Shown: positions 1 through 64,000 of the stretch, one piece after another | Numbering within the stretch: the first letter of the stretch is position 1 | Layout: each line of letters begins with the position of its first letter | DNA from: Guillardia theta CCMP2712 | Lineage: Eukaryota; Protista; Cryptophyta | Direction: 5' to 3' | Length of the DNA stretch: 64,000 nucleotides | Assembly: GCF_000315625.1 (NCBI RefSeq) | Contig: NW_005434670.1 | Span: 268,237 to 332,236 of the forward strand | The notes under the pieces: generated by a model | Database searches by the model: none | Seen by the model: the letters and a program-made list of their open reading frames with translations, nothing else | Told to the model about the DNA's origin: nothing | Made by a program: the position numbers and the translations under genes

Positions 1-47
1 AGGGGTCAGCGCTCTCCCGTCTCCTTGTGAGCTTTCCTCGCGTGCAG

Positions 48-680
48 GGCCAGAACGGAATTCAAGATGTGATCGACCTCTTGGACGAGTACTACTTTAC
101 CAAGGAGGAGTTCGACTCAATCTGCGGGTGATGCCGCTGGTCCCACATGCGAGGAACTCACTCAGCCCCACAGTGAGCTTCGGATCCAAGACGACAAGGT
201 TGCGCCAGACATCTACGGCTCCGTTGATAGCAAAGTGAAAGCTTCGCTTACAAGAGGGTAAGGATACCCCCGAACACAAGTCGCCCCCCTGACCCTGAGC
301 AGGTACAAGCAGGAGGGACACAAGATCGCCTTTGTGAAGAGCTCAGGAGTGAAAGGTGGACGCGCGCTGCATCATCGTCTCTCGCTCACATCTCTCAGAT
401 CTCGCCTCCAAGGTCAAGTCTCAGCCCAAGACGCTGGGCAGGTCAGGGGACATGGAGAAGGAGGACGACGAGAAAGAGGAGAGGTTGGTCCCTCCCGGCC
501 CCCATGCTCCTCGTTTCTCACACTTGGAGCAGCGAGGCAGAGGGGGAGAACGATTCCGACACAGATGCTCCAACTGCCGCCTCGCAGCAGAAAGGAAAGA
601 AATCCAAAGGAGGCTCCTCAGCGGCAAAGGCCCCAGCAAGCAAGTCCAAGTCCGCGAGGGGGGGCAAGCGGGCGACGTGA
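48..680 (+). CDS. RFC1: Replication factor C large subunit, 3' exons (gene starts upstream of the window)
   Basis: Splicing short GT-AG introns gives GQNGIQDVIDLLDEYYFTKEEFDSIC-ELRIQDDKVAPDIYGSVDSKVKASLTRRYKQEGH..., matching the RFC1 C-terminal pattern (V..V...MD.YYL.KED...I...KVKAAFTR.YN), followed by an acidic and then Lys-rich tail; TGA at 678-680. Confidence 0.85.
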
Positions 681-761
681 GGGGCAGGGATGATAGGAGC
701 ACATACATTGCAACAACAAGACAGACATTTCAGACATACAGCACTCACTCTTCTCGCACCT

Positions 762-1850
762 TCAGCTCGACCTTGATCGAAGAAGTCTCGACAAGATTTC
801 GAGGTCCTCCGAACGCTTGCTCTCATGCCTACCAGCACTCTTCCCTCTCGAGGGCTCCCGAAGGCGGCTGGCGAGAGACTTCATGATGTCCCTGTCCTCC
901 CTCTCCTCCTGCCTCCGTCGCTTCATCCTCTCCACGAGGTCATCCATCACCTCCCGGACAGCATGCAGCTCGTTGGCCTGTCGGTGACGATCCGCGTCCT
1001 CCTCTCGGTGCAGCAGAGCGTTGATCCCCTCGTATTGCTCACCGCCAGACCCCGAGCCTCTCGCAGACTTGGACTCGATCAGAATCCTCAGCAGCTTCTG
1101 CAGTCCCTCCTTGGACATGTGCTCCATCGCCTTGAGCAATTTCGTCTTGCTACCTCCATCTGCCTCCCCCGAGGTGCTCCCTTTGGCAGCCTTGGGCTCC
1201 TTCTGCTTGGACTCCCAGTCCTTGCCCGAGGTAAACTTCTGTTGGACGGCACGGGGGGGCTCAGAAGCCTCAAACTTGTTCTCCTTGCCCGATGTCTTCA
1301 CCACATACTTCGCCGACGCCCCCCCATGCATCTGCGCCCACTGGCTCTGAAACGCCACATTCTGTTGCACGGGAGCGGCAATCGCAGGAGTTGACTTGGA
1401 GACCTCTGGCATGCCTTGCAGGTTCGTCTTCGCGTCCAGCACGGCCGCCATGGCGTCTTGGACTGCCTCATCTCCCGGGGGCAGAGCAGCCTTCCCATCG
1501 CGCATGTTGCGGGAAAGCTTTGAGAATTCATCTTTGCTGAACACGTTCGGGGAGCATGGCGGAGATACGCAAGAGGATGGCGGTGACGATAGCAGAAAGT
1601 TTCCTTCCTCCCTCAGCGATGTCCCGTCACTCATTGCGACGAAGAGGAGGCAGACCACTGCTACTATTCCTGCCACGGCAACGATGCCTCGTCGAACGGC
1701 CCGGCATGAGTTTGAGGGACTGGCATTTCCCAATCCAACTTCAAGGACGAAGGATGAAGAGCAGGAGGAAGCAGAGCAGCTCAGCTGTTTCTGCCCTCTT
1801 CCCTCCCCACTGCCTTCCTCTACCCGCACGGCGGGCTCTCCGCCCGCCAT
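762..1850 (-). CDS. Hypothetical single-pass (type II-like) membrane protein, 362 aa
   Basis: Uninterrupted ATG ORF with one hydrophobic segment (IVAVAGIVAVVCLLFVAMS) and a charged helical C-terminus; no family recognised. Confidence 0.65.
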   Translation of the reverse strand: MAGGEPAVRVEEGSGEGRGQKQLSCSASSCSSSFVLEVGLGNASPSNSCRAVRRGIVAVAGIVAVVCLLFVAMSDGTSLREEGNFLLSSPPSSCVSPPCSPNVFSKDEFSKLSRNMRDGKAALPPGDEAVQDAMAAVLDAKTNLQGMPEVSKSTPAIAAPVQQNVAFQSQWAQMHGGASAKYVVKTSGKENKFEASEPPRAVQQKFTSGKDWESKQKEPKAAKGSTSGEADGGSKTKLLKAMEHMSKEGLQKLLRILIESKSARGSGSGGEQYEGINALLHREEDADRHRQANELHAVREVMDDLVERMKRRRQEEREDRDIMKSLASRLREPSRGKSAGRHESKRSEDLEILSRLLRSRSS

Positions 1851-2118
1851 GCTCTATTTCTGGAACAAAGCCGACCCGCCTCAGACTCAGACAACAAGAT
1901 CCAGACCCGCCTCAAAGACATGTCATCGTTTGAAGCGGTAGAGCCGTTATCATTTGTAACTGCTGTGGCTCTTCGGACCATCAAGGCTGACGATGCAGCG
2001 TTGGCTTTTCGCAATTGCGCTCGCATGCTCGCTCAGCGAAGTCGCTTGCAACTCGTGACGAGACGAGGAACTGTTGTTTCTTAGATGATGTTTCCCTGCT
2101 CTTGCTATGCCTCTAGCA

Positions 2119-4274
2119 TCAGATCTTCCTTTCACAGAACCTCCTAGTAGCCTTCCAAGTGCAAGGGAAGGGTTCGTGCATGAGTTGAATCATTGACCAT
2201 GTATGGGCTCATGCAAAGCAGCCTTGTTAGATTTATTGGATATATGCAATGATGCACATTGTTTTTGTAAGCTCTTGTCCACCCCTCACCAAAGAAATTC
2301 CATTGATGGTGATTCATCAGATTTTTGTTCTTCGTTGATAATAGCACAATCGATGAGGATCCCTTCTCAACTTGCTATGATTGACATGAGCTGCTGCAGA
2401 TGTTCTCTAGCTCACAGAATCAATTCACTATGCTTTGGGGCGATAAGAAGGCTGCTAAGGCTCCCAAGAACGCATGGGTGGGTTGTGCTGGTTGCTAGGG
2501 AATGAAAGTGACGCCTATGAACAGGGACAGCACTGGACCTGGTTCTCCTGCAAGAAAACAAACACGTGCCACGCTGGAAAGTAAAGTAAACCTTGTATTA
2601 TGGGGAGCCTGGACTTTAGACGGGATGCAAGGTGATGGGAGTGAGTGGGTGCGTCCTTGACAGTTGAAGAGACTTTTTATTGCTGAATGAAATGAATACG
2701 TGTACTCAAAGGCTGTCTTTCTGAGTATAGATGAGTGTGCGGGGTTGGTTTATTCATAATTCTTATCTATTTCACAATCGTAGCCCGCGCCTGCCGCATC
2801 TCCTTCAACTGATGCGATTGACCCCGGAATAGTGAAAGAATGCCGTTCTTGAGGGCAGAGACAATACTCAAGGCTATCTCCAAGACTTGCCAGATGATTT
2901 GAAAGCAGAGGGTCAGAGCGTATCCTGAGACAGTGTTATGCTCGCAGTACTCAAGAAGAAGCAAGCCTCACTCATTGAGAACTTTGCCGCAACGCTCTCA
3001 AGCGTTGAAGGCTGCTTGACCTTGTCATCCTCCTGATTTATGTCAACCCAGCAGCAAAGCCCTTCAAACGCATTCTACTACCTGAGAAGCCTTTCTGCTA
3101 ACGGCTGCAGTCCTGAGCGAGGCCCATTGAGGTTTCTCGATCGCCTTGTCACTTACAGCCGTCAGTTTCGATTCTTTTGCTTTGAATCGAAACTGCAGGA
3201 TCCCTTTGGTCTTGGACGAAGCCAATTCAGCCTCAACACATACCACTGCACCTTCTTACTGGTAGCTGGTCTTCAAAATTGCTCGCGCCGGCCGATTGGT
3301 CGTCTTTACGGAATCTTTGCATGATGTCCTTGGAAAGAACAAGTCAACGCTTGCAAAGACCATTTCGAAAAGGAGGCAACCTGGAAAACAGTAGCGCCTC
3401 CTTGTAGGATCCCTTCAAACCCCATCTCCATTTTCGATTCCTGCAGGCAGTGGGGACACACTCAGATGAAAATTTCACAGCACACCACTCGACCTCTTTC
3501 GAACGCGCCATGAGCTCCCTCCTGTACTCTGCCTGCAAAACGTCCGTCAGCTCAACGCGTTTCCTGCCTGGCAGGATTGACTTCGGCTTTCGGCAACTTG
3601 GCCAACTCTGCCTCTGAGTATTCCAACCCGCGATAGTTGGTCTGCTACTCGTCAGTCGCAGTCGTCATGGGAACAAGCTCAAGACCTTGGACCGAAGGAT
3701 GTCTGCTGCTGTGTTCTTCAAAGGCTTCTTCTCGCCCTTTGCACTCTGTCCCATTCCCTTCTGTAAGGGTTTTCAGCAAGAGAAACACACGATTGAAGGA
3801 CAGCAGACATCCTACCATATCCTTGAAGTGATCGTTCTCCTTTTCACTCACAAGAGTGTTTGTCCCTGGAAGATTGTACTCTACACCGTTGAGGACCACA
3901 GCATTGAACTCTCCTGAAGATTCAGAGCCATCAGTCATTAGGATCAAGTCCTCAAAACCATGGCAGCTCTTTGGCGATACAAACTTACCTCCTCCCAGTC
4001 GATGCTGTTTGATGAATTTGATCACCATCTGTCTGTCTTGATCTCTGCTCATGTCTAGAGTGTAGGGCGTTCCCAGCATCTTCTGCAATCTGGTCTCGTC
4101 CAAAGTGACCTTCGTCGCCTTCGGATTCGAGTCTGAGCCTCCTCGCAGTGCTAGGTTCGCATGTGATTGGATCACCAATCCAAAGCTTCCATGGTCAGCG
4201 AAGGCACAGATCTCATGGGCGATCGCCAACGAGGCTAGTGCAAAGAGAGAGGTTCTACTCCTCTTCCCCGGCAT
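2119..4274 (-). CDS. Hypothetical multi-exon protein with signal peptide, A|F junction and LRGG motif (3' end uncertain)
   Basis: First exon MPGKRSRTSLFALASLAIAHEICA|FADHGSFGLVIQSHANLALRGG...; further coding-like exons separated by ~50-nt introns (AEYRRELMARSKE, ESKMEMGFEGILQGGATVFQ, DIMQRFRKDDQSAGASNFEDQLP). The stop is tentative. Confidence 0.5.
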
Positions 4275-5714
4275 GTTGAGTCGGCGGGGGTTTCACAGTG
4301 CGATCAGCCTGAGGAGCATGTCATGAACTATCAGGGTTCAGAAAACAACGCAAGAAACTGTGTGGTATCGACTCTCAACCTCTTCTCTCTTGCCCCACTG
4401 CCTGATCCTCCCCCCCACCATCTTCGCTACAGGTTTTCTCGGCCCCCGACAAGCATGAGAATTGAACTAGGAATTTCGAGTCCGCCTCGGTAAAGACAAG
4501 AAGGCAGCAGTTTGACCCGGCGGGCCCGGCGGCCTCGGCGGCCCGAAACCCAAGTGGTACCGTTACACTGAACTTGAACTGGCCGTGTGAGGGTGAAGAA
4601 TTCATTTGGTGGAGGTATTATTCATCTGAAATGTGAGGGTAGGGGTGATACAGTGGGGGTAAAAAAGTGGTGAGATGTAGGGGTAGAGAGGCTTCATACC
4701 TGAGAGGGTGGGGTCCATGCACGACAAAATCATTTTTCAGTGTGGGAAGGGTGGTTCATGGACCCCCCTTCCTTTACACAAAGTCTTCCAGTACCCGGTA
4801 AATTCCCTTCGGAGTACCCCTCAGAATACATGGTACCCTCCTATTATCGAGCAAGGAGATATCCACCCCATGCATTTGCCACCCCCTCCTCCTCCCCGCT
4901 GCTGTTCTTCAGTGCACCACAACGCTTGACTACCCCACCAGGGAACGCTAGATGCAAGGACCCCTGAGGCATTTAAGAGATGCACCCTACCCTAATGTTC
5001 AACACTTTTGGCTCGCATCAACTACCCACCCCTACAGATGTAACGTTGTACCAGTTGTACCAGCTACCCCCTTCCCGCCAATTTTTTTTCATATTCTTTG
5101 AAGGACCGTATTTGAGGCCTGACCTCCAGACCTTTGATGTGGTGGGTACTCACCCCTACCATCTCTGAAAAACAAACTCCCCAGTACCCACCCCATACAT
5201 TCCTCCCACCCACCCCTGTCTGACAGTCTCAAAGTGACCTCACCCCTTGTCCCAATCTCCCTCGAGTGCAAATTACCCCACCCAGGGTCTATGCTGTCTA
5301 TGATGAACCACCGGTGCATCACCATTTGACTTTCTACCCACCCTTTTGTGTACTATGTGACTAGAAAAGGACCGGTGGTCCTCCTTCCCGCCTCTCCTCA
5401 CCATCCTCACCCTTTCCTCACTCCGCCCCTCCGACCCCCTTTACTTCCCCCCCCCCCGCTCCCCCCTCCTCCCCCCTGCCTGGGCTACAGGTCTTCATAC
5501 TCTCTGCCCATATTCATCTCCAGCTCCTCTATCAAGAGTTGGCTGCTTCTCCACAACTTGCAGCGTCATAGACTGCCTCTGTGCCTCAGTCCTTTCTGAG
5601 GGGCAGCCCTTCGTCCTCCAGGCTGACTGGAAGGACTGCCAGTAATCTCAGCAGGTGACGTCTCATGTTGGCGAGGGAGCTGATTTATAGGGCTCACTAA
5701 CATTCTTGACAGCA

Positions 5715-7883
5715 ATGGCAGATCATCATGTTCATTTAACCACACCTGCTGCGCGCGTACCCCCTCCAATGCAGACCCCTCCTACAGCGGCAGCAGCAGA
5801 ACTGAGGAACCTTGCGGCTCGATATGAGTCAGGGGACATGAAGCGAGAGGACTATGTGACAGAAAGGAACCGCATCCGATCGAACTGGAGCAAGAGCGCC
5901 ATCGTCAAGGCAGCAAACGGGGAGCACCTTACATGTACCTCAGACTGTGGGAAAGGATGCCAGCACAATCATTCTGTGACGTCCAAGGGAGGCTTGCACC
6001 GGACAGAGGCCTCCAAGAAACTTGAGATCCTCAACCAACTGAAAAAGGCTTGTGAGAATGGTGACGCGCAAGCTTTGAAGAATGTTCTACGCAACAATGC
6101 AGGCCTCGACATAGATGCCCTGGAGGATGAAGGAGAAATGCCGTCACCATTGCTGAATCTTGCTGCTGAAAGCGGTTTCTGTGATTTCGTCAAGGTCTTG
6201 ATTGATGAGGGAAAGGTAGAGGTTGATACACTGGGTGAATTTGGAACGACTGCACTGTTTGATGCATGCTATTTCGACAATCGAGATGTGGCTGAAGCTC
6301 TGCTAGACCGCGGAGCTAACCCTGACTTCCAAGACCCAGATGGCTCGACTCCTTTGTATGCAGCAGCATTTCAAGGAAACCTGCAATGTTTGGACCTCAT
6401 GCTCTCAAGGAAAGTCAAGTTCTTCTACTATCGGGCGAAGGATAAACTCACCCCACTGCACGCTGCTGTCCTGGGAGGCAACAAGGAGTGCGTGGTTAAG
6501 CTGATTGAAGCAGGTCACCCTCTGGATCCGGTGGACATCGAAATGCAGACGCCGCTGCTAGCTGCATCAAATGGTGGCCCCTGCGGCAGCAATGGGAAGA
6601 AAGATTGTTTGCTAGAGCTCCTCAAGGCTGGGGCTGACGTGCGGGCGGTGGACTGCTATGGAAGGAATGCCATGCACCTCTTGCTTCTCCAGGGAATTGG
6701 TTGTCCGACTTGCACATATGAATGTGCGGAAAGATTGCTTGAAAAGCAGGCTTCTGTTTTGGAGCAAGATACCTTCGGAAAGACTGCTGCTCAGCACTTG
6801 GGGGAAATGAAACCTGCGCCAAAACTCTATGCATTGTTGAAGCGTGCGATCAAACGCGAAAGTCTCCGAAATAAATTGCAGCGTACTGATGAACCAGAAG
6901 TGATCCTAGATGCTGCTACTCTGGAGGAGCAGGAGCGGCAGGTATTGTGTTTTGGATGTGTCGTTTCCTTTTTTTTTTGACAGGAATTCAATTTTGGTTT
7001 TTCAGGCCGAGCGATCTGCGATGGAATTGATTCAGGATGAAGAGCAGGAGAAACTTGCAAGGGTGAGAAAATATTGGCAAGCCCTGGATTAGAGCGCTAA
7101 ACTTTTGAGTGTAGGAATCAAAGAAGGAGAAGGCGAAAAAGAAAAAGCAAAGAGAGAAAGAGGTGCACAACATGAAAACGATACATCGCTTGTTCCTAAT
7201 CTCCTCACAGAGAAAAGAACGGAACAGGGATAAGGAAAGCAGCACGAACCCGAGTACAAGACAGGAAGAGCCGTCGAATTCAGACAGTCCTGTGGAGAGC
7301 AACGTTATCATGGATCAGTCTGCACATGAAAAGAGTTCAGACAAGAAAGATGAATCGTCTCCTGAGGGAAAGCACCATCAACCGCACGTGAAGCAAAGTA
7401 AGACAGCTGACAAGAAAGCAAAGCGATCTACAGCACCGATTCCTACTGTTCCGGTGCAAATTCAAACCATCGTCTCGATCTCTGCTGACGGGATTTTTCA
7501 GAATGGGTTCTCAGACAAAGCTGATGTCCTGGAGAAGATGATGAATGGATTTGGTGACTCCAGTTTCTCAAATATGTTCCAGAGTGATGGCGATGAAGAG
7601 GTGTGATCTTATTGCTCTCATTCAAAGTGGCTGATGTTTGCACAGGATGTCGATGAAGAGATTGAAGCGTTCCGGTTGAAGCTGGAGCAAGCACCTCGAC
7701 TACAGGTCCTGCCTGTCTCGCCCGTCATGCTTCCTGACATGTACGCTTGTGCCATGATAGGAGCGCCCTTGCCCAAAGATTACTCTCAATCCGGTTATAC
7801 TCTCTCCTTGACAACCTCTGTTCTAGTTCTGACGCGATGCATTGCAGGAAGCGCTCCGTTCGTTGAGAAGTTTGAAGCAGTAG
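5715..7883 (+). CDS. Ankyrin-repeat protein with N-terminal SHOCT-like motif, Lys/Glu coiled coil and acidic C-terminal motif
   Basis: Several ankyrin repeats (GTTALFDACY, GSTPLYAAAFQG, LTPLHAAVLGG, QTPLLAAS, GRNAMHLLL); spliced 3' exons AERSAMELIQDEEQEKLAR...DVDEEIEAFRLKLEQAPRLQ-ERPCPKITLNP-EALRSLRSLKQ*. Confidence 0.8.
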
Positions 7884-8474
7884 ATGGCTCCAGCTCGTCT
7901 ATCATCCTCTATTTCTTGAATAAAGTCCATTCATTGTCCTAAAAGTTTGACAGTGATGTCGATCGCCAGCCGGACTCGCTCTTGGTTCCACCGATGACAA
8001 GTCCGAGTCTCCCAGGCTCCGGTGGCCTGCGGGGCGGAGATGCCGGACTCGGGATCAAGGCCGGGCCCCGGGTCATCCGCGGGCCGCCGGCGGCGCAGCC
8101 TGAGTCTCTGAGTGGCGATATAGTCAATTGAGTATTCTCTATGCAAAATAGTCAAAGCGATCATAGTCAAGATCTCGGGCAACGGCAGGCGGTGTTGATG
8201 CGGTCGAGGCACCAGGCGAGGGAGGGAGGAAGAGGAAGAGGAAGAGGAGAGCAGAGGATGGAGAGGATGGAAGAGGAGAGCAAACAAGCCTCGAAGTCAG
8301 GAGAAGGACGCCAAGTTTGAGAGACTGTGCGATGATTTGAAGGCATTGGAAAGGTTGTCTTGGGACTTGTAGGATCGGTTTCAGCAGAAGGCTGGGCGGT
8401 TTGCCTTCACAAGGCTCGAGATCAAGTGATGGTCCAGTGATTGGAAGTCGTCGCCTTTCTTCGACATCCTCGGC

Positions 8475-11400
8475 ATGAACTCGCTGGACGCAAAGGCGAA
8501 CGCTGTGGGCTATGGCGGAGGAGAAGTCGCGGTACTGAGCGACTCGCGCTATGTACATCTTTGTGGAAATGCCTTGAGGTCCGTTTGATCCTTCACCTCC
8601 TGTCATCCTGCTCTCTTGCAACGATGTCTCATAACTCCCTTTCCCATCAGGTTCGCGCCATGTCCAACAGACGATGAACTTGCGTCCTCGAATGAGGAGG
8701 AGCTCCGATGGTGTGAAGGAGCTGACGTGGGGGTGATAACGACGTGCAGGGAGCAAGGGATCATAGCGTACGCAGAGAGGCACAAATCATTGGAGGACCC
8801 GCGAATCTTCGTGCACCATGTGAAGGAGAACGCGGTCGTAGCGGTCCTCTCCTGCCATGGTGAGTTAGGGATCTGCGCGCTTGCCTTGTGCAGACACAGC
8901 CACCGCCTAGTCGCCATTGGCGACATTCCGGATCATAACATCATGTTGTGGGACTGGAGGAAGAAGTGCAAATTGTCGTCCATCTCGGCGAAGATGTCAC
9001 GAGCCGTGAACGTCAGCTTCGACCCTGCCAACACCAACGTGTTCGCAAGTACTGGGACAACGTTGCAGCTGTGGGAGATAGAGGAGAATGACGAAGTTGT
9101 TTCTTGCTATGTCGGTGATCTGCACAAAGAGGATCGAGATATTGTCCATCACTGCTGGGGGGCAGAGGGAACATTGTTCCTTGCGAGCGATGGCGGCGAA
9201 ATTCTGCATGTGTCTGCCAGGACGGGAGGAAGGGTAGGGGGGAGGTCGTGGGCTCGGGTGGCAGATTGCGGGATAGCGTCCCTTGCAGTGACAATGAAGC
9301 ACCTTCTTGTTTGCTGTGTAGATGGACAGGTGAGCGAGCTGGTTTGAAAGGGGAAGTTGTTGAGATGTTGGTATTGCAGATGATATGGTTGTCGAATGAC
9401 AGCTACGAGGTTGCAATGAGTATGAAGTGCAGTCAGGGAGCCATCTCAAGCATTTCTTTTACATCTGATTACCATAGGCTTGTTGCGGGGACAACGCAAG
9501 GCAAGAATCTTATCATCACCACCACCACCATCTTCATCATCGTCTTCATCATCATCTTGTTCTCTTTCTTCTTCGCCTACTCCTCCTTCCTCCTATTCAT
9601 CTTCATCTTCATCTTCGTCTTCGTTCTCGTCTAATCCGTCAAGATGAAAGTCGATTTGCTCTGTTTACTCTGCCGTGTTGCTCTTGGTTCCTGTGAAGGT
9701 CGTCCATTCACTCTGTGGGGAACAGGAAGCATCGTAACCTACAAGATCCCACCTGCTCTTTTGTCTGACTCGGAGGAGGAGGTTGAGGAGGAGCAAACCT
9801 GTTCGGTATCAGCACATTCGTGCTCCCTCTCCCTCGCTGATGCTGATATCTCGCTCCCCTCTCCTCCCTCCCTCCCCTCCCCTCTCTCCCTTCTCCTCCC
9901 TCCTTCCCTCCCCGCCCCTTCCCTCCCTCCCTCCCTTCCTCCCCTCCCTCCCTCCCTTCCTCCCCTCCCTCCCTCCCCTCTCCCCCTTGTCATCTCACTT
10001 TCCCACAGGAGCTCGAACCGTCTCTTGGCAGTGTTCTCTTCATGCGAGCCTTTGCCAGCATGCCTGTCCTCTGCGTCGTCGGCTCCCGTGGTCTGTTCTC
10101 TGTCTGGCTCGCCCCGGCCATGAGGCTTCTGAGCTCAGTGCGATTCGACTGCAATCTCTCGATTGTGGCTCTCAGCGAGGAGGCCAAGGTGGCAGCCCTG
10201 GGATCCGAGGACGGACAAGTGATGGTTCTTGACATGAGCGACGTCAAGGCCCCCCGGACTGTCTTCTCCTGCCCTGCTCACTCCTCAAGGGTCCTCGGCC
10301 TCTCCTTTCCCTCCCCCTCCCTCCTCCTCTCTGCCTCCTCCGACGGCTCCGTCGTCTTCTTCAGCATCTCCCGTGGCTCCGTCTCGCTCCTCCGGCGCCT
10401 GCAGATGGAGGAGGTCCTGTCGGTAGACATGTACCAGCAGACCCACCTGTTTGTCAGCACAAAGTCCCGACGCCTCTTCATCCTCCCCGTCCCCGAGCAT
10501 GGCGAGGAGGAGCAGGAGCAGGAGGCGGTGACCCGGGGAGGACAGGAGGAGCAGGAGGGCGCTGTGCTTCCAGCCGCCATGATCAGCTTCAAGGTGATCG
10601 CAAGCTCGCAGCCCAACGCCGGGAGGCTCGTCGGCTGGCTGGCCGATCGCTCACTCCGCTCCTTCACCTTCACCCTCCTCCCGCTCTCTCTGCGGGAGAT
10701 GTCCAGCTGTAAAGACTTCTCCTCCCCCGGCACCAGCCTGGCCGTGAGCGAGGATGGAGAGGTTCTCCTTGCGGGGGGAGCAGACGGGCGGCTCTACCTC
10801 AAGACCCTGGCGTCGCTGGAGGGTGGGCTGCAGAGGAGCAGGCATCGCCGCCTGTTGTGGAGGCTCCCGTCAGGTCGAGGAGCAGGGAGAGAGCGGGGGG
10901 AGAGGAAGGCAGGAGTCTCGTGCCTGGAGCTGGGGAACGGAGCCATGCGAGGATGGTTCTTCTCGGGAGGACACGACAGTGCCATCATTGCGCAGCCTCT
11001 CAACAGCAGGAGCTCAAAGCCGTTGGACTTCGTCCCCTCCTCCTCTCCTGGCCTCCTCGCGCTCCTCCCGAGCCTCGAGGAGAACGATGCACAGGAGGGA
11101 GAGGAGGCGGCGGCAGAAGGGGCGGGGAGCGCGGATCCTGTGCTGGAGAAACGAAAGTCTTCGATTCGGAGAAGGAGAGCAGAGGAAGGAGGTGTTATCC
11201 GGGAGCAGCTGGAAGACCTCAAGGAGAAGTTTGACATGATCCTCTCCAACAACCGAACTTGCCCTGAGGAAGAACGTCTCAATCGGACCGACATCATTGT
11301 TGACGTGAAAGAGCGACAGCGATTGCTCGACATGGCGGACGCGATGGTGACTCTTTCCTCCTTCTCTTCTATTCCTCCTGTCTCTCTCCTCTCTCCTCTC

Positions 11401-14400
11401 TCCTCTCTCCTCTCTCCTCTCTCCTCTCTCCTCTCTCCTCTCTCCTCTCTCCTCTCTCCTCTCTCCTCTCTCCTCTCTCCTCCTCCTCGCATGTCTCACC
11501 CTCCTGCTTCTCCTTANNNNNNNNNNNNNNNNNNNNNNNNNNNNNNNNNNNNNNNNNNNNNNNNNNNNNNNNNNNNNNNNNNNNNNNNNNNNNNNNNNNN
11601 NNNNNNNNNNNNNNNNCCTCTCTCCTCCTCCTCGCATGTCTCACCCTCCTGCTTCTCCTTATTCCAATGCTTCAGGTCGCCAATGTGCGCCAAGAAATCT
11701 CCCGAGTCAACGACGCCAAGGAGGAGGAGGCTCTGCAGATAAAGAGTTTGTGCTTTGATGCCATGGAGGTCTTTTACAAGCCTTTTCCTCTCCTCTCTTC
11801 ACCTGCCTCTCCTTTGCCATCTGCTCCTCTTCCCCTTCCTCTTTCAGACGTTTTGCCCCTCTTCTCCTCCCTCTTCTCCTCCCTCTCCTCCTCCCTCTCC
11901 TCCCCCTTCCCCCCATCTCTCCTGTGCTGCTTGGCTGGTTCCCTTCAAACCCACAAATCCCCTTCCTGGTTTCCTCCTTGTCTTTCCCCTCTCCTTGTCT
12001 CCCGTCTTTCTTCCGCTGCTCCTCCTCTCCTCCTCTTCTCCTCTTCTCGTCTTCCTCCTTCTGCTCTCTTCGTCTTCTTCTTACTTCTCGTCTCCAGGTC
12101 ACTCAACTTGTTGTCGTTCCTCTCGGCAAGGGATCAGAACGTCTTTACAGTTTTCCGTTGAAGAAGCAGGTGAATTGGAGGAGGAGGAGGAAGGAGGGAG
12201 GACGGTGAGGGGAGGGAGGAGTAACTAATCTGCGCACAGACGGAAGAAGAGCTGAAGGCATTCGAGAGAGTTACGATGATGAGAAAGATTGAGATGAGAG
12301 AAAATGAACTTCGGGTAGGAATGTTGGCAATGATGATGATGATGATGATGATGACGATGACGATGACGATGAATGGAAGGTTTGAAGTTTGAATGAGATG
12401 AGATGTGTGGAATGCACTCATGACATTGTATTGACGAGAGTTTTTGAAGGCTCCTCACAATTTGCCTTGCGATGTTCCGTCAAACGACCTGGTGAGTTCA
12501 ATGAGAGAGGAGAGCGAAGTGGAAGCTGCTGCGTTAGGAGAATGGCAGTAGAGGAGGGAGCAAAGGTAGCCGGAGGGAGGCAGAGTGGGAGAGGGGAGAA
12601 GAGGAGGTGGAAGGGGGCTAGTGGAAGGGCCAGGGCCAGGGCGAAAGCTGCTGTTCAGAGGATAGATGAGGGTATTTTATTGGGGAGGGGGGGGCGGAGG
12701 AGGGAGGGAGGGAGGAGGAGGAGGAGGAGGAGGAGGAGGAGGAGGAGGAAGAGGAGGAGGAAGTGATGGGCAATTGCAGGTGCTGTCGATGAGTCAGTTC
12801 AAGGATCATCTTGCCGCACGCGGGCAGAAGTTGAGGGGCGGGGAGACGGATGAGAAACAAGATGGGGAGGGAGGGGAGGAGCAGGAGGAGCAGGAAGAGG
12901 ATAAAGAAGTNNNNNNNNNNNNNNNNNNNNNNNNNNNNNNNNNNNNNNNNNNNNNNNNNNNNNNNNNNNNNNNNNNNNNNNNNNNNNNNNNNNNNNNNNN
13001 NNNNNNNNNNNNNNNNNNNNNNNNNNNNNNNNNNNNNNNNNNNNNNNNNNNNNNNNNNNNNNNNNNNNNNNNNNNNNNNNNNNNNNNNNNNNNNNNNNNN
13101 NNNNNNNNNNNNNNNNNNNNNNNNNNNNNNNNNNNNNNNNNNNNNNNNNNNNNNNNNNNNNNNNNNNNNNNNNNNNNNNNNNNNNNNNNNNNNNNNNNNN
13201 NNNNNNNNNNNNNNNNNNNNNNNNNNNNNNNNNNNNNNNNNNNNNNNNNNNNNNNNNNNNNNNNNNNNNNNNNNNNNNNNNNNNNNNNNNNNNNNNNNNN
13301 NNNNNNNNNNNNNNNNNNNNNNNNNNNNNNNNNNNNNNNNNNNNNNNNNNNNNNNNNNNNNNNNNNNNNNNNNNNNNNNNNNNNNNNNNNNNNNNNNNNN
13401 NNNNNNNNNNNNNNNNNNNNNNNNNNNNNNNNNNNNNNNNNNNNNNNNNNNNNNNNNNNNNNNNNNNNNNNNNNNNNNNNNNNNNNNNNNNNNNNNNNNN
13501 NNNNNNNNNNNNNNNNNNNNNNNNNNNNNNNNNNNNNNNNNNNNNNNNNNNNNNNNNNNNNNNNNNNNNNNNNNNNNNNNNNNNNNNNNNNNNNNNNNNN
13601 NNNNNNNNNNNNNNNNNNNNNNNNNNNNNNNNNNNNNNNNNNNNNNNNNNNNNNNNNNNNNCAGTATCCTCATCCTCTCCTCCTCCTCCTCAACCACACC
13701 ACTCTCCTCCTCTCTTCCTCCTCCTCCTTCTTCCTTCTTCCCCTTTCTCCTCTCTCTCCTCCTCTCCTCTCCTCCTCCTCCCTTTGCTCTCCTCCTCCTC
13801 CCTTTGCTCTCCTCCCTCTCCCTCATTTCTCCTACCTCCCCTCTCTTCCCTTTCTTCCCTGCCCCCTCCATGTTTCCATCTCTCCCTGTTGTCCGTCTTT
13901 CCTCGTTCTCATCCTCCGAGCAGGCAGAGAAGTATCTCAGTGCAGCAGAAAAAGCTGCCAGAGAGAAGCAGAAGGTGAAGCAAGAGAAGGAGGAGGAGGA
14001 GGAGGAGGAGGAGGATGACGGACGGAGCAGGAGGAGGAGGAGGCAAGGAAAGCTGCATCAGCCAAGGACGACGGAGTCGCTAGAGCCCTGCAGGAGATGA
14101 TGTACGGGACCTTGGAGGTGCCAAAGAAGGAGAAAGAGATTCAGATAGAGAAGCCGTCCTTCTACGATTTCCCTCCAGACACTCTCACTGATGAGCAGGT
14201 AAACCCTGAGCCTGCTGTGAATTTCGGTGATGGATATCACGGGCGTGTTGGGGCTGCTTGTTGCGATAATTAGACCGATTATCATCGCTCTTGATTCCTG
14301 CCTTGTTGTTTGATGGCTGTTGAGAAGAGGAGTAGGAGCAGAAGCAGGAGCAGGAGCAGGAGCAGCAAGATCTGGTGGTGGTTGTGGAGGAGGAGGAGGA

Positions 14401-15943
14401 GGAGGAGGAGGCATACTGATCGTGCTGCCTACAGGTCAAGTTGATCAAGGAGTATGACAAACAAGTCCAGCTAATGGAGGAGGAGAAGGAGAAGCTCAGG
14501 AAGACGCTGGAGGCAGAGGCGAAGAAGATCCGAGGAGAGATCCAGGGAGTCATCGACGCATTCAACCACAGGCTGACGTCGCACATCGAGTTCAGGAGGC
14601 AGCACAACTCGAGGATCCTCGAAGTCGAGCTGGAGGTTTCGCTGCTGCTGGACTCGATCGTGAAGGAGGAGGACTACAAGATGCACTTCGACCGCCTCAC
14701 GCGCAAGGTCGACACGACCTACCTCGACTACACGGGCTCGACCTCGGCGATGAAGGAGTTCAGGAGGGAGCTGGAGCAATTCCGGGAGGAGTACGAGACG
14801 CTGCTCAACGAGGACAAGAGCGTGGAAAAGACTTTCAAGAAAGAGTTCGTCGACAGCCCCTTCGTAGACGAGCTCACGAAGCTCTTCAAGAAGCGCAAGC
14901 AGCAGGAGGCGGAGGCTGAAGGCAGGGCGCTGACCCTGGACCCCTTCGCCGGCAAGGAGACGGGTAGGGAGGGGGCGCGGCCGGAGCCGATGAGCATGGA
15001 CGAGCTGCCAGACGGGCTATCGCGGGAGCAGGGGGAGAGGTTCCTGGAGCTGAGGGGGAGCAAGATGGAGCTGGAGATGGCGGTGAAGAGCAACGCAAAG
15101 AAACTGCTGGCGATGAATCAGCACATGTCCGAGCTGAAGATGCTGCAGGCGGAGGCCTTCCAGCACTATGAGAATGCCAAGGAAGCGCTCAAGACCCTTC
15201 AGGACGAGCATCTCATGGACGTGTTCAACCTGTACATGCTCGTCAAGCTCAAGCAGGGGCAGGTGGAGCTGGATGGGGAGAGCATGCACGACGCGGGCAA
15301 CGACGCCGCCATGATCGAGCGGGAGGCAACAGAGCGGCTGAACTCGCTGATCAAGACTTTAGGGCAAGAGAAGATCTCTCTCATGATAGAGACCAAAGAC
15401 TTCAGGAAGAAAATCCACCTGCTGGACTGGACGAACCAATCCCTCCAGTTCCAGGCAGAGGAGGTGGCAGAAAACACGAGGTACTTCCAGCTGGTGTGGG
15501 TAACCAAGGAGCTCCAGTCCGTCATCAAGGGAGGGGTTGATCACCTCAAGTCAGCAGAGATCGCGACGCTCGAGAAGCAGCTCGAGCATAACAAGCACCT
15601 CCATGATGTCAAAGTGCAGGAGATGAAGCAACGGCTCTTCAGAGCTCACAAGCAGATCAGGGAGAAGGAGCTGGAGAACAGCAAGCTCCTCGAGTACGTG
15701 CAAGACCTTGCCGTCTCCGTCGCGCAGAGAGAGAAGATCATGAAGGTGAGGCAGTCGGAAGCAGAGTCGCTGGACGACAAGGAGTACAAGATGCAGGAGG
15801 TGATATGGAGGAGGCTTGTGCTGGAGGAAGCAAGGCAGCAGTCGGAGGACATCGCGGTGTTGAAGGCGGAGGTGGACAGGCTCCGTCAGAGAACTTTCCC
15901 GTCGTTTGCTAAGAGTTATGCGATGCAGAACGCGAGGAGGTGA
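8475..15943 (+). CDS. CFAP43: Cilia- and flagella-associated protein 43 (WDR96): WD40 propellers plus long coiled coil; multi-exon, spans two assembly gaps
   Basis: WD40 exons (IAYAER...PRIFV, IMLWDWRK, VSFDP, FFSGGHDS). The final 1.5-kb exon is a coiled coil with LKQGQVE, KDFRKKIHLLDW and the typical ending QSEDIAVLKAEVDRLRQRTFPSF. Confidence 0.88.
11517..11616. other. Assembly gap (100 N) in a CT-rich CFAP43 intron
   Basis: Run of N next to a (CTCTCTC/CTCCT)n microsatellite at ~11380-11490. Confidence 0.99.
12329..12372. repeat. (GAT/GAC)n intronic microsatellite
   Basis: aatgatgatgatgatgatgatgatgacgatgacgatgacgatga. Confidence 0.9.
12911..13661. other. Assembly gap (751 N) within CFAP43
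   Basis: Run of N flanked by (GGA)n at ~12705-12762 and CCT-rich low-complexity sequence. Confidence 0.99.
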
Positions 15944-16273
15944 GAGAGGAATCAGCATCAAGGTCCTCCACCAGATGATAAACGATTGTATGACATGTCA
16001 AACAACTTTCTCCGATACACCCAGAGAGCGGCTGCCGGGTCACAACAAGATAGAAAACAACAAGATAGAAGATAACAAGATAGAATATGCATCATTTATT
16101 TACAAAAGTGTGCCTTGCTCTATCTATCTCTCTCCGTCTTTGCTCTCCACTCCCATGAGCTCCCCCTCTCCTCATCCACCTGCAGCTTATCGCATCCTCC
16201 CCTTTGACCGTCTTGCCCGCCCCTGATGATGGAGCATAGCTCCTTCTTCTCGGTCCCTCAGCTCTTGCCCTGC

Positions 16274-16522
16274 ATCGCTCGCCCTCGCTCATCCGCCGTC
16301 TTGGCGCTGCCTCCTTGCCAGCACACGCAAGCTCTCCCCTCGCTTCCTCCCTGCCTCCATGGGCTCGCTCCCACTCTCGCACGAACGACATGTCGTCCTT
16401 GGAGGATGGCAGGGGGTAAAAGGCATACGGCAGCGTGGAAGGGGAGGACACGGGGCAGGGGGAGGGGGAGATTCCGAACATCTGGAGGAAGGTGTGGAGG
16501 GGGGTAGGCTCAGGAGGATCGA
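16274..16522. repeat. 249-bp direct repeat, copy 1 (copy 2 at 19183-19431)
   Basis: Identical apart from one substitution seen (cacggggc/cacagggc); offset 2909 bp; encodes the shared N-terminus of minus-strand ORFs 16092-16550 and 19004-19483. Confidence 0.95.
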
Positions 16523-19182
16523 ACAACCACGTAGCTTGTGAGACCGTCATTTGAGTTCTCTGTTCAGTTGACTTCCGTAATCAGCGATGTTTGACTTGTG
16601 TCCTTCTTCTTTGGTATCTCCTCTCGACCTCTCTCGTGTGTCTGTCGCTGCGCGCTCCTCTTCTAGTCTCCTCTGCCTTCTTGATTTGCCAGTCGCTCCC
16701 TTCGTTGCTGTTTACCTGTTTCTCTTTGAATCTTTACCACATCCAAAAGGTCAGCGGAAACTCTGTAGTAAATACCTTCGAAACATGGATACCACCCCCT
16801 CAACCACCACCTCTACCCCTATCGCTCTTTGGCTCTACCCACTAAAGCTTTTATCACCCCACCCTACTTATTCTACTTGTTGTCATGTCTACACACGGGG
16901 TTGCCTGACATGAATATGACAGGTACGTAAATCCAGTTAGAGCCTTCTTGTACCCCCACCCCCTTCCTATCGTACCCCCACCCTACCATATTAGTACAAT
17001 CTCAGCCTTGTCCCCCTGTTTTTTAGCACCCTGTTCATTGAACCCCCTTGTTTCATATTCAAAGTACCCACCCCATGCTAGGACCTCTTGACGTGTTCCC
17101 AGTAAAGTCATCGACTATCATGCACACGTTGTCTTCTTACTTCAAATCTTGTTGAATATTGATGAAATCTGCCTCAGAGTTTTGAAACATTCAACGACAC
17201 TTGAAATCAATTTTCGGTCAGGGTGAGCCTCCGGAATTTACGCGACTCGCCTCTAACTAGTACTGGTAAACAGTCGGGGCGGCAGGCAATTCGGAAGTTT
17301 TTAGTTACTCGAAGTTACCGTCGGGTTCCGTCCGATCGGCGGCGGGCGGAAGACGGCTCGGACTCCGGGAGGCGGAGGCTTCAAGGCTTTACATTTGCCG
17401 GGAACTTGGCAGTCACTGGCAACTCAGAGAGCCGGCGGGTCCTTGCCGTCGGATGCGGCCGCCCGCGGCCTCCGAGCGGGGGTGGGGCTCCGGGCCGCGT
17501 AATCCCGGCGCGGCGGCCGGGGCCCGGGTACCGTCACGGTGTACGGTACGGGCTAGTACGGAGTACTACGATGACTGAGGCTCCGAGCGCGGGAGTCGGG
17601 TCTCAGCGCCGTTGCCAATACCGTGGGCCGGCGGGGCCGAACCGTTCGACCGGCCCGGGTCTGTCCGACTGACGGCGGACTCCGGGAGTCACCACTCCGA
17701 CTCAGTGGTGGGCCGCAGGCCGCAGCCTGAGTGGCAGGCCCCAGGCTCCGACCCGGGGATCATCGGCCGATGGGCCAGTGCCATGCGGCACACGCGCCGC
17801 AGCGCCCGGCCCTCAGCCACGGTGTTGCCCTCGTGACCCGGTGCCGTACTACAGACCTCACAACCCCCTCCTTCTCCTGCCGTAGTACCGTACCGCTACC
17901 TGTCGACACCTGTGATACCAGTAAAGTCATCGACAGTCATCTCCTTTCATGTTCATGGAACCGTTGCGGTTCTGCCAGCCATCATGTCATGCTAGCTTTA
18001 TCTCGTCAGCCGCTGGCCCTGTTTTGACCCCGGTTTGCCCCCCGCATCTCATCGCTGTTTTTACCTGCCTTGCTCTGTCGGCGGTTGTCCTCGCCTGTCT
18101 CACTTACCATCCCCCTGCCACTCTCTCTCTTCTTCAAGACTACTGCTGCTGCTGGAGCAGAGTTTTGGAGCACCAACCCTCAGATACGCTGGAAAAAGCT
18201 TGCAATGTATCTTTCCAGTACCAAACGCATTCTCCCTTCCACGCCCTCAGTAATGAAGCAGTTAGAGGCATTGGAAGCCTCCATCAGGATGATTAAGGAG
18301 GGCAAGACTTTGATCGGGGCGACAGGAGACCTTCTGTACTTAAAGAGCGTCGATTCTTGAATGCATGCGGAAATTCTTTGGAAAGTTGTATTAGGCTAAA
18401 CACAGTGATTTCCTGAACCATGCCGATGGTAGATGATTCAAATTATCATCATGCTGATAGGAGGAAGCCGGACGCTATGTTGAGAAGAAGAAATGAGACC
18501 TGTTTGGTAATACCTGTTTCCTTGTACTATACATGTAATTTACAATGAATCTTTCGGTAAAACAACCATATCGTTCGATACAACTTACAGCAACTTCCTG
18601 CCACAGTCAGTGGTGCATCTCGTCAGTGGTGCATCTCAAGCAAACGAATAAAGAACGAGGTCTAGTGTGTCCGTCATCGAAAAATCAACTTGAGGTGCAT
18701 CTATTCAACAGTTGAACATAGAGATGTAACTTTCTCCTCTCGCAATAAATGTGCTTTGGCGTGTCAATCGTTGGGATCATAATCTCGTGTTTCTCACAAC
18801 ACAATTTTGTCAGTGCGATGTTGTTTCGAAACAACGATCAAGCATATCTTGAAGCAAATACACCTGGAGCTGTGAAACTAGAGCCTCAACACGTATCTGC
18901 TGCTTTAAACCCCCAAGTCGAGGACTTCCCACACGTTGCATGCATCAGAACTCTCATCACAGCATTGGCGACTGATGACAGTTTGCACGGTCTTTATTTA
19001 CATCTAATCGTTACCTTCACTTCTCCTATCCCGAAACTTGTATACACACAGCGTGAGCTTGCAGACTTGTGTCTTTCTGTGAGCAACGTCTTCCTTGTCC
19101 CCTGCGATCATCGTGTAGCCTCCCTTTTGTGCTTCCTCGCTCCTTCCTCCACCTCTGTGAGTCGCCCTGTGCTCTGGTCCGT

Positions 19183-19431
19183 ATCGCTCGCCCTCGCTCA
19201 TCCGCCGTCTTGGCGCTGCCTCCTTGCCAGCACACGCAAGCTCTCCCCTCGCTTCCTCCCTGCCTCCATGGGCTCGCTCCCACTCTCGCACGAACGACAT
19301 GTCGTCCTTGGAGGATGGCAGGGGGTAAAAGGCATACGGCAGCGTGGAAGGGGAGGACACAGGGCAGGGGGAGGGGGAGATTCCGAACATCTGGAGGAAG
19401 GTGTGGAGGGGGGTAGGCTCAGGAGGATCGA
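19183..19431. repeat. 249-bp direct repeat, copy 2
   Basis: Matches 16274-16522. Confidence 0.95.
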
Positions 19432-20163
19432 GCCGCACGTCAGCTACAGGGTCCATCATGGTGGTTGGGCCAGGTTTCCTCACGCGCGTTACTCCTGCAG
19501 GTTATAATACGCGCAAGGGGCCTCACCCGAGCCTGCCACGGACCGCTGTTTGAAGATACATCGTTTCAGGTAGAAGTCTTAATTGAGTCCTCGTTTGGTC
19601 ACGAGGGTGCGTGGACAAGGTAACGTGATAATTCAAGTTGCGGCGTGACGGTGACGGTGAGTGCTGTTCCGAACCATGACACTACAGTGTGACATCTCTG
19701 AGCACATGATCGGACTTCAGCTCGGAACGGCCGCGGGCGTGCCACCGGGTGGCCGTTGAAAAAACCCGGGCCCTCAGGCGACTGAGTCCCCGACGGTCAC
19801 CGTTGAACTCAGTACGGTCCGGGCGGCACGGCCCTGACCAACTTGACGAAAGCGGCCGTCCGATCGAGTTCAAGCCCCAAGTCACTCAAGTTTCACGGTT
19901 TCGACACTGCTACTCGCACCACTAAAGAGACTTTGAAAGTTACTCGCCGGGCCGCGCGCCCGCACGGCGGCACCGCCGGGCCGTCCGCACAGCGGCGGGG
20001 CCGTCTGCACTGAGCTGAGTCACTCTCGGCTCGGAGGCCCTCCGACCTCAGAGCTCGCCGGGCCCGGGGGCCCTGCGGGCCCCGGCAGCGCGGCCGCCCC
20101 GGCCCGGGCCAATAAAAATTTGCGGCGCACGGTTGAAGGAAGAAGTTTACTCAAAGAAGTGGG

Positions 20164-21001
20164 GTGACGGGTGACTGGGGAAGATGAAGCCATGGCTGAT
20201 TGCGGGGATGCTGGTGGTAGCGGCTGCCATGTTGGGGACGATGTGGAGCTTGAGAGAGTCAGGGGTGAAGTTCGAGCATGCCATGAGTGAACTTCTCGCG
20301 GTGAGGAGAGCACTGCAGACGGAGAAGATAAGAAAGTGGGCCGACATGAGGGGAATGCGATGGGTGGAGGATGCTTCCAAGTTCGTGGAGAACATAGGAG
20401 AGCCAGAGTATGGCAGCGGATCGAGCGAGGATGTTTGTGATCTGAACAAAGACATTTCGTCTCCCGAACGAGCAAGAAAATGGAGAAACTTTTGGTCTGC
20501 AAAGTATGGCACAGCACACAACACGTTCATAGATTGGTCTGGCACCTTGAAGACAAAAGTTCCGGAACCCAAGTGGGTAACGACGCTTCGAAGAACACAG
20601 GATAAGATATGCAGGTGGAGAAAGCTGTAGTTGTCTTTCTTCAACAGTTGAGAACCTGTGACTGTGGGCTTGTATACACAGGAATCCATTTGTCATGCAC
20701 AAACCGGCGTGCAAGGAGTGGTGAGGAGATCGATTGTGAGCTTGTTTTGGAGGTCTCAGAGGATTGATCAGGTGGAACACAAGATGTGGTGTACCGACAC
20801 CGTGAGTTTCTTTGGCTCCTCCTCTCCTCGAGCACACGGTGAATTTCTTTCAGATGCGACACAGCGAGTGAGAGCATGTCGGGGCTTCCTTCGCAGGCAA
20901 GTCAATCTTGCTTGGTAGATGATTGTCTGGACTGACGATGATTCGTTCTTGCCCTTGCCCTTGTTGTTCAACAGGGATTCTTTCATGAAATTGGTATCTA
21001 G
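20164..21001 (+). CDS. Hypothetical secreted or membrane-anchored protein, 5 exons
   Basis: MKPWLIAGMLVVAAAMLGTMWS leader; splicing gives ...QDKICRNPFVMHKPACKEWWNTRCGVPTPCDTASESMSGLPSQGFFHEIGI*; the last intron (20897-20974) is GC-AG. Confidence 0.65.
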
Positions 21002-21398
21002 GGAATGATTGTGTTTTCTTTCTCTTTCACCTCACACTCGTGTGGTTTTTCTCCCCCACCCCCCTTAAATCAGATCATAGCTTTCTTGTACCCTACACTG
21101 ATGAACATGCAGTTAAAAGACTTTTCCCTTGACTTCTCCTCCTCCTCCTCCTCCTCCTCCTCCTCCCTCTCCCTCCTTGTAATCGTCTTTGTCGTCACCA
21201 TCTTCACTTCATCATCTGTTCGACAGAAGATGGTCCGCAGCAAGCTCCACGTTGTTGTCATACCTTAACCATATCCGGGTCATATGACTGGTCTGCTCTC
21301 ACCTCAACAGAATTTCTCACCTCAATAGAGCCTGTTCTGCATCCCTCCGATCGAAACCAAGTGCCTTCATTCACACCACCGTCATCTCAGACCAGAAA

Positions 21399-21555
21399 AA
21401 CATTCATCTCAATATCAAGCACCATTCATAACATTCTCCTCAATATCAAACACCATTCATAACATTCATCTCACATCCAACACCAATCGTAACATTCATC
21501 TTATAGCAGACACAATCATCGTAACATTCATCTCGTATCAAACAAGACATTCATG
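21399..21555. repeat. Degenerate ~31-bp minisatellite, ~5 copies
   Basis: Units start at 21399, 21430, 21461, 21491 and 21523; consensus about AACATTCATCTCAATATCAAACACCATTCAT. Confidence 0.85.
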
Positions 21556-22909
21556 CAATCTCACCATCAAAGTCTCCATAGCTTGAGAATCCACTCGGTT
21601 GCCCTCTGATAGCACAGACCTGTCAAACCGGCTCTTCCCTCCCTCCACACCTTCAGAGCTCACCATTCACCGGAGCTTCTTCGATCTCGTCCAGCCCGCC
21701 ATGCTGCATGCTCGGAGGGGCCCACCGGTCTCTTGTCCCCTGCTCCATCCCCTCAGAACAAATTCCGCGCTCCCCCCTCCTCCACTTCCTCACCGCAGAT
21801 CGATCGAGCGGCTCCTCCTCCGCATCCTGCCTATGTTCATGTCGAGGGAGGTCCAGGGGGCTCGCCATGCTGCCAAGTCTCAACTGCATGCTTGTGGAAG
21901 GAGAGAATTTCACCTCCTCTGCTGCAACTGCCTTTGCCTTCTCTCCCTCCAGGACCCTGCCCCTCCCACTTGCGGATGACTAGCGACTGGATTGCGCTGG
22001 GAGCGAAGAGGATCAGAGAGCATAGGAGGGGATGAGGAGGAGTAGAGGGAACCAGAGGCTCCAAGAGTGGGAGGAAGACCACTCTCACATATCTGATGAT
22101 TACTGGATGAGTCCTGCGAGATCTCTTAGCTAAATCAAGCAAGGTGAGAGTGAGGCAAAAATGGCGAGACAGGGAGACTGGAGGCTGAGAAAGAGATGGA
22201 GAGGAGGGAGAGTTGAAAGAAAGGACAGGGATTGTGGTATGACAAAGGAGATGGTGAACAAACCTCCATCTTCGTAGGCCAAACTCCTCTCTGCTGTACA
22301 ACCATCCTGCTATCTGTGACAAGGTCATTCCTCATCCCTTCTCTGCCCTCCTTCTCGCTCACAATCCCTGTCACTGACGCTGCCAACGTTCCAGGGACGC
22401 GGAAAAGCTGACAATGCACTAGTCACCAAGGATAGAGAGCGGGAGGGAGGGAGGGAGGGAGGAGAGGAGAGAACGGGAGCGACGGGAGTGAGGGGCAACA
22501 GGAGCGATTAGGAGGAAATCAACCAGTAGATGCAGGGCCACTAGGTATGTGAGTGATTTGTCCGACAACCGAAACCCCATGATCTGCAACCAGGTCAGAG
22601 GATGATGGGGGGGAGCAGAGTTTACATCAAAGCTTGTCACTGATGGGATCTCATGGTAAAATTGGACCAAAGTTGCAAACTGGGCACGGGAAACTTCATG
22701 TCAGACGTTGAAAACATTCCAGTTGTTCTGCCATGCAATCGTTACGCCTTCAGGTTCTTACCAGAATCCCGTATGGTCCGCAAGCAACTTCCTGCAAAGA
22801 ATCTTTTTACTTGTACATCAAAGTGCAAAATGAGAGGAAACCTGCAGGAAACCATCTCTTCCCAATACAACCAAGGCGATAGAGAGGAGGCTACTTATCT
22901 TGATCGATA

Positions 22910-25900
22910 GTGACAACACAAATCAAAGGATACAAAGATCACCGTTGTTGTGATCATCAAGAATGCACCGTACTGATCGGAACAGCTCATGAGCTGGCAG
23001 AAGAGCATGTTTCGACGAGCAGTTACCTTGCTCGCCCCCCAATGTCTCTCAAACTGCCGGAAGCGATAGAACAGAAAGATCCCGCACAAGGATTGCCACC
23101 TGAAGATTCTCAGGCACGCAACTTGACAAGTGGGAGCTCACCATGAAGGAAAGTATAACACAAACGACATCAAGTTGATCAACACTGCCAAACAGAATGT
23201 TCAGCCAAGTGTGAAGAAACCAAAAGGCTGGGATGAGCAGGAGCAGGAGCAGAAGCAAAGAAAATAAGCAGGGACAGGGAAGCAGCAGGAGTGCAAAGCA
23301 CAAACACAACAAAATTACTTCTTCCGATTCCCAACTTCCACACGTCAATCGACAATCCTGTGTCAGCCCCTGGCCACTGGTCACCAACGTTCCCTGACGT
23401 CAACCCTCAACCCACCACTGAGAGCCACGTAGATCATCGACATGGCACAGTAGCCGACGAGTCCCTTGGTAACTGGGGCGTTGCTGAACCCTGGGATGGG
23501 AAGGGAGGAGATCAGAGGTGGAGACTAGCAGGAGGAGGGAAAGTGAACCTGAGGGGCTCGGAGGCTGGAGGCGGAGGCTTCTTCGGAAGACAAGGTAGAG
23601 GAGGGGAAGTACAAACATGAAGTTGATGACGTCAGCAGCGATGGTCATCGGCGATGATCTCCGTCTCGGGTCGTCGAAATGCAGGAGGGAGTCAATGCCA
23701 CCGCTGGTTGAGCGGGAAGACGTGCGATTGAGGCCATGGCTGTTCAGGGAGGAGTTTGTGTGCCTTGCGTACCACAACTTGTTCCGCAGACTCTTTGTGT
23801 TCTGTGCCGGCTTGTCTGTTGAGAGTCAAGACGCTATGAGAGACAGCAGAGATAGATCTGTCATGATACCGAGATCCCATACGATTTCCGATTGCTCTCT
23901 GACGCTTTTCTGCACTGTCAAGCCGTCAACCTTGGAAGCAAGTGTAAGAAGTCTTTGTCATACCAGCATCTTGTCTCGCAGAGACATCAGCCATGTCACC
24001 CGAGGTCTTGAATCAACCGAGAAGCTTACAATCGCCCCTGAGGAAAGAAACAATCACGTCATTCTCGTTTGCGAGCTCATCGTCCCCCTGAATAACCAGA
24101 CAAGAAGGACAGAGATAAGTAAAGGAGACCACCAGAAACCATGAAGGGGTGCAGGAAGGAGCATGTGGCTGGACAAATGAAGAGATGATGTTAGGGTGGC
24201 GTTGGAGGAGAGGAGAGGAGAGGAGAGGAGAGGAGAGGAGTGGAGTGGAGTGGAGTGGAGAGGATTAGGAGGGGAGGGGCGGCTAGGAGAAACATGGAGA
24301 GATGGCCAGCAGGGAGAGCAGAGGGTGGAGGAGGAGTGAGAAGGGAGAGGATAGGAGGAAGGAGAGAGGAGGGAGAGGGGCAGGTCACGTCATATGTGAG
24401 GAGGGGACGAAGACCAGGTGCGTTGTGCTCGCCATGTCATGGATTTCCTTCTTCGTCCTTTTTTTCTTTGGTCTCTTTGTTTCTTTTACACGGTTTGTGC
24501 TATGGTGCGGTACGGGAATGGATTCAGCAAGTTCATGCGGGTGCGAAGGTAAGGGGTGGGGAGGGGAAGGGAGCTGAAGTTTGAAGAGAGAGATGGAGAG
24601 GAATTGCAGGAGATAGATCAGGACAAACAAGTTTTGAACAAGAAGGAGGTACATTGAGGAGGGAGGATGATTAGGCGACGGGGAGAGGGAGGGGAGAGGA
24701 GGAGATTTAGAGGAGCTGTCGAGTTCTTCACATGTTTACTTGAGCATGATGGAAAGAATCATGGAAAGTTGATCTGAGCAATGCTTGAGAGAAGTTTTAA
24801 GACGTTGGGTGGAATTGAGCGGAGCAACTAATCGAAGCCGTTGTGTTGGTCTAATTCTGATACACTTCCTGGTTCGCTCTGGGATTCATCAGGAGTGTGC
24901 TCCAGGCTCTGCAGGTGTTGTTAAGGGTGTGTGATCGTTCATGGATGAGTTGTTATGTCACAGGGATCATTCCTCCACATCGCATTCGGTGACGAGGAGG
25001 TCTCGAAACCCAAGGCATGCGTCTTGCTTCTGTGACGTGGAAGCAGGAGTCTGTCAGATGGACGTTTCTCGATCCCATGCTGCAGCAGATTCAGTGGTAC
25101 GTGGATCGACTATGAGGGTTGACGAGGACGTTGATGATGGCGCCAGGACGTCGACAGAGCAGCATGACGCAGGGTCCCACAGGAATGGTAACAAGAACCA
25201 CCCGTCGACGATGCCAGAAGCAGGTTGTCTTCAAGTTTCCGACATCCTCGACGTCTCCACTCTGCACAACGTGGACATGGCTTTCGAGGTGTACATGAAC
25301 GACGGCCGCTCGCATGTCATGAGGGTGAGGCGCGACGGATGCGACTGGGGGGGGGGGGGGTAATCCCTGAGATCTGGACAGGCACAAACGTGGAAGGACT
25401 TCGAGACATGGTTCCAGGTACGCACATGAAGTCACGCTTAGCTGCTGGCCTGCCTTGAACCTTTCAAACACAAGGCGCTGAGCTTCCTCTCGAGCGCGGA
25501 GTCGATGAATGAGGACAACACAGGTTGACTATCCGCACCCGATGGGGTCGTGCTGATGGCGCTACAGCGGCACAGGAGACTCGCAGTTTCAACCAGGCGA
25601 GTGGGCTGAACGCAGAGGCCAACAAGAAAATCTCAGCAGGGAAGTTGGGAGGGAGTGCAAGGAAGGCCGTCGACGACGTCACTGCGGGCAAGTCATGGGA
25701 CGATCAGGACATGTTAGAGATATCGGGTCGAAGAGCTCCGATCGATCAGTTCTCGGACTTGTCTTCGGAGAGAGGCAGCGACAGGGGAGAGGACCCTATG
25801 GACGTGAGCGCATCCTTGGAAAGAGCTCGCGTACTGACCTGTAACAGAAGCCAAAGTCGTCGAAGTCTACCGCTATGGACCTCAAGTTTCTCAAGTTCGA

Positions 25901-26724
25901 TGACGAAGACGGAGATGACGAGGAAAGGGCTGGCTCGCAACAGGACAGACGCCTTGAGGAGGAGAAGAACACGCCAAGGTAAGGATTCCTTGACCTTCCT
26001 CTTCAGCTGCGTTAACTCTGCTTCCAGCGAACTGCCAGATGAAATTTACCTGAAGGAGTTGAGGAAGGTGCATGCATACCAGGTGGATAGCGATGAGGCT
26101 GCTCCTCCTTCATCATCGCGTGATCGCAGGCGGACAAGAGAGCAGAGCTGGAATCTCTGATGTCTCAGTTGCGCAGGAACAGGTGAGGAGGATGTCGCCA
26201 GCCAGCAACGTGACGGTCTGACGGGCATGAGACTCGCAGGGAGCGCAACAAGGCACTTCGTCGACGTCTGGAGCTTCAGAATGCAGAGAGCAATCAAAGG
26301 AGGATCAATGACGACATGAGTGATGCTCCATAAGCGCTTGAAGCTTGCCCCTGACGCTCCTTTCAAGCAGATTCCGTCAGCGAGACTGTCTCGGTTGCGT
26401 CTTCGACAGCAAGTATGTTCTCCCTCGCTCCTGCCTCACTCTCTTCCCTTGCTCAAGCATGCGCATAGGCAGCGTCAACGTGAAGATTGAAGAGGTCAGG
26501 AAACAGCTCAAGGTACTACAAGAACATCAAGTTTGTGTGTTGGTGGTAGTGGGGTATGGAAAGCGGTGCAGAATCTGCGGAGGGCGAGGAGTCGAGGAGG
26601 AGAGACGAGGAGGAGAGACGAGGAGGAGGAGGAGGAGGAACTGACTAGTTTGTGGCAGAGGAGCGAAGCCATGAACCTCGAGCTGTGGCGAGAGATCGAC
26701 AGAATGAGCATGGCGCTGCGTTGA
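22910..26724 (+). CDS. Multi-exon protein with two PH-like domains and a C-terminal coiled coil (5' end uncertain, possibly from ~21600)
   Basis: Exons RDISHVTRGLESTEKLTIAPEERNNHVIL...VREWIQQVHAGAK and VSDILDVSTLHNVDMAFEVYMNDGRSHVMR-AQTWKDFETWFQ-ALSFLSS each end in the PH-domain Trp-containing helix; tail VKIEEVRKQLKVLQEHQ-RSEAMNLELWREIDRMSMALR*. Confidence 0.55.
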
Positions 26725-27069
26725 GGTTCAGGGTTGTTGAGTAAACCTTTCTATTGAGCAGAAGGGCAGCAAAGTAAAACTACCAGCCATCCTGGTTCTT
26801 CTTACCAATGCCCCCATGTTTCGCACATGCGGCCACATGACAGTGCGGCAAGTGGGCGAGATGCAGGGAGGAGAGCGTGTGCGAGTTTGTAGTGTGTCCA
26901 ACATGTCTCCCCTGTGTGTGAGGGGATCAAACGGGCCCCAAGATGCGAGCAGTGAGTTAGTGCAATATGTCTGCAATGATCAAAACGAGCCTTTGATGTT
27001 GTCTTTATTGAGATGGTTCGCAGGTTGAACCCACTTGTTGTTGCTACTTGTCGTCAAGGATGAAGTTGT

Positions 27070-28416
27070 ATGATCGCACATCGCCTTCGTTGTAGAACTT
27101 CAGTCCGTGGCTACTTGTTGTTGTTGATCTTCGTACTCTCCTCGGCGTCCGGCGGTCATTGCAGCAAGATGAAAGCTCAAACGAAGCCGCAAAAGTCAGT
27201 GGCAGCAAAACAGCAGAACTCGATGAGCGAGCTGGACAGATACTTTGTGAATGTGTATGGGAGCAAGAGATGGTCCGAGCTGAGAGAAGCGCTGGAAAAG
27301 CCTACCGAGCATGTAGCCTGGATCAACCCCTTCTGCGATTTTCAAGAGCAGACAGCTAGCCGTCTTCTCGGAGAAGAGAAAATCTTCGATGCTTCAGTGT
27401 GGAAGCTGGTCAGGTACAGCGACAAATTTTCTTTCATGGTGCAGCGAGACGATGTTCCATCCGATATCAAGGTGAACATGCCTCCTCCTGCGCCCATCGG
27501 CTTGCGGCAGCTGCACAGCCACTACGTCCTCGACGGCGCCTCGCCGCTCCCCGCCATTTCCCTGCGGGCGGCTCCAGGGAGTCGAGTCCTGGACATCTGT
27601 GCAGCTCCAGGAGGAAAGTCTCTTGTGATTGCAGGAGGGCTCTTCGATGTTGAGACGTCAGGGGCTAAGAGTATGCTGACGTCCAACGATCGCTCGCAAC
27701 CTCGTCGAGACCGTCTGTTGCAAGTGATGCGGGAGTACATTCCTGCCGAGCTGTTGAAGAACGCAGCAAGTAAGGACTCGGGCTCTTATCAGAGGAAGTT
27801 TCAGGGCATTCTCTCTGTCACTGGTGTTGACGCCACGTTGTGGGGCCGAAGTCCAGCAACGTGTGGATGCTTTGACCGCATTCTCGTCGATGCTCCCTGC
27901 AGCAGCGAACGGCATATTGTGCATGGCTCCAGTGGCAGCTCCTGGACACATTCTAGATTGAAACGGGACGCAAAGCTGCAGGGACAAATACTGCAATCCG
28001 CGATCAGAGTTCTGAACCCTAACGGTGGGATGCATGGTTGTTGCAGTAGAGACAGTAGTAACGGTTTCCTCGCAGGTGGTCGACTGGTCTACAGCACGTG
28101 CTCCATCGCTCCAGAGGAAAACGACGAGGTGATCTCGAAGATCATCAATAATTCTCGATTGGCCAAGGGGCTGAAAATTCTGGATCCTCTGGTTGAACTA
28201 CAACACGAGGCCCTTGGCGGTCTGTTACAAGGTGTGGAAAGAACCAAGTACGGTGCTATTATGCTGCCGGACAAGAGCAAATATGGGCCGTTGTACTGGT
28301 GCGTCATGGAGAAAACCATCAGCGGCGCTGCCGGCACAGCATGGCTAGAATCTGAGTCAGATTCAGATTCCGAGAACCAGTCAGGCGAGTCTTCCGAGGG
28401 TCAGGAAGAAACCTGA
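27070..28416 (+). CDS. NOL1/NOP2/Sun-family RNA (cytosine-5)-methyltransferase, NSUN3/NSUN4-like
   Basis: Motifs YVLDGAS, VLDICAAPGGKS, FDRILVDAPCSSE and GGRLVYSTCSIAPEENDEVI (both family cysteines present); probable small in-frame intron at ~28025-28075. Confidence 0.9.
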   Translation: MIAHRLRCRTSVRGYLLLLIFVLSSASGGHCSKMKAQTKPQKSVAAKQQNSMSELDRYFVNVYGSKRWSELREALEKPTEHVAWINPFCDFQEQTASRLLGEEKIFDASVWKLVRYSDKFSFMVQRDDVPSDIKVNMPPPAPIGLRQLHSHYVLDGASPLPAISLRAAPGSRVLDICAAPGGKSLVIAGGLFDVETSGAKSMLTSNDRSQPRRDRLLQVMREYIPAELLKNAASKDSGSYQRKFQGILSVTGVDATLWGRSPATCGCFDRILVDAPCSSERHIVHGSSGSSWTHSRLKRDAKLQGQILQSAIRVLNPNGGMHGCCSRDSSNGFLAGGRLVYSTCSIAPEENDEVISKIINNSRLAKGLKILDPLVELQHEALGGLLQGVERTKYGAIMLPDKSKYGPLYWCVMEKTISGAAGTAWLESESDSDSENQSGESSEGQEET

Positions 28417-29658
28417 TTGAGGTACACCGATTAAACTTTTCGACTCAGCGCCATCTTTTCTCCTCTTGTCAAGATCTGTACACCCCTCGGAATAATTTTC
28501 TCGTGCCTTGGCATTGGGACGTGCCGGCGCACATTTACTTCTGTCATTCGGCTAATCCCGATCGATTATGAAAATCTACATTGATCTCGACTTACACTGC
28601 AGGTCAGTCATAATGAGATTAGAAAGCTCCGCTGTAGCTCGATCCCCCGGCCGACTGTTCGGTGTACACGACCTTCCTGCCCGTTCCCATGTGTCCCATC
28701 CAGCCGGACTGGTCGTTGTCGAACCATCCATCGAAGTTCTGTGTGGCTAACAAGACGACAAGTGAGTAGAGGGAAACTTGCCGAATCTGCAGAACAGCAC
28801 ACAGCGCGAGATTCACCAGCCAGCGCAAAAGAGTACATGGCTTTCAAGACAAATGCCCCCCCATCATCGGAACAACATTCAAGAATCATCCGAATTCAAG
28901 TCAAACATTGCGGTTACTTACCCGAAGAGTACCACGGGTCAGTCTTGCAATAACTGAACTGAGTGCAAGTGCCGGAAATCAAGTCATCAGAGATTGGCCA
29001 GTCGTACTCTAAGAGACAATGAGTCAGTATTCTTGCCCGGTATCAACTTGCAATTGAATCCCCTTCCGATTGCATGGCCGCGGCAGCAGCACTATCGAAC
29101 ATTAAACACTGAGTGTCTGAACTGCTAGCCTAAGTGCCTCAAACTTCACTGTGACGGTTTTGGATCTGCATCTTCACAAACATGTCGGCCCACTAGCGAC
29201 TAGTGACTTGACTACAGTGACATAGCCTACTACCAAGTCTGAAAGTTTAACTAGTAACGCAACAATCATACCGAGATGAACTGAGCAACATCATGGCACT
29301 GACAACTCAGTGTGACCGTTCCGAAGTTCCAGGTTCGGAACCGTCCGTACTACCGTTCATCGTATGGACTAGCGTACTAGCCTATCTCGTGACTACTGAT
29401 GCCAATGGCAGCTGTCACTTACTGTATTCCTCCTCCGGGACGAGGGAAGTCATCTGGCGCGCAAGAGCGAACATGTTGGTCGCAGGTGCCGGAAATAGTG
29501 TTGACCTATCGGTTTTATTCCGTTACAGCTCAGTCTGGAAATGGCCCTCTGACCAGCCGAGTTGCGCGGCGCGGCGCCCGCACCGTACGGTCCCGGACCG
29601 GCCGGGCCGATCGCCGGGTTCCGTTACGCTCGTTACACTTTTGCCCGACAGATCGCCA

Positions 29659-32600
29659 ATGCAAGCATGCTACTGCCTCCTCCTCGCCTTCTGTGTCCTC
29701 GTCCTGCCCCTGTTGGCTCAACCCGATGATGCTGGGACACGAGTGGGTCTGCTGGTGCAGGGACCTACATCCAAGGGCTTGTTCAGGGATGCTGAGTGCC
29801 TCATGTGGGCCCTGAGCCGAGACCCTGTCCGCATGCATGGAATAACGCCCAGGGTTGTATCTGTCTTCTTCACTCCAAGCTATGCACTGTTGGACAAGGT
29901 ATGCTCATGGCTGCTGGTGTATGGTTATTGATGTGATTACCAAGGCAATTGAATTGGGTGCGAGCTGCATAGGGGAGCAGGGAGGGAGGAGGTTCTGCAC
30001 TACACCTGAACCACTGCATAAGGATGACTCAAGCATCTTTGCGAATCATCTCTTCTACGATGGCAAGGACTTCCGAGATTGGATACAGACAATAGATGTC
30101 CTAGTCATCTTTGAGTCTTTGCTGATGAATGTCTTGAAGATAGCTCACCAATCCGGGGTCAAACGCAAAATTCTTGTGCTCAATATTGATTGGACAGATG
30201 GCAACAAGGTGAACCGCAAGAGTGTAGTTTTACAAGATTAGATGTCGTCTCATGTATGAGGTCTCCATCTTGATGGCTGACTGCCATGTTTCAGATTTTG
30301 GAAGCCGCTTCTGCCATCCCAGGGCTCCGTTTCTGGGTCAAGGGAAGGGTGACTTTAGAAAATATCAAGACCATTACGACGAAGCAGAGGGCCAAGCATG
30401 TCAAGATAGACCTTGTCCCATGGTCCATCCCAGATCCTGTTATTCGCAGCAGAAAAGCGCCTGGAAAAGTTGTCCGTTTGATTTTTATTGCGGGCTATGG
30501 GGGGATCTACAACAGAAGGGGTGGGGATATTGTGCTGAAGGCGTATTATGAAGCATACCAGCAACTCAAAGGAAAGATCAGACTTTCGTATTACACTGCT
30601 CGCAATCCACAGGACTATGACATTGCAGTGGATAAGAAGTGGATGGAGCAACCGAACTTGGAGATGCATGTTGGAACTCACCGCCGGGAAACGCTATGGA
30701 AGGCAATGAGCAAGGAGGTTGAGTTGTGCATGACGTTCTTTTTGAAGGCTCTGCTTGCTTCCGACGTGGTCCTGTATCCTTCTCGCTGGGAAGGACTAGG
30801 TCTCTCCCTCCTCGAAGCTTTGCATGCCGGTGACGACAGCAGCCAATCTGCGGGGGCAGGGGCTGATAGTTGATGTCAGGAGTACCCGCGATAGTTACTG
30901 ACGGATGGCCCATGAACGAGCTGGTGCAGCATGATCATAACGGAATCTTGGTGCCTGCAAAGCAAACAGGTAATGCATAATTCTTCTGTGATGTGTCTCT
31001 CTGAAAGTAAGGTTCTTCGTTCCTCCCCAGGTTGGTTTCACATGGCTCCCAAGTGGGAGGTAGACCCTTCCTCCTTAGCCAAAGCTATCATCCGCATTGC
31101 CAGCAACAGGAAACTGCTACGTCGTCTTACCTGCCCCTCTCCGGGTGAATTGCTGGCGAGGCAACACCACTTCATCATGACAGCAAGACAAGTCATTCTC
31201 AGCGAGCCCCAGCCAAGGATTGCTTCGTTTACAGCAGGTCCACATCCGGAGTATCTTCGAGCTGAGTACTTCCGGTCTGATGCGTTCAGAAAGTTTGGGT
31301 ATAAAGTTGTCGAGTATTCGTACGGAGATGATCTCAGAAATCTTTCTGGAAAGGTTTGACTTGCTGCATTCCTTGTGGTTTTTTTTTTGACTGTGTGACT
31401 CTGATCAGAACTTCGACTTCGCGCTGGTTGCTAAGGCACCTCACGTGCAGTGGGTCTCGTACCTCAAGTCAGTGATCAAGGCACCTGTCTTCATGTGGTT
31501 TTGGGATCCCATCGACTATGGAACGGTGAGCCTGCCTCGATCCATCTGGAGGGCTGAGACTTGTTCCGCTCAGGAGAGGAGGATGTGGTTTGAACAAGTA
31601 GCTCCCATGTTTCGCTCGGTCATCCTGAACGAGAAGGGGAGGGAGGGCATGTGGGCAGCGAGGGGCCTAGACGTTCATTACGTGGAGGAAGGGATCATGC
31701 TTCAGGGTGACCGAGGAGCGGGTCGACGACCGACCTTCGACGCACATGGCAAGTATGACTTCGATGTCAGCTTTCAAGGTGACCAACTCGGTCAGGTCTG
31801 ACCCATCTGACCAGACTTGTCAGGGACTGTCTACCCATACCCTCCTGATATCCCACGAGTTAGCGTCTTGCTGAGTCTCAACAGATCGCAAGACTTGGAG
31901 CTAGCAATCTTCGGGCCCGAGGAAATGTGGCAGTCGCTCAACCTGAGCAGCAGAGGGAGATCGTACGGAGCTCAGTCTCGAGCCATTCACAGAAACTCCA
32001 AGATTTCACTCTCCCTTTCCCGCCTCCAGAGAGGTGTGTCTCCTTTCCCTTTCCCTCTTACTCCTGAGGCCCCTGACCTCCGTTAGATGTCGAGCTGTAC
32101 CGCTCCGAGCGATTCATGGATGGCGCCGCATCGGGGGCTTGCGTGCTTTCAGAGAACTTTCCTGGAGTTGACATCGTCCTCCCTCGTGAATCTGTTCTGA
32201 TAGCAAACAGCCAACGAGATTATCTGGAGGTCGCTTCCAAGGTTGTTGCGGATCCCGGCGTTTGCAGGCAACAACGACTGCTGGCAGAGGCGAGTGCGTG
32301 GGGGTTCCATACGTGGGATGACAGCGTGGGGAAGTTCTTGTCACTGATAACTAGCCGTCTCGATCAGTCCAAGGTGCGTCATTGCAGTAGGACAGTCGGA
32401 GAAGACTGTTGCAGCAGCGAGCACTACAACTTGAATCTAGGGACGTCGTTGATGGGATGGGGGGATAGCCAGAGCAGGACATTTGTCACCAGCACAATCG
32501 TTGAAGGGGGGGTGTACTTCTGGGCAGCGATATCTGACTGCCCTTCAAGCATTCTTGCATGGGAAAACATCGCCATCTCGTTCTTGGTACCTTTTGTTGG

Positions 32601-32869
32601 CTGCTGAGCTCAACGCTTATCCCTCTTGGCAGGCGCAGAGGCAGGTCTCACTGGCTGTGCGCAGCGAGAGGACTGCCATGAGAATCAGGGGCAAGGTCGT
32701 GGCGGCTCCTCCTCGGAATCACGGAGCAAGAGCCTTGAGCTTGTTCCAAGACTCCTTCGGGCACAGTGAGGAGTTGGTAGCCTGCGAAGTCGACAGAGCT
32801 GGACGTTGGTGCAGAGACATCAGCATGATCAGCTTCAACTATTACCTCCGGTTACGAAGCCCTGAATGA
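29659..32869 (+). CDS. Secretory-pathway tandem GT-B glycosyltransferase (GT4-like module plus Glyco_trans_1_2/CgeB-like module), multi-exon
   Basis: Signal peptide MQACYCLLLAFCVLVLPLLA; module 1 SDVVLYPSRWEGLGLSLLEALHAG-VPAIVTDGWPMNELVQHDHNGILVP (EX7E motif); module 2 HRNSKISLSLSRLQR-DVELYRSERFMDGAASGACVLSE...HTWD. Confidence 0.8.
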
Positions 32870-32940
32870 ACTCCTGACCGTGCCATCAGTGGTGGTGTCA
32901 CAGTGACGCGGCGGTTACCAGTGACCGTCCGAGGCCGCCC

Positions 32941-33345
32941 GGCCGCCGCTGGCCCTCAGGACTCGCCACAGGCTTTCGAGTCAAGCTACTGTGACTGCAG
33001 TACAGCCACGCGCGCGGCCCGGACTGTCACCGGACTGTGAATTCGCCTCGGAACTCAAGCGGGCCTCGGCCCGGGGCGGCCACGGTCCTCGGACCGTGAC
33101 TCGGGCCGGGCGCGGCGGCCGCGGAGTCAGTCACGCCGCGGCCCGGGGCCCGGGGCTACCGTACGGCCCGCCCGGCCGGGCCGCCGCTGGCCCTCAGGAC
33201 ACAGGCTTCCGAGTCAAGCTACTGTGACTGCAGTACAGCCACGCGTGACGGTGTGGGCCACAGTGAAGCGCCGCGGGCGGCGGACAGGCTGTGACCGTGG
33301 CTGTGAATTCGCCTCGGGACTCAGCCGCCGGGGCCTCGGGGCGCG
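32941..33345. repeat. Degenerate tandem duplication (~238-bp period) in a GC-rich spacer
   Basis: ggccgccgctggccctcaggac...cgagtcaagctactgtgactgcagtacagccacgcg...ctgtgaattcgcctcgg occurs from 32941 and again from 33179. Confidence 0.85.
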
Positions 33346-35011
33346 GCCAGTCCTCGGACGCCCCCGGGGCCCTCAGCCCTTGAGTGACTGGCTTACTACT
33401 GGCTAGTCCGAATTGCAACAAATCAAACGATTGGAGCCGTTTACAGTTTGATGAGTAAAAAAGTTGGAAGCAAAGTTTCACTTAAGTTGAGGTCGCTGTG
33501 AGGTGCAGTAATAAAACTACTAGGCTACCCCTTCGGACCCCCACCGGTCGGGTGCTGAATATGTCCAACCCCTAAGTCCGCCGAGAGCTTCGAGCCCCCG
33601 GGCTACAGCTAATCATGACTAGCAGCTTGAGGGGAATCCGTCACGCTGAGAGGGGTGGATAACGGTAAGGCTGCTGGCCCTGCTAGTTCAGCTAAAAACG
33701 GACTCAGACTGGCCTACCGTAAGACTTATGAACACCGGTAGTACCGGCCACCCCTCCCCCCAACCACTGTAACGCAATTATCGGCGGGGTGGTACCCCAC
33801 CGTCATGGAGGCTGCGGAATTTGAGTGAAAGTTCCGGCAGGCTACCCCCCACCCCCACCGTCACGTCTCCATCAGGTCGAGCTGACTATATAAAAGGGGG
33901 TCACAGTCGCAGCCCGAGCGGGGTACATGGACCGTGACCCTACCCCGCTTGAAGTTCACTTTGAGTCCCTGAAAGTGGGTACCCCACCCCACCTCCACAA
34001 CTACCAAGATAATAATTACCCAACTTCTCAACGGTAGCATTATTAGAGTACCCACCCGTCTTCTTCAGCAATGATTGGTGCCCGCACCGTGCCATTGACA
34101 CGAGCACCCAGTACCACCCCTAGTCCCCCGGGTCTAGACGCAACCACCTACCCCACCAGGGTCAAATGGCTGACCCTACCCTTCTACACAAAATATCGGC
34201 ATTCTAGGAGCCACTTGGGCAAACCTTGACCCCTTCATTATCTATCGTGGGACTACCCCCTTGTCTCCTTACCCCTACCCCTCATTCTCAATTGAGGGTC
34301 TCATACCCCAGGACCCCAACCCCTAACCTGATTTGTGGGAGGCTGTGCGACTCTGGGTGCATGCAGAAGGGGCGTGATGGTAGAAAGAAGGACAAGAGGA
34401 GAAAAAGAGATCAGAAGAGGAGAGCAGATGGTTTGACTGGAATTAGCGTTCGTATGCATGCTGCAAGGTAGTTGCCGCTGGCAGAACGAAACGGAGGGAA
34501 CAAGTTCATAGCAAGATGGGAGCTTTTGCTGTGGGATAGATAGAATCTCTACGATCATACACGGCTCGTTCGATGCTCAACAATAATTCTAGACAATTAA
34601 GCCAAAGTCTGAAGTATGTATGTGAAATAACCCTGCATGAAAGATCGTACAAGACATAAAACTCAACTCGGAACTTTTGTTCCATTAGTTTTTGTGTTCA
34701 ACGTTAGAGTGTTTCTTGGCGTTTGTCCTAACTTCTGATTTCAAACACAGCAACTGTAGAGCTGACATGAATAGAAAAAAACACGTACAAACTGCTTTCT
34801 TGTTTTCTTGTCTCAGATTTGGATTTCCTTTCGTTCAGATATTGATAATCCAAAAAACATTTACGAACTGATTCATATTTTCTTCAGTCTCATTCGCATG
34901 ATCTGCAATCCTCAGTGCTGATTTGCTGCGAGAGGTAATAACAGTTTCTGCTTGATTCGTGAACTAATGGGTGTATTGCAGATATTGATACCTGAACGTT
35001 GAGTCTTCAAC

Positions 35012-35071
35012 ATGAACTCTCCTCATTTGAACTCTCCTCATTTGAACTCCCCTCTTCTGAACTCCCCTCTT
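35012..35071. repeat. 15-bp tandem repeat x4
   Basis: tgaactctcctcatt tgaactctcctcatt tgaactcccctcttc tgaactcccctcttt, upstream of the kinase ATG. Confidence 0.9.
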
Positions 35072-35241
35072 TCTGGAGAGCATGCAAGCCAGGTTTGCTA
35101 AAGTCTGTGAACGGATAGTCATGACGATTGCTTAGCAATACGCGTGGATGCAATCTCCGAACATGGTTGCAAATTCGCATGCGTATGTGGGGGCGTATCA
35201 AGTGAGGCAGTGTTGTGCGGCTCCTTGAGATTGATTGTGAC

Positions 35242-37154
35242 ATGAAGGTGCGGGAGAACGCTCCATACTTGAGCCCAGCCCATTCACTTCGAAGCAAAGC
35301 TCCCGTTGCAAATGCTGCCATGACATCGCCGTCAAAGCCGGGAACGCTTCAACCTGTGGTCACGGCGAGACAGTATCTGGAGCAGGTAATCACCATCGTT
35401 GTGTGTCCTGCACCACCTGAATCTCTCTAGTTGCAATCACCTAGCTCAGGAGGTGTTTCATCCAGCCATCAGAGCCATAGTTATGCCGTAGAAAAGAAGA
35501 CGGTATGTTTCCTTCTTTTCTCTTTCATTCAGGTGACTGGTTTGAAGGCTGCGACGGACGAAGATGAACACGGCCATTTTAAAGTCATCATCGGTTCGTT
35601 GATTGACCAATGTGATGGATTTCCAAGCGGCCGGTGAGAATGTGTTGCTTCGGGGTGACTCTCACAGCAATGTGTGGGGTGTAGATACCGGATAATCAAG
35701 CTGCTCGGCTCGGGAACTTATGGCAAAGTTGTCAAGTGCGAGGACAAGAAGTACAACGCGAGCGTTGCAGTTAAATTGGTGCGCCGAGAGCCTCACCTCT
35801 ATCGAGTTTCTGCCAAGAATGAGATTTCGATCCTTCGGTACAACAAAGTCTCTGTGCGCATTTCCTGAATCCTTCTTGAAGCGACCTCGATGGTCGATTC
35901 GGCACTCTCAAGTTGCTGAGGAGCTTCGAACATCACGGTCATATTTGCATGTCGTTCGAGCTGCTGGGAGACCATTTGAGTGAGGTACTGGCAGCATTCA
36001 AACGTCTCTTCCGAAATGTGTAATCTCCTTGAAAGGTGATCAAAACCAAAGGGCCATTCAAGATCGAACAAGTCAGGGACATTGCATTTCAATTGGCCCA
36101 AGCTGTATCATACGTCCATAGCAAGAAGATCATTCACACAGATTTGAAGGTATTCGTTCAACGGTCGAGGTAGAGTGATGTGACAAATTATTACAGGCGG
36201 AAAACATTCTTCTCATGAGCAATCCATCGGGTGCAGTGTGTGTGAAAGTTGCAGATTTCGGGTCTGCCATTTACAGCTCTGCATGGCATCCTCCATTGGT
36301 GGGAACCATGCACTACAGGTGCTCTGAGTGCATCAAATGCTCGGTATCTTGTGACATGTCTGTCAGGGCTCCAGAGGCTGTGCTTCAGGCTGGTTGGTCC
36401 TATCCACTCGATGTCTGGGCGATTGGATGCTTGATATGCGAGATATACACCGGGAAGGTATGAAGCCTCTGCCTCTATCGGAATTTTTCCTTACACTGCT
36501 TCTTTCTTTCTTGTAGTACTTGTTCGAGCTGGCTCATGATGATGTTCATCTATGGATGATGGATAGACTGCTTGGTCCTTGCCCTCAGGAGCTGCTCAAA
36601 CAGGGATACCAAAATCGGAATCAGTACAATGCCTCGTTGCTTCAGGCAAGAGATGACAGAAACTGAGCGATACCTTGATAGTGATGTAAATTGCAACAGC
36701 GAGGGGGAAATGGTAATGTGCAGTTGGCTCCTTGTCGCAAGGAAGGACAGGAGATGGTGCGAAGCATGCAACCTCTTCGAGAGATGATACACGATCATGT
36801 TCTACTTGACCTGCTTCAACGGATGTTTCATTACAACCCCAAGAGCAGGATGACTGCAGAAAAGGTTACAAGGATGAACCTTGCCAGTCGCGAGGAGTGT
36901 GACAAAGAGTTGCCCAGGCTTTGATGCATCCATTCTTTGATCTGGAAGACGATGAGGATGTTCCTGAAATAAGGTACAGTCACTCGTTGCAGCTGAACTT
37001 TGCTGATAGCTTGCTTTTGACAGCTCAATCAAGCTTGATGGTAGGAGCAACGGCATTCTTTCTTCCTTTGATCTCGACTTTTTCAGACGAGGACCTTGAA
37101 GACGAGAGACATTCGGTGCTGAAACAGGCAGTATCATCTCAGGAGCTCAGGTGA
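35242..37154 (+). CDS. LAMMER/CLK-like dual-specificity CMGC protein kinase, multi-exon
   Basis: [113 protein letters not shown]. Confidence 0.9.
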
Positions 37155-37683
37155 TCGAAACGCAACGTCTTCTTTCCCCGGTCTCAGGCCGAGCATGGCA
37201 GGGCGAAATTGGACGGGCCCTTGGGTAAGTATCACATCGCTGACGGAAACAAGGAAGGAGTGACATGGAGAGCGATCACTCCGTCTGAATCTTCGGTCGC
37301 CAGCACAGGTGCGTTGAATCATGGCATTGGAGGCTCGTGACCTGTTGTAGTGGTTGTTCCCAAGCTAAGATCTGCAGGGTCATCTCAGGACCAGTACAGT
37401 GAGAGGTGAGGCAGTGTTATATGCTGCGAGCTCAGTGACATGCGGTGCAGCGAAACTCTGGATGAGGGAAGCATCACTTCTCAGGAGCAGCTCAACGACG
37501 ACCTGAATCAGTAAATCCGCTGTTGCTCCATGAGGGTGGACACTTTGTACTCTAACTGGACTCCTTATGGTTTGTCTTTTATCAAGCACATGTTAACTCC
37601 GTCTGGTTTGTGTTTTATCAAGCACATGTTAACAGGCTTATCCCATCGTGTCATTCTTCATCTTTCATTCCTCCCAGAGTCGC

Positions 37684-38962
37684 TCAGTGACCTCCGAATC
37701 TCTGATACTCGGATGATTTCCTGCCAATCATTTGTCCCACCTAGGAATAACTCAGAATCTAAGGAAGGAGGTTTATGCCGCTTCTCACCTTGTTCTTGAC
37801 CAGTATCAACATGTTGTAAAGGCCAGACAAAACCTGCGACTTCATCAAACTTACACGCGTTCACTCCGAGCTCCACCTCCTTCCAGAAGTTGAGGTTTGG
37901 CATGGACTCGATGCCAATTTGTGTCCCTGCAGCTGGATCAGACTCTGACAAGCAACCATGCCAATCACCTCTGTACTTGACATTGTACGCACATCCCGCA
38001 ACAGTGTATACGGTGAACAGGATCAAAAACACCTGAACCAAACAGCATCAGTGCTGGTAGTGTAGCATACTCTGCATCTGTCCTTGTCACATGCTCCATT
38101 TCCTCCACCTCCACTTGCTCCGTCTGACCGCGTACTCCCATGCTCCTCCATCTTACCGTGAACCAGGAGGAAGTGAAGCTGCCGGACGAGACGGGGCAGC
38201 CATACCTGACGACAAGGGTAAGGAGCGGCAGAGGAGGGGTCACGATTGTACTTGGATGGCCAAGTGATGCTGAAGTGGCAGTCCTCCTCGAGAACGAAGA
38301 AATCAAGCGGCTTCCCGACTCCCGCATCAGGATCGCAGAAGAACTGTTGGCAAAGTTACAGCCCAAGGCACGGGCAAGCGAACGCCCTGAAGGGTTGGCA
38401 CCTGGATCCTTACATCTCGGGAGCGTCCGCTCTGACATCGCTCCCCATCGAAGTAGTAGAGCTCGATCTGAGAGGAGTGAGATGAAACCCGTCACAAGTT
38501 AAGCTCTCTCACCCCCGCTGCTGGCTCGCTGTCGTCGATGAGCTCCCAGTCCATTCCCTTGAGCTTCCCGAGCCAGAAGCAGTTGTTGTCGTTGGAGACT
38601 TGGAAAACAGGAGAGCGAACGGCCTTCTGCATGGAGACGCAGGCCTCGGGAACCTGATTGGCGTCCCCGCAGACATTGAAATAGTACCTGAGAGGTTTTA
38701 CGTGAGCAGAAGGCAGTTGCAACGAAAGAGATGAAGTCCACATGTTTCCATTGCGATCATCTGCGTACCAATCGCGGACTCTTCAGATAGTTTCAGTAAA
38801 GCTAGAGACAGAGAGCACGATAGTCTACCCTCTGGGTCTCCTCAGGGGAGACAGATCAAACTTGTTCCCATCCGGAAATGTGTGCGTGCATTCGGCGATG
38901 TCGGCAAGAGCAGATTGAGATTCAAGCAGAAGCACCGCTGTGAGGAGGATCCAGGAAGGCAT
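37684..38962 (-). CDS. Cation-dependent mannose-6-phosphate receptor / ATG27-like type I membrane protein (MRH domain)
   Basis: Signal peptide; CTHTFPDGNKFDLSPL, YYFNVCG, CFWLG, ELYYFDGERC, RYGCP; TM then YTVAGCAYNVKYRG-TQIGIESMPNLNFWKE; the cytosolic tail ends SSEYQRFGGH* with a YXXF sorting motif. Confidence 0.85.
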
Positions 38963-39440
38963 TGAGATTCTTGATAAGGAATTTTTCCACCTTGCTCCTT
39001 CTACAAGCGACCCCAACCTGCACAGTAGAGGAGCCATGGTCACAACCTCAGAACAAAATCCGAGAAAAGACGGAGCAGTCTACTAGCGAGAAGAGGAAGC
39101 GCTCAGTCATACAAGTGATGCATCAGCAAGCGATGTGACGTCTCATGATGATGGAGGCTAGAGAATCTCATCGTCTCATGTTCAAATGCTCCGCTCAGCA
39201 TGACGGTATCTCAACTTCGCTCCTCGCACAGCTCACCACTCACCGCGCATGGCGCCTAGTCACCAACGAAGAGTACCCCTCATCTAGATACCGAAGTACC
39301 CCACCAAAATGAACCGTATCAGAGAGGGTGGGGGTACTTTAATCGGAGGGCATATCCCCACAATGGATGGACCTGTGAGGGGGTAGGGGTAGCCCATCAG
39401 AGAAGGGTAGGTCGTTTGTGATCGGGGGCGCAGTACGACG

Positions 39441-40337
39441 ATGGTCAAGGTTGCGGGGGAAGATGGCGAGGGAGGAGCAGGAGGAAGAGATGCAGGAGGA
39501 AGGGAAGACCATCGCACAGGAAGTAGACATGATGCTGATGAAGAGAAGAGGCAGGTTGATCAAGCGGCAGACATCGTGAGAGGTTCCGATGCGGGGATGA
39601 GTGCCTGGGAGAAAGACAAGGTCGATGAGCTACAAACCGTGATATTCGAGTTGAAGAACGGCAAGACAAAGTCTGGGATCCCCATAATCGATCCTCAACT
39701 TCTTGCCATCTCAAGCGTCGTTGGGCGTTTGTTAGTCCTGCAGCTGAAGTCTCCCCGCATTGACGATGGATTGTCAGTTGCTATGGACAGGCGGATTGAA
39801 GAAGCGGTCAAAGAGAGGATTGACTCAAGCAACGAGTCGCTATCAGCCATTGGTGTCATAGCTGCCCTGATACTCTCCATCACAGCTCCCTTTTGTTTCA
39901 ATGCGATCCAGCAGTCTGACATCATCAAAGGAGAGGATGCGTACAAAATATTCCTCCACGAGAGCGATCTGGAAAGACTGCAGTACACGCTTGCAAGCCT
40001 GCTGATTCTATCGGCTCTTTGCAGCGGGCTGAGCGTGATTTCATCTCTGGCGATGTATGTTCATCTCAACAACGTCATGCCGGACGCCAACAGCAAACTT
40101 TGGTTCCTCCGACACGCATGGATGGTCTTCCCGGAGAAGCTCCTGGTCGCCGCCGTCTTCTGCCTGTGCCCGGCAGCGCCTTTGGGGATGATACTCTGCT
40201 ATGGCGACACGATGGGACTAATCTCGCTCGTCCTCTTCGGGGCGCTGGTCCCCCCGTACCTCTGCTGGCAGCTGTACATGCAGATCTCCTGCAGGAGGCA
40301 CGTAGCTCCAAGGTTCGTCGTGATCGGCAACCGTTGA
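39441..40337 (+). CDS. Intronless four-TM membrane protein, PGG-domain-like topology
   Basis: 298-aa ATG ORF with hydrophobic segments SLSAIGVIAALILSITAPFCF, YTLASLLILSALCSGLSVISSLAMYV, LLVAAVFCLCPAAPLGMILCY and MGLISLVLFGALVPPYLCW; family assignment tentative. Confidence 0.65.
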   Translation: MVKVAGEDGEGGAGGRDAGGREDHRTGSRHDADEEKRQVDQAADIVRGSDAGMSAWEKDKVDELQTVIFELKNGKTKSGIPIIDPQLLAISSVVGRLLVLQLKSPRIDDGLSVAMDRRIEEAVKERIDSSNESLSAIGVIAALILSITAPFCFNAIQQSDIIKGEDAYKIFLHESDLERLQYTLASLLILSALCSGLSVISSLAMYVHLNNVMPDANSKLWFLRHAWMVFPEKLLVAAVFCLCPAAPLGMILCYGDTMGLISLVLFGALVPPYLCWQLYMQISCRRHVAPRFVVIGNR

Positions 40338-41355
40338 ACTTCTTGCAAGAGGAGCTCGAAAGCATCGTGAGCAATAGAGATCAGCACTGACACCCAATGA
40401 CGTCACGCATGCTTCACTCAAGGTTTGGCCGCCCCACATTGCTGGAGTTCCGAACTTCGGAAGTTCAATCACTAGCCCGTGACTCGCGCGGCAGTGCCGG
40501 GCTGCCACCGTGATCGGACCAGCCCGAGTCCGATCCCGAGTCCCGGACTTCGGGAGTCCCGGATAAGATAATTATCATTGTGTGTGTGAATCCATGGCAC
40601 TGTGAGTGGTTCCCGGCGAACTCGGACCGTACCGTCCAGGCGGGAGCTCGGCCTCGCCGAGTCCGATCGCGAGTCAGAGTCGTGAGCCAGCGGGCCCAGC
40701 CTGGCAGGCTGGCCGCCGGCGCCGCCGGGCCGGGCCGGGCACTGCGGCAGCCGCGCACGGGCGGTCACCGTGGCCCGGTTTCCGAGTTCACCGCCGCGCC
40801 GCCCGGCCGCACGCCGCCGGTCGGCCGGGCCGATCACGGCACGGAGCCGGGCACGGTACGGTATGATATGTCACCGTCACGGTTTCGAAGGGCCGGCTGA
40901 CTCGACGCCCGGGGGCCCGGCCCGCCGGTACCTTCGGCCGCTACTCAGAACGGCGGTGACTGGCCGCAGTCCGACATTAGTACGGCCCTATTGTGACCGC
41001 CGGTGACTCAAGTTACTTAATGATCGGCCGCCCGGCGACTTTATACTATACCCCGGGCCCGGACCGGTATTTACTAAGTACGGACTTGGCAGGGCCGCGT
41101 GACTCACGCCGACTGTACGGTCAGGCTCCGACGTCGGACGGCCGGGCGACTCAGTGACCGGGCCCGGTTCCGGCGGGCGACGGTCGGACTCCGGCCAGCG
41201 GCCGCCGCCGGCGGCGGGGGCGAGCCTGCCGCCGCGGCGGTGGGAGTCTGCGCTTCCCGGCCCCGGCGGACTCCGTCAGTGGGCACCGGGCCAGGCCGCC
41301 GGGGCCGGCGGTTGCAGCACCGTGCCGCGCGGGACTCAAGTCATGGCATACTGAG

Positions 41356-44300
41356 TTACGGTTCCGAGTCTCTCTCGCAGGGTTGCAGGGAGGTGCGCTC
41401 AAGCTCCGAGACGACCTCGTCAACGCCTTCAATGTCGTCCTCATCCATATCGAGCTCGTACTCGACGATGAGGTTCTTTGCGTCCGGGTGCGTGCTGTCC
41501 ATCCATTCATTGCACCTCTCCCTCAGGTTGATCCAGTCCGGAGGACATTCCCCTGCCCTCCTCCTCCTCCTGTACTCCTCGAGGAGCAGCAGCAGCATGG
41601 GGAAGCGCTGCTGTACGTTCCGGTCATAGATCTGCGCGTAGTTGATGCAGGTAGAGCTCTGCCCCCTCCTTTGGACGAAGATGTCGGCTCCCTCCTCCAG
41701 CAGCATGCGTGCCATCGCCACGTCGTTCCTGTAGGCTGCGTACATGAGCGGAGTCATGCTATGGATGTTCGCCTCCGCCGCACTCCTTCCGTCAAAGTGA
41801 CGATTGACAAGGTTGAATCCAGCTGGGCTTTGTCGCAAGATCCTCCGTAGCTCTTCCACCGCACCAGCCTGCAGGGCAGAGACTAGCGTGTGCGTCGAGC
41901 CCAGCTGGAGGAGCAGCTGTACCGTGTCGGTCAGCTGCAACTTCGCGGCGATCTCGAGAAGGGAGCAGCCGACGAGCCTGAGGTCCTCGGTCGGCCCACG
42001 TGACGAGGCAAGGGGATGGGTGGCTTGCCGACCTCCGATGAAAGCGCTGCTGGGACAGAGCTCCCTGAGGATGTGAGGATGCTCCCCTAGCATCTCCTTG
42101 AGCGCCTGACGAGCTCGCTTGCTCCCGGACAAGACGGTCATGACGAACGCGTCAAACTGCATTCCTATCGCTCCGTAGTGCGGCAGCAGCGCGTCAACGA
42201 CGTCGAAGCGGCGGTACAGAGCAGCAGCAACGATGGGCAGCACAGGGAAGCCGTCTCTACCCTGAAGGCGCGGGGCATTGATGATCCTTGCGACTCGCAT
42301 GGGCTTGGTGAGAAGTTGGGCATCCTCGCGGATCAGCTCCTCCATCCGCTCGATCTCTCCGCTCTGTATGGCCTCCTCCCAGCTCAGCTGCACGGGCAAG
42401 AACCCTGCCAAGAGGCGCTCGAAGCTCTCGCGGTCAGTCTCTCGGTAACTCAAGTCTCCCATCGTCCTCTCAGGCCCGAGGAACTTGCGCAGCTCTGTGT
42501 CGCTCGTTCCTCGGAGGATGCGCGAGTCTCCCTGCCACATCTCAAGCTTCGTGCCCTCGGCTTCCATCTTCTCGTTGTTGCAAACCTTCCCCATGACCAA
42601 TCGCAGTACAAGGCCTGCCGGCTCGCCCTGGGAATCAAGACTCAGCGTTCCCCGCCCGACACCGATCCGTCGATACACAGCTCCATCCCCGTCGTCATCG
42701 TCGTTCGATTGAACGCATACAACATGGAACGAGATCTTGTTGCCCTCCTGCGACCTGTTGAGAGGAAGCATGGTGTATTTGTAGCACATGTCATTGTATC
42801 TCGTGTCCAAATACGTCCAGCGTCCACCAACTTCCGGAAGACAACAAGCTGTCTCCTGCATCACTTGTACAAGCTTTCCGAAGCCAGCGTAAGGAGGGAT
42901 GAGCTGATCGTCGTTGCCCGTGCCAAACTTGACCCATGATTGTCCTTGAGCTACATCGGACGCTTGGCAGGGTTGAAGTCTTCGCTGTACGAGGAGGTCG
43001 GAGTGCATGGTACCCCGGATGGAGAGGTTGATGGCATAGCCCGGTCTCTGCTCATTCCTCGTGGTCGCTTGAGACAGCTCGCTTGCCACGTCACGAAGCA
43101 TCTGGTCGATGTTGCCAGGGAGAGCCTCCTCCGGAAGAACTTCATGTTCACTCGCTCCTCGCTCGAGGATCTTCTCTAGTCGCCACTGCTGTCCTCGCGC
43201 TCTGGGGGGCGCGAGTCTCTCCAGCTCAATGACCATTGCATCGTAGTAGCTTGCTTCCAGCGATGCTCCAAGTCTGTGCAGGCCGAAGCCTATCTCTGCA
43301 TGCTCGCTAGACACGTCCAGCACACCAGCGAAGAGAATCTTGTCTCTGTGCTGTACGAACGAGTAAGCCGTGTCGCTCACCAGCTTGTCCTCCTTCTGCT
43401 TGACCAGCGGCCACAGACTCGTCAGCCCGTTGCGCCATGCGGTGATCAGCTGCGAGCCCTGGGTTACGACTGTGATGTGGTCTGAGACGTAGGTGACTGC
43501 AGATTTCAACTCGATCCGCCAACCACGACGGACAGTGTCTCGGATGAGCTCAAAGCTGATGTCGTCTTCCTGCATGCGCCGAACAGCATGAAAGGTGAGC
43601 TGCTGCCTCAGCAGGTCTGTGGACATGCTTGAGATCGCTGTCCGAGCTCGTTCTGACTTGACATCTTCAGCGACCCGAGTCTGGCTTCTTCCCAGCTCGA
43701 GCTGTTTCTGCATGTTGGAACCGCCTCCTGTCAGGTCCGTCCTTTGAGCATGAGCTTCTTCCTTGAGGAAGTCCTGCAAGCTTACGAAGCCACTGTTGCA
43801 TGCCTGCAGTGCGTCAAACGATCTCCCCAGCTGCCCGCTCAGCTCTCCCTCTCCCTCTCCCTCTGGCTCGGTCCAATCCAATCTGCCACTGCTGAAATTG
43901 ACAACCCAGCCAGCGCTGCTGATCCAGGTTCTCAGCTTGCAGAGGCCATCAGCTGGACCCTGGCTCCTCAGCATCATCTCAGTGTTGTATTCGAGCAAGC
44001 AGCGAAGCACAAAGACGCTGCTCAGTTTCGTCATCTTGAAGATGGCGATGAAGCTTCCAACCTGTACTGCCTCTTCGAGAAGAACGCAATAAAACAAGCT
44101 GCCATTGCCCATGCCCTCCGATTCGCGTAAATACGCCTCCAGAGAGTCCATCCCGTCCGCAGCAGACATAGATGGGTCGTACAATGATTCTACCTCCGAT
44201 TGCCAATTGAACAAGGCATCTTGCCGCGCTTGCTCGTCTGTTATGAAATCGTTCATCAGTGTGCTAAGCGTGTAGTCCAGCATCGCAATGCACAACTTCT

Positions 44301-45459
44301 CTCGAGGTACATCTGCATGGCCCTCTCGTTCCCTCCATTCCTCAAACGACGAGGAAGATATCTTTCCCGCATCGTAAAACTTCTGCACAAGGCCAACGAG
44401 CTCACTCTCAAGTCGGTTGCGCCTCACCAAGGAGTACCAGTGATGAAGCACTGGACGTGACGAGAAGCTGATAAACTGCAGGAAGTAGAGCAGCATCCCC
44501 GAGCACAGCCTCCAGCGCGACTCTTGCTCATGCATGCTGTGTAGGAAGCGCCTGCATGCATCCTTGGCATGGCGCTTAAACATCTCAGCGTCTTCCTGGC
44601 TGTAAGCCACGACAAACACATCCCCTGCTCTTGTTTGCGTCAAGCCTCCTTGCTCGCCTTGCTGGACGACGCCTACAGCTCGCTCCATCCCACTCCCTGC
44701 CTGCTCTACATCGCGTTGGGTCTGATCATCCATGGCAGCTGGAGGAGGTGCCGCATTTTGCCGTCGCATGACGCCATGCTCTTGTCCCCATGCGCGCACA
44801 TCACTAGGCACGCGAGCGAGCAGGTGGCACTGATCACATTTCAGTCGAAGATAATCTCTCACGATCACATCCAGGCAAGAGTTCTGCCCGAGCGAGTAGT
44901 AGAGCTCTTTCGCAATATCAATCGCGTCCTCGTCGCTCACTTCCTTCTCATGGGCGATGATGAAGTCGACATGGCCGCGAAGCTTCTCGGCGATCAGGCT
45001 CGACCAGCACAAGTTGAGCACCACCAGCCGCAGATTCTTGCAATCGAGGATTACTTCTTGCAAAGAGCGTATCAAGTCATCTGCATCAACGCTCTTGCCT
45101 CCCAGGGTCAATCTACCATCTTCAAAGCCATGGCAGGCGATGTGAAGGATGGTTGGCTGTACTCTTGAAATCTCGCGGCGCAGATAAGAAGCATCCTTGT
45201 GGAAGAAGTACTCAAAGTTCACTCCTTGAGCAAGTTCCAATAGAGCACGATCTTTCGCATCAGCGGCTCCTACGACAAATTCCTTTCTCAACTCGTCTCG
45301 CTCCTTCTCCACCTTCAGTCCACTTCGCTCCTTTGCGTCAGCGAAAAACAGCACCCTATGAGGAGCTCGACTGAAAAGCACGTCCTCAGCGCTAGCAGCC
45401 GCATCGGCAACTTCCTGCTGTTTGCAGCAGCTACACAACTGATTGAGATTGTTCGACAT
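41356..45459 (-). CDS. Intronless 1367-aa multidomain protein: CHAT (caspase-like) protease + unknown domain + DUF4258-like module + ankyrin repeats
   Basis: CHAT: RVLFFA..LKVEKERDEL..LRREISRVQPTILHIACHG (His110, codon 45130-45132)..LRLVVLNLCWS (Cys151, codon 45007-45009)..VSDEDAIDIAKELYYSLG. DUF4258-like: LTFHAVRRMQEDDISFELIRDTVRRG..ITVVTQGSQLITAW (~43428-43603). Ankyrin: LPIVAAAL, SLLEIAAKLQLTDTVQLLLQLG, MTPLMYAAYRNDVAMARMLLEEGADIF. Confidence 0.85.
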   Translation of the reverse strand: MSNNLNQLCSCCKQQEVADAAASAEDVLFSRAPHRVLFFADAKERSGLKVEKERDELRKEFVVGAADAKDRALLELAQGVNFEYFFHKDASYLRREISRVQPTILHIACHGFEDGRLTLGGKSVDADDLIRSLQEVILDCKNLRLVVLNLCWSSLIAEKLRGHVDFIIAHEKEVSDEDAIDIAKELYYSLGQNSCLDVIVRDYLRLKCDQCHLLARVPSDVRAWGQEHGVMRRQNAAPPPAAMDDQTQRDVEQAGSGMERAVGVVQQGEQGGLTQTRAGDVFVVAYSQEDAEMFKRHAKDACRRFLHSMHEQESRWRLCSGMLLYFLQFISFSSRPVLHHWYSLVRRNRLESELVGLVQKFYDAGKISSSSFEEWREREGHADVPREKLCIAMLDYTLSTLMNDFITDEQARQDALFNWQSEVESLYDPSMSAADGMDSLEAYLRESEGMGNGSLFYCVLLEEAVQVGSFIAIFKMTKLSSVFVLRCLLEYNTEMMLRSQGPADGLCKLRTWISSAGWVVNFSSGRLDWTEPEGEGEGELSGQLGRSFDALQACNSGFVSLQDFLKEEAHAQRTDLTGGGSNMQKQLELGRSQTRVAEDVKSERARTAISSMSTDLLRQQLTFHAVRRMQEDDISFELIRDTVRRGWRIELKSAVTYVSDHITVVTQGSQLITAWRNGLTSLWPLVKQKEDKLVSDTAYSFVQHRDKILFAGVLDVSSEHAEIGFGLHRLGASLEASYYDAMVIELERLAPPRARGQQWRLEKILERGASEHEVLPEEALPGNIDQMLRDVASELSQATTRNEQRPGYAINLSIRGTMHSDLLVQRRLQPCQASDVAQGQSWVKFGTGNDDQLIPPYAGFGKLVQVMQETACCLPEVGGRWTYLDTRYNDMCYKYTMLPLNRSQEGNKISFHVVCVQSNDDDDGDGAVYRRIGVGRGTLSLDSQGEPAGLVLRLVMGKVCNNEKMEAEGTKLEMWQGDSRILRGTSDTELRKFLGPERTMGDLSYRETDRESFERLLAGFLPVQLSWEEAIQSGEIERMEELIREDAQLLTKPMRVARIINAPRLQGRDGFPVLPIVAAALYRRFDVVDALLPHYGAIGMQFDAFVMTVLSGSKRARQALKEMLGEHPHILRELCPSSAFIGGRQATHPLASSRGPTEDLRLVGCSLLEIAAKLQLTDTVQLLLQLGSTHTLVSALQAGAVEELRRILRQSPAGFNLVNRHFDGRSAAEANIHSMTPLMYAAYRNDVAMARMLLEEGADIFVQRRGQSSTCINYAQIYDRNVQQRFPMLLLLLEEYRRRRRAGECPPDWINLRERCNEWMDSTHPDAKNLIVEYELDMDEDDIEGVDEVVSELERTSLQPCERDSEP
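41398..42393. repeat. 996-bp inverted repeat, arm A (ankyrin end of the CHAT gene)
   Basis: Reverse complement of 46780-47775; one mismatch seen (41732/47441, Tyr->Cys). Confidence 0.97.
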
Positions 45460-46435
45460 ATCCCGGAGTCCTCCCGACGTCCGTGTGAAGCAGGAGGGCA
45501 GAGCCAGGGTGGGATGTAGGGAGGGCGAGAGGTGCGGAGGAGCAGGAGAGCAGGGGATGTGCGAGTGGAAGTAGACTAGCGCCGCGCAGAGGATGGCGAA
45601 AGGCGGAGGGTGCCAAGCTGAAGCGACGGTTGCGCTGAGAGATCATTGATGGAGGGTGGGGTATGCCCAGGACGGGTAGCTGGAGCCTTTATTCCATGAA
45701 TAAAGATAGGGGTCACAGGATTCTGACACTTTCTGCAGGGGTACGGTACTGTCAGTAATGGTGTTGAGTGAACCCCGGGCCAGGCAAACTCGGCACTGAA
45801 TACCCGCCGGGCCCGGCGGCGACCGGGCCCGGAGCTTTTGCTTTTCTCGGGGTGGCAAACCTGACTCGGCCCCGAGTTCATCGGGCGGAAATGCGCGGGG
45901 CAGTGGATTGATGGTAGGAGAGCAGAGGGCATGAGCGCAAGATGGTGAGAGAGGAGGACGAGAGCTCGAACGTGATCGACATGGTGATGCAGCTTGCGCT
46001 CAAGGAATGCTCCATGTGACGATTGCGTCCTCCAGAAAACTCACTTTGAGCATCAGTAGCACTGAATCCTCCGTTGTCCGTCTTGGAGTATCCTCGCACA
46101 CAGCTAGGAGATGTGCTCTCCAGATCAGCACACCTTATGAATGTCAAGATCAGCGGAAGCTCTCAGCCATCCAGCCGCGATCATCCGTCTCACGTTGCTT
46201 CTGTGCTGCAGCGCGATCAACCCTGCCCGTACTTCGTTGCTGTGTCCCGAGATGATTAGAAGCTCGAAACTTCAAGACAGACGTCTGTCTGCTGGTGATG
46301 GTGCCGTTCCCCTTGTGTTGTTCTGAGCTGTGCTGCACAAACTGTTGTCGCAGCCCTACCTACCCTCAAGCAGGAGGTGATAGCGCGCATTAGCACAAGA
46401 CTGTCATACGAGATTGTTGACGTCCGGTTGAGCAG

Positions 46436-46757
46436 AGGGATGGGGAGGATGTGCGGCATATCCCACGAATGATGCCAGACAGCTGTCATATGAGACATGG
46501 TGAAAGGAGTACATGTTTGCAAACAGGTGCTGTCCAAGGAAATACCAAGCGCTCTAACGGGGCCAACAGGCCGGTGATCATCAGCGGCATCAGCGATGAC
46601 TGGGGATGTCGAGGATGGGTCAAGACATGCGAAAGATGCCATAGGGGTGGAGAAGCTGTGCATGTATCATACTGACCTTGCTGACCTTTGTCATACAGTC
46701 GACTGCCTTATGTCAAACCAGATCTCGACCTCCTCGAGACAATGTTTGAAAAGGAAG
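46436..46757 (+). pseudogene. Disabled JMJD4-like (JmjC hydroxylase) N-terminal fragment
   Basis: RHIPR(frameshift)DARQLSYETW*KEYMFAN-[intron 46527-46569]-RPVIISGISDDWGCRGWVK...KPDLDLLETMF resembles the JMJD4 N-terminus (LSY.EF...Y...N.PV...G..DDW....WV...P.L..L); in-frame TGA at 46501-46503; the JmjC core is absent. Confidence 0.65.
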
Positions 46758-46779
46758 GAGTCGAGCAAGATTTGGAGAG

Positions 46780-47910
46780 GTGCAGCTGAGCTGGGAGGAG
46801 GCCATACAGAGCGGAGAGATCGAGCGGATGGAGGAGCTGATCCGCGAGGATGCCCAACTTCTCACCAAGCCCATGCGAGTCGCAAGGATCATCAATGCCC
46901 CGCGCCTTCAGGGTAGAGACGGCTTCCCTGTGCTGCCCATCGTTGCTGCTGCTCTGTACCGCCGCTTCGACGTCGTTGACGCGCTGCTGCCGCACTACGG
47001 AGCGATAGGAATGCAGTTTGACGCGTTCGTCATGACCGTCTTGTCCGGGAGCAAGCGAGCTCGTCAGGCGCTCAAGGAGATGCTAGGGGAGCATCCTCAC
47101 ATCCTCAGGGAGCTCTGTCCCAGCAGCGCTTTCATCGGAGGTCGGCAAGCCACCCATCCCCTTGCCTCGTCACGTGGGCCGACCGAGGACCTCAGGCTCG
47201 TCGGCTGCTCCCTTCTCGAGATCGCCGCGAAGTTGCAGCTGACCGACACGGTACAGCTGCTCCTCCAGCTGGGCTCGACGCACACGCTAGTCTCTGCCCT
47301 GCAGGCTGGTGCGGTGGAAGAGCTACGGAGGATCTTGCGACAAAGCCCAGCTGGATTCAACCTTGTCAATCGTCACTTTGACGGAAGGAGTGCGGCGGAG
47401 GCGAACATCCATAGCATGACTCCGCTCATGTACGCAGCCTGCAGGAACGACGTGGCGATGGCACGCATGCTGCTGGAGGAGGGAGCCGACATCTTCGTCC
47501 AAAGGAGGGGGCAGAGCTCTACCTGCATCAACTACGCGCAGATCTATGACCGGAACGTACAGCAGCGCTTCCCCATGCTGCTGCTGCTCCTCGAGGAGTA
47601 CAGGAGGAGGAGGAGGGCAGGGGAATGTCCTCCGGACTGGATCAACCTGAGGGAGAGGTGCAATGAATGGATGGACAGCACGCACCCGGACGCAAAGAAC
47701 CTCATCGTCGAGTACGAGCTCGATATGGATGAGGACGACATTGAAGGCGTTGACGAGGTCGTCTCGGAGCTTGAGAGGCACTTGGTTGCATCCTGGCTTG
47801 AGCCATATAGCCTCCACATGGCGTGTAGCGACATGGCCATGTGTTTAGTCTTGAGAGGAGCGGGAGAGGAGCGCAAGAGGCTCCTGTGGAGGAGGAGAAG
47901 CGAGGATTGA
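46780..47910 (+). CDS. Ankyrin-only partial duplicate of the CHAT gene (arm B, 46780-47775) with a different C-terminal tail; expressed gene or pseudogene
   Basis: Protein identical to the C-terminal ankyrin region of the CHAT protein except one Y->C; first in-frame ATG at 46828; tail HLVASWLEPY...RRRSED*. Confidence 0.55.
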   Translation: MQLSWEEAIQSGEIERMEELIREDAQLLTKPMRVARIINAPRLQGRDGFPVLPIVAAALYRRFDVVDALLPHYGAIGMQFDAFVMTVLSGSKRARQALKEMLGEHPHILRELCPSSAFIGGRQATHPLASSRGPTEDLRLVGCSLLEIAAKLQLTDTVQLLLQLGSTHTLVSALQAGAVEELRRILRQSPAGFNLVNRHFDGRSAAEANIHSMTPLMYAACRNDVAMARMLLEEGADIFVQRRGQSSTCINYAQIYDRNVQQRFPMLLLLLEEYRRRRRAGECPPDWINLRERCNEWMDSTHPDAKNLIVEYELDMDEDDIEGVDEVVSELERHLVASWLEPYSLHMACSDMAMCLVLRGAGEERKRLLWRRRSED

Positions 47911-48904
47911 AACTCTCCCTCCTCGCTCAACTCTCTCCATCCTACTCGGCTCAGCCCGTTGAACAGTGTCGCTGCAGTCATTGCGTCCTCCTCTTCCGAA
48001 GTTCCGCCTCCACCAGTCGCGCGAAGTTGTCTCAGAGTCACGTAGACTCAGAGGCAAGTAGCGGGCCCCGGCCCAACGGTCCGATCATGGGCCGATCGGA
48101 CTGGCACACAGTTGTCCTCGTACTGACTCAGGAAGTTCAAGTGCCGGCGTCACAGTTCAACTTACTAGTTAACTGGGCCGCCCGCCCGCCGCCGGGCCGC
48201 CGAACTCGCCGTGCCGGGCTGATTGAGTCAGTTACCGTGCCGGTTCTCCGGGACGGTCCGGGACTCCGGGCCCGGAAGCTTCAGACCGGCCGGGCTACCG
48301 TGAGTAACGGAAATAAAACCGGCTATTAAGAACCCCCACCCCCACAATGCTGTAAAGTTCTACACATAAAGACCGCACGACCCTACCCCTAGGGAGAATC
48401 CAAAATTGATTTCCTATTTGAGGAAAATGGAGGGTAGTTTGATAGTTACATTGGGGGTAGGAGCTGTCCCAGTTTATGCAAGAGGGGGTAGGGGTTAAGC
48501 CAGTGTGAGTTGACAAATGGTGGGTGGGTGGGTAGTTTGCGTGTTGGAAAGGGGTCATTTCTAGGGCTATTGATGGGGATAAGGAGGGGTGTCGTGAATT
48601 TTGATTTGATTCTTCAAGGGGTAGATTCCCATGTATTTGATAGGGTGGGGGTGGGGGGTGTTCGTTCTTGCTGTCTCCTACGCCCGCCGTGCAGAACATC
48701 CCTGCTGCGTCCTCCACCTCCCCCGCCCCTCTCACGCCCCCCTCCTCTTGCCCCCTACTGCCTCATATCATCTCCTTCCTCGTCCCTTGGCCTTGCCTCC
48801 TGTTTCTCTCCCTCCTCAAGTGTCTAGTGCTGCCAGAGATCCAGCTCACACACTCCTCGCAATAGCAACCAGCGTTCAAACTCTGTTGCTGATCCGCGCA
48901 CATC

Positions 48905-49492
48905 ATGGCTGGTTGCGGTGTCCTCGGCATGGCCTTCGCATGCAGTGCGCTCTACTCGTTTACTCCTCACTCTACTTCACCCGTTAGCCGCAGCCATTCT
49001 CCTCTTTTCTCCCGCTCCCCCTCGTTGAGCGTGGCCTATAAGGGGCCGGAGACGAGGGACATTCCTCCCTGGGAGGAGGAGATGCTGGAGATCTTTGCGA
49101 GGTCCCCGCTGTTCAACCCCGAAGCTAGCCGCAAGCGTGTTGAGAGGAAGTCAGCACACGGCCATGCTGGGCCGGATGTCGACCTGGATGCCGCACTGGA
49201 CTCCAACAGCATGTATGGGATCCGGAGCGACATCATGGAGATCTTCGTTCTTGCAGCAAGGAACAAACCCGGTGTACGTCTGACTCTAGGAGAGCCCAGT
49301 CGACCCGAACCCGCCTCTCCCAGGGCTGCAGTGAAGCAGGTGACTAGCCGTGTGGCGGAACGAGAGCGAATCAAAGTCGTCAGGCCGCGGCAGGAGGCTG
49401 TGAATGGCGGCAATGATTCGAGCTCAGCCCAGCGGTCATGGGAATCCGAACTCCACTCTATCTTTCAGGCAAATCCGCTCACTAGAAAGTGA
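48905..49492 (+). CDS. Hypothetical plastid-targeted protein, 195 aa
   Basis: Signal peptide MAGCGVLGMAFACSALYS|F followed by a Ser/Pro/Arg-rich transit-like peptide (FTPHSTSPVSRSHSPLFSRSPSLS): a bipartite leader with Phe at +1. Confidence 0.7.
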   Translation: MAGCGVLGMAFACSALYSFTPHSTSPVSRSHSPLFSRSPSLSVAYKGPETRDIPPWEEEMLEIFARSPLFNPEASRKRVERKSAHGHAGPDVDLDAALDSNSMYGIRSDIMEIFVLAARNKPGVRLTLGEPSRPEPASPRAAVKQVTSRVAERERIKVVRPRQEAVNGGNDSSSAQRSWESELHSIFQANPLTRK

Positions 49493-49560
49493 AAGATGTG
49501 CCTTGTTGTGTTTCTTTACTATGATATTCTTTTTGTCTTCATAAATTCCCGTTTCCCTTG

Positions 49561-52500
49561 TTACCCGTCCCTCTCCAGCAGGCGGCAGAGAACCTGTAAG
49601 CACCGTCATCATCACCGAGCCACCAGTCAGTCACAGCGTAGACCTTGTGAGCATGACTGGGAGCAAGGAAAGGCTCCAGCTCTTGCCGGGTGAGAGGGGA
49701 GGGCCTTCCCTCCCTCATGCATCGCTCAATAGCGCTGGGCACGGGAAATCATGTCAGGAGTGTCGGAGAGTGAGGGAGGTGGTTCACCTTCGCTCGTAGA
49801 CATGACCGTCGGAAGCGAGGACAGGCTCTTTCATGAGCTCCTGCGTGATGGGGCACGAGCATAGCTCCCTGCTCGCGCGGTTGACAAGGGAAGGAGGAAG
49901 CACATTGCAAGGTGAGCCACGTACCTCAGCCTGTCTTGCCTGGACACCAGCTCCTCAACAGTACCCTGAAGGGACTGGAAGTTCCGTTTGACAGAGTGCA
50001 GCTCCTTTTTCAGCTCGACGGAGTGCTGGATGAGCTGCTTCTGATCGAGCGAGAGCGGAACCTCCATCTTCTTCAATAGGCTCTCAACGGCTGAAACAAC
50101 CTCGGAACTCGTGATGCCCTGGCCTCCTTCCCTCGTGACCTGAGGGACTTGTGGGGCAGGGGCTGAGTGGTCGCTGGGGAGGGAGGGAGGAGAGTCTTGC
50201 GGTTGAGCTGAGCAGATCCATCAGGAAGCATGCAAGGCGTGCAAGGAGGTGTACTTGTGGGTTTGAAGGAGAAGAGATCTGACGATAGCATCCACTTGGT
50301 CTGATTCATGCCGATACGCACGGGCAGGCGTTGGATGCCGCAGTCTGCATGGCGGTCATGTCATGTCCGCGACGCTACCTCACTCACCCATGTCCTCCTC
50401 TTCATCTGTACTGGGCTGGTTCTCTCCTATCACTCCGTAGTGGAAGTTGCTATCCTGCTCGAAGGCGATGATCTCTCCTACCCGGAACCTGCGGCACGGC
50501 TATCCCACGAGTCTCTGTCAGAAGAAGCTGCTGGTTGAGAGCAGTTCGACTACCTCGAGCACGAGCAGCTCGTGGTCCATGGGGACAAGTTTGCTCCCAG
50601 GTGAGCCCCTCGTTCTTAACGAGTCCCTGCCTTCTCCCTTCATCCCCATCTTTTCCATCGCCTCCAACATGTCCGCCGGCTCCAATGCTGTAAGTATGGA
50701 GTCAAGACAACATCTTGCCAGCGAGGATGCAGCAGACTTAGAAGGTAGGACAGGAGAAGCAGATTCCTTCCCAGCTGGCTGCCGATGTACTGATCTACAG
50801 CTGAGGCCAACACCTAAGGGGAGACAGTGAGTGCGAGCCGTGGAGAGATGATGGAGATCGACCTGGTAGGAGGAGAGATGAGGAGGAAGATGGTTGGCAA
50901 GGAGGATCCTGCCTCGCGAGTGATCCAGGAAGAACCATGTCTGCTGGCTTCTTATCTTTGGTAATCTCCTCCAAGGACAAGCACCTCAATGCTACTTCTG
51001 CTAGACACTTGTCTGCCGTCTAGGAAGAGAGAGTAGCGGAGGGTCTCAGTGAAACACACTTGCAAGCTTGCCAGCTTCCGTTGGACCTCGTTCTCTCCCA
51101 CCTGGACGTAAGCTGAGATGACGACAGGAAACAGTCTCATGCCTTACGTCCTCGTGGCACATCGAGAGCAATGCCGTTGCAAATTCACGAGAAGACAGCC
51201 GTGCTGTAAGAGCTGCAGCCTCCGGGCATTCCATCACCGAAGGCTCCTCCTTGACAAGCTCGTCATCAGCAAGGGACAGCACAAGAGCGAAGGAGGTACC
51301 AGCAGTTGGTGACTCAGTGCCTTGCTGAGGTCTCGGATCCCGAGAACAGAGCAGAACGCCGTGAGTGAAGGATGGACAAGTTGTACGACATTGCGGTCGA
51401 TGGTCAGCAGAAGCTCCCGGTCCTGCCATCACATCAACGGGGCAAGGGCTTTTGATAGACTCTAACCAGACAGTGGAAGCAATCTTGGCTGGATCTCAGG
51501 ACACAGTGGACGTCTGGAACAGGCAGCGAGCCGTGGAAGTTTGCTCCGGAGTCTGCAACTGCTCCAATCACCTTGTAAACATCCCAGTCAGCTCCTTGGA
51601 TTCTAAGGTTGCCAGACCTTCACTACAGCTGCCAGCTCGTTGGGGTTCAGCGGCAATCTGCGGCTCTGCTCGACATGACGTTCACAGGGAGCAGGAAGCG
51701 GAGGAGGGAGCACCTCGCTGCTGACTTCGTGGAGAAAGTTCACCAGGTCATCCGTGGAAGGCTCCTCTTTGCATCCCAGTGACTGCAGCGAGTTGAGAAA
51801 GAAACGACGACAGGGATCAAGACCCGCAACAGATGCTCGTGAGTTCCGAAGCTTCGGGGGACCTCGAACATGAAGGGTGCATAGTCTCCTTGCAAGCTGC
51901 AAGCAGTGAGCGAGGAGGAGGCGCAGGGTCACAGTGAGACCGGAAGAAGAGGCGGGAGGCCCGCACGAGCTTGACATCGCCTGTGGGGCCCACGGGGATA
52001 AGCTCGATCGTCTGAAGGCTCTTCCTTTGCTTCTCCGTCATGCCCTGTGGATGGTGAGCAAGAGCAGCAGGGAGGAAGTTTGTAGATTGACCTTCCAACT
52101 TCTCCCCAAGTATCCCAAAAGTTTGTGAAAGCCCTCGGTCAGCTCCTCCTCGACTGGCCAGAGGGACACGGGGACTCTCTGAAGCCCTTGGAGGTGCTCG
52201 AGGACGCGGGGGAGTGGAGGAGGACTCTGCGAGGAGGTCACATGACATGAGCACAAGTCAATCTGCCGGCACCTCAACTTTGAAGACTTTGCACATCATT
52301 TGGTTGAGGTTCACATCCCCTGTAAGGATGGGCGAGACGGACCAGACCTGCACTTGAGTCGTGAGCCATTGGGATGGAAGATTGTATTGCGATTCAGGAA
52401 GAGAGCGAGGTAGTTGATGACGATCATGTTGGGATGCCATCAAGTGAACAACTCAGAGGACCAGGTGACGTCACCATAAACTTGTCGGAAGCCAACGAAA

Positions 52501-55500
52501 CCTCTTGAAATCGGCACAACTGAACTTCGTGAGTCCAATGCTTGTTGTTTACAAGTACAGGAGGCAAGAGAGCAGGCACAAAAGGTATCGATCCTGTAGC
52601 GACAAACATGTCAGGGAATACCTCCTCTGGAGATCCGGCAAATTCCTACCAAGCTCTGTACAGAACGCCGAATTCTGAAGGGACGAGAAGTTGTTGACCA
52701 GGTGCCGCATCAGCATTTCTGAGGTTTCAACACAAAAGTTCTTCTCTTGGTCATCTGCAGTCGAAGTAGCAAATCGAGATGTGACTTTCCTCGCGCACTA
52801 GCAACAGTGTCACTTGATAAGGTAACAAGAATCATAAACCTACAATGAGAAACAATTCGGCATCTATGAACGTCTTGAGTCCGAGCTGACGCAATATGGA
52901 CAACCACTCATCGCTTGTCATGTCTCCTTGCGGAAAGAGTGGCTCGGAAGAAAAGATTCTCCATAACAACCTTTATCGTGTCAAGAGCAGAACCATCGAT
53001 GGCGGAGTTATCACCGGTTGCTGGGGTCGAACAACTCGTTCGGACGGTACAGGTGCTCTCCAACCTCCACGAAGGCAAGCTCTCGCAGCTTGTCGACAAG
53101 ATTCGTCCTCCTTTGTATCTGAGAGTTGAGATCACAAAAGTTCGGCTGCTCATACTTCGAGGTGACCTTAGGCCAATGGCAGCGCAGCTGCTCCAGCGCA
53201 GCTTGTCTCCGGGAAATGTCAAAAGTCTGAAATTTGGGGAGAACAAACATTTCGAAGAGCGCCGCATCATCGAGTTCTTCAACGCCTAATGCTGCAAACA
53301 AGGTTAGCCCTCCGATCATCTACCCTATCACCGGCTTTTACCATCATAGAATCTTTTCTCTTGCAACTTCAGCAGCCTCTGGTCTTCAACATGAAGAGGA
53401 ACGTTGGTGGGGCAGAGGAAATAGTCTCCTTCATCGATTGATACAAAGTTGCCTTGCTTCGTCTCGAAGATGGGAAGACTTCGAAGCGAACGTATTTCTG
53501 ATGTGTTGATCATATTCTACGAGTAAACAAATGCAGTCAGGAAGGTTTGAATATCGTGTATGCACAGTCACCGTTCGATGTGCGTTGGCGAAAAATTGAA
53601 AGACTGCAACACATTCGTTTGCTGGAAGATTGGACCTCAATGCTCTGTCACCGGTGCTCACCGAGGACAAGGAAACAAGCGCTTGGCGAGCAAAGGCAGT
53701 AGGATCTGTCTTCGGCAGCAAAGCAGAGAAGACTGGCAAGTATGTGTCAAAGGATCAGTAGTGGATTGAAGGACAAGGTAGTGCCTGGATGAATAATGGG
53801 ACATCCTAGTTGTCTCAGTCCTGTGAGGAGAGGGTTCCTCTGCAGGTAAAGTGTAGTCGATTCCATCGAGTGACCCTCCGTCCCCTCCGCATCGAATTCG
53901 AGGCGATCGCTCCCGAAGTCAAAAATCCGCAACTCTTGTCCCTCACCCGCCAACTCAGTGCTCTCAGCAGGCAGGTCTTCGGTCAGGTTCAGGACCTGCA
54001 CATGTTTCAGTCCGTCATGACAACACAAGGCAGCAAACCTGCATGATGCACTCTGAAGACACCAGGTCGCCGTCGCACAAGGGGATGAGAGGCCACTCGT
54101 CGACGAGATAAATTCCCCGCACCCCAACAAACTTCCAAAAGTTGTGGAGCCACCCCGGAGGAGGAAGCCCGACGCCTCCGCTGCTGTAGCCGCTCACACG
54201 CCTGCACCTCTTCCAGCTGGCTGGCAGCACAGAGTCAAGTCTCCGAATGAAAAGTTCAGGTGTGAATCGCTTGAGCGACGTCGATTGAAGGAATTCATCG
54301 TTACTGAACCAACCCCTCAACCTGTTGTGACAATGTCAGGGCACAACAACAGAGAACCGAAGCTTTCTAGACCTCGACGAACAGCGGTGATGTACAAATG
54401 AGTTTTTCAAGCCGGGAAGTAAATTCTACAAGCATGTCAAGTTCGTCAGAATGTGGACCTGGGCTGACCTGCTCCTCCTCTGAAGCTACAAGGGCGTCGT
54501 GGGGAAAATTGACAATCGTGCCGTTGGCTAATGGCAAGAGGCGAACAGAATGAAGAGATCTGAAATCTTTCCTGCCATGGCTCGAGAGGTCTTGCAGGCA
54601 AAACTCAAGCACGTCGATGGCAATGTCAATGTTGTCGCTGTTCTCCTGCTTCACGACACCTGCGACAAGGTCGATGTTGTCAGTCGTGGGAGGCGCGGGC
54701 CTGCATCGTGAGCAACCTGCAAGAAGAGCGTCGAAGAGACGAGGGTCGCCCTTGAGCCTGGCCCTCACCTTGTCAGGGCTGATCTCACTGACGTCTCGGA
54801 TCCCCGCATTTCGAATCTCCGACCCGATGAAAGGAGGACAGGAGAAGAGAGGAAACATGAGCGCACACAGGCGCTGCAAGCTGCTGTTGGAGGCTTCGGG
54901 AGGAAAGACTCCGGCTTGCAACTTCACAAAATTTCCTGAGCTGAGCAAGAAAAGTGGGAGTTGGCCAAGTTTGCTATAAACTGGCCGATGGACAGTGTCG
55001 ATGAAAGGGTTTTCAATAGAAGAAAGCTGAGGCCAGAGGGAGTAGAAGAGAAGGGGAACATCCTTGAATCGCGGGCACAGAGCAGAAACAAGGTCAACAT
55101 ACGCATCGCTCGAGCTCTCCAAGAGCTCTTGATTCCACTCCAGCTCGAACCTCTCGATGCTCGAAAGATTCTCCTTGCTGAGGCCCTGCTGAAGCAGGGC
55201 AAACGCATTGGACGTGAGTTCGAACCAGCCGTTGATGTGCACCGGAAGGCCCGTGCGCATCACTTTGCTGTATGCAAACAGATGCCCTTCAAGCTTCGGC
55301 AGCGTCGACCCGTCACAGGAGAGGAGAGCAGCAACCGATACGCAAGGAATGAGTTTCTTGGTCTTCTGTTCAAGGGCCATCTTGCGGCTAGTGCGTGATC
55401 CTATCATGCCAGCGATGAGCCAGTGATGCTGCTGTCTGACGTCATTACGATAGTTCAGGGAGTTGATCTTCAGCTCATACATGTGCTTGATGGCAGGTAC

Positions 55501-58500
55501 TGACCCAAACACACTCATCAAGTTGAATTTCTGCCATTCTTTGTTTGCCGAAAGAGCTCTTCGTGACAATCGGATAGAAGCAGATACTGACAAGTCAATA
55601 CACGTCTTGAACTCGCTAACCATCTTGTCCGATTTCTCGCTCCATGAAAACACCTCAATACTTTCAAGATGTTCGAGGAACAAGAGAGCTTCGTGATTCA
55701 ACCAGTTTGTGCTTGAGTCCAACAGCTCTTGAAATTCTTGTTGGTCCATTTGCCTACCAAGAGAGAATTCGACATCAGCATCCTTGGAAGCTAATCTTAT
55801 TGGCATGCGAAAGAGGGTTCCATGAAATTCTCGTTCGGCATTGAACCCAAAAACTTGAAAAGGAACAAACTGATCGGCAAACTTGTTTGACAAGTCGGAG
55901 TTAACGTACAAGTGCGCCTTACCAACAGCTCTTGCCTTCTTTTGATCCTGATCCATGAAGTAACATCCTTGAGGGTCGAAGAAGTATAAACCTTCCCCAG
56001 ACACGATACAGGGGACATCTGTAAAGTGGTACATCGCGTTCAGCCCAGGCCCGTTCTTCACACTCCTGTGCAGGCCTTGAAGGTCTTGGTTCTGACATTG
56101 AAGTCGAGATATTTGTTCTGCTCCCAACTTCACTCCTTTGATGTACATGATGAGCGAAGGGCCCTGCAAGGAAGACAAGTTCGGTTGGAGCAGAGATTGT
56201 GAGTTGTGAGTCCTGAAATCGAACAAGAAGCAGACTTCTCTTGATCCCAAGGTGTCAGCAAAATCGACAAGATGTGAGAGCATTTGCCCGTGGCTCTCAA
56301 AGTCACGCAAGGTGCTTCCGATCATAGAGGGAGAGGGGCATGGAAGGTCCTTGAGGTTTAACTGGCCCGAGATGAGCAGTTTGCGAACAGACTTCAGTCC
56401 AAGCGACTGGGCAGCCTCGTTGCCGATCTCGTGGTGTACAAAGAGAACATCGTTCATCGTGGATGAAAGCCAGGGAGCATCGTCGTAAACCAGCTGACTG
56501 GCAGGGCGCATAAAGCTGTCAGCATCTGGCAAGAAAATCTCGCCCAAGTTTCGTCCGTCCTCACCGCTCCTTGAAGCTTCCAATGCAAGGTTCTTAGCTA
56601 GGGTCAAAACCTCAGAATCGAGCTGTTGACCGCAAAAGGCCTCGTGTATTCGTTTCAACGCCGACAAGTAATCAGATCGAGAAAAGCTCTGACGAACTCC
56701 TATCTTTCGAAAGAGATCTTTGTATTCTTCTAGCTCTTCTGGAAACCTTCGAAGGAATGTCAGAAAATGGTTTACTAAGGTAGGAAAGAACTCACCCGTG
56801 GAGAAGTGGAGCGCAGTCCACATTGCAATCAAATGCAACCCTTGCAGGGCATACAAAACCCAAGGGCAAGAGAAGAGTTGGCTGATTCTTCAACGCAGAA
56901 CTCAAATTCCCCTCCCATTCATGCACTCGCTTGCAGAGGAAATCGTAAATTTGCAGAGTTGCAACTTTCACCTGGTCGGGAAGTGTGAATGCCTCGGTAG
57001 AGTTCATCAATGGATCTATGAAACTCTGGTCTTGAAAGATCTTCCCATACTCGAGCAGTTGGCTTACAATAGCCCTTAAAGGAATAGGACGATGCCAGCC
57101 CATAAATTCTTCTAGCTCGGGGCTGAAATCCTCAATCGATGCGATCGACGCACTTGAGGAGACAAGAGCTAGGTCTCTGTACGGTCTTGAATTCAGAGGG
57201 GAGTCCAGCACCGGGACTTGGGACAACCAAGGAATTTGCTGAGAGGGAGGGACTTGCAAGACTGGAATCCAACGCAATTCAAGAAGTTCGTTCCTGAAAC
57301 TGTCCCACGAGTCGTCCACTTCACATATCAAAGAGTTGTATTTCGAGAGAAAATGAATAAGTTTTTTCGCCCGATGTTCAACATCCATGTCGTCACCAGC
57401 TCCTACAGAGCACGATATGGAATAAGCAACCTGAAGAACCCCAGTGCGATCTAGCGACGTCCGTAGCCCCAGTCGCAGCAAGATTCCGATAAGCTCCGGC
57501 TTCGTGAAAGACTTCGCTGGATAAAACTCCCCGCCCTCCAGTAGATCCTGGAGCTCCTCCACGCTTGGATCGTACAGATCCTGCGCCCTCGCCAGCTTCC
57601 CGCTGGCCGTCGGTATAAACTCCAGATCCCGCAGCCTCTCCCAGAACCTCTTGTCCTCTCGGCATATCTGAGGCAGGTTCGCCAGCATGTGGTGTACGCT
57701 CTCCTCGCACACCTCAAGCTCCATCTCTCGCAGCCGTGGAAACACCCCCTCGCTGTAGAACTCGTGTAGCTTCGCCGTCTTGATCCCTATCAAGCTGTAC
57801 ACTCGCGACTCTGCCTCGTCCGCTCTCAGATAGTCTGACGTCAGCAGTCTCTCCGGTATTCCCCCCGGCGGAAGCTGCTGCCAGCTGATCCCTACGAAGC
57901 TCGTGTCCCTCCCGTACACCTCGTGCACGGGCAAGATCACCACCAGCCGTCCCTTCCCGTCCCCCTCCTCTCCCGCTTGGAACCAGCGCTGCTGCAGACA
58001 GTACGCCCTCAGCTCCCGCTTCTCGCTCCCTGACAGCCCTGATACCCGCTCGCACAGAAGCTCCACCGACCCTCCGTTCCCCGACAGAGCCGCAGTCATC
58101 ACCCCTTGCAACGACGCGCTCTGTACGTACCCCCGTACAGCATCTGGTCGACTGATGTACTCCCGGTCAAGCATCCGGCACCCCAGCTTCGACAGAAGGT
58201 GCTTCATCCCCTCCCCCATCGTGCTCGCCCCGTCCACCACCCTGCAGTCCTTGCTCGACACCCGGCAAAGGCTCTCCTCTTGCGTAGGGATGAGCGGCCA
58301 GTCGCCAAAGCTCCCCAGCACCTCCTCGTCCCTCGCGTAGCTCCAGAACGCCTTCAGCCAAGCCTTGGTCGGCTGTCCGTCCTCTCCTGCCCGCCATCGT
58401 ACCTCCTCCAGCCCCCGCCACCCGTCCGGCAGCACCCGCTCTAAGCATGCGCTGACCAGTCCAGGCATCAGGACCTTGACGTTGGTGTAAGCTCCCATCG

Positions 58501-61500
58501 CCTCGCTCCTCATGTGCGCCAGGATCTCCTCCGGCGCTACGGGATCTACCAGCGACGCCTTCATCGAGTGCAGCAGGGCTACCTCCTCGGCGGTTCCGAC
58601 GAAGATGGGCTTATCCTTGGAGCTTCCTAGTCTGGTGCAGCGACCATCAGCAGTTGGAATGATGGGGATGCCAATCAAGGTTTTGTAGGCTTCTCCACCA
58701 TCTGTGTCAATGGGACTTCCAAGTATCATGTCTGATAATGAGTAAGCCAGACAATTGAGAATTTTGTTTCGGTCGAAGTTTGCAAGGACTTCCTTGTCTC
58801 TTTGACTTAAAAACCATCTGAAGAACGTTGGACAAATTTCTGTTATCTTTACGGAAGATCGGAAACCTTTCAGTACGAAATCAGGAACATCAACAACGGG
58901 TTCACCAAATGAAAGCAGTATATCTCCGATCTCCTTGACAAGCTCATCATTGGTGTTCAAGAACCTTGCTTTGCTTGGAGATACCCATTTGCCTCCTCCT
59001 ACACGGCTGTACAGTACCGCATGCCCAGCACACTCCCCGTACACCCTCCGCGATAGCGACGCCCACGGCTCTCCAACCTGCGTGCTCGGCCACATGCTGT
59101 AGTAGCTCTCCAAGCTCTCGCCCTTCACCCTCCCCGTCAAGTGCAGAAGCAACCGCGCATACGTTGGCGCAATCACGTCCTCCACCAACGCCGTGTTCCA
59201 GTCCGCGCGGATCTTCCCCTCCCCTGTCATGTCGTCTCCTCGCCAGATGTCCCTGCGGTTAGACGAGAGCTCGAAGTACCCATTCACGTGCAGCGGCAGG
59301 TCGGTTTCGGCAGGGAGGGGAAGGAAGCAGAACGCTTTGCCCTTGACCTTGGTCATGCCAGAGCCATCTCTGGAGATGAGGGCAGCTACACCGCCCCAAG
59401 GAACGAGTTTTAGTGAGGTATTGGAAGAGTCAATCGCGAGCTGTCTCGCGGCTCCTCCTCCTAGGGAAGAAAGAACATACCAGGCTTCTCTTTGCTCTTC
59501 GTTATCTCCAATGTATTGTCTAATTTCGATGCAGGATTCAACCTTTGGATTGTTTTCAGGAGTATATCTTTTGAGGAGATCGTGCAGACTCTCTCGATTG
59601 TTTGAAGAAACATTTCCTTTTTGAAGAAGATCTGAAATACTCGAAATAGACTGTGCATCGGTCAGTGGGGAAGGAAAGGCTTGAAGAGAACATATTCTTG
59701 AAAGATTCTCTCCAGAATCGTCAACCTCATAGACGTTGATATGCCGTATGTTTTTCAAGAAGAGGAGTGCTTCTGACCCGATTCTCATGAATCTCTCGAC
59801 AAGGTCAGTCAAGTCCTTCAACAGATATGACTGGCCTTTGATCTCACTCTGTTTTGCAACCTCCACGGTCCGAAGTGGAAATCGAAAGAGAGTTCCTTCA
59901 TACCTGTTCGTTAAGTCACACCCTAACAGCAGGTATGGCTTGAATTGGTCTGGGAACTGATCCAACACTTTGTTCCTGGTAAATTTTATGCGAATTCCTG
60001 GATGCTGAATGTTTGCACCTGGAAGATACTTGGTGTGGGGGTCGAAGTATACGAGGTAGTCACCACTCACAAAACTAGGAACATCTGTAAAATGGTAAAC
60101 TGCATTGAAACCTAATCCAAATCTGCCAATCTTGTTGAGAAAATCAAGTTTGCTGCCTTGCCCAATCTTGCAGATATTTTTGAAATCATCTGGGCTGAAG
60201 ATAGAGTTATTGTGAAAATAAATGGCTGGGCCTTGCCAGGATGCCATCCTAGGTGACAACAATGAAGATGTAGAGTAGGTGCACTTGTTCACAATGATAC
60301 TGAATTCAGTAGCCTGAGCGTCATCTGCATTCTGTATCAATTCATTCATGATCCCTGGTCCCTCGGGATACAATTCCAGGATATGCTTCAGACGTCCAGT
60401 AAGAGATTCGCTTTGGCCAAATGATTCGGAATCCTGTAAGCCGAGGTCAACCAGATCTGAGGTTTGAAAAAGCAGTTGCTTTCTCAATGATGCTACTCCG
60501 ACACGGTCGGCAACTTCAATGGAAATCTTTGGATGAACAAATTCGATTTCATCTGCGATAGCACTCGGCGCCATCCATGGAGCATCATTGTACGTCAAAG
60601 AGGTAGCAGGTTTCAGAACGTTATCGCTGTCAGGTGCAAAAATCTCAATTTCACTGGAATGGAAGCGATCATCAGCAACAAATTGTACCATTGCAACGGC
60701 AATATCCAACATTTCTGGAGATAGAGGGCTCTGTTGATACTTAGTTTTCATCTCTTGTAAGGCATTGATGTAGTCCCTACCATCAAAAGACTCCTTAATG
60801 CCCATTGCCCGAAACAATCGTGAAAATTGCAACAATTCAGACGACAGTGCACAGAGGAATGGCTTGCCATTAAGAGTACAACGAAAGGCCACTCGTGAAG
60901 GAGCAACAAATCTATCTCCCAGCCAAATCCAAGATGCGCTTTTCAGAATAGCTTTTACATTAGACAAGTCTTCCTGGTCAATGCGGTTCTGTAATGTTTC
61001 ATAAATCTTATGAATTGAGGAGTTGAATAGAGCTTGCGCCTCCGGATTGTCTTCCGAATGCTTGATTTCCGAAAATTTGACTAATTGGGCAGCAACCAAT
61101 TCAACATCAAGTCCCTTATTCCATGAAAAGAAATCAAGCATCACTGGGCATGTAACTTCCCCATCAATGATGCTCATATAAAAAGAAATCAAGCAAAGAT
61201 CTGCTTTTGGTCTTACGTCCGATGGGCATGCAAGTGGCGATCGATCGTCAGTCCATGGAAGCAGTTGATGTGGACTGTGAACCAACACCGGAACCCAATT
61301 CAAACTAGAAAGCCGTTCTCGGAAAGTCTCGATCGATATTTCAGAAGAACTCTTCCCCAACTTCTCCCCCGCCTGGGACTGAGACACAAAAGAGTTAAAG
61401 ATAGATTGAATACCCAAGGACGCCATTGTCCCCACTGATGCCGAAGTCTTTGAAACTAATTTCTTAAGATTACCATTCAAAAATCGAAGAAATGCCTTGG

Positions 61501-64000
61501 AGCGACGATTCTCAACATCGCGATCCACAGCGATAGATTCAGCTATCCTTACAACCCCAGTGCGATCTAGCGACGTCCGTAGCCCCAGTCGCAGCAAGAT
61601 TCCGATAAGCTCCGGCTTCGTGAAAGACTTCGCTGGATAAAACTCCCCGCCCTCCAGTAGATCCTGGAGCTCCTCCACGCTTGGATCGTACAGATCCTGC
61701 GCCCTCGCCAGCTTCCCGCTGGCCGTCGGTATAAACTCCAGATCCCGCAGCCTCTCCCAGAACCTCTTGTCCTCTCGGCATATCTGAGGCAGGTTCGCCA
61801 GCATGTGGTGTACGCTCTCCTCGCACACCTCAAGCTCCATCTCTCGCAGCCGTGGAAACACCCCCTCGCTGTAGAACTCGTGTAGCTTCGCCGTCTTGAT
61901 CCCTATCAAGCTGTACACCCGCGACTCCGCCTCGTCCGCTCTCAGATAGTCTGACGTCAGCAGTCTCTCCGGTATCCCCCCCGGCGGAAGCTGCTGCCAG
62001 CTGATCCCTACGAAGCTCGTGTCCCTCCCGTACACCTCGTGCACGGGCAAGATCACCACCAGCCGTCCCTTCCCGTCCCCCTCCTCTCCCGCTTGGAACC
62101 AGCGCTGCTGCAGACAGTACGCCCTCAGCTCCCGCTTCTCGCTCCCTGACAGCCCTGATACCCGCTCGCACAGAAGCTCCACCGACCCTCCGTTCCCCGA
62201 CAGAGCCGCAGTCATCACCCCTTGCAACGACGCGCTCTGTACGTACCCCCGTACAGCATCTGGTCGACTGATGTACTCCCGGTCAAGCATCCGGCACCCC
62301 AGCTTCGACAGAAGGTGCTTCATCCCCTCCCCCATCGTGCTCGCCCCGTCCACCACCCTGCAGTCCTTGCTCGACACCCGGCAAAGGCTCTCCTCTTGCG
62401 TAGGGATGAGCGGCCAGTCGCCAAAGCTCCCCAGCACCTCCTCGTCCCTCGCGTAGCTCCAGAACGCCTTCAGCCAAGCCTTGGTCGGCTGTCCGTCCTC
62501 TCCTGCCCGCCATCGCACCTCCTCCAGCCCCCGCCACCCGTCCGGCAGCACCCGCTCTAAGCACGCGCTGACCAGTCCAGGCGTCAGGACCTTGACGTTG
62601 GTGTAAGCTCCCATCGCCTCGCTCCTCATGTGCGCCAGGATCTCCTCCGGCGCTACGGGATCTACAAGCGATGCCTTCATCGAGTGCAGCAGGGCTACCT
62701 CCTCGGCGGTTCCGACGAAGATGGGCTTATCCTTGGAGCTTCCTAGTCTGGTGCAGCGACCATCAGCAGTTGGAATCAGTGGAATTCCTACCAAGGACTT
62801 GTAAATAGACGAATCATTGGTATGTTTGGATATCGTAATGTCCGACAGGCAATAGGTTAAAACCTCTAAAACTTGCGGAGAAGGCCAAAAAGTCTTTTCA
62901 GACCCAATGAAGACTTCCCTTGTCCAACGAGGGTTCACAGAAAAAAGTGGAGCGTTTATCGTGGAAAAGCCGTTCATGATATCTGACGGAACATTCTCAA
63001 CCACGTTCTCCTTTTCTGCCAATAAAGCTTCAGAGACTGCTTCCCGATATTGACAGTTTTCAGAAAGACAGCGAGCTTCCATTGGGGTAACCCATTTGCC
63101 TCCTCCTACACGGCTGTACAATACCGCATGCACAGCACACTCCCCGTACACCCTCCGCGATAGCGACGCCCACGGCTCTCCAACCTGCGTGCTCGGCCAC
63201 ATGCTGTAGTAGCTCTCCAAGCTCTCGCCCTTCACCCTCCCCGTCAAGTGCAGAAGCAACCGCGCATACGTTGGCGCAATCACGTCCTCCACCAACGCCG
63301 TGTTCCAGTCCGCGCGGATCTTCCCCTCCCCTGTCATGTCGTCTCCTCGCCAGATGTCCCTGCGGTTAGACGAGAGCTCGAAGTACCCATTCACGTGCAG
63401 CGGCAGGTCGGTTTCGGCAGGGAGGGGGAGGAAGCAGAACGCCTTGCCCTTGACCTTGATCATGCCAGAGCCATCTCTGGAGATGAGGGCAGCTACACCG
63501 CCCCAAGGAACAAGCTTCATCTTGATGCATGCTGGATCACTCGCCATTTTCCCTACTTTGGTCCTACTGCTTGTGCAAGACGAACATACGAGCCAGGTTT
63601 CCGATTTTTGAGTTGCCCTCAGAGCGTTCTTACTCAGAATCTTGACCAGGTAATCGGATGCCACATCGCTGTATTCCAAAGAACCAGACTTGAATTTTGC
63701 CCTTGATGAGATGACTGATTGTGCTATTGCTCTCCTGCCCTGCCTGAGCTTTTCATCCATGTTGTCTATACACACCTTCCAGAGTGTAGCAGGTTCTTTG
63801 GCATCAGCAGGGTAATGCAGACATTCAATCGAGTGGACGCTTTTCAAAAACAGCAACGTGTGTGCACAGTCCTCGTAAAATTCCTCAAGGACAAGTCTGA
63901 GCTCACTCGGGCTGCAATGATGACTTGATAGCCGACTATGGCTAGCCTGCTCCGAAGTTCGCAAAGGGAGCCTAAAGAGTGTCCCATTGAAGGCTTTGTC
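49561..64000 (-). CDS. Giant sacsin-like protein (repeated HSP90-like SRR supradomains) with C-terminal coiled coil and U-box; 5' end beyond the window
   Basis: Sacsin motifs FGQSESLTGRLKHILELYP, ELIQNADDA, IGRFGLGFNAVYHFTDVPS, GTLFRFPLR, AFCFLPLP, LPLHVNGYFELSSNRRDIW, YNDAPW, FVHPKIS. Spliced 3' exons give the U-box [42 protein letters not shown]; TAA at 49561-49563. Confidence 0.92.
57437..58660. repeat. 1224-bp internal direct repeat in sacsin (other copy 61553-62776)
   Basis: Offset 4116; about 8 substitutions seen (~99% identity). Confidence 0.95.
58983..59404. repeat. 422-bp internal direct repeat in sacsin (other copy 63090-63511)
   Basis: Offset 4107; only a handful of substitutions. 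Confidence 0.95.

Follow-up and report, generated by a model that had tools for sequence, protein, structure and literature searches.

A single-exon gene of Guillardia theta joins a CHAT-type caspase-fold domain to a DUF4258-like, ankyrin-repeat protein

Results

An uninterrupted 1367-amino acid ORF in a 64,000-nucleotide window of the G. theta CCMP2712 genome (the whole stretch of DNA analyzed) encodes a protein whose N-terminal half is a CHAT domain followed by a new helical domain, and whose C-terminal half (C–D) is a complete copy of a protein that stands alone in other cryptophytes. An in-frame fusion of these two older genes describes it better than a designed three-part system does. That cryptophytes have an NLR-like repertoire of conflict or cell-death proteins and that this one is part of it, as a sensor-activated CHAT protease, is in our view about as likely as not. 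The features of the ORF, in order of the encoded protein, are as follows.

41356–45459, minus strand: uninterrupted ORF, 1367 amino acids plus stop (ORF call)
45424–45435, minus strand: N-terminal cysteine cluster C9-x-C11-C12, CxCC (paralogue conservation)
44800–45372, minus strand: module A, CHAT-type caspase-fold protease domain, aa 30–220 (Pfam, PDB profile, Foldseek, VIA, Atlas)
45130–45132, minus strand: His110 codon
45007–45009, minus strand: Cys151 codon
44596–44814, minus strand: linker 1, aa 216–288, predicted disordered (pLDDT 26–33; composition V/Q/A/G)
43756–44613, minus strand: module B, helical domain of about 290 amino acids, aa 283–568 (homology and model)
43603–43755, minus strand: linker 2, the fusion junction, aa 569–619 (within a low-pLDDT stretch, about aa 513–619)
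43420–43602, minus strand: DUF4258-like head, aa 620–680, LTFHAVRRM...ITVVT...LITAWR (near-threshold Pfam)
42460–43419, minus strand: two small up-and-down beta-barrels, about aa 657–847 and 872–995 (AlphaFold model)
41470–42393, minus strand: module D, ankyrin-repeat region, aa 1023–1330 (Pfam Ank, Ank_2, Ank_5)
41359–41469, minus strand: acidic C-terminal tail, aa 1331–1367 (composition)

The ORF contains no internal stop. Although the frame stays open for 61 codons upstream of the ATG, this start codon is conserved with the N termini of the paralogues, whose starts it matches in the alignment. A run of 1367 open codons at 56% GC excludes a chance origin, and parts of the product have homologues at 40–59% identity. 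The first-pass annotation had pointed to an intron-free 4.1-kb ORF in an intron-rich genome, and this holds: the neighboring plus-strand gene contains four short GT..AG introns between 45.98 and 46.57 kb. The ORF is a genuine, undamaged coding sequence in one exon, specifying a soluble protein of several domains. Across 13 paralogues, C12 never varies, and at least 90% retain C9 and C11; the CxCC cluster is a candidate S-acylation or metal site.

Module A is a CHAT domain of bacterial type

For module A, profile and structure comparisons were combined. An N-terminal CHAT domain with both catalytic residues, of bacterial rather than metacaspase or separase pattern, had been proposed from the sequence, and both parts of this proposal were borne out. 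The motif ILHIACHG spans aa 104–111, placing His at 110, and VVLNLCWS spans aa 146–153, placing Cys at 151. Pfam CHAT (PF12770) was matched at aa 81–155, marginally in the whole protein (24.8 bits, cut-off 24) and with 27.9 bits in a six-frame search. A family profile of module A matched PDB entry 8tl0 (SAVED-CHAT) with an E value of 4.4e-9; iLHlaCHG and LRlvvLNlC line up with the HG and Cys motifs of 8tl0, which puts the His110/Cys151 dyad in register. With the module A model, Foldseek gave an E value of 2.4e-7, and VIA superimposed it on 8tl0 with Z 17.9 (rmsd 2.9 Å over 176 residues, 20% identity), so that a caspase fold is indeed matched by the segment for which it had been suggested (aa 30–210). 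The next VIA matches were DdvA (Z 11.2), Csx29 (Z 11.0), and caspases and separase (about 10), with separase, legumain and GPI transamidase present in the match list at Z 9–11. In an Atlas search, the top 10 clusters were all bacterial CHAT (PF12770), and a paralogue on contig C86 carries a CHAT protein name in UniRef. Among 13 paralogues, 12 retain the catalytic His and 10 the Cys. Sequence and model together firmly confirm that module A is a CHAT domain with the caspase fold and that its dyad is intact; it is a predicted protease.

Module B and the linkers

Both linkers noticed in the first-pass annotation were recovered, with pLDDT below 50 in the AlphaFold models. Between them, module B is helical in the model (pLDDT 60–87), and no relatives were found in Pfam, the PDB or Atlas; in every other protein that carries it, a CHAT, Peptidase_C14 or TIR domain precedes it. 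From these comparisons, module B is a new, predicted helical domain without known relative. Linker 2 contains M583, and homology to the stand-alone C–D proteins begins at about aa 595. As the pair L033 and L034 have Met codons just upstream of the point where C–D homology begins, M583 is likely the ancestral start of the C–D gene.

The C–D half and its DUF4258-like head

Residues 583–1367 correspond to a full copy of a cryptophyte protein of about 785 amino acids, comprising a DUF4258-like head, two small beta-barrels and ankyrin repeats, which stands alone in Hanusia and Rhodomonas. The family gave 37 matches among 1.84e9 representatives, the named ones all from cryptophytes. In a tree of the C module, this G. 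theta sequence, the Hanusia copy and the L033/L034 pair make up a trichotomy; the module is therefore old, yet its frame is still open.

The head had been annotated as a DUF4258-type module, predicted to be a toxin-type RNase. Its T.HA..RM..R.I-type motif stands, whereas the family assignment is borderline: against Pfam DUF4258 (cut-off 25), the whole protein scored 19.4 bits (aa 621–652), while the six-frame search gave 23.1, an isolated 76-amino acid segment 24.7, and homologues 19.6–21.4. In every case the match covered profile positions 1–26 to 1–34 of 71, the helical first half alone. DUF4258 was nevertheless the sole Pfam family matched by this segment in five of six cryptophyte homologues, and a phage DUF4258 cluster (score 0.84) was among its protein-language-model neighbors. 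The modeled secondary structure (helix, helix, four strands) follows an order that fits the colicin-like BECR topology of pre-alpha, alpha and beta1–4, in which the active-site His lies at the position matching the TxHA His (bioRxiv 10.64898/2026.08.28.747851). This residue, His624, is retained in all five homologues covering the stretch (G. theta copies, Hanusia and Cryptomonas paramecium), a count that leaves out Rhodomonas, whose gene models begin after the position. The RNase fold itself was not recovered: PDB Foldseek, VIA wide, BFVD and Atlas returned no BECR, RelE or colicin structure, and the segment had no sequence relative in the PDB, bacterial genomes or the protein database. The model contains no separate BECR domain, as the strands of the head merge into the first barrel, which begins within the DUF4258-like part.

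Hanusia, Rhodomonas, Cryptomonas and environmental contigs all share the conserved barrel region. The GRW motif of the second barrel (aa 879–881) is invariant, and the best VIA match of the barrels (Z 7.8) was not significant. C-terminal ankyrin repeats and an acidic tail had been read correctly from the sequence. Over aa 1168–1275, Ank (36.7 bits), Ank_2 (32.0) and Ank_5 (33.9) all exceeded their cut-offs, and the tail after aa 1330 contains 9 Glu and 6 Asp in 38 residues.

The fusion, its surroundings and its transcription

Among 1.84 billion representatives, each match to B or C–D hit B or C alone, and no second protein joining B and C was found. On these searches, the locus is the sole place found at which the CHAT–B and C–D halves are joined, in keeping with the earlier remark that the architecture was not recognized as described. 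Three further features bear on its history and expression.

41398–42393, no strand assigned: left arm of a 996-nucleotide inverted duplication, covering module D and most of the tail (base match)
46780–47775, no strand assigned: right arm, the ankyrin part of the spliced plus-strand gene
43595–43670, plus strand: 76-nucleotide intron of an antisense transcript, on the B/C junction (contig of run X4)

The two arms, of which the left lies at the 3′ end of the ORF, are 4.4 kb apart. They are equal to the reverse complement of each other at 995 of 996 bases with sharp ends, and both inner junctions are present in contigs of the DNA runs. A decayed, rearranged copy is present on contig C12. In the RNA-like run X4, depth was about 16 over the C–D half versus 3–5 over the A–B half, and 3 reads came out of 19.8 million records of a raw RNA run. 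Just one splice junction was seen within the ORF, and it lies on the opposite strand: an X4 contig leaves out 43595–43670, with flanks aaag and cgac and intron ends gtgagc and cttcag that are canonical on the plus strand only.

A CHAT family with interchangeable heads

The copy number of the CHAT module, which the first-pass annotation had left to be counted, was at least 14 in G. theta. The genome search gave 35 matches, with tandem arrays on contigs C118 and C97, and the nearest paralogue of the A–B half is 40% identical. One paralogue, L011, combines A and B with NACHT (28.7 bits against a cut-off of 26.7), pentapeptide and WD40 regions, and six others (L012–L017) combine A with armadillo (ARM) repeats. 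Module B also follows Peptidase_C14, including in a protein with a cpSF2-GREB1 helicase region (P0008), and TIR, either by itself (P0028, P0034) or with ankyrin and WD40 repeats (P0031). CHAT, C14 and TIR heads thus interchange in front of module B, and the catalytic dyad is missing from some CHAT paralogues. The family is large and undescribed, and on this analysis looks like an innate-immunity repertoire of NLR-like pattern. The 1367-amino acid protein has NLR-type ends, with CHAT at the N terminus and an ankyrin array at the C terminus; as Pfam identified no NACHT or NB-ARC NTPase in it, it is not itself an NLR. No match to gasdermin (PF04598) was found across the 87-Mb genome, although divergent gasdermins might escape such a search. 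No obvious substrate gene lies beside the ORF, and PADLOC returned nothing significant.

Discussion

We know of no innate-immunity or regulated cell-death machinery described in cryptophytes, and an immune role for this family is inferred from its composition. In the preferred reading, the protein runs from the CxCC cluster through CHAT, a disordered linker, module B and linker 2 into the complete C–D protein. The barrel–ankyrin part would bind a partner or ligand; binding or clustering would bring CHAT domains together and activate them, as in other caspase-fold enzymes, and the protease would then cut its substrates. Cleavage would most likely occur in trans, because to our knowledge every characterized CHAT enzyme cuts other proteins. 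The DUF4258-like head may act as another effector, with putative RNase activity, or just cap the first barrel structurally. Counting against this reading are the missing NTPase domain, the absence of a gasdermin match in the genome and of an obvious substrate gene nearby, the scarcity of raw RNA reads with an antisense junction as the sole one in the ORF, and the empty PADLOC result.

The first-pass annotation had gone further, with ankyrins sensing an invader, CHAT cutting its own linkers and a freed DUF4258-type RNase halting translation in an abortive death. The intact dyad, the disordered linkers, the near-threshold DUF4258 match with its language-model neighbor and the conserved TxHA His at the BECR active-site position speak for it. 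Set against them are a profile score below cut-off over positions 1–33 of 71, a head that merges into the barrel and has neither structural nor sequence relatives, the trans action of known CHAT enzymes, and a C–D half that does without a protease in other cryptophytes; moreover, the activity of DUF4258 itself has never been tested (PMC11980606). We regard this account as decidedly improbable. Its most elaborate form, a single-chain protease and caged toxin built from bacterial-type parts, in which the barrel–ankyrin part senses an invader, CHAT cuts the disordered linkers to free a colicin-like BECR RNase that kills or arrests the algal cell in one-protein abortive infection, and module B is a new adaptor coupling CHAT, caspase or TIR heads to sensors, is highly doubtful.

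The fusion could instead be an evolutionary accident, in which a CHAT–B gene lost its stop codon or intergenic spacer and now reads into the neighboring C–D gene where the locus was recently rearranged, so that the fused product is rarely or never made and, if anything, C–D is translated from M583. The uniqueness of the union, the position of M583 at the start site of the stand-alone genes, the inverted duplication, the decayed copy, the uneven X4 depth, the antisense intron at the junction and the near absence of raw RNA reads all fit this explanation, but 4.1 kb of frame has stayed open, the A–B half keeps its frame, dyad and CxCC at only 40% identity to its nearest paralogue, and the C half is intact despite being as old as the Hanusia split; we consider an accident rather unlikely. 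A regulatory protease outside immunity, acting on a cellular substrate in signaling, organelle or cell-cycle control with the ankyrins as scaffold, is unlikely. Separase and some metacaspases are such processing enzymes of the cell, housekeeping caspase-fold enzymes appear among the structural matches, and neither a defense HMM match nor a pore-forming partner was found. Yet lineage-specific tandem expansion, shuffling of heads with TIR, C14 and NACHT–WD40, and loss of the dyad in some copies are traits typical of conflict genes and not of conserved housekeeping enzymes.

The family places bacterial-type CHAT, C14 and TIR heads before one new helical domain wired to NACHT–WD40, armadillo, ankyrin, kinase or helicase regions, the same combinatorial logic as in NLR-like systems of animals, plants, fungi and bacteria. 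If it is immune, this logic would reach another major eukaryotic lineage, module B would be a new adaptor domain for study, and the head would allow the idea of a BECR-type toxin built into a eukaryotic protease to be tested. Even an inert fusion would be a clean example of architectures arising through in-frame joining of adjacent genes.

SAVED-CHAT of type III CRISPR–Cas, the closest solved structure to module A, is a bacterial enzyme of about 480 amino acids activated when SAVED binds cyclic oligoadenylate, whereas the G. theta protein lacks SAVED and carries CHAT N-terminally, followed by module B, barrels and ankyrins. In TPR-CHAT/Csx29 (Craspase) and the CHAT anti-sigma factor DdvA, the CHAT domain is likewise coupled to a region of repeats or a sensor. 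Both proteases are switched on by a signal and act in trans, but they serve CRISPR or sigma-factor pathways with known substrates, and such partners are absent here. Among eukaryotes, fungal HET-Q2-like CHAT proteases form expanded cell-death families with TPR, ANK, WD40 or NLR architectures (PMC8851545), to which L011, with CHAT, B, NACHT and WD40, is comparable. The fungal genes adjoin the gasdermin that they cleave and carry CHAT at the C terminus (PMC8851545); G. theta differs in lacking a PF04598 match and in its N-terminal CHAT, and module B and the barrels are missing from fungi.

DUF4258 and Ntox49 resemble the head in their TxHAxxRMxxRxI-type motif and in the modeled order of helices and strands, but are small prokaryotic or phage proteins of 70–110 amino acids with antitoxin partners (PMC11980606, bioRxiv 10.64898/2026.08.28.747851), whereas in the G. 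theta protein the first half alone matches, the strands run into a beta-barrel, and both an antitoxin and a structural match are absent. Module A falls in the CHAT branch and not in C14, unlike G. theta metacaspases such as GtMC2 (PMC5756287); metacaspases of types I and III possess calcium sites as well as a p10 region, and module B is absent from them. The G. theta Peptidase_C14 proteins with module B, which also have a caspase fold, share that domain with the ORF product.

Reading frame and modules of the window gene

The window gene is real, as are its CHAT domain and its ankyrin repeats. A single open frame of 1367 codons was found on the minus strand at window 41356–45459, where the first-pass annotation had placed an intron-less 4.1-kb ORF, and its start codon is credible because the ATG (MSNNLNQLCSCC) lines up with the N termini of paralogues, e.g. 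MTSTLSKICVCC. A chance ORF was rejected as a reading of this frame. The 1367-aa sequence is contained, letter for letter, in the ESM Atlas, and a public gene model therefore exists; a look-up of contigs encoding exactly this protein had no entry for it. The motifs that had been picked out by eye, ILHIACHG (aa 104–111, including His110), VVLNLCWS (aa 146–153, including Cys151), and LTFHAVRRM (aa 621–629), were all located at the positions first assigned to them. The whole protein gave the following matches.

Pfam matches of the whole window protein
aa 81–155: CHAT, 24.8 bits (cut-off 24)
aa 621–652: DUF4258, 19.4 bits (cut-off 25)
aa 1168–1275: Ank / Ank_2 / Ank_5, 32–37 bits (cut-offs 21–27)

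The proposed C-terminal ankyrins, with scores exceeding the Pfam cut-offs, and the acidic tail behind them were both recovered. The two Gly/Gln-rich linkers were likewise present, as stretches of pLDDT <50 in AlphaFold models (aa 216–288 and approximately aa 513–631), and both are predicted to be disordered. A six-frame search of the genome (87.1 Mb, 669 contigs; window on contig C4) with the window protein returned 35 matches, which fell into four modules.

Modules of the window protein from the six-frame genome search
aa 1–235: module A, CHAT
aa 243–568: module B, new helical domain
aa 595–1005: module C, DUF4258-like head and barrels
aa 1005–1358: module D, ankyrin repeats

Module A is present in at least 14 copies, including six in a single array on contig C118, and module B in at least 19, including eight in an array on contig C97; modules C and D occur in the window, on C112 and on C61, plus a decayed copy on C12. 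Two named relatives are GUITHDRAFT_115648 (C86) and GUITHDRAFT_134650 (C12). A literature search found no paper on the window protein, nor one with both "Guillardia theta" and "CHAT domain." A word-indexed protein search gave no match for the window protein, the DUF4258-like alignment, or the A + B alignment; its index is length-limited and apparently lacks G. theta proteins, so these blanks say little.

The CHAT protease domain

For module A, a profile was built from 13 paralogous modules and compared with the PDB, where it matched the SAVED-CHAT structure 8tl0 at E 4.4e-9, with the HG and Cys motifs of 8tl0 in register with iLHlaCHG and LRlvvLNlC of the profile. In the AlphaFold model of aa 1–600, module A had a pLDDT of 70–86, and its top Foldseek match was again 8tl0 (E 2.4e-7). 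By VIA, the same structure (Z 17.9, rmsd 2.9 Å, 176 residues) stood far above the next matches, DdvA CHAT (Z 11.2) and Csx29 (Z 11.0), with legumain, caspases, gingipain, separase, and metacaspases at Z of approximately 9–11. The 10 nearest ESM-Atlas clusters were all bacterial PF12770 families (TM ≤0.66). Because profile, Foldseek, VIA, and Atlas comparisons all favor CHAT or bacterial PF12770, the earlier claim that the domain follows a bacterial rather than a separase or metacaspase pattern holds.

Of the 13 paralogues, 12 conserve His110 and 10 conserve Cys151. Also near-invariant among them is the CxCC cluster at residues 9–12, a candidate S-acylation or metal site. When the CHAT-module alignment was scanned against genomes of bacteria and archaea, no relative emerged, and the window protein matched no PADLOC defence model significantly, the PADLOC caspase model being matched only by a C14 + B paralogue. 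No gasdermin (PF04598) was found in the G. theta genome. At window 45001–45041, which encodes LRLVVLNLCWS, both DNA and RNA contigs branch and depth rises 2–3-fold; this stretch is common to paralogues at the nucleotide level.

Module B and family architectures

Module B is helical in the AlphaFold model and had no relative in Pfam, in the PDB by profile search, or in the Atlas by feature search. It always lies behind an interchangeable CHAT, caspase, or TIR head and before NACHT or repeat arrays, an arrangement suggesting an adaptor-like role within a conflict repertoire of the NLR type. The architectures below comprise G. theta loci (L numbers) and relatives from protein database searches (P numbers).

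Architectures related to the window protein
L011 (1680 aa): A + B + NACHT + pentapeptide + WD40
L012–L017: A + armadillo arrays
C97 array and others (approximately 600 aa): Peptidase_C14 + B
P0031 (1543 aa): TIR + B + Ank + WD40
P0028, P0034: TIR + B
P0024: C14 + B
P0036: CHAT + B
GUITHDRAFT_146844 (P0008): C14 + B + cpSF2-GREB1 helicase + TAGT

The contig that encodes P0034 is 959 kb long, and its genes appear to be interrupted by introns; P0034 therefore comes from another eukaryote. By its domains, the window protein belongs with the CHAT/NLR-like multidomain proteases, as a new variant, and by analogy this family context supports a role in conflict or cell death, more strongly than could be known from the window alone. 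A viral or mobile-element origin was rejected, the copies lying in host-like tandem arrays without element hallmarks. The C118 array (114–168 kb) consists of tandem CHAT-module genes (A + B + NACHT + WD40, A + ARM, and A + B), and that on C97 (155–229 kb) of tandem Peptidase_C14 + B genes.

Fusion of CHAT–B with a C–D gene

An exhaustive search of 1.84 billion representatives with a B + C profile retrieved only 37 proteins, each with either B or C and none with both; all named matches were from cryptophytes (G. theta, Hanusia phi, Rhodomonas salina, and Cryptomonas paramecium). Modules C and D alone make up proteins of 784–787 aa in Hanusia and Rhodomonas and locus L033 on C112 (761 aa), and one environmental relative, P0033, carries an extra protein kinase. 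Homology of the window protein to the C–D proteins starts at approximately aa 595, and its M583 falls at the start-codon position of the stand-alone proteins; the 1367-aa frame therefore represents a CHAT–B gene joined in frame to a C–D gene. Among the representatives searched, this fusion is so far unique.

A tree of module C placed the window copy, that of Hanusia, and the L033/L034 pair in an unresolved three-way split; the window C–D copy is therefore old, yet still an open frame. A PDB sequence search with the module C profile was empty or at chance level. L025 (C12:388500–393000) is a C + D copy that has decayed and been rearranged: it contains stop codons, its pieces are spread over both strands, and one 150-aa fragment is annotated as GUITHDRAFT_134650. 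In L034 (C61:218000–227999), module C is in one frame and module D in another, the two abutting near query aa 1004–1007; the frame change points to a short intron or frameshift, at the same C/D boundary at which the inverted duplication starts.

The DUF4258-like head

DUF4258 is assigned to the BECR superfamily, where it and Ntox49 overlap within the colicin-like group; activity has been tested for no DUF4258 member (PMC11980606; bioRxiv 10.64898/2026.08.28.747851). The proposal of a DUF4258 domain at aa ~620–678 is borderline. In its favor, the isolated 76-aa segment scored 24.7 bits (E 3e-5), DUF4258 was the only family matched in five of six cryptophyte homologues, and the His of TxHA is conserved wherever a homologue includes that stretch. 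The modeled order of elements (long helix, helix, four strands) is that of the colicin-like topology, in which the active-site His lies on the pre-α helix (bioRxiv 10.64898/2026.08.28.747851). Against it, only positions 1–33 of the 71 in the profile were ever matched, and the module C model gave no BECR match by PDB Foldseek, VIA wide, BFVD, or Atlas, nor any significant fold match at all (best VIA wide Z 7.8, noise level). By sequence score, membership narrowly misses the curated threshold of 25 bits.

In the model, the head strands continue into the first of two small β-barrels (model residues 62–252 and 277–400). Protein-language-model neighbors at 0.84–0.85, including a phage DUF4258 cluster, and the Atlas entry of an actinobacterial DUF4258 protein of 295 aa (TM 0.22/0.29 against the module C model) are leads only. 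The PDB sequence search with the segment profile was empty or at chance level, the DUF4258-like alignment had no relative in bacterial and archaeal genomes, tblastn of aa 612–692 against phage genomes gave chance hits only, and PHROGs held nothing for the segment. We slightly favor a genuine BECR derivation of the head; that it acts as an RNase seems doubtful, and that such an RNase is released by autocleavage improbable. The sensor–protease–RNase mechanism first proposed is speculative.

Transcription across the ORF region

Contigs of the RNA-like run X4 span 41337–44710 and 45323–45601, at a depth of approximately 16–17 over C–D, 3–5 over A–B, and 0.3 in an intergenic bin; the ORF region is therefore transcribed. 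The only junction inside the ORF skips 76 nt at 43595–43670 (aaag/gtgagc...cttcag/cgac). Its ends are canonical (GT..AG) only when cut on the plus strand, so the skip is antisense, and a minus-strand reading was rejected. This plus-strand intron lies exactly on the B/C junction, where the two fused halves meet. Out of 19.8 million records, a raw stranded RNA run contributed only three reads, and just one has the orientation of a sense transcript, so sense expression of the full 1367-aa frame is only putative. It may be that the fusion arose by accident and is not expressed.

Inverted duplication and neighboring genes

The last 996 nt of the window gene (41398–42393, module D) are repeated in inverted orientation at 46780–47775, with 995 of 996 positions identical and sharp ends; both inner junctions were confirmed by contigs of the DNA run. 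The sole difference, T versus C at 41732, changes Tyr to Cys, and X4 and another run, X2, carry the C variant. The right copy forms the ankyrin part of a spliced plus-strand gene (45854–47910).

Introns (GT..AG, 43–59 nt) of the plus-strand gene in X4
45983–46034 (+)
46294–46352 (+)
46375–46433 (+)
46522–46564 (+)

With these joints the upstream exons give no single clean frame, which makes further introns likely; the translation of one exon includes ...RPVIISGISDDWGCRGW...

Elsewhere in the window, the minus strand at 54367–63964 carries two ORFs that abut each other and lack introns (829 and 2390 aa); they contain at least three domains of the Sacsin family (PF25794; E 6e-83 and 4e-34) and are probably a single giant sacsin-like gene extending beyond the window. 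A low-GC block at 12000–14100 (0.335 for 12001–14000), with long overlapping ORFs on both strands and with TCC/GGA/GAG/ATG microsatellites and CT-rich repeats at its flanks, separates a WD40 ORF (10042–11742) from a Cfap43 coiled-coil ORF (14441–15943) and probably lies within one CFAP43 gene. An RsmB/F-type (NOL1/NOP2/Sun) methyltransferase ORF (27070–28416, plus strand) and a separate ankyrin-repeat ORF (5706–6980, plus strand) look like ordinary host genes.
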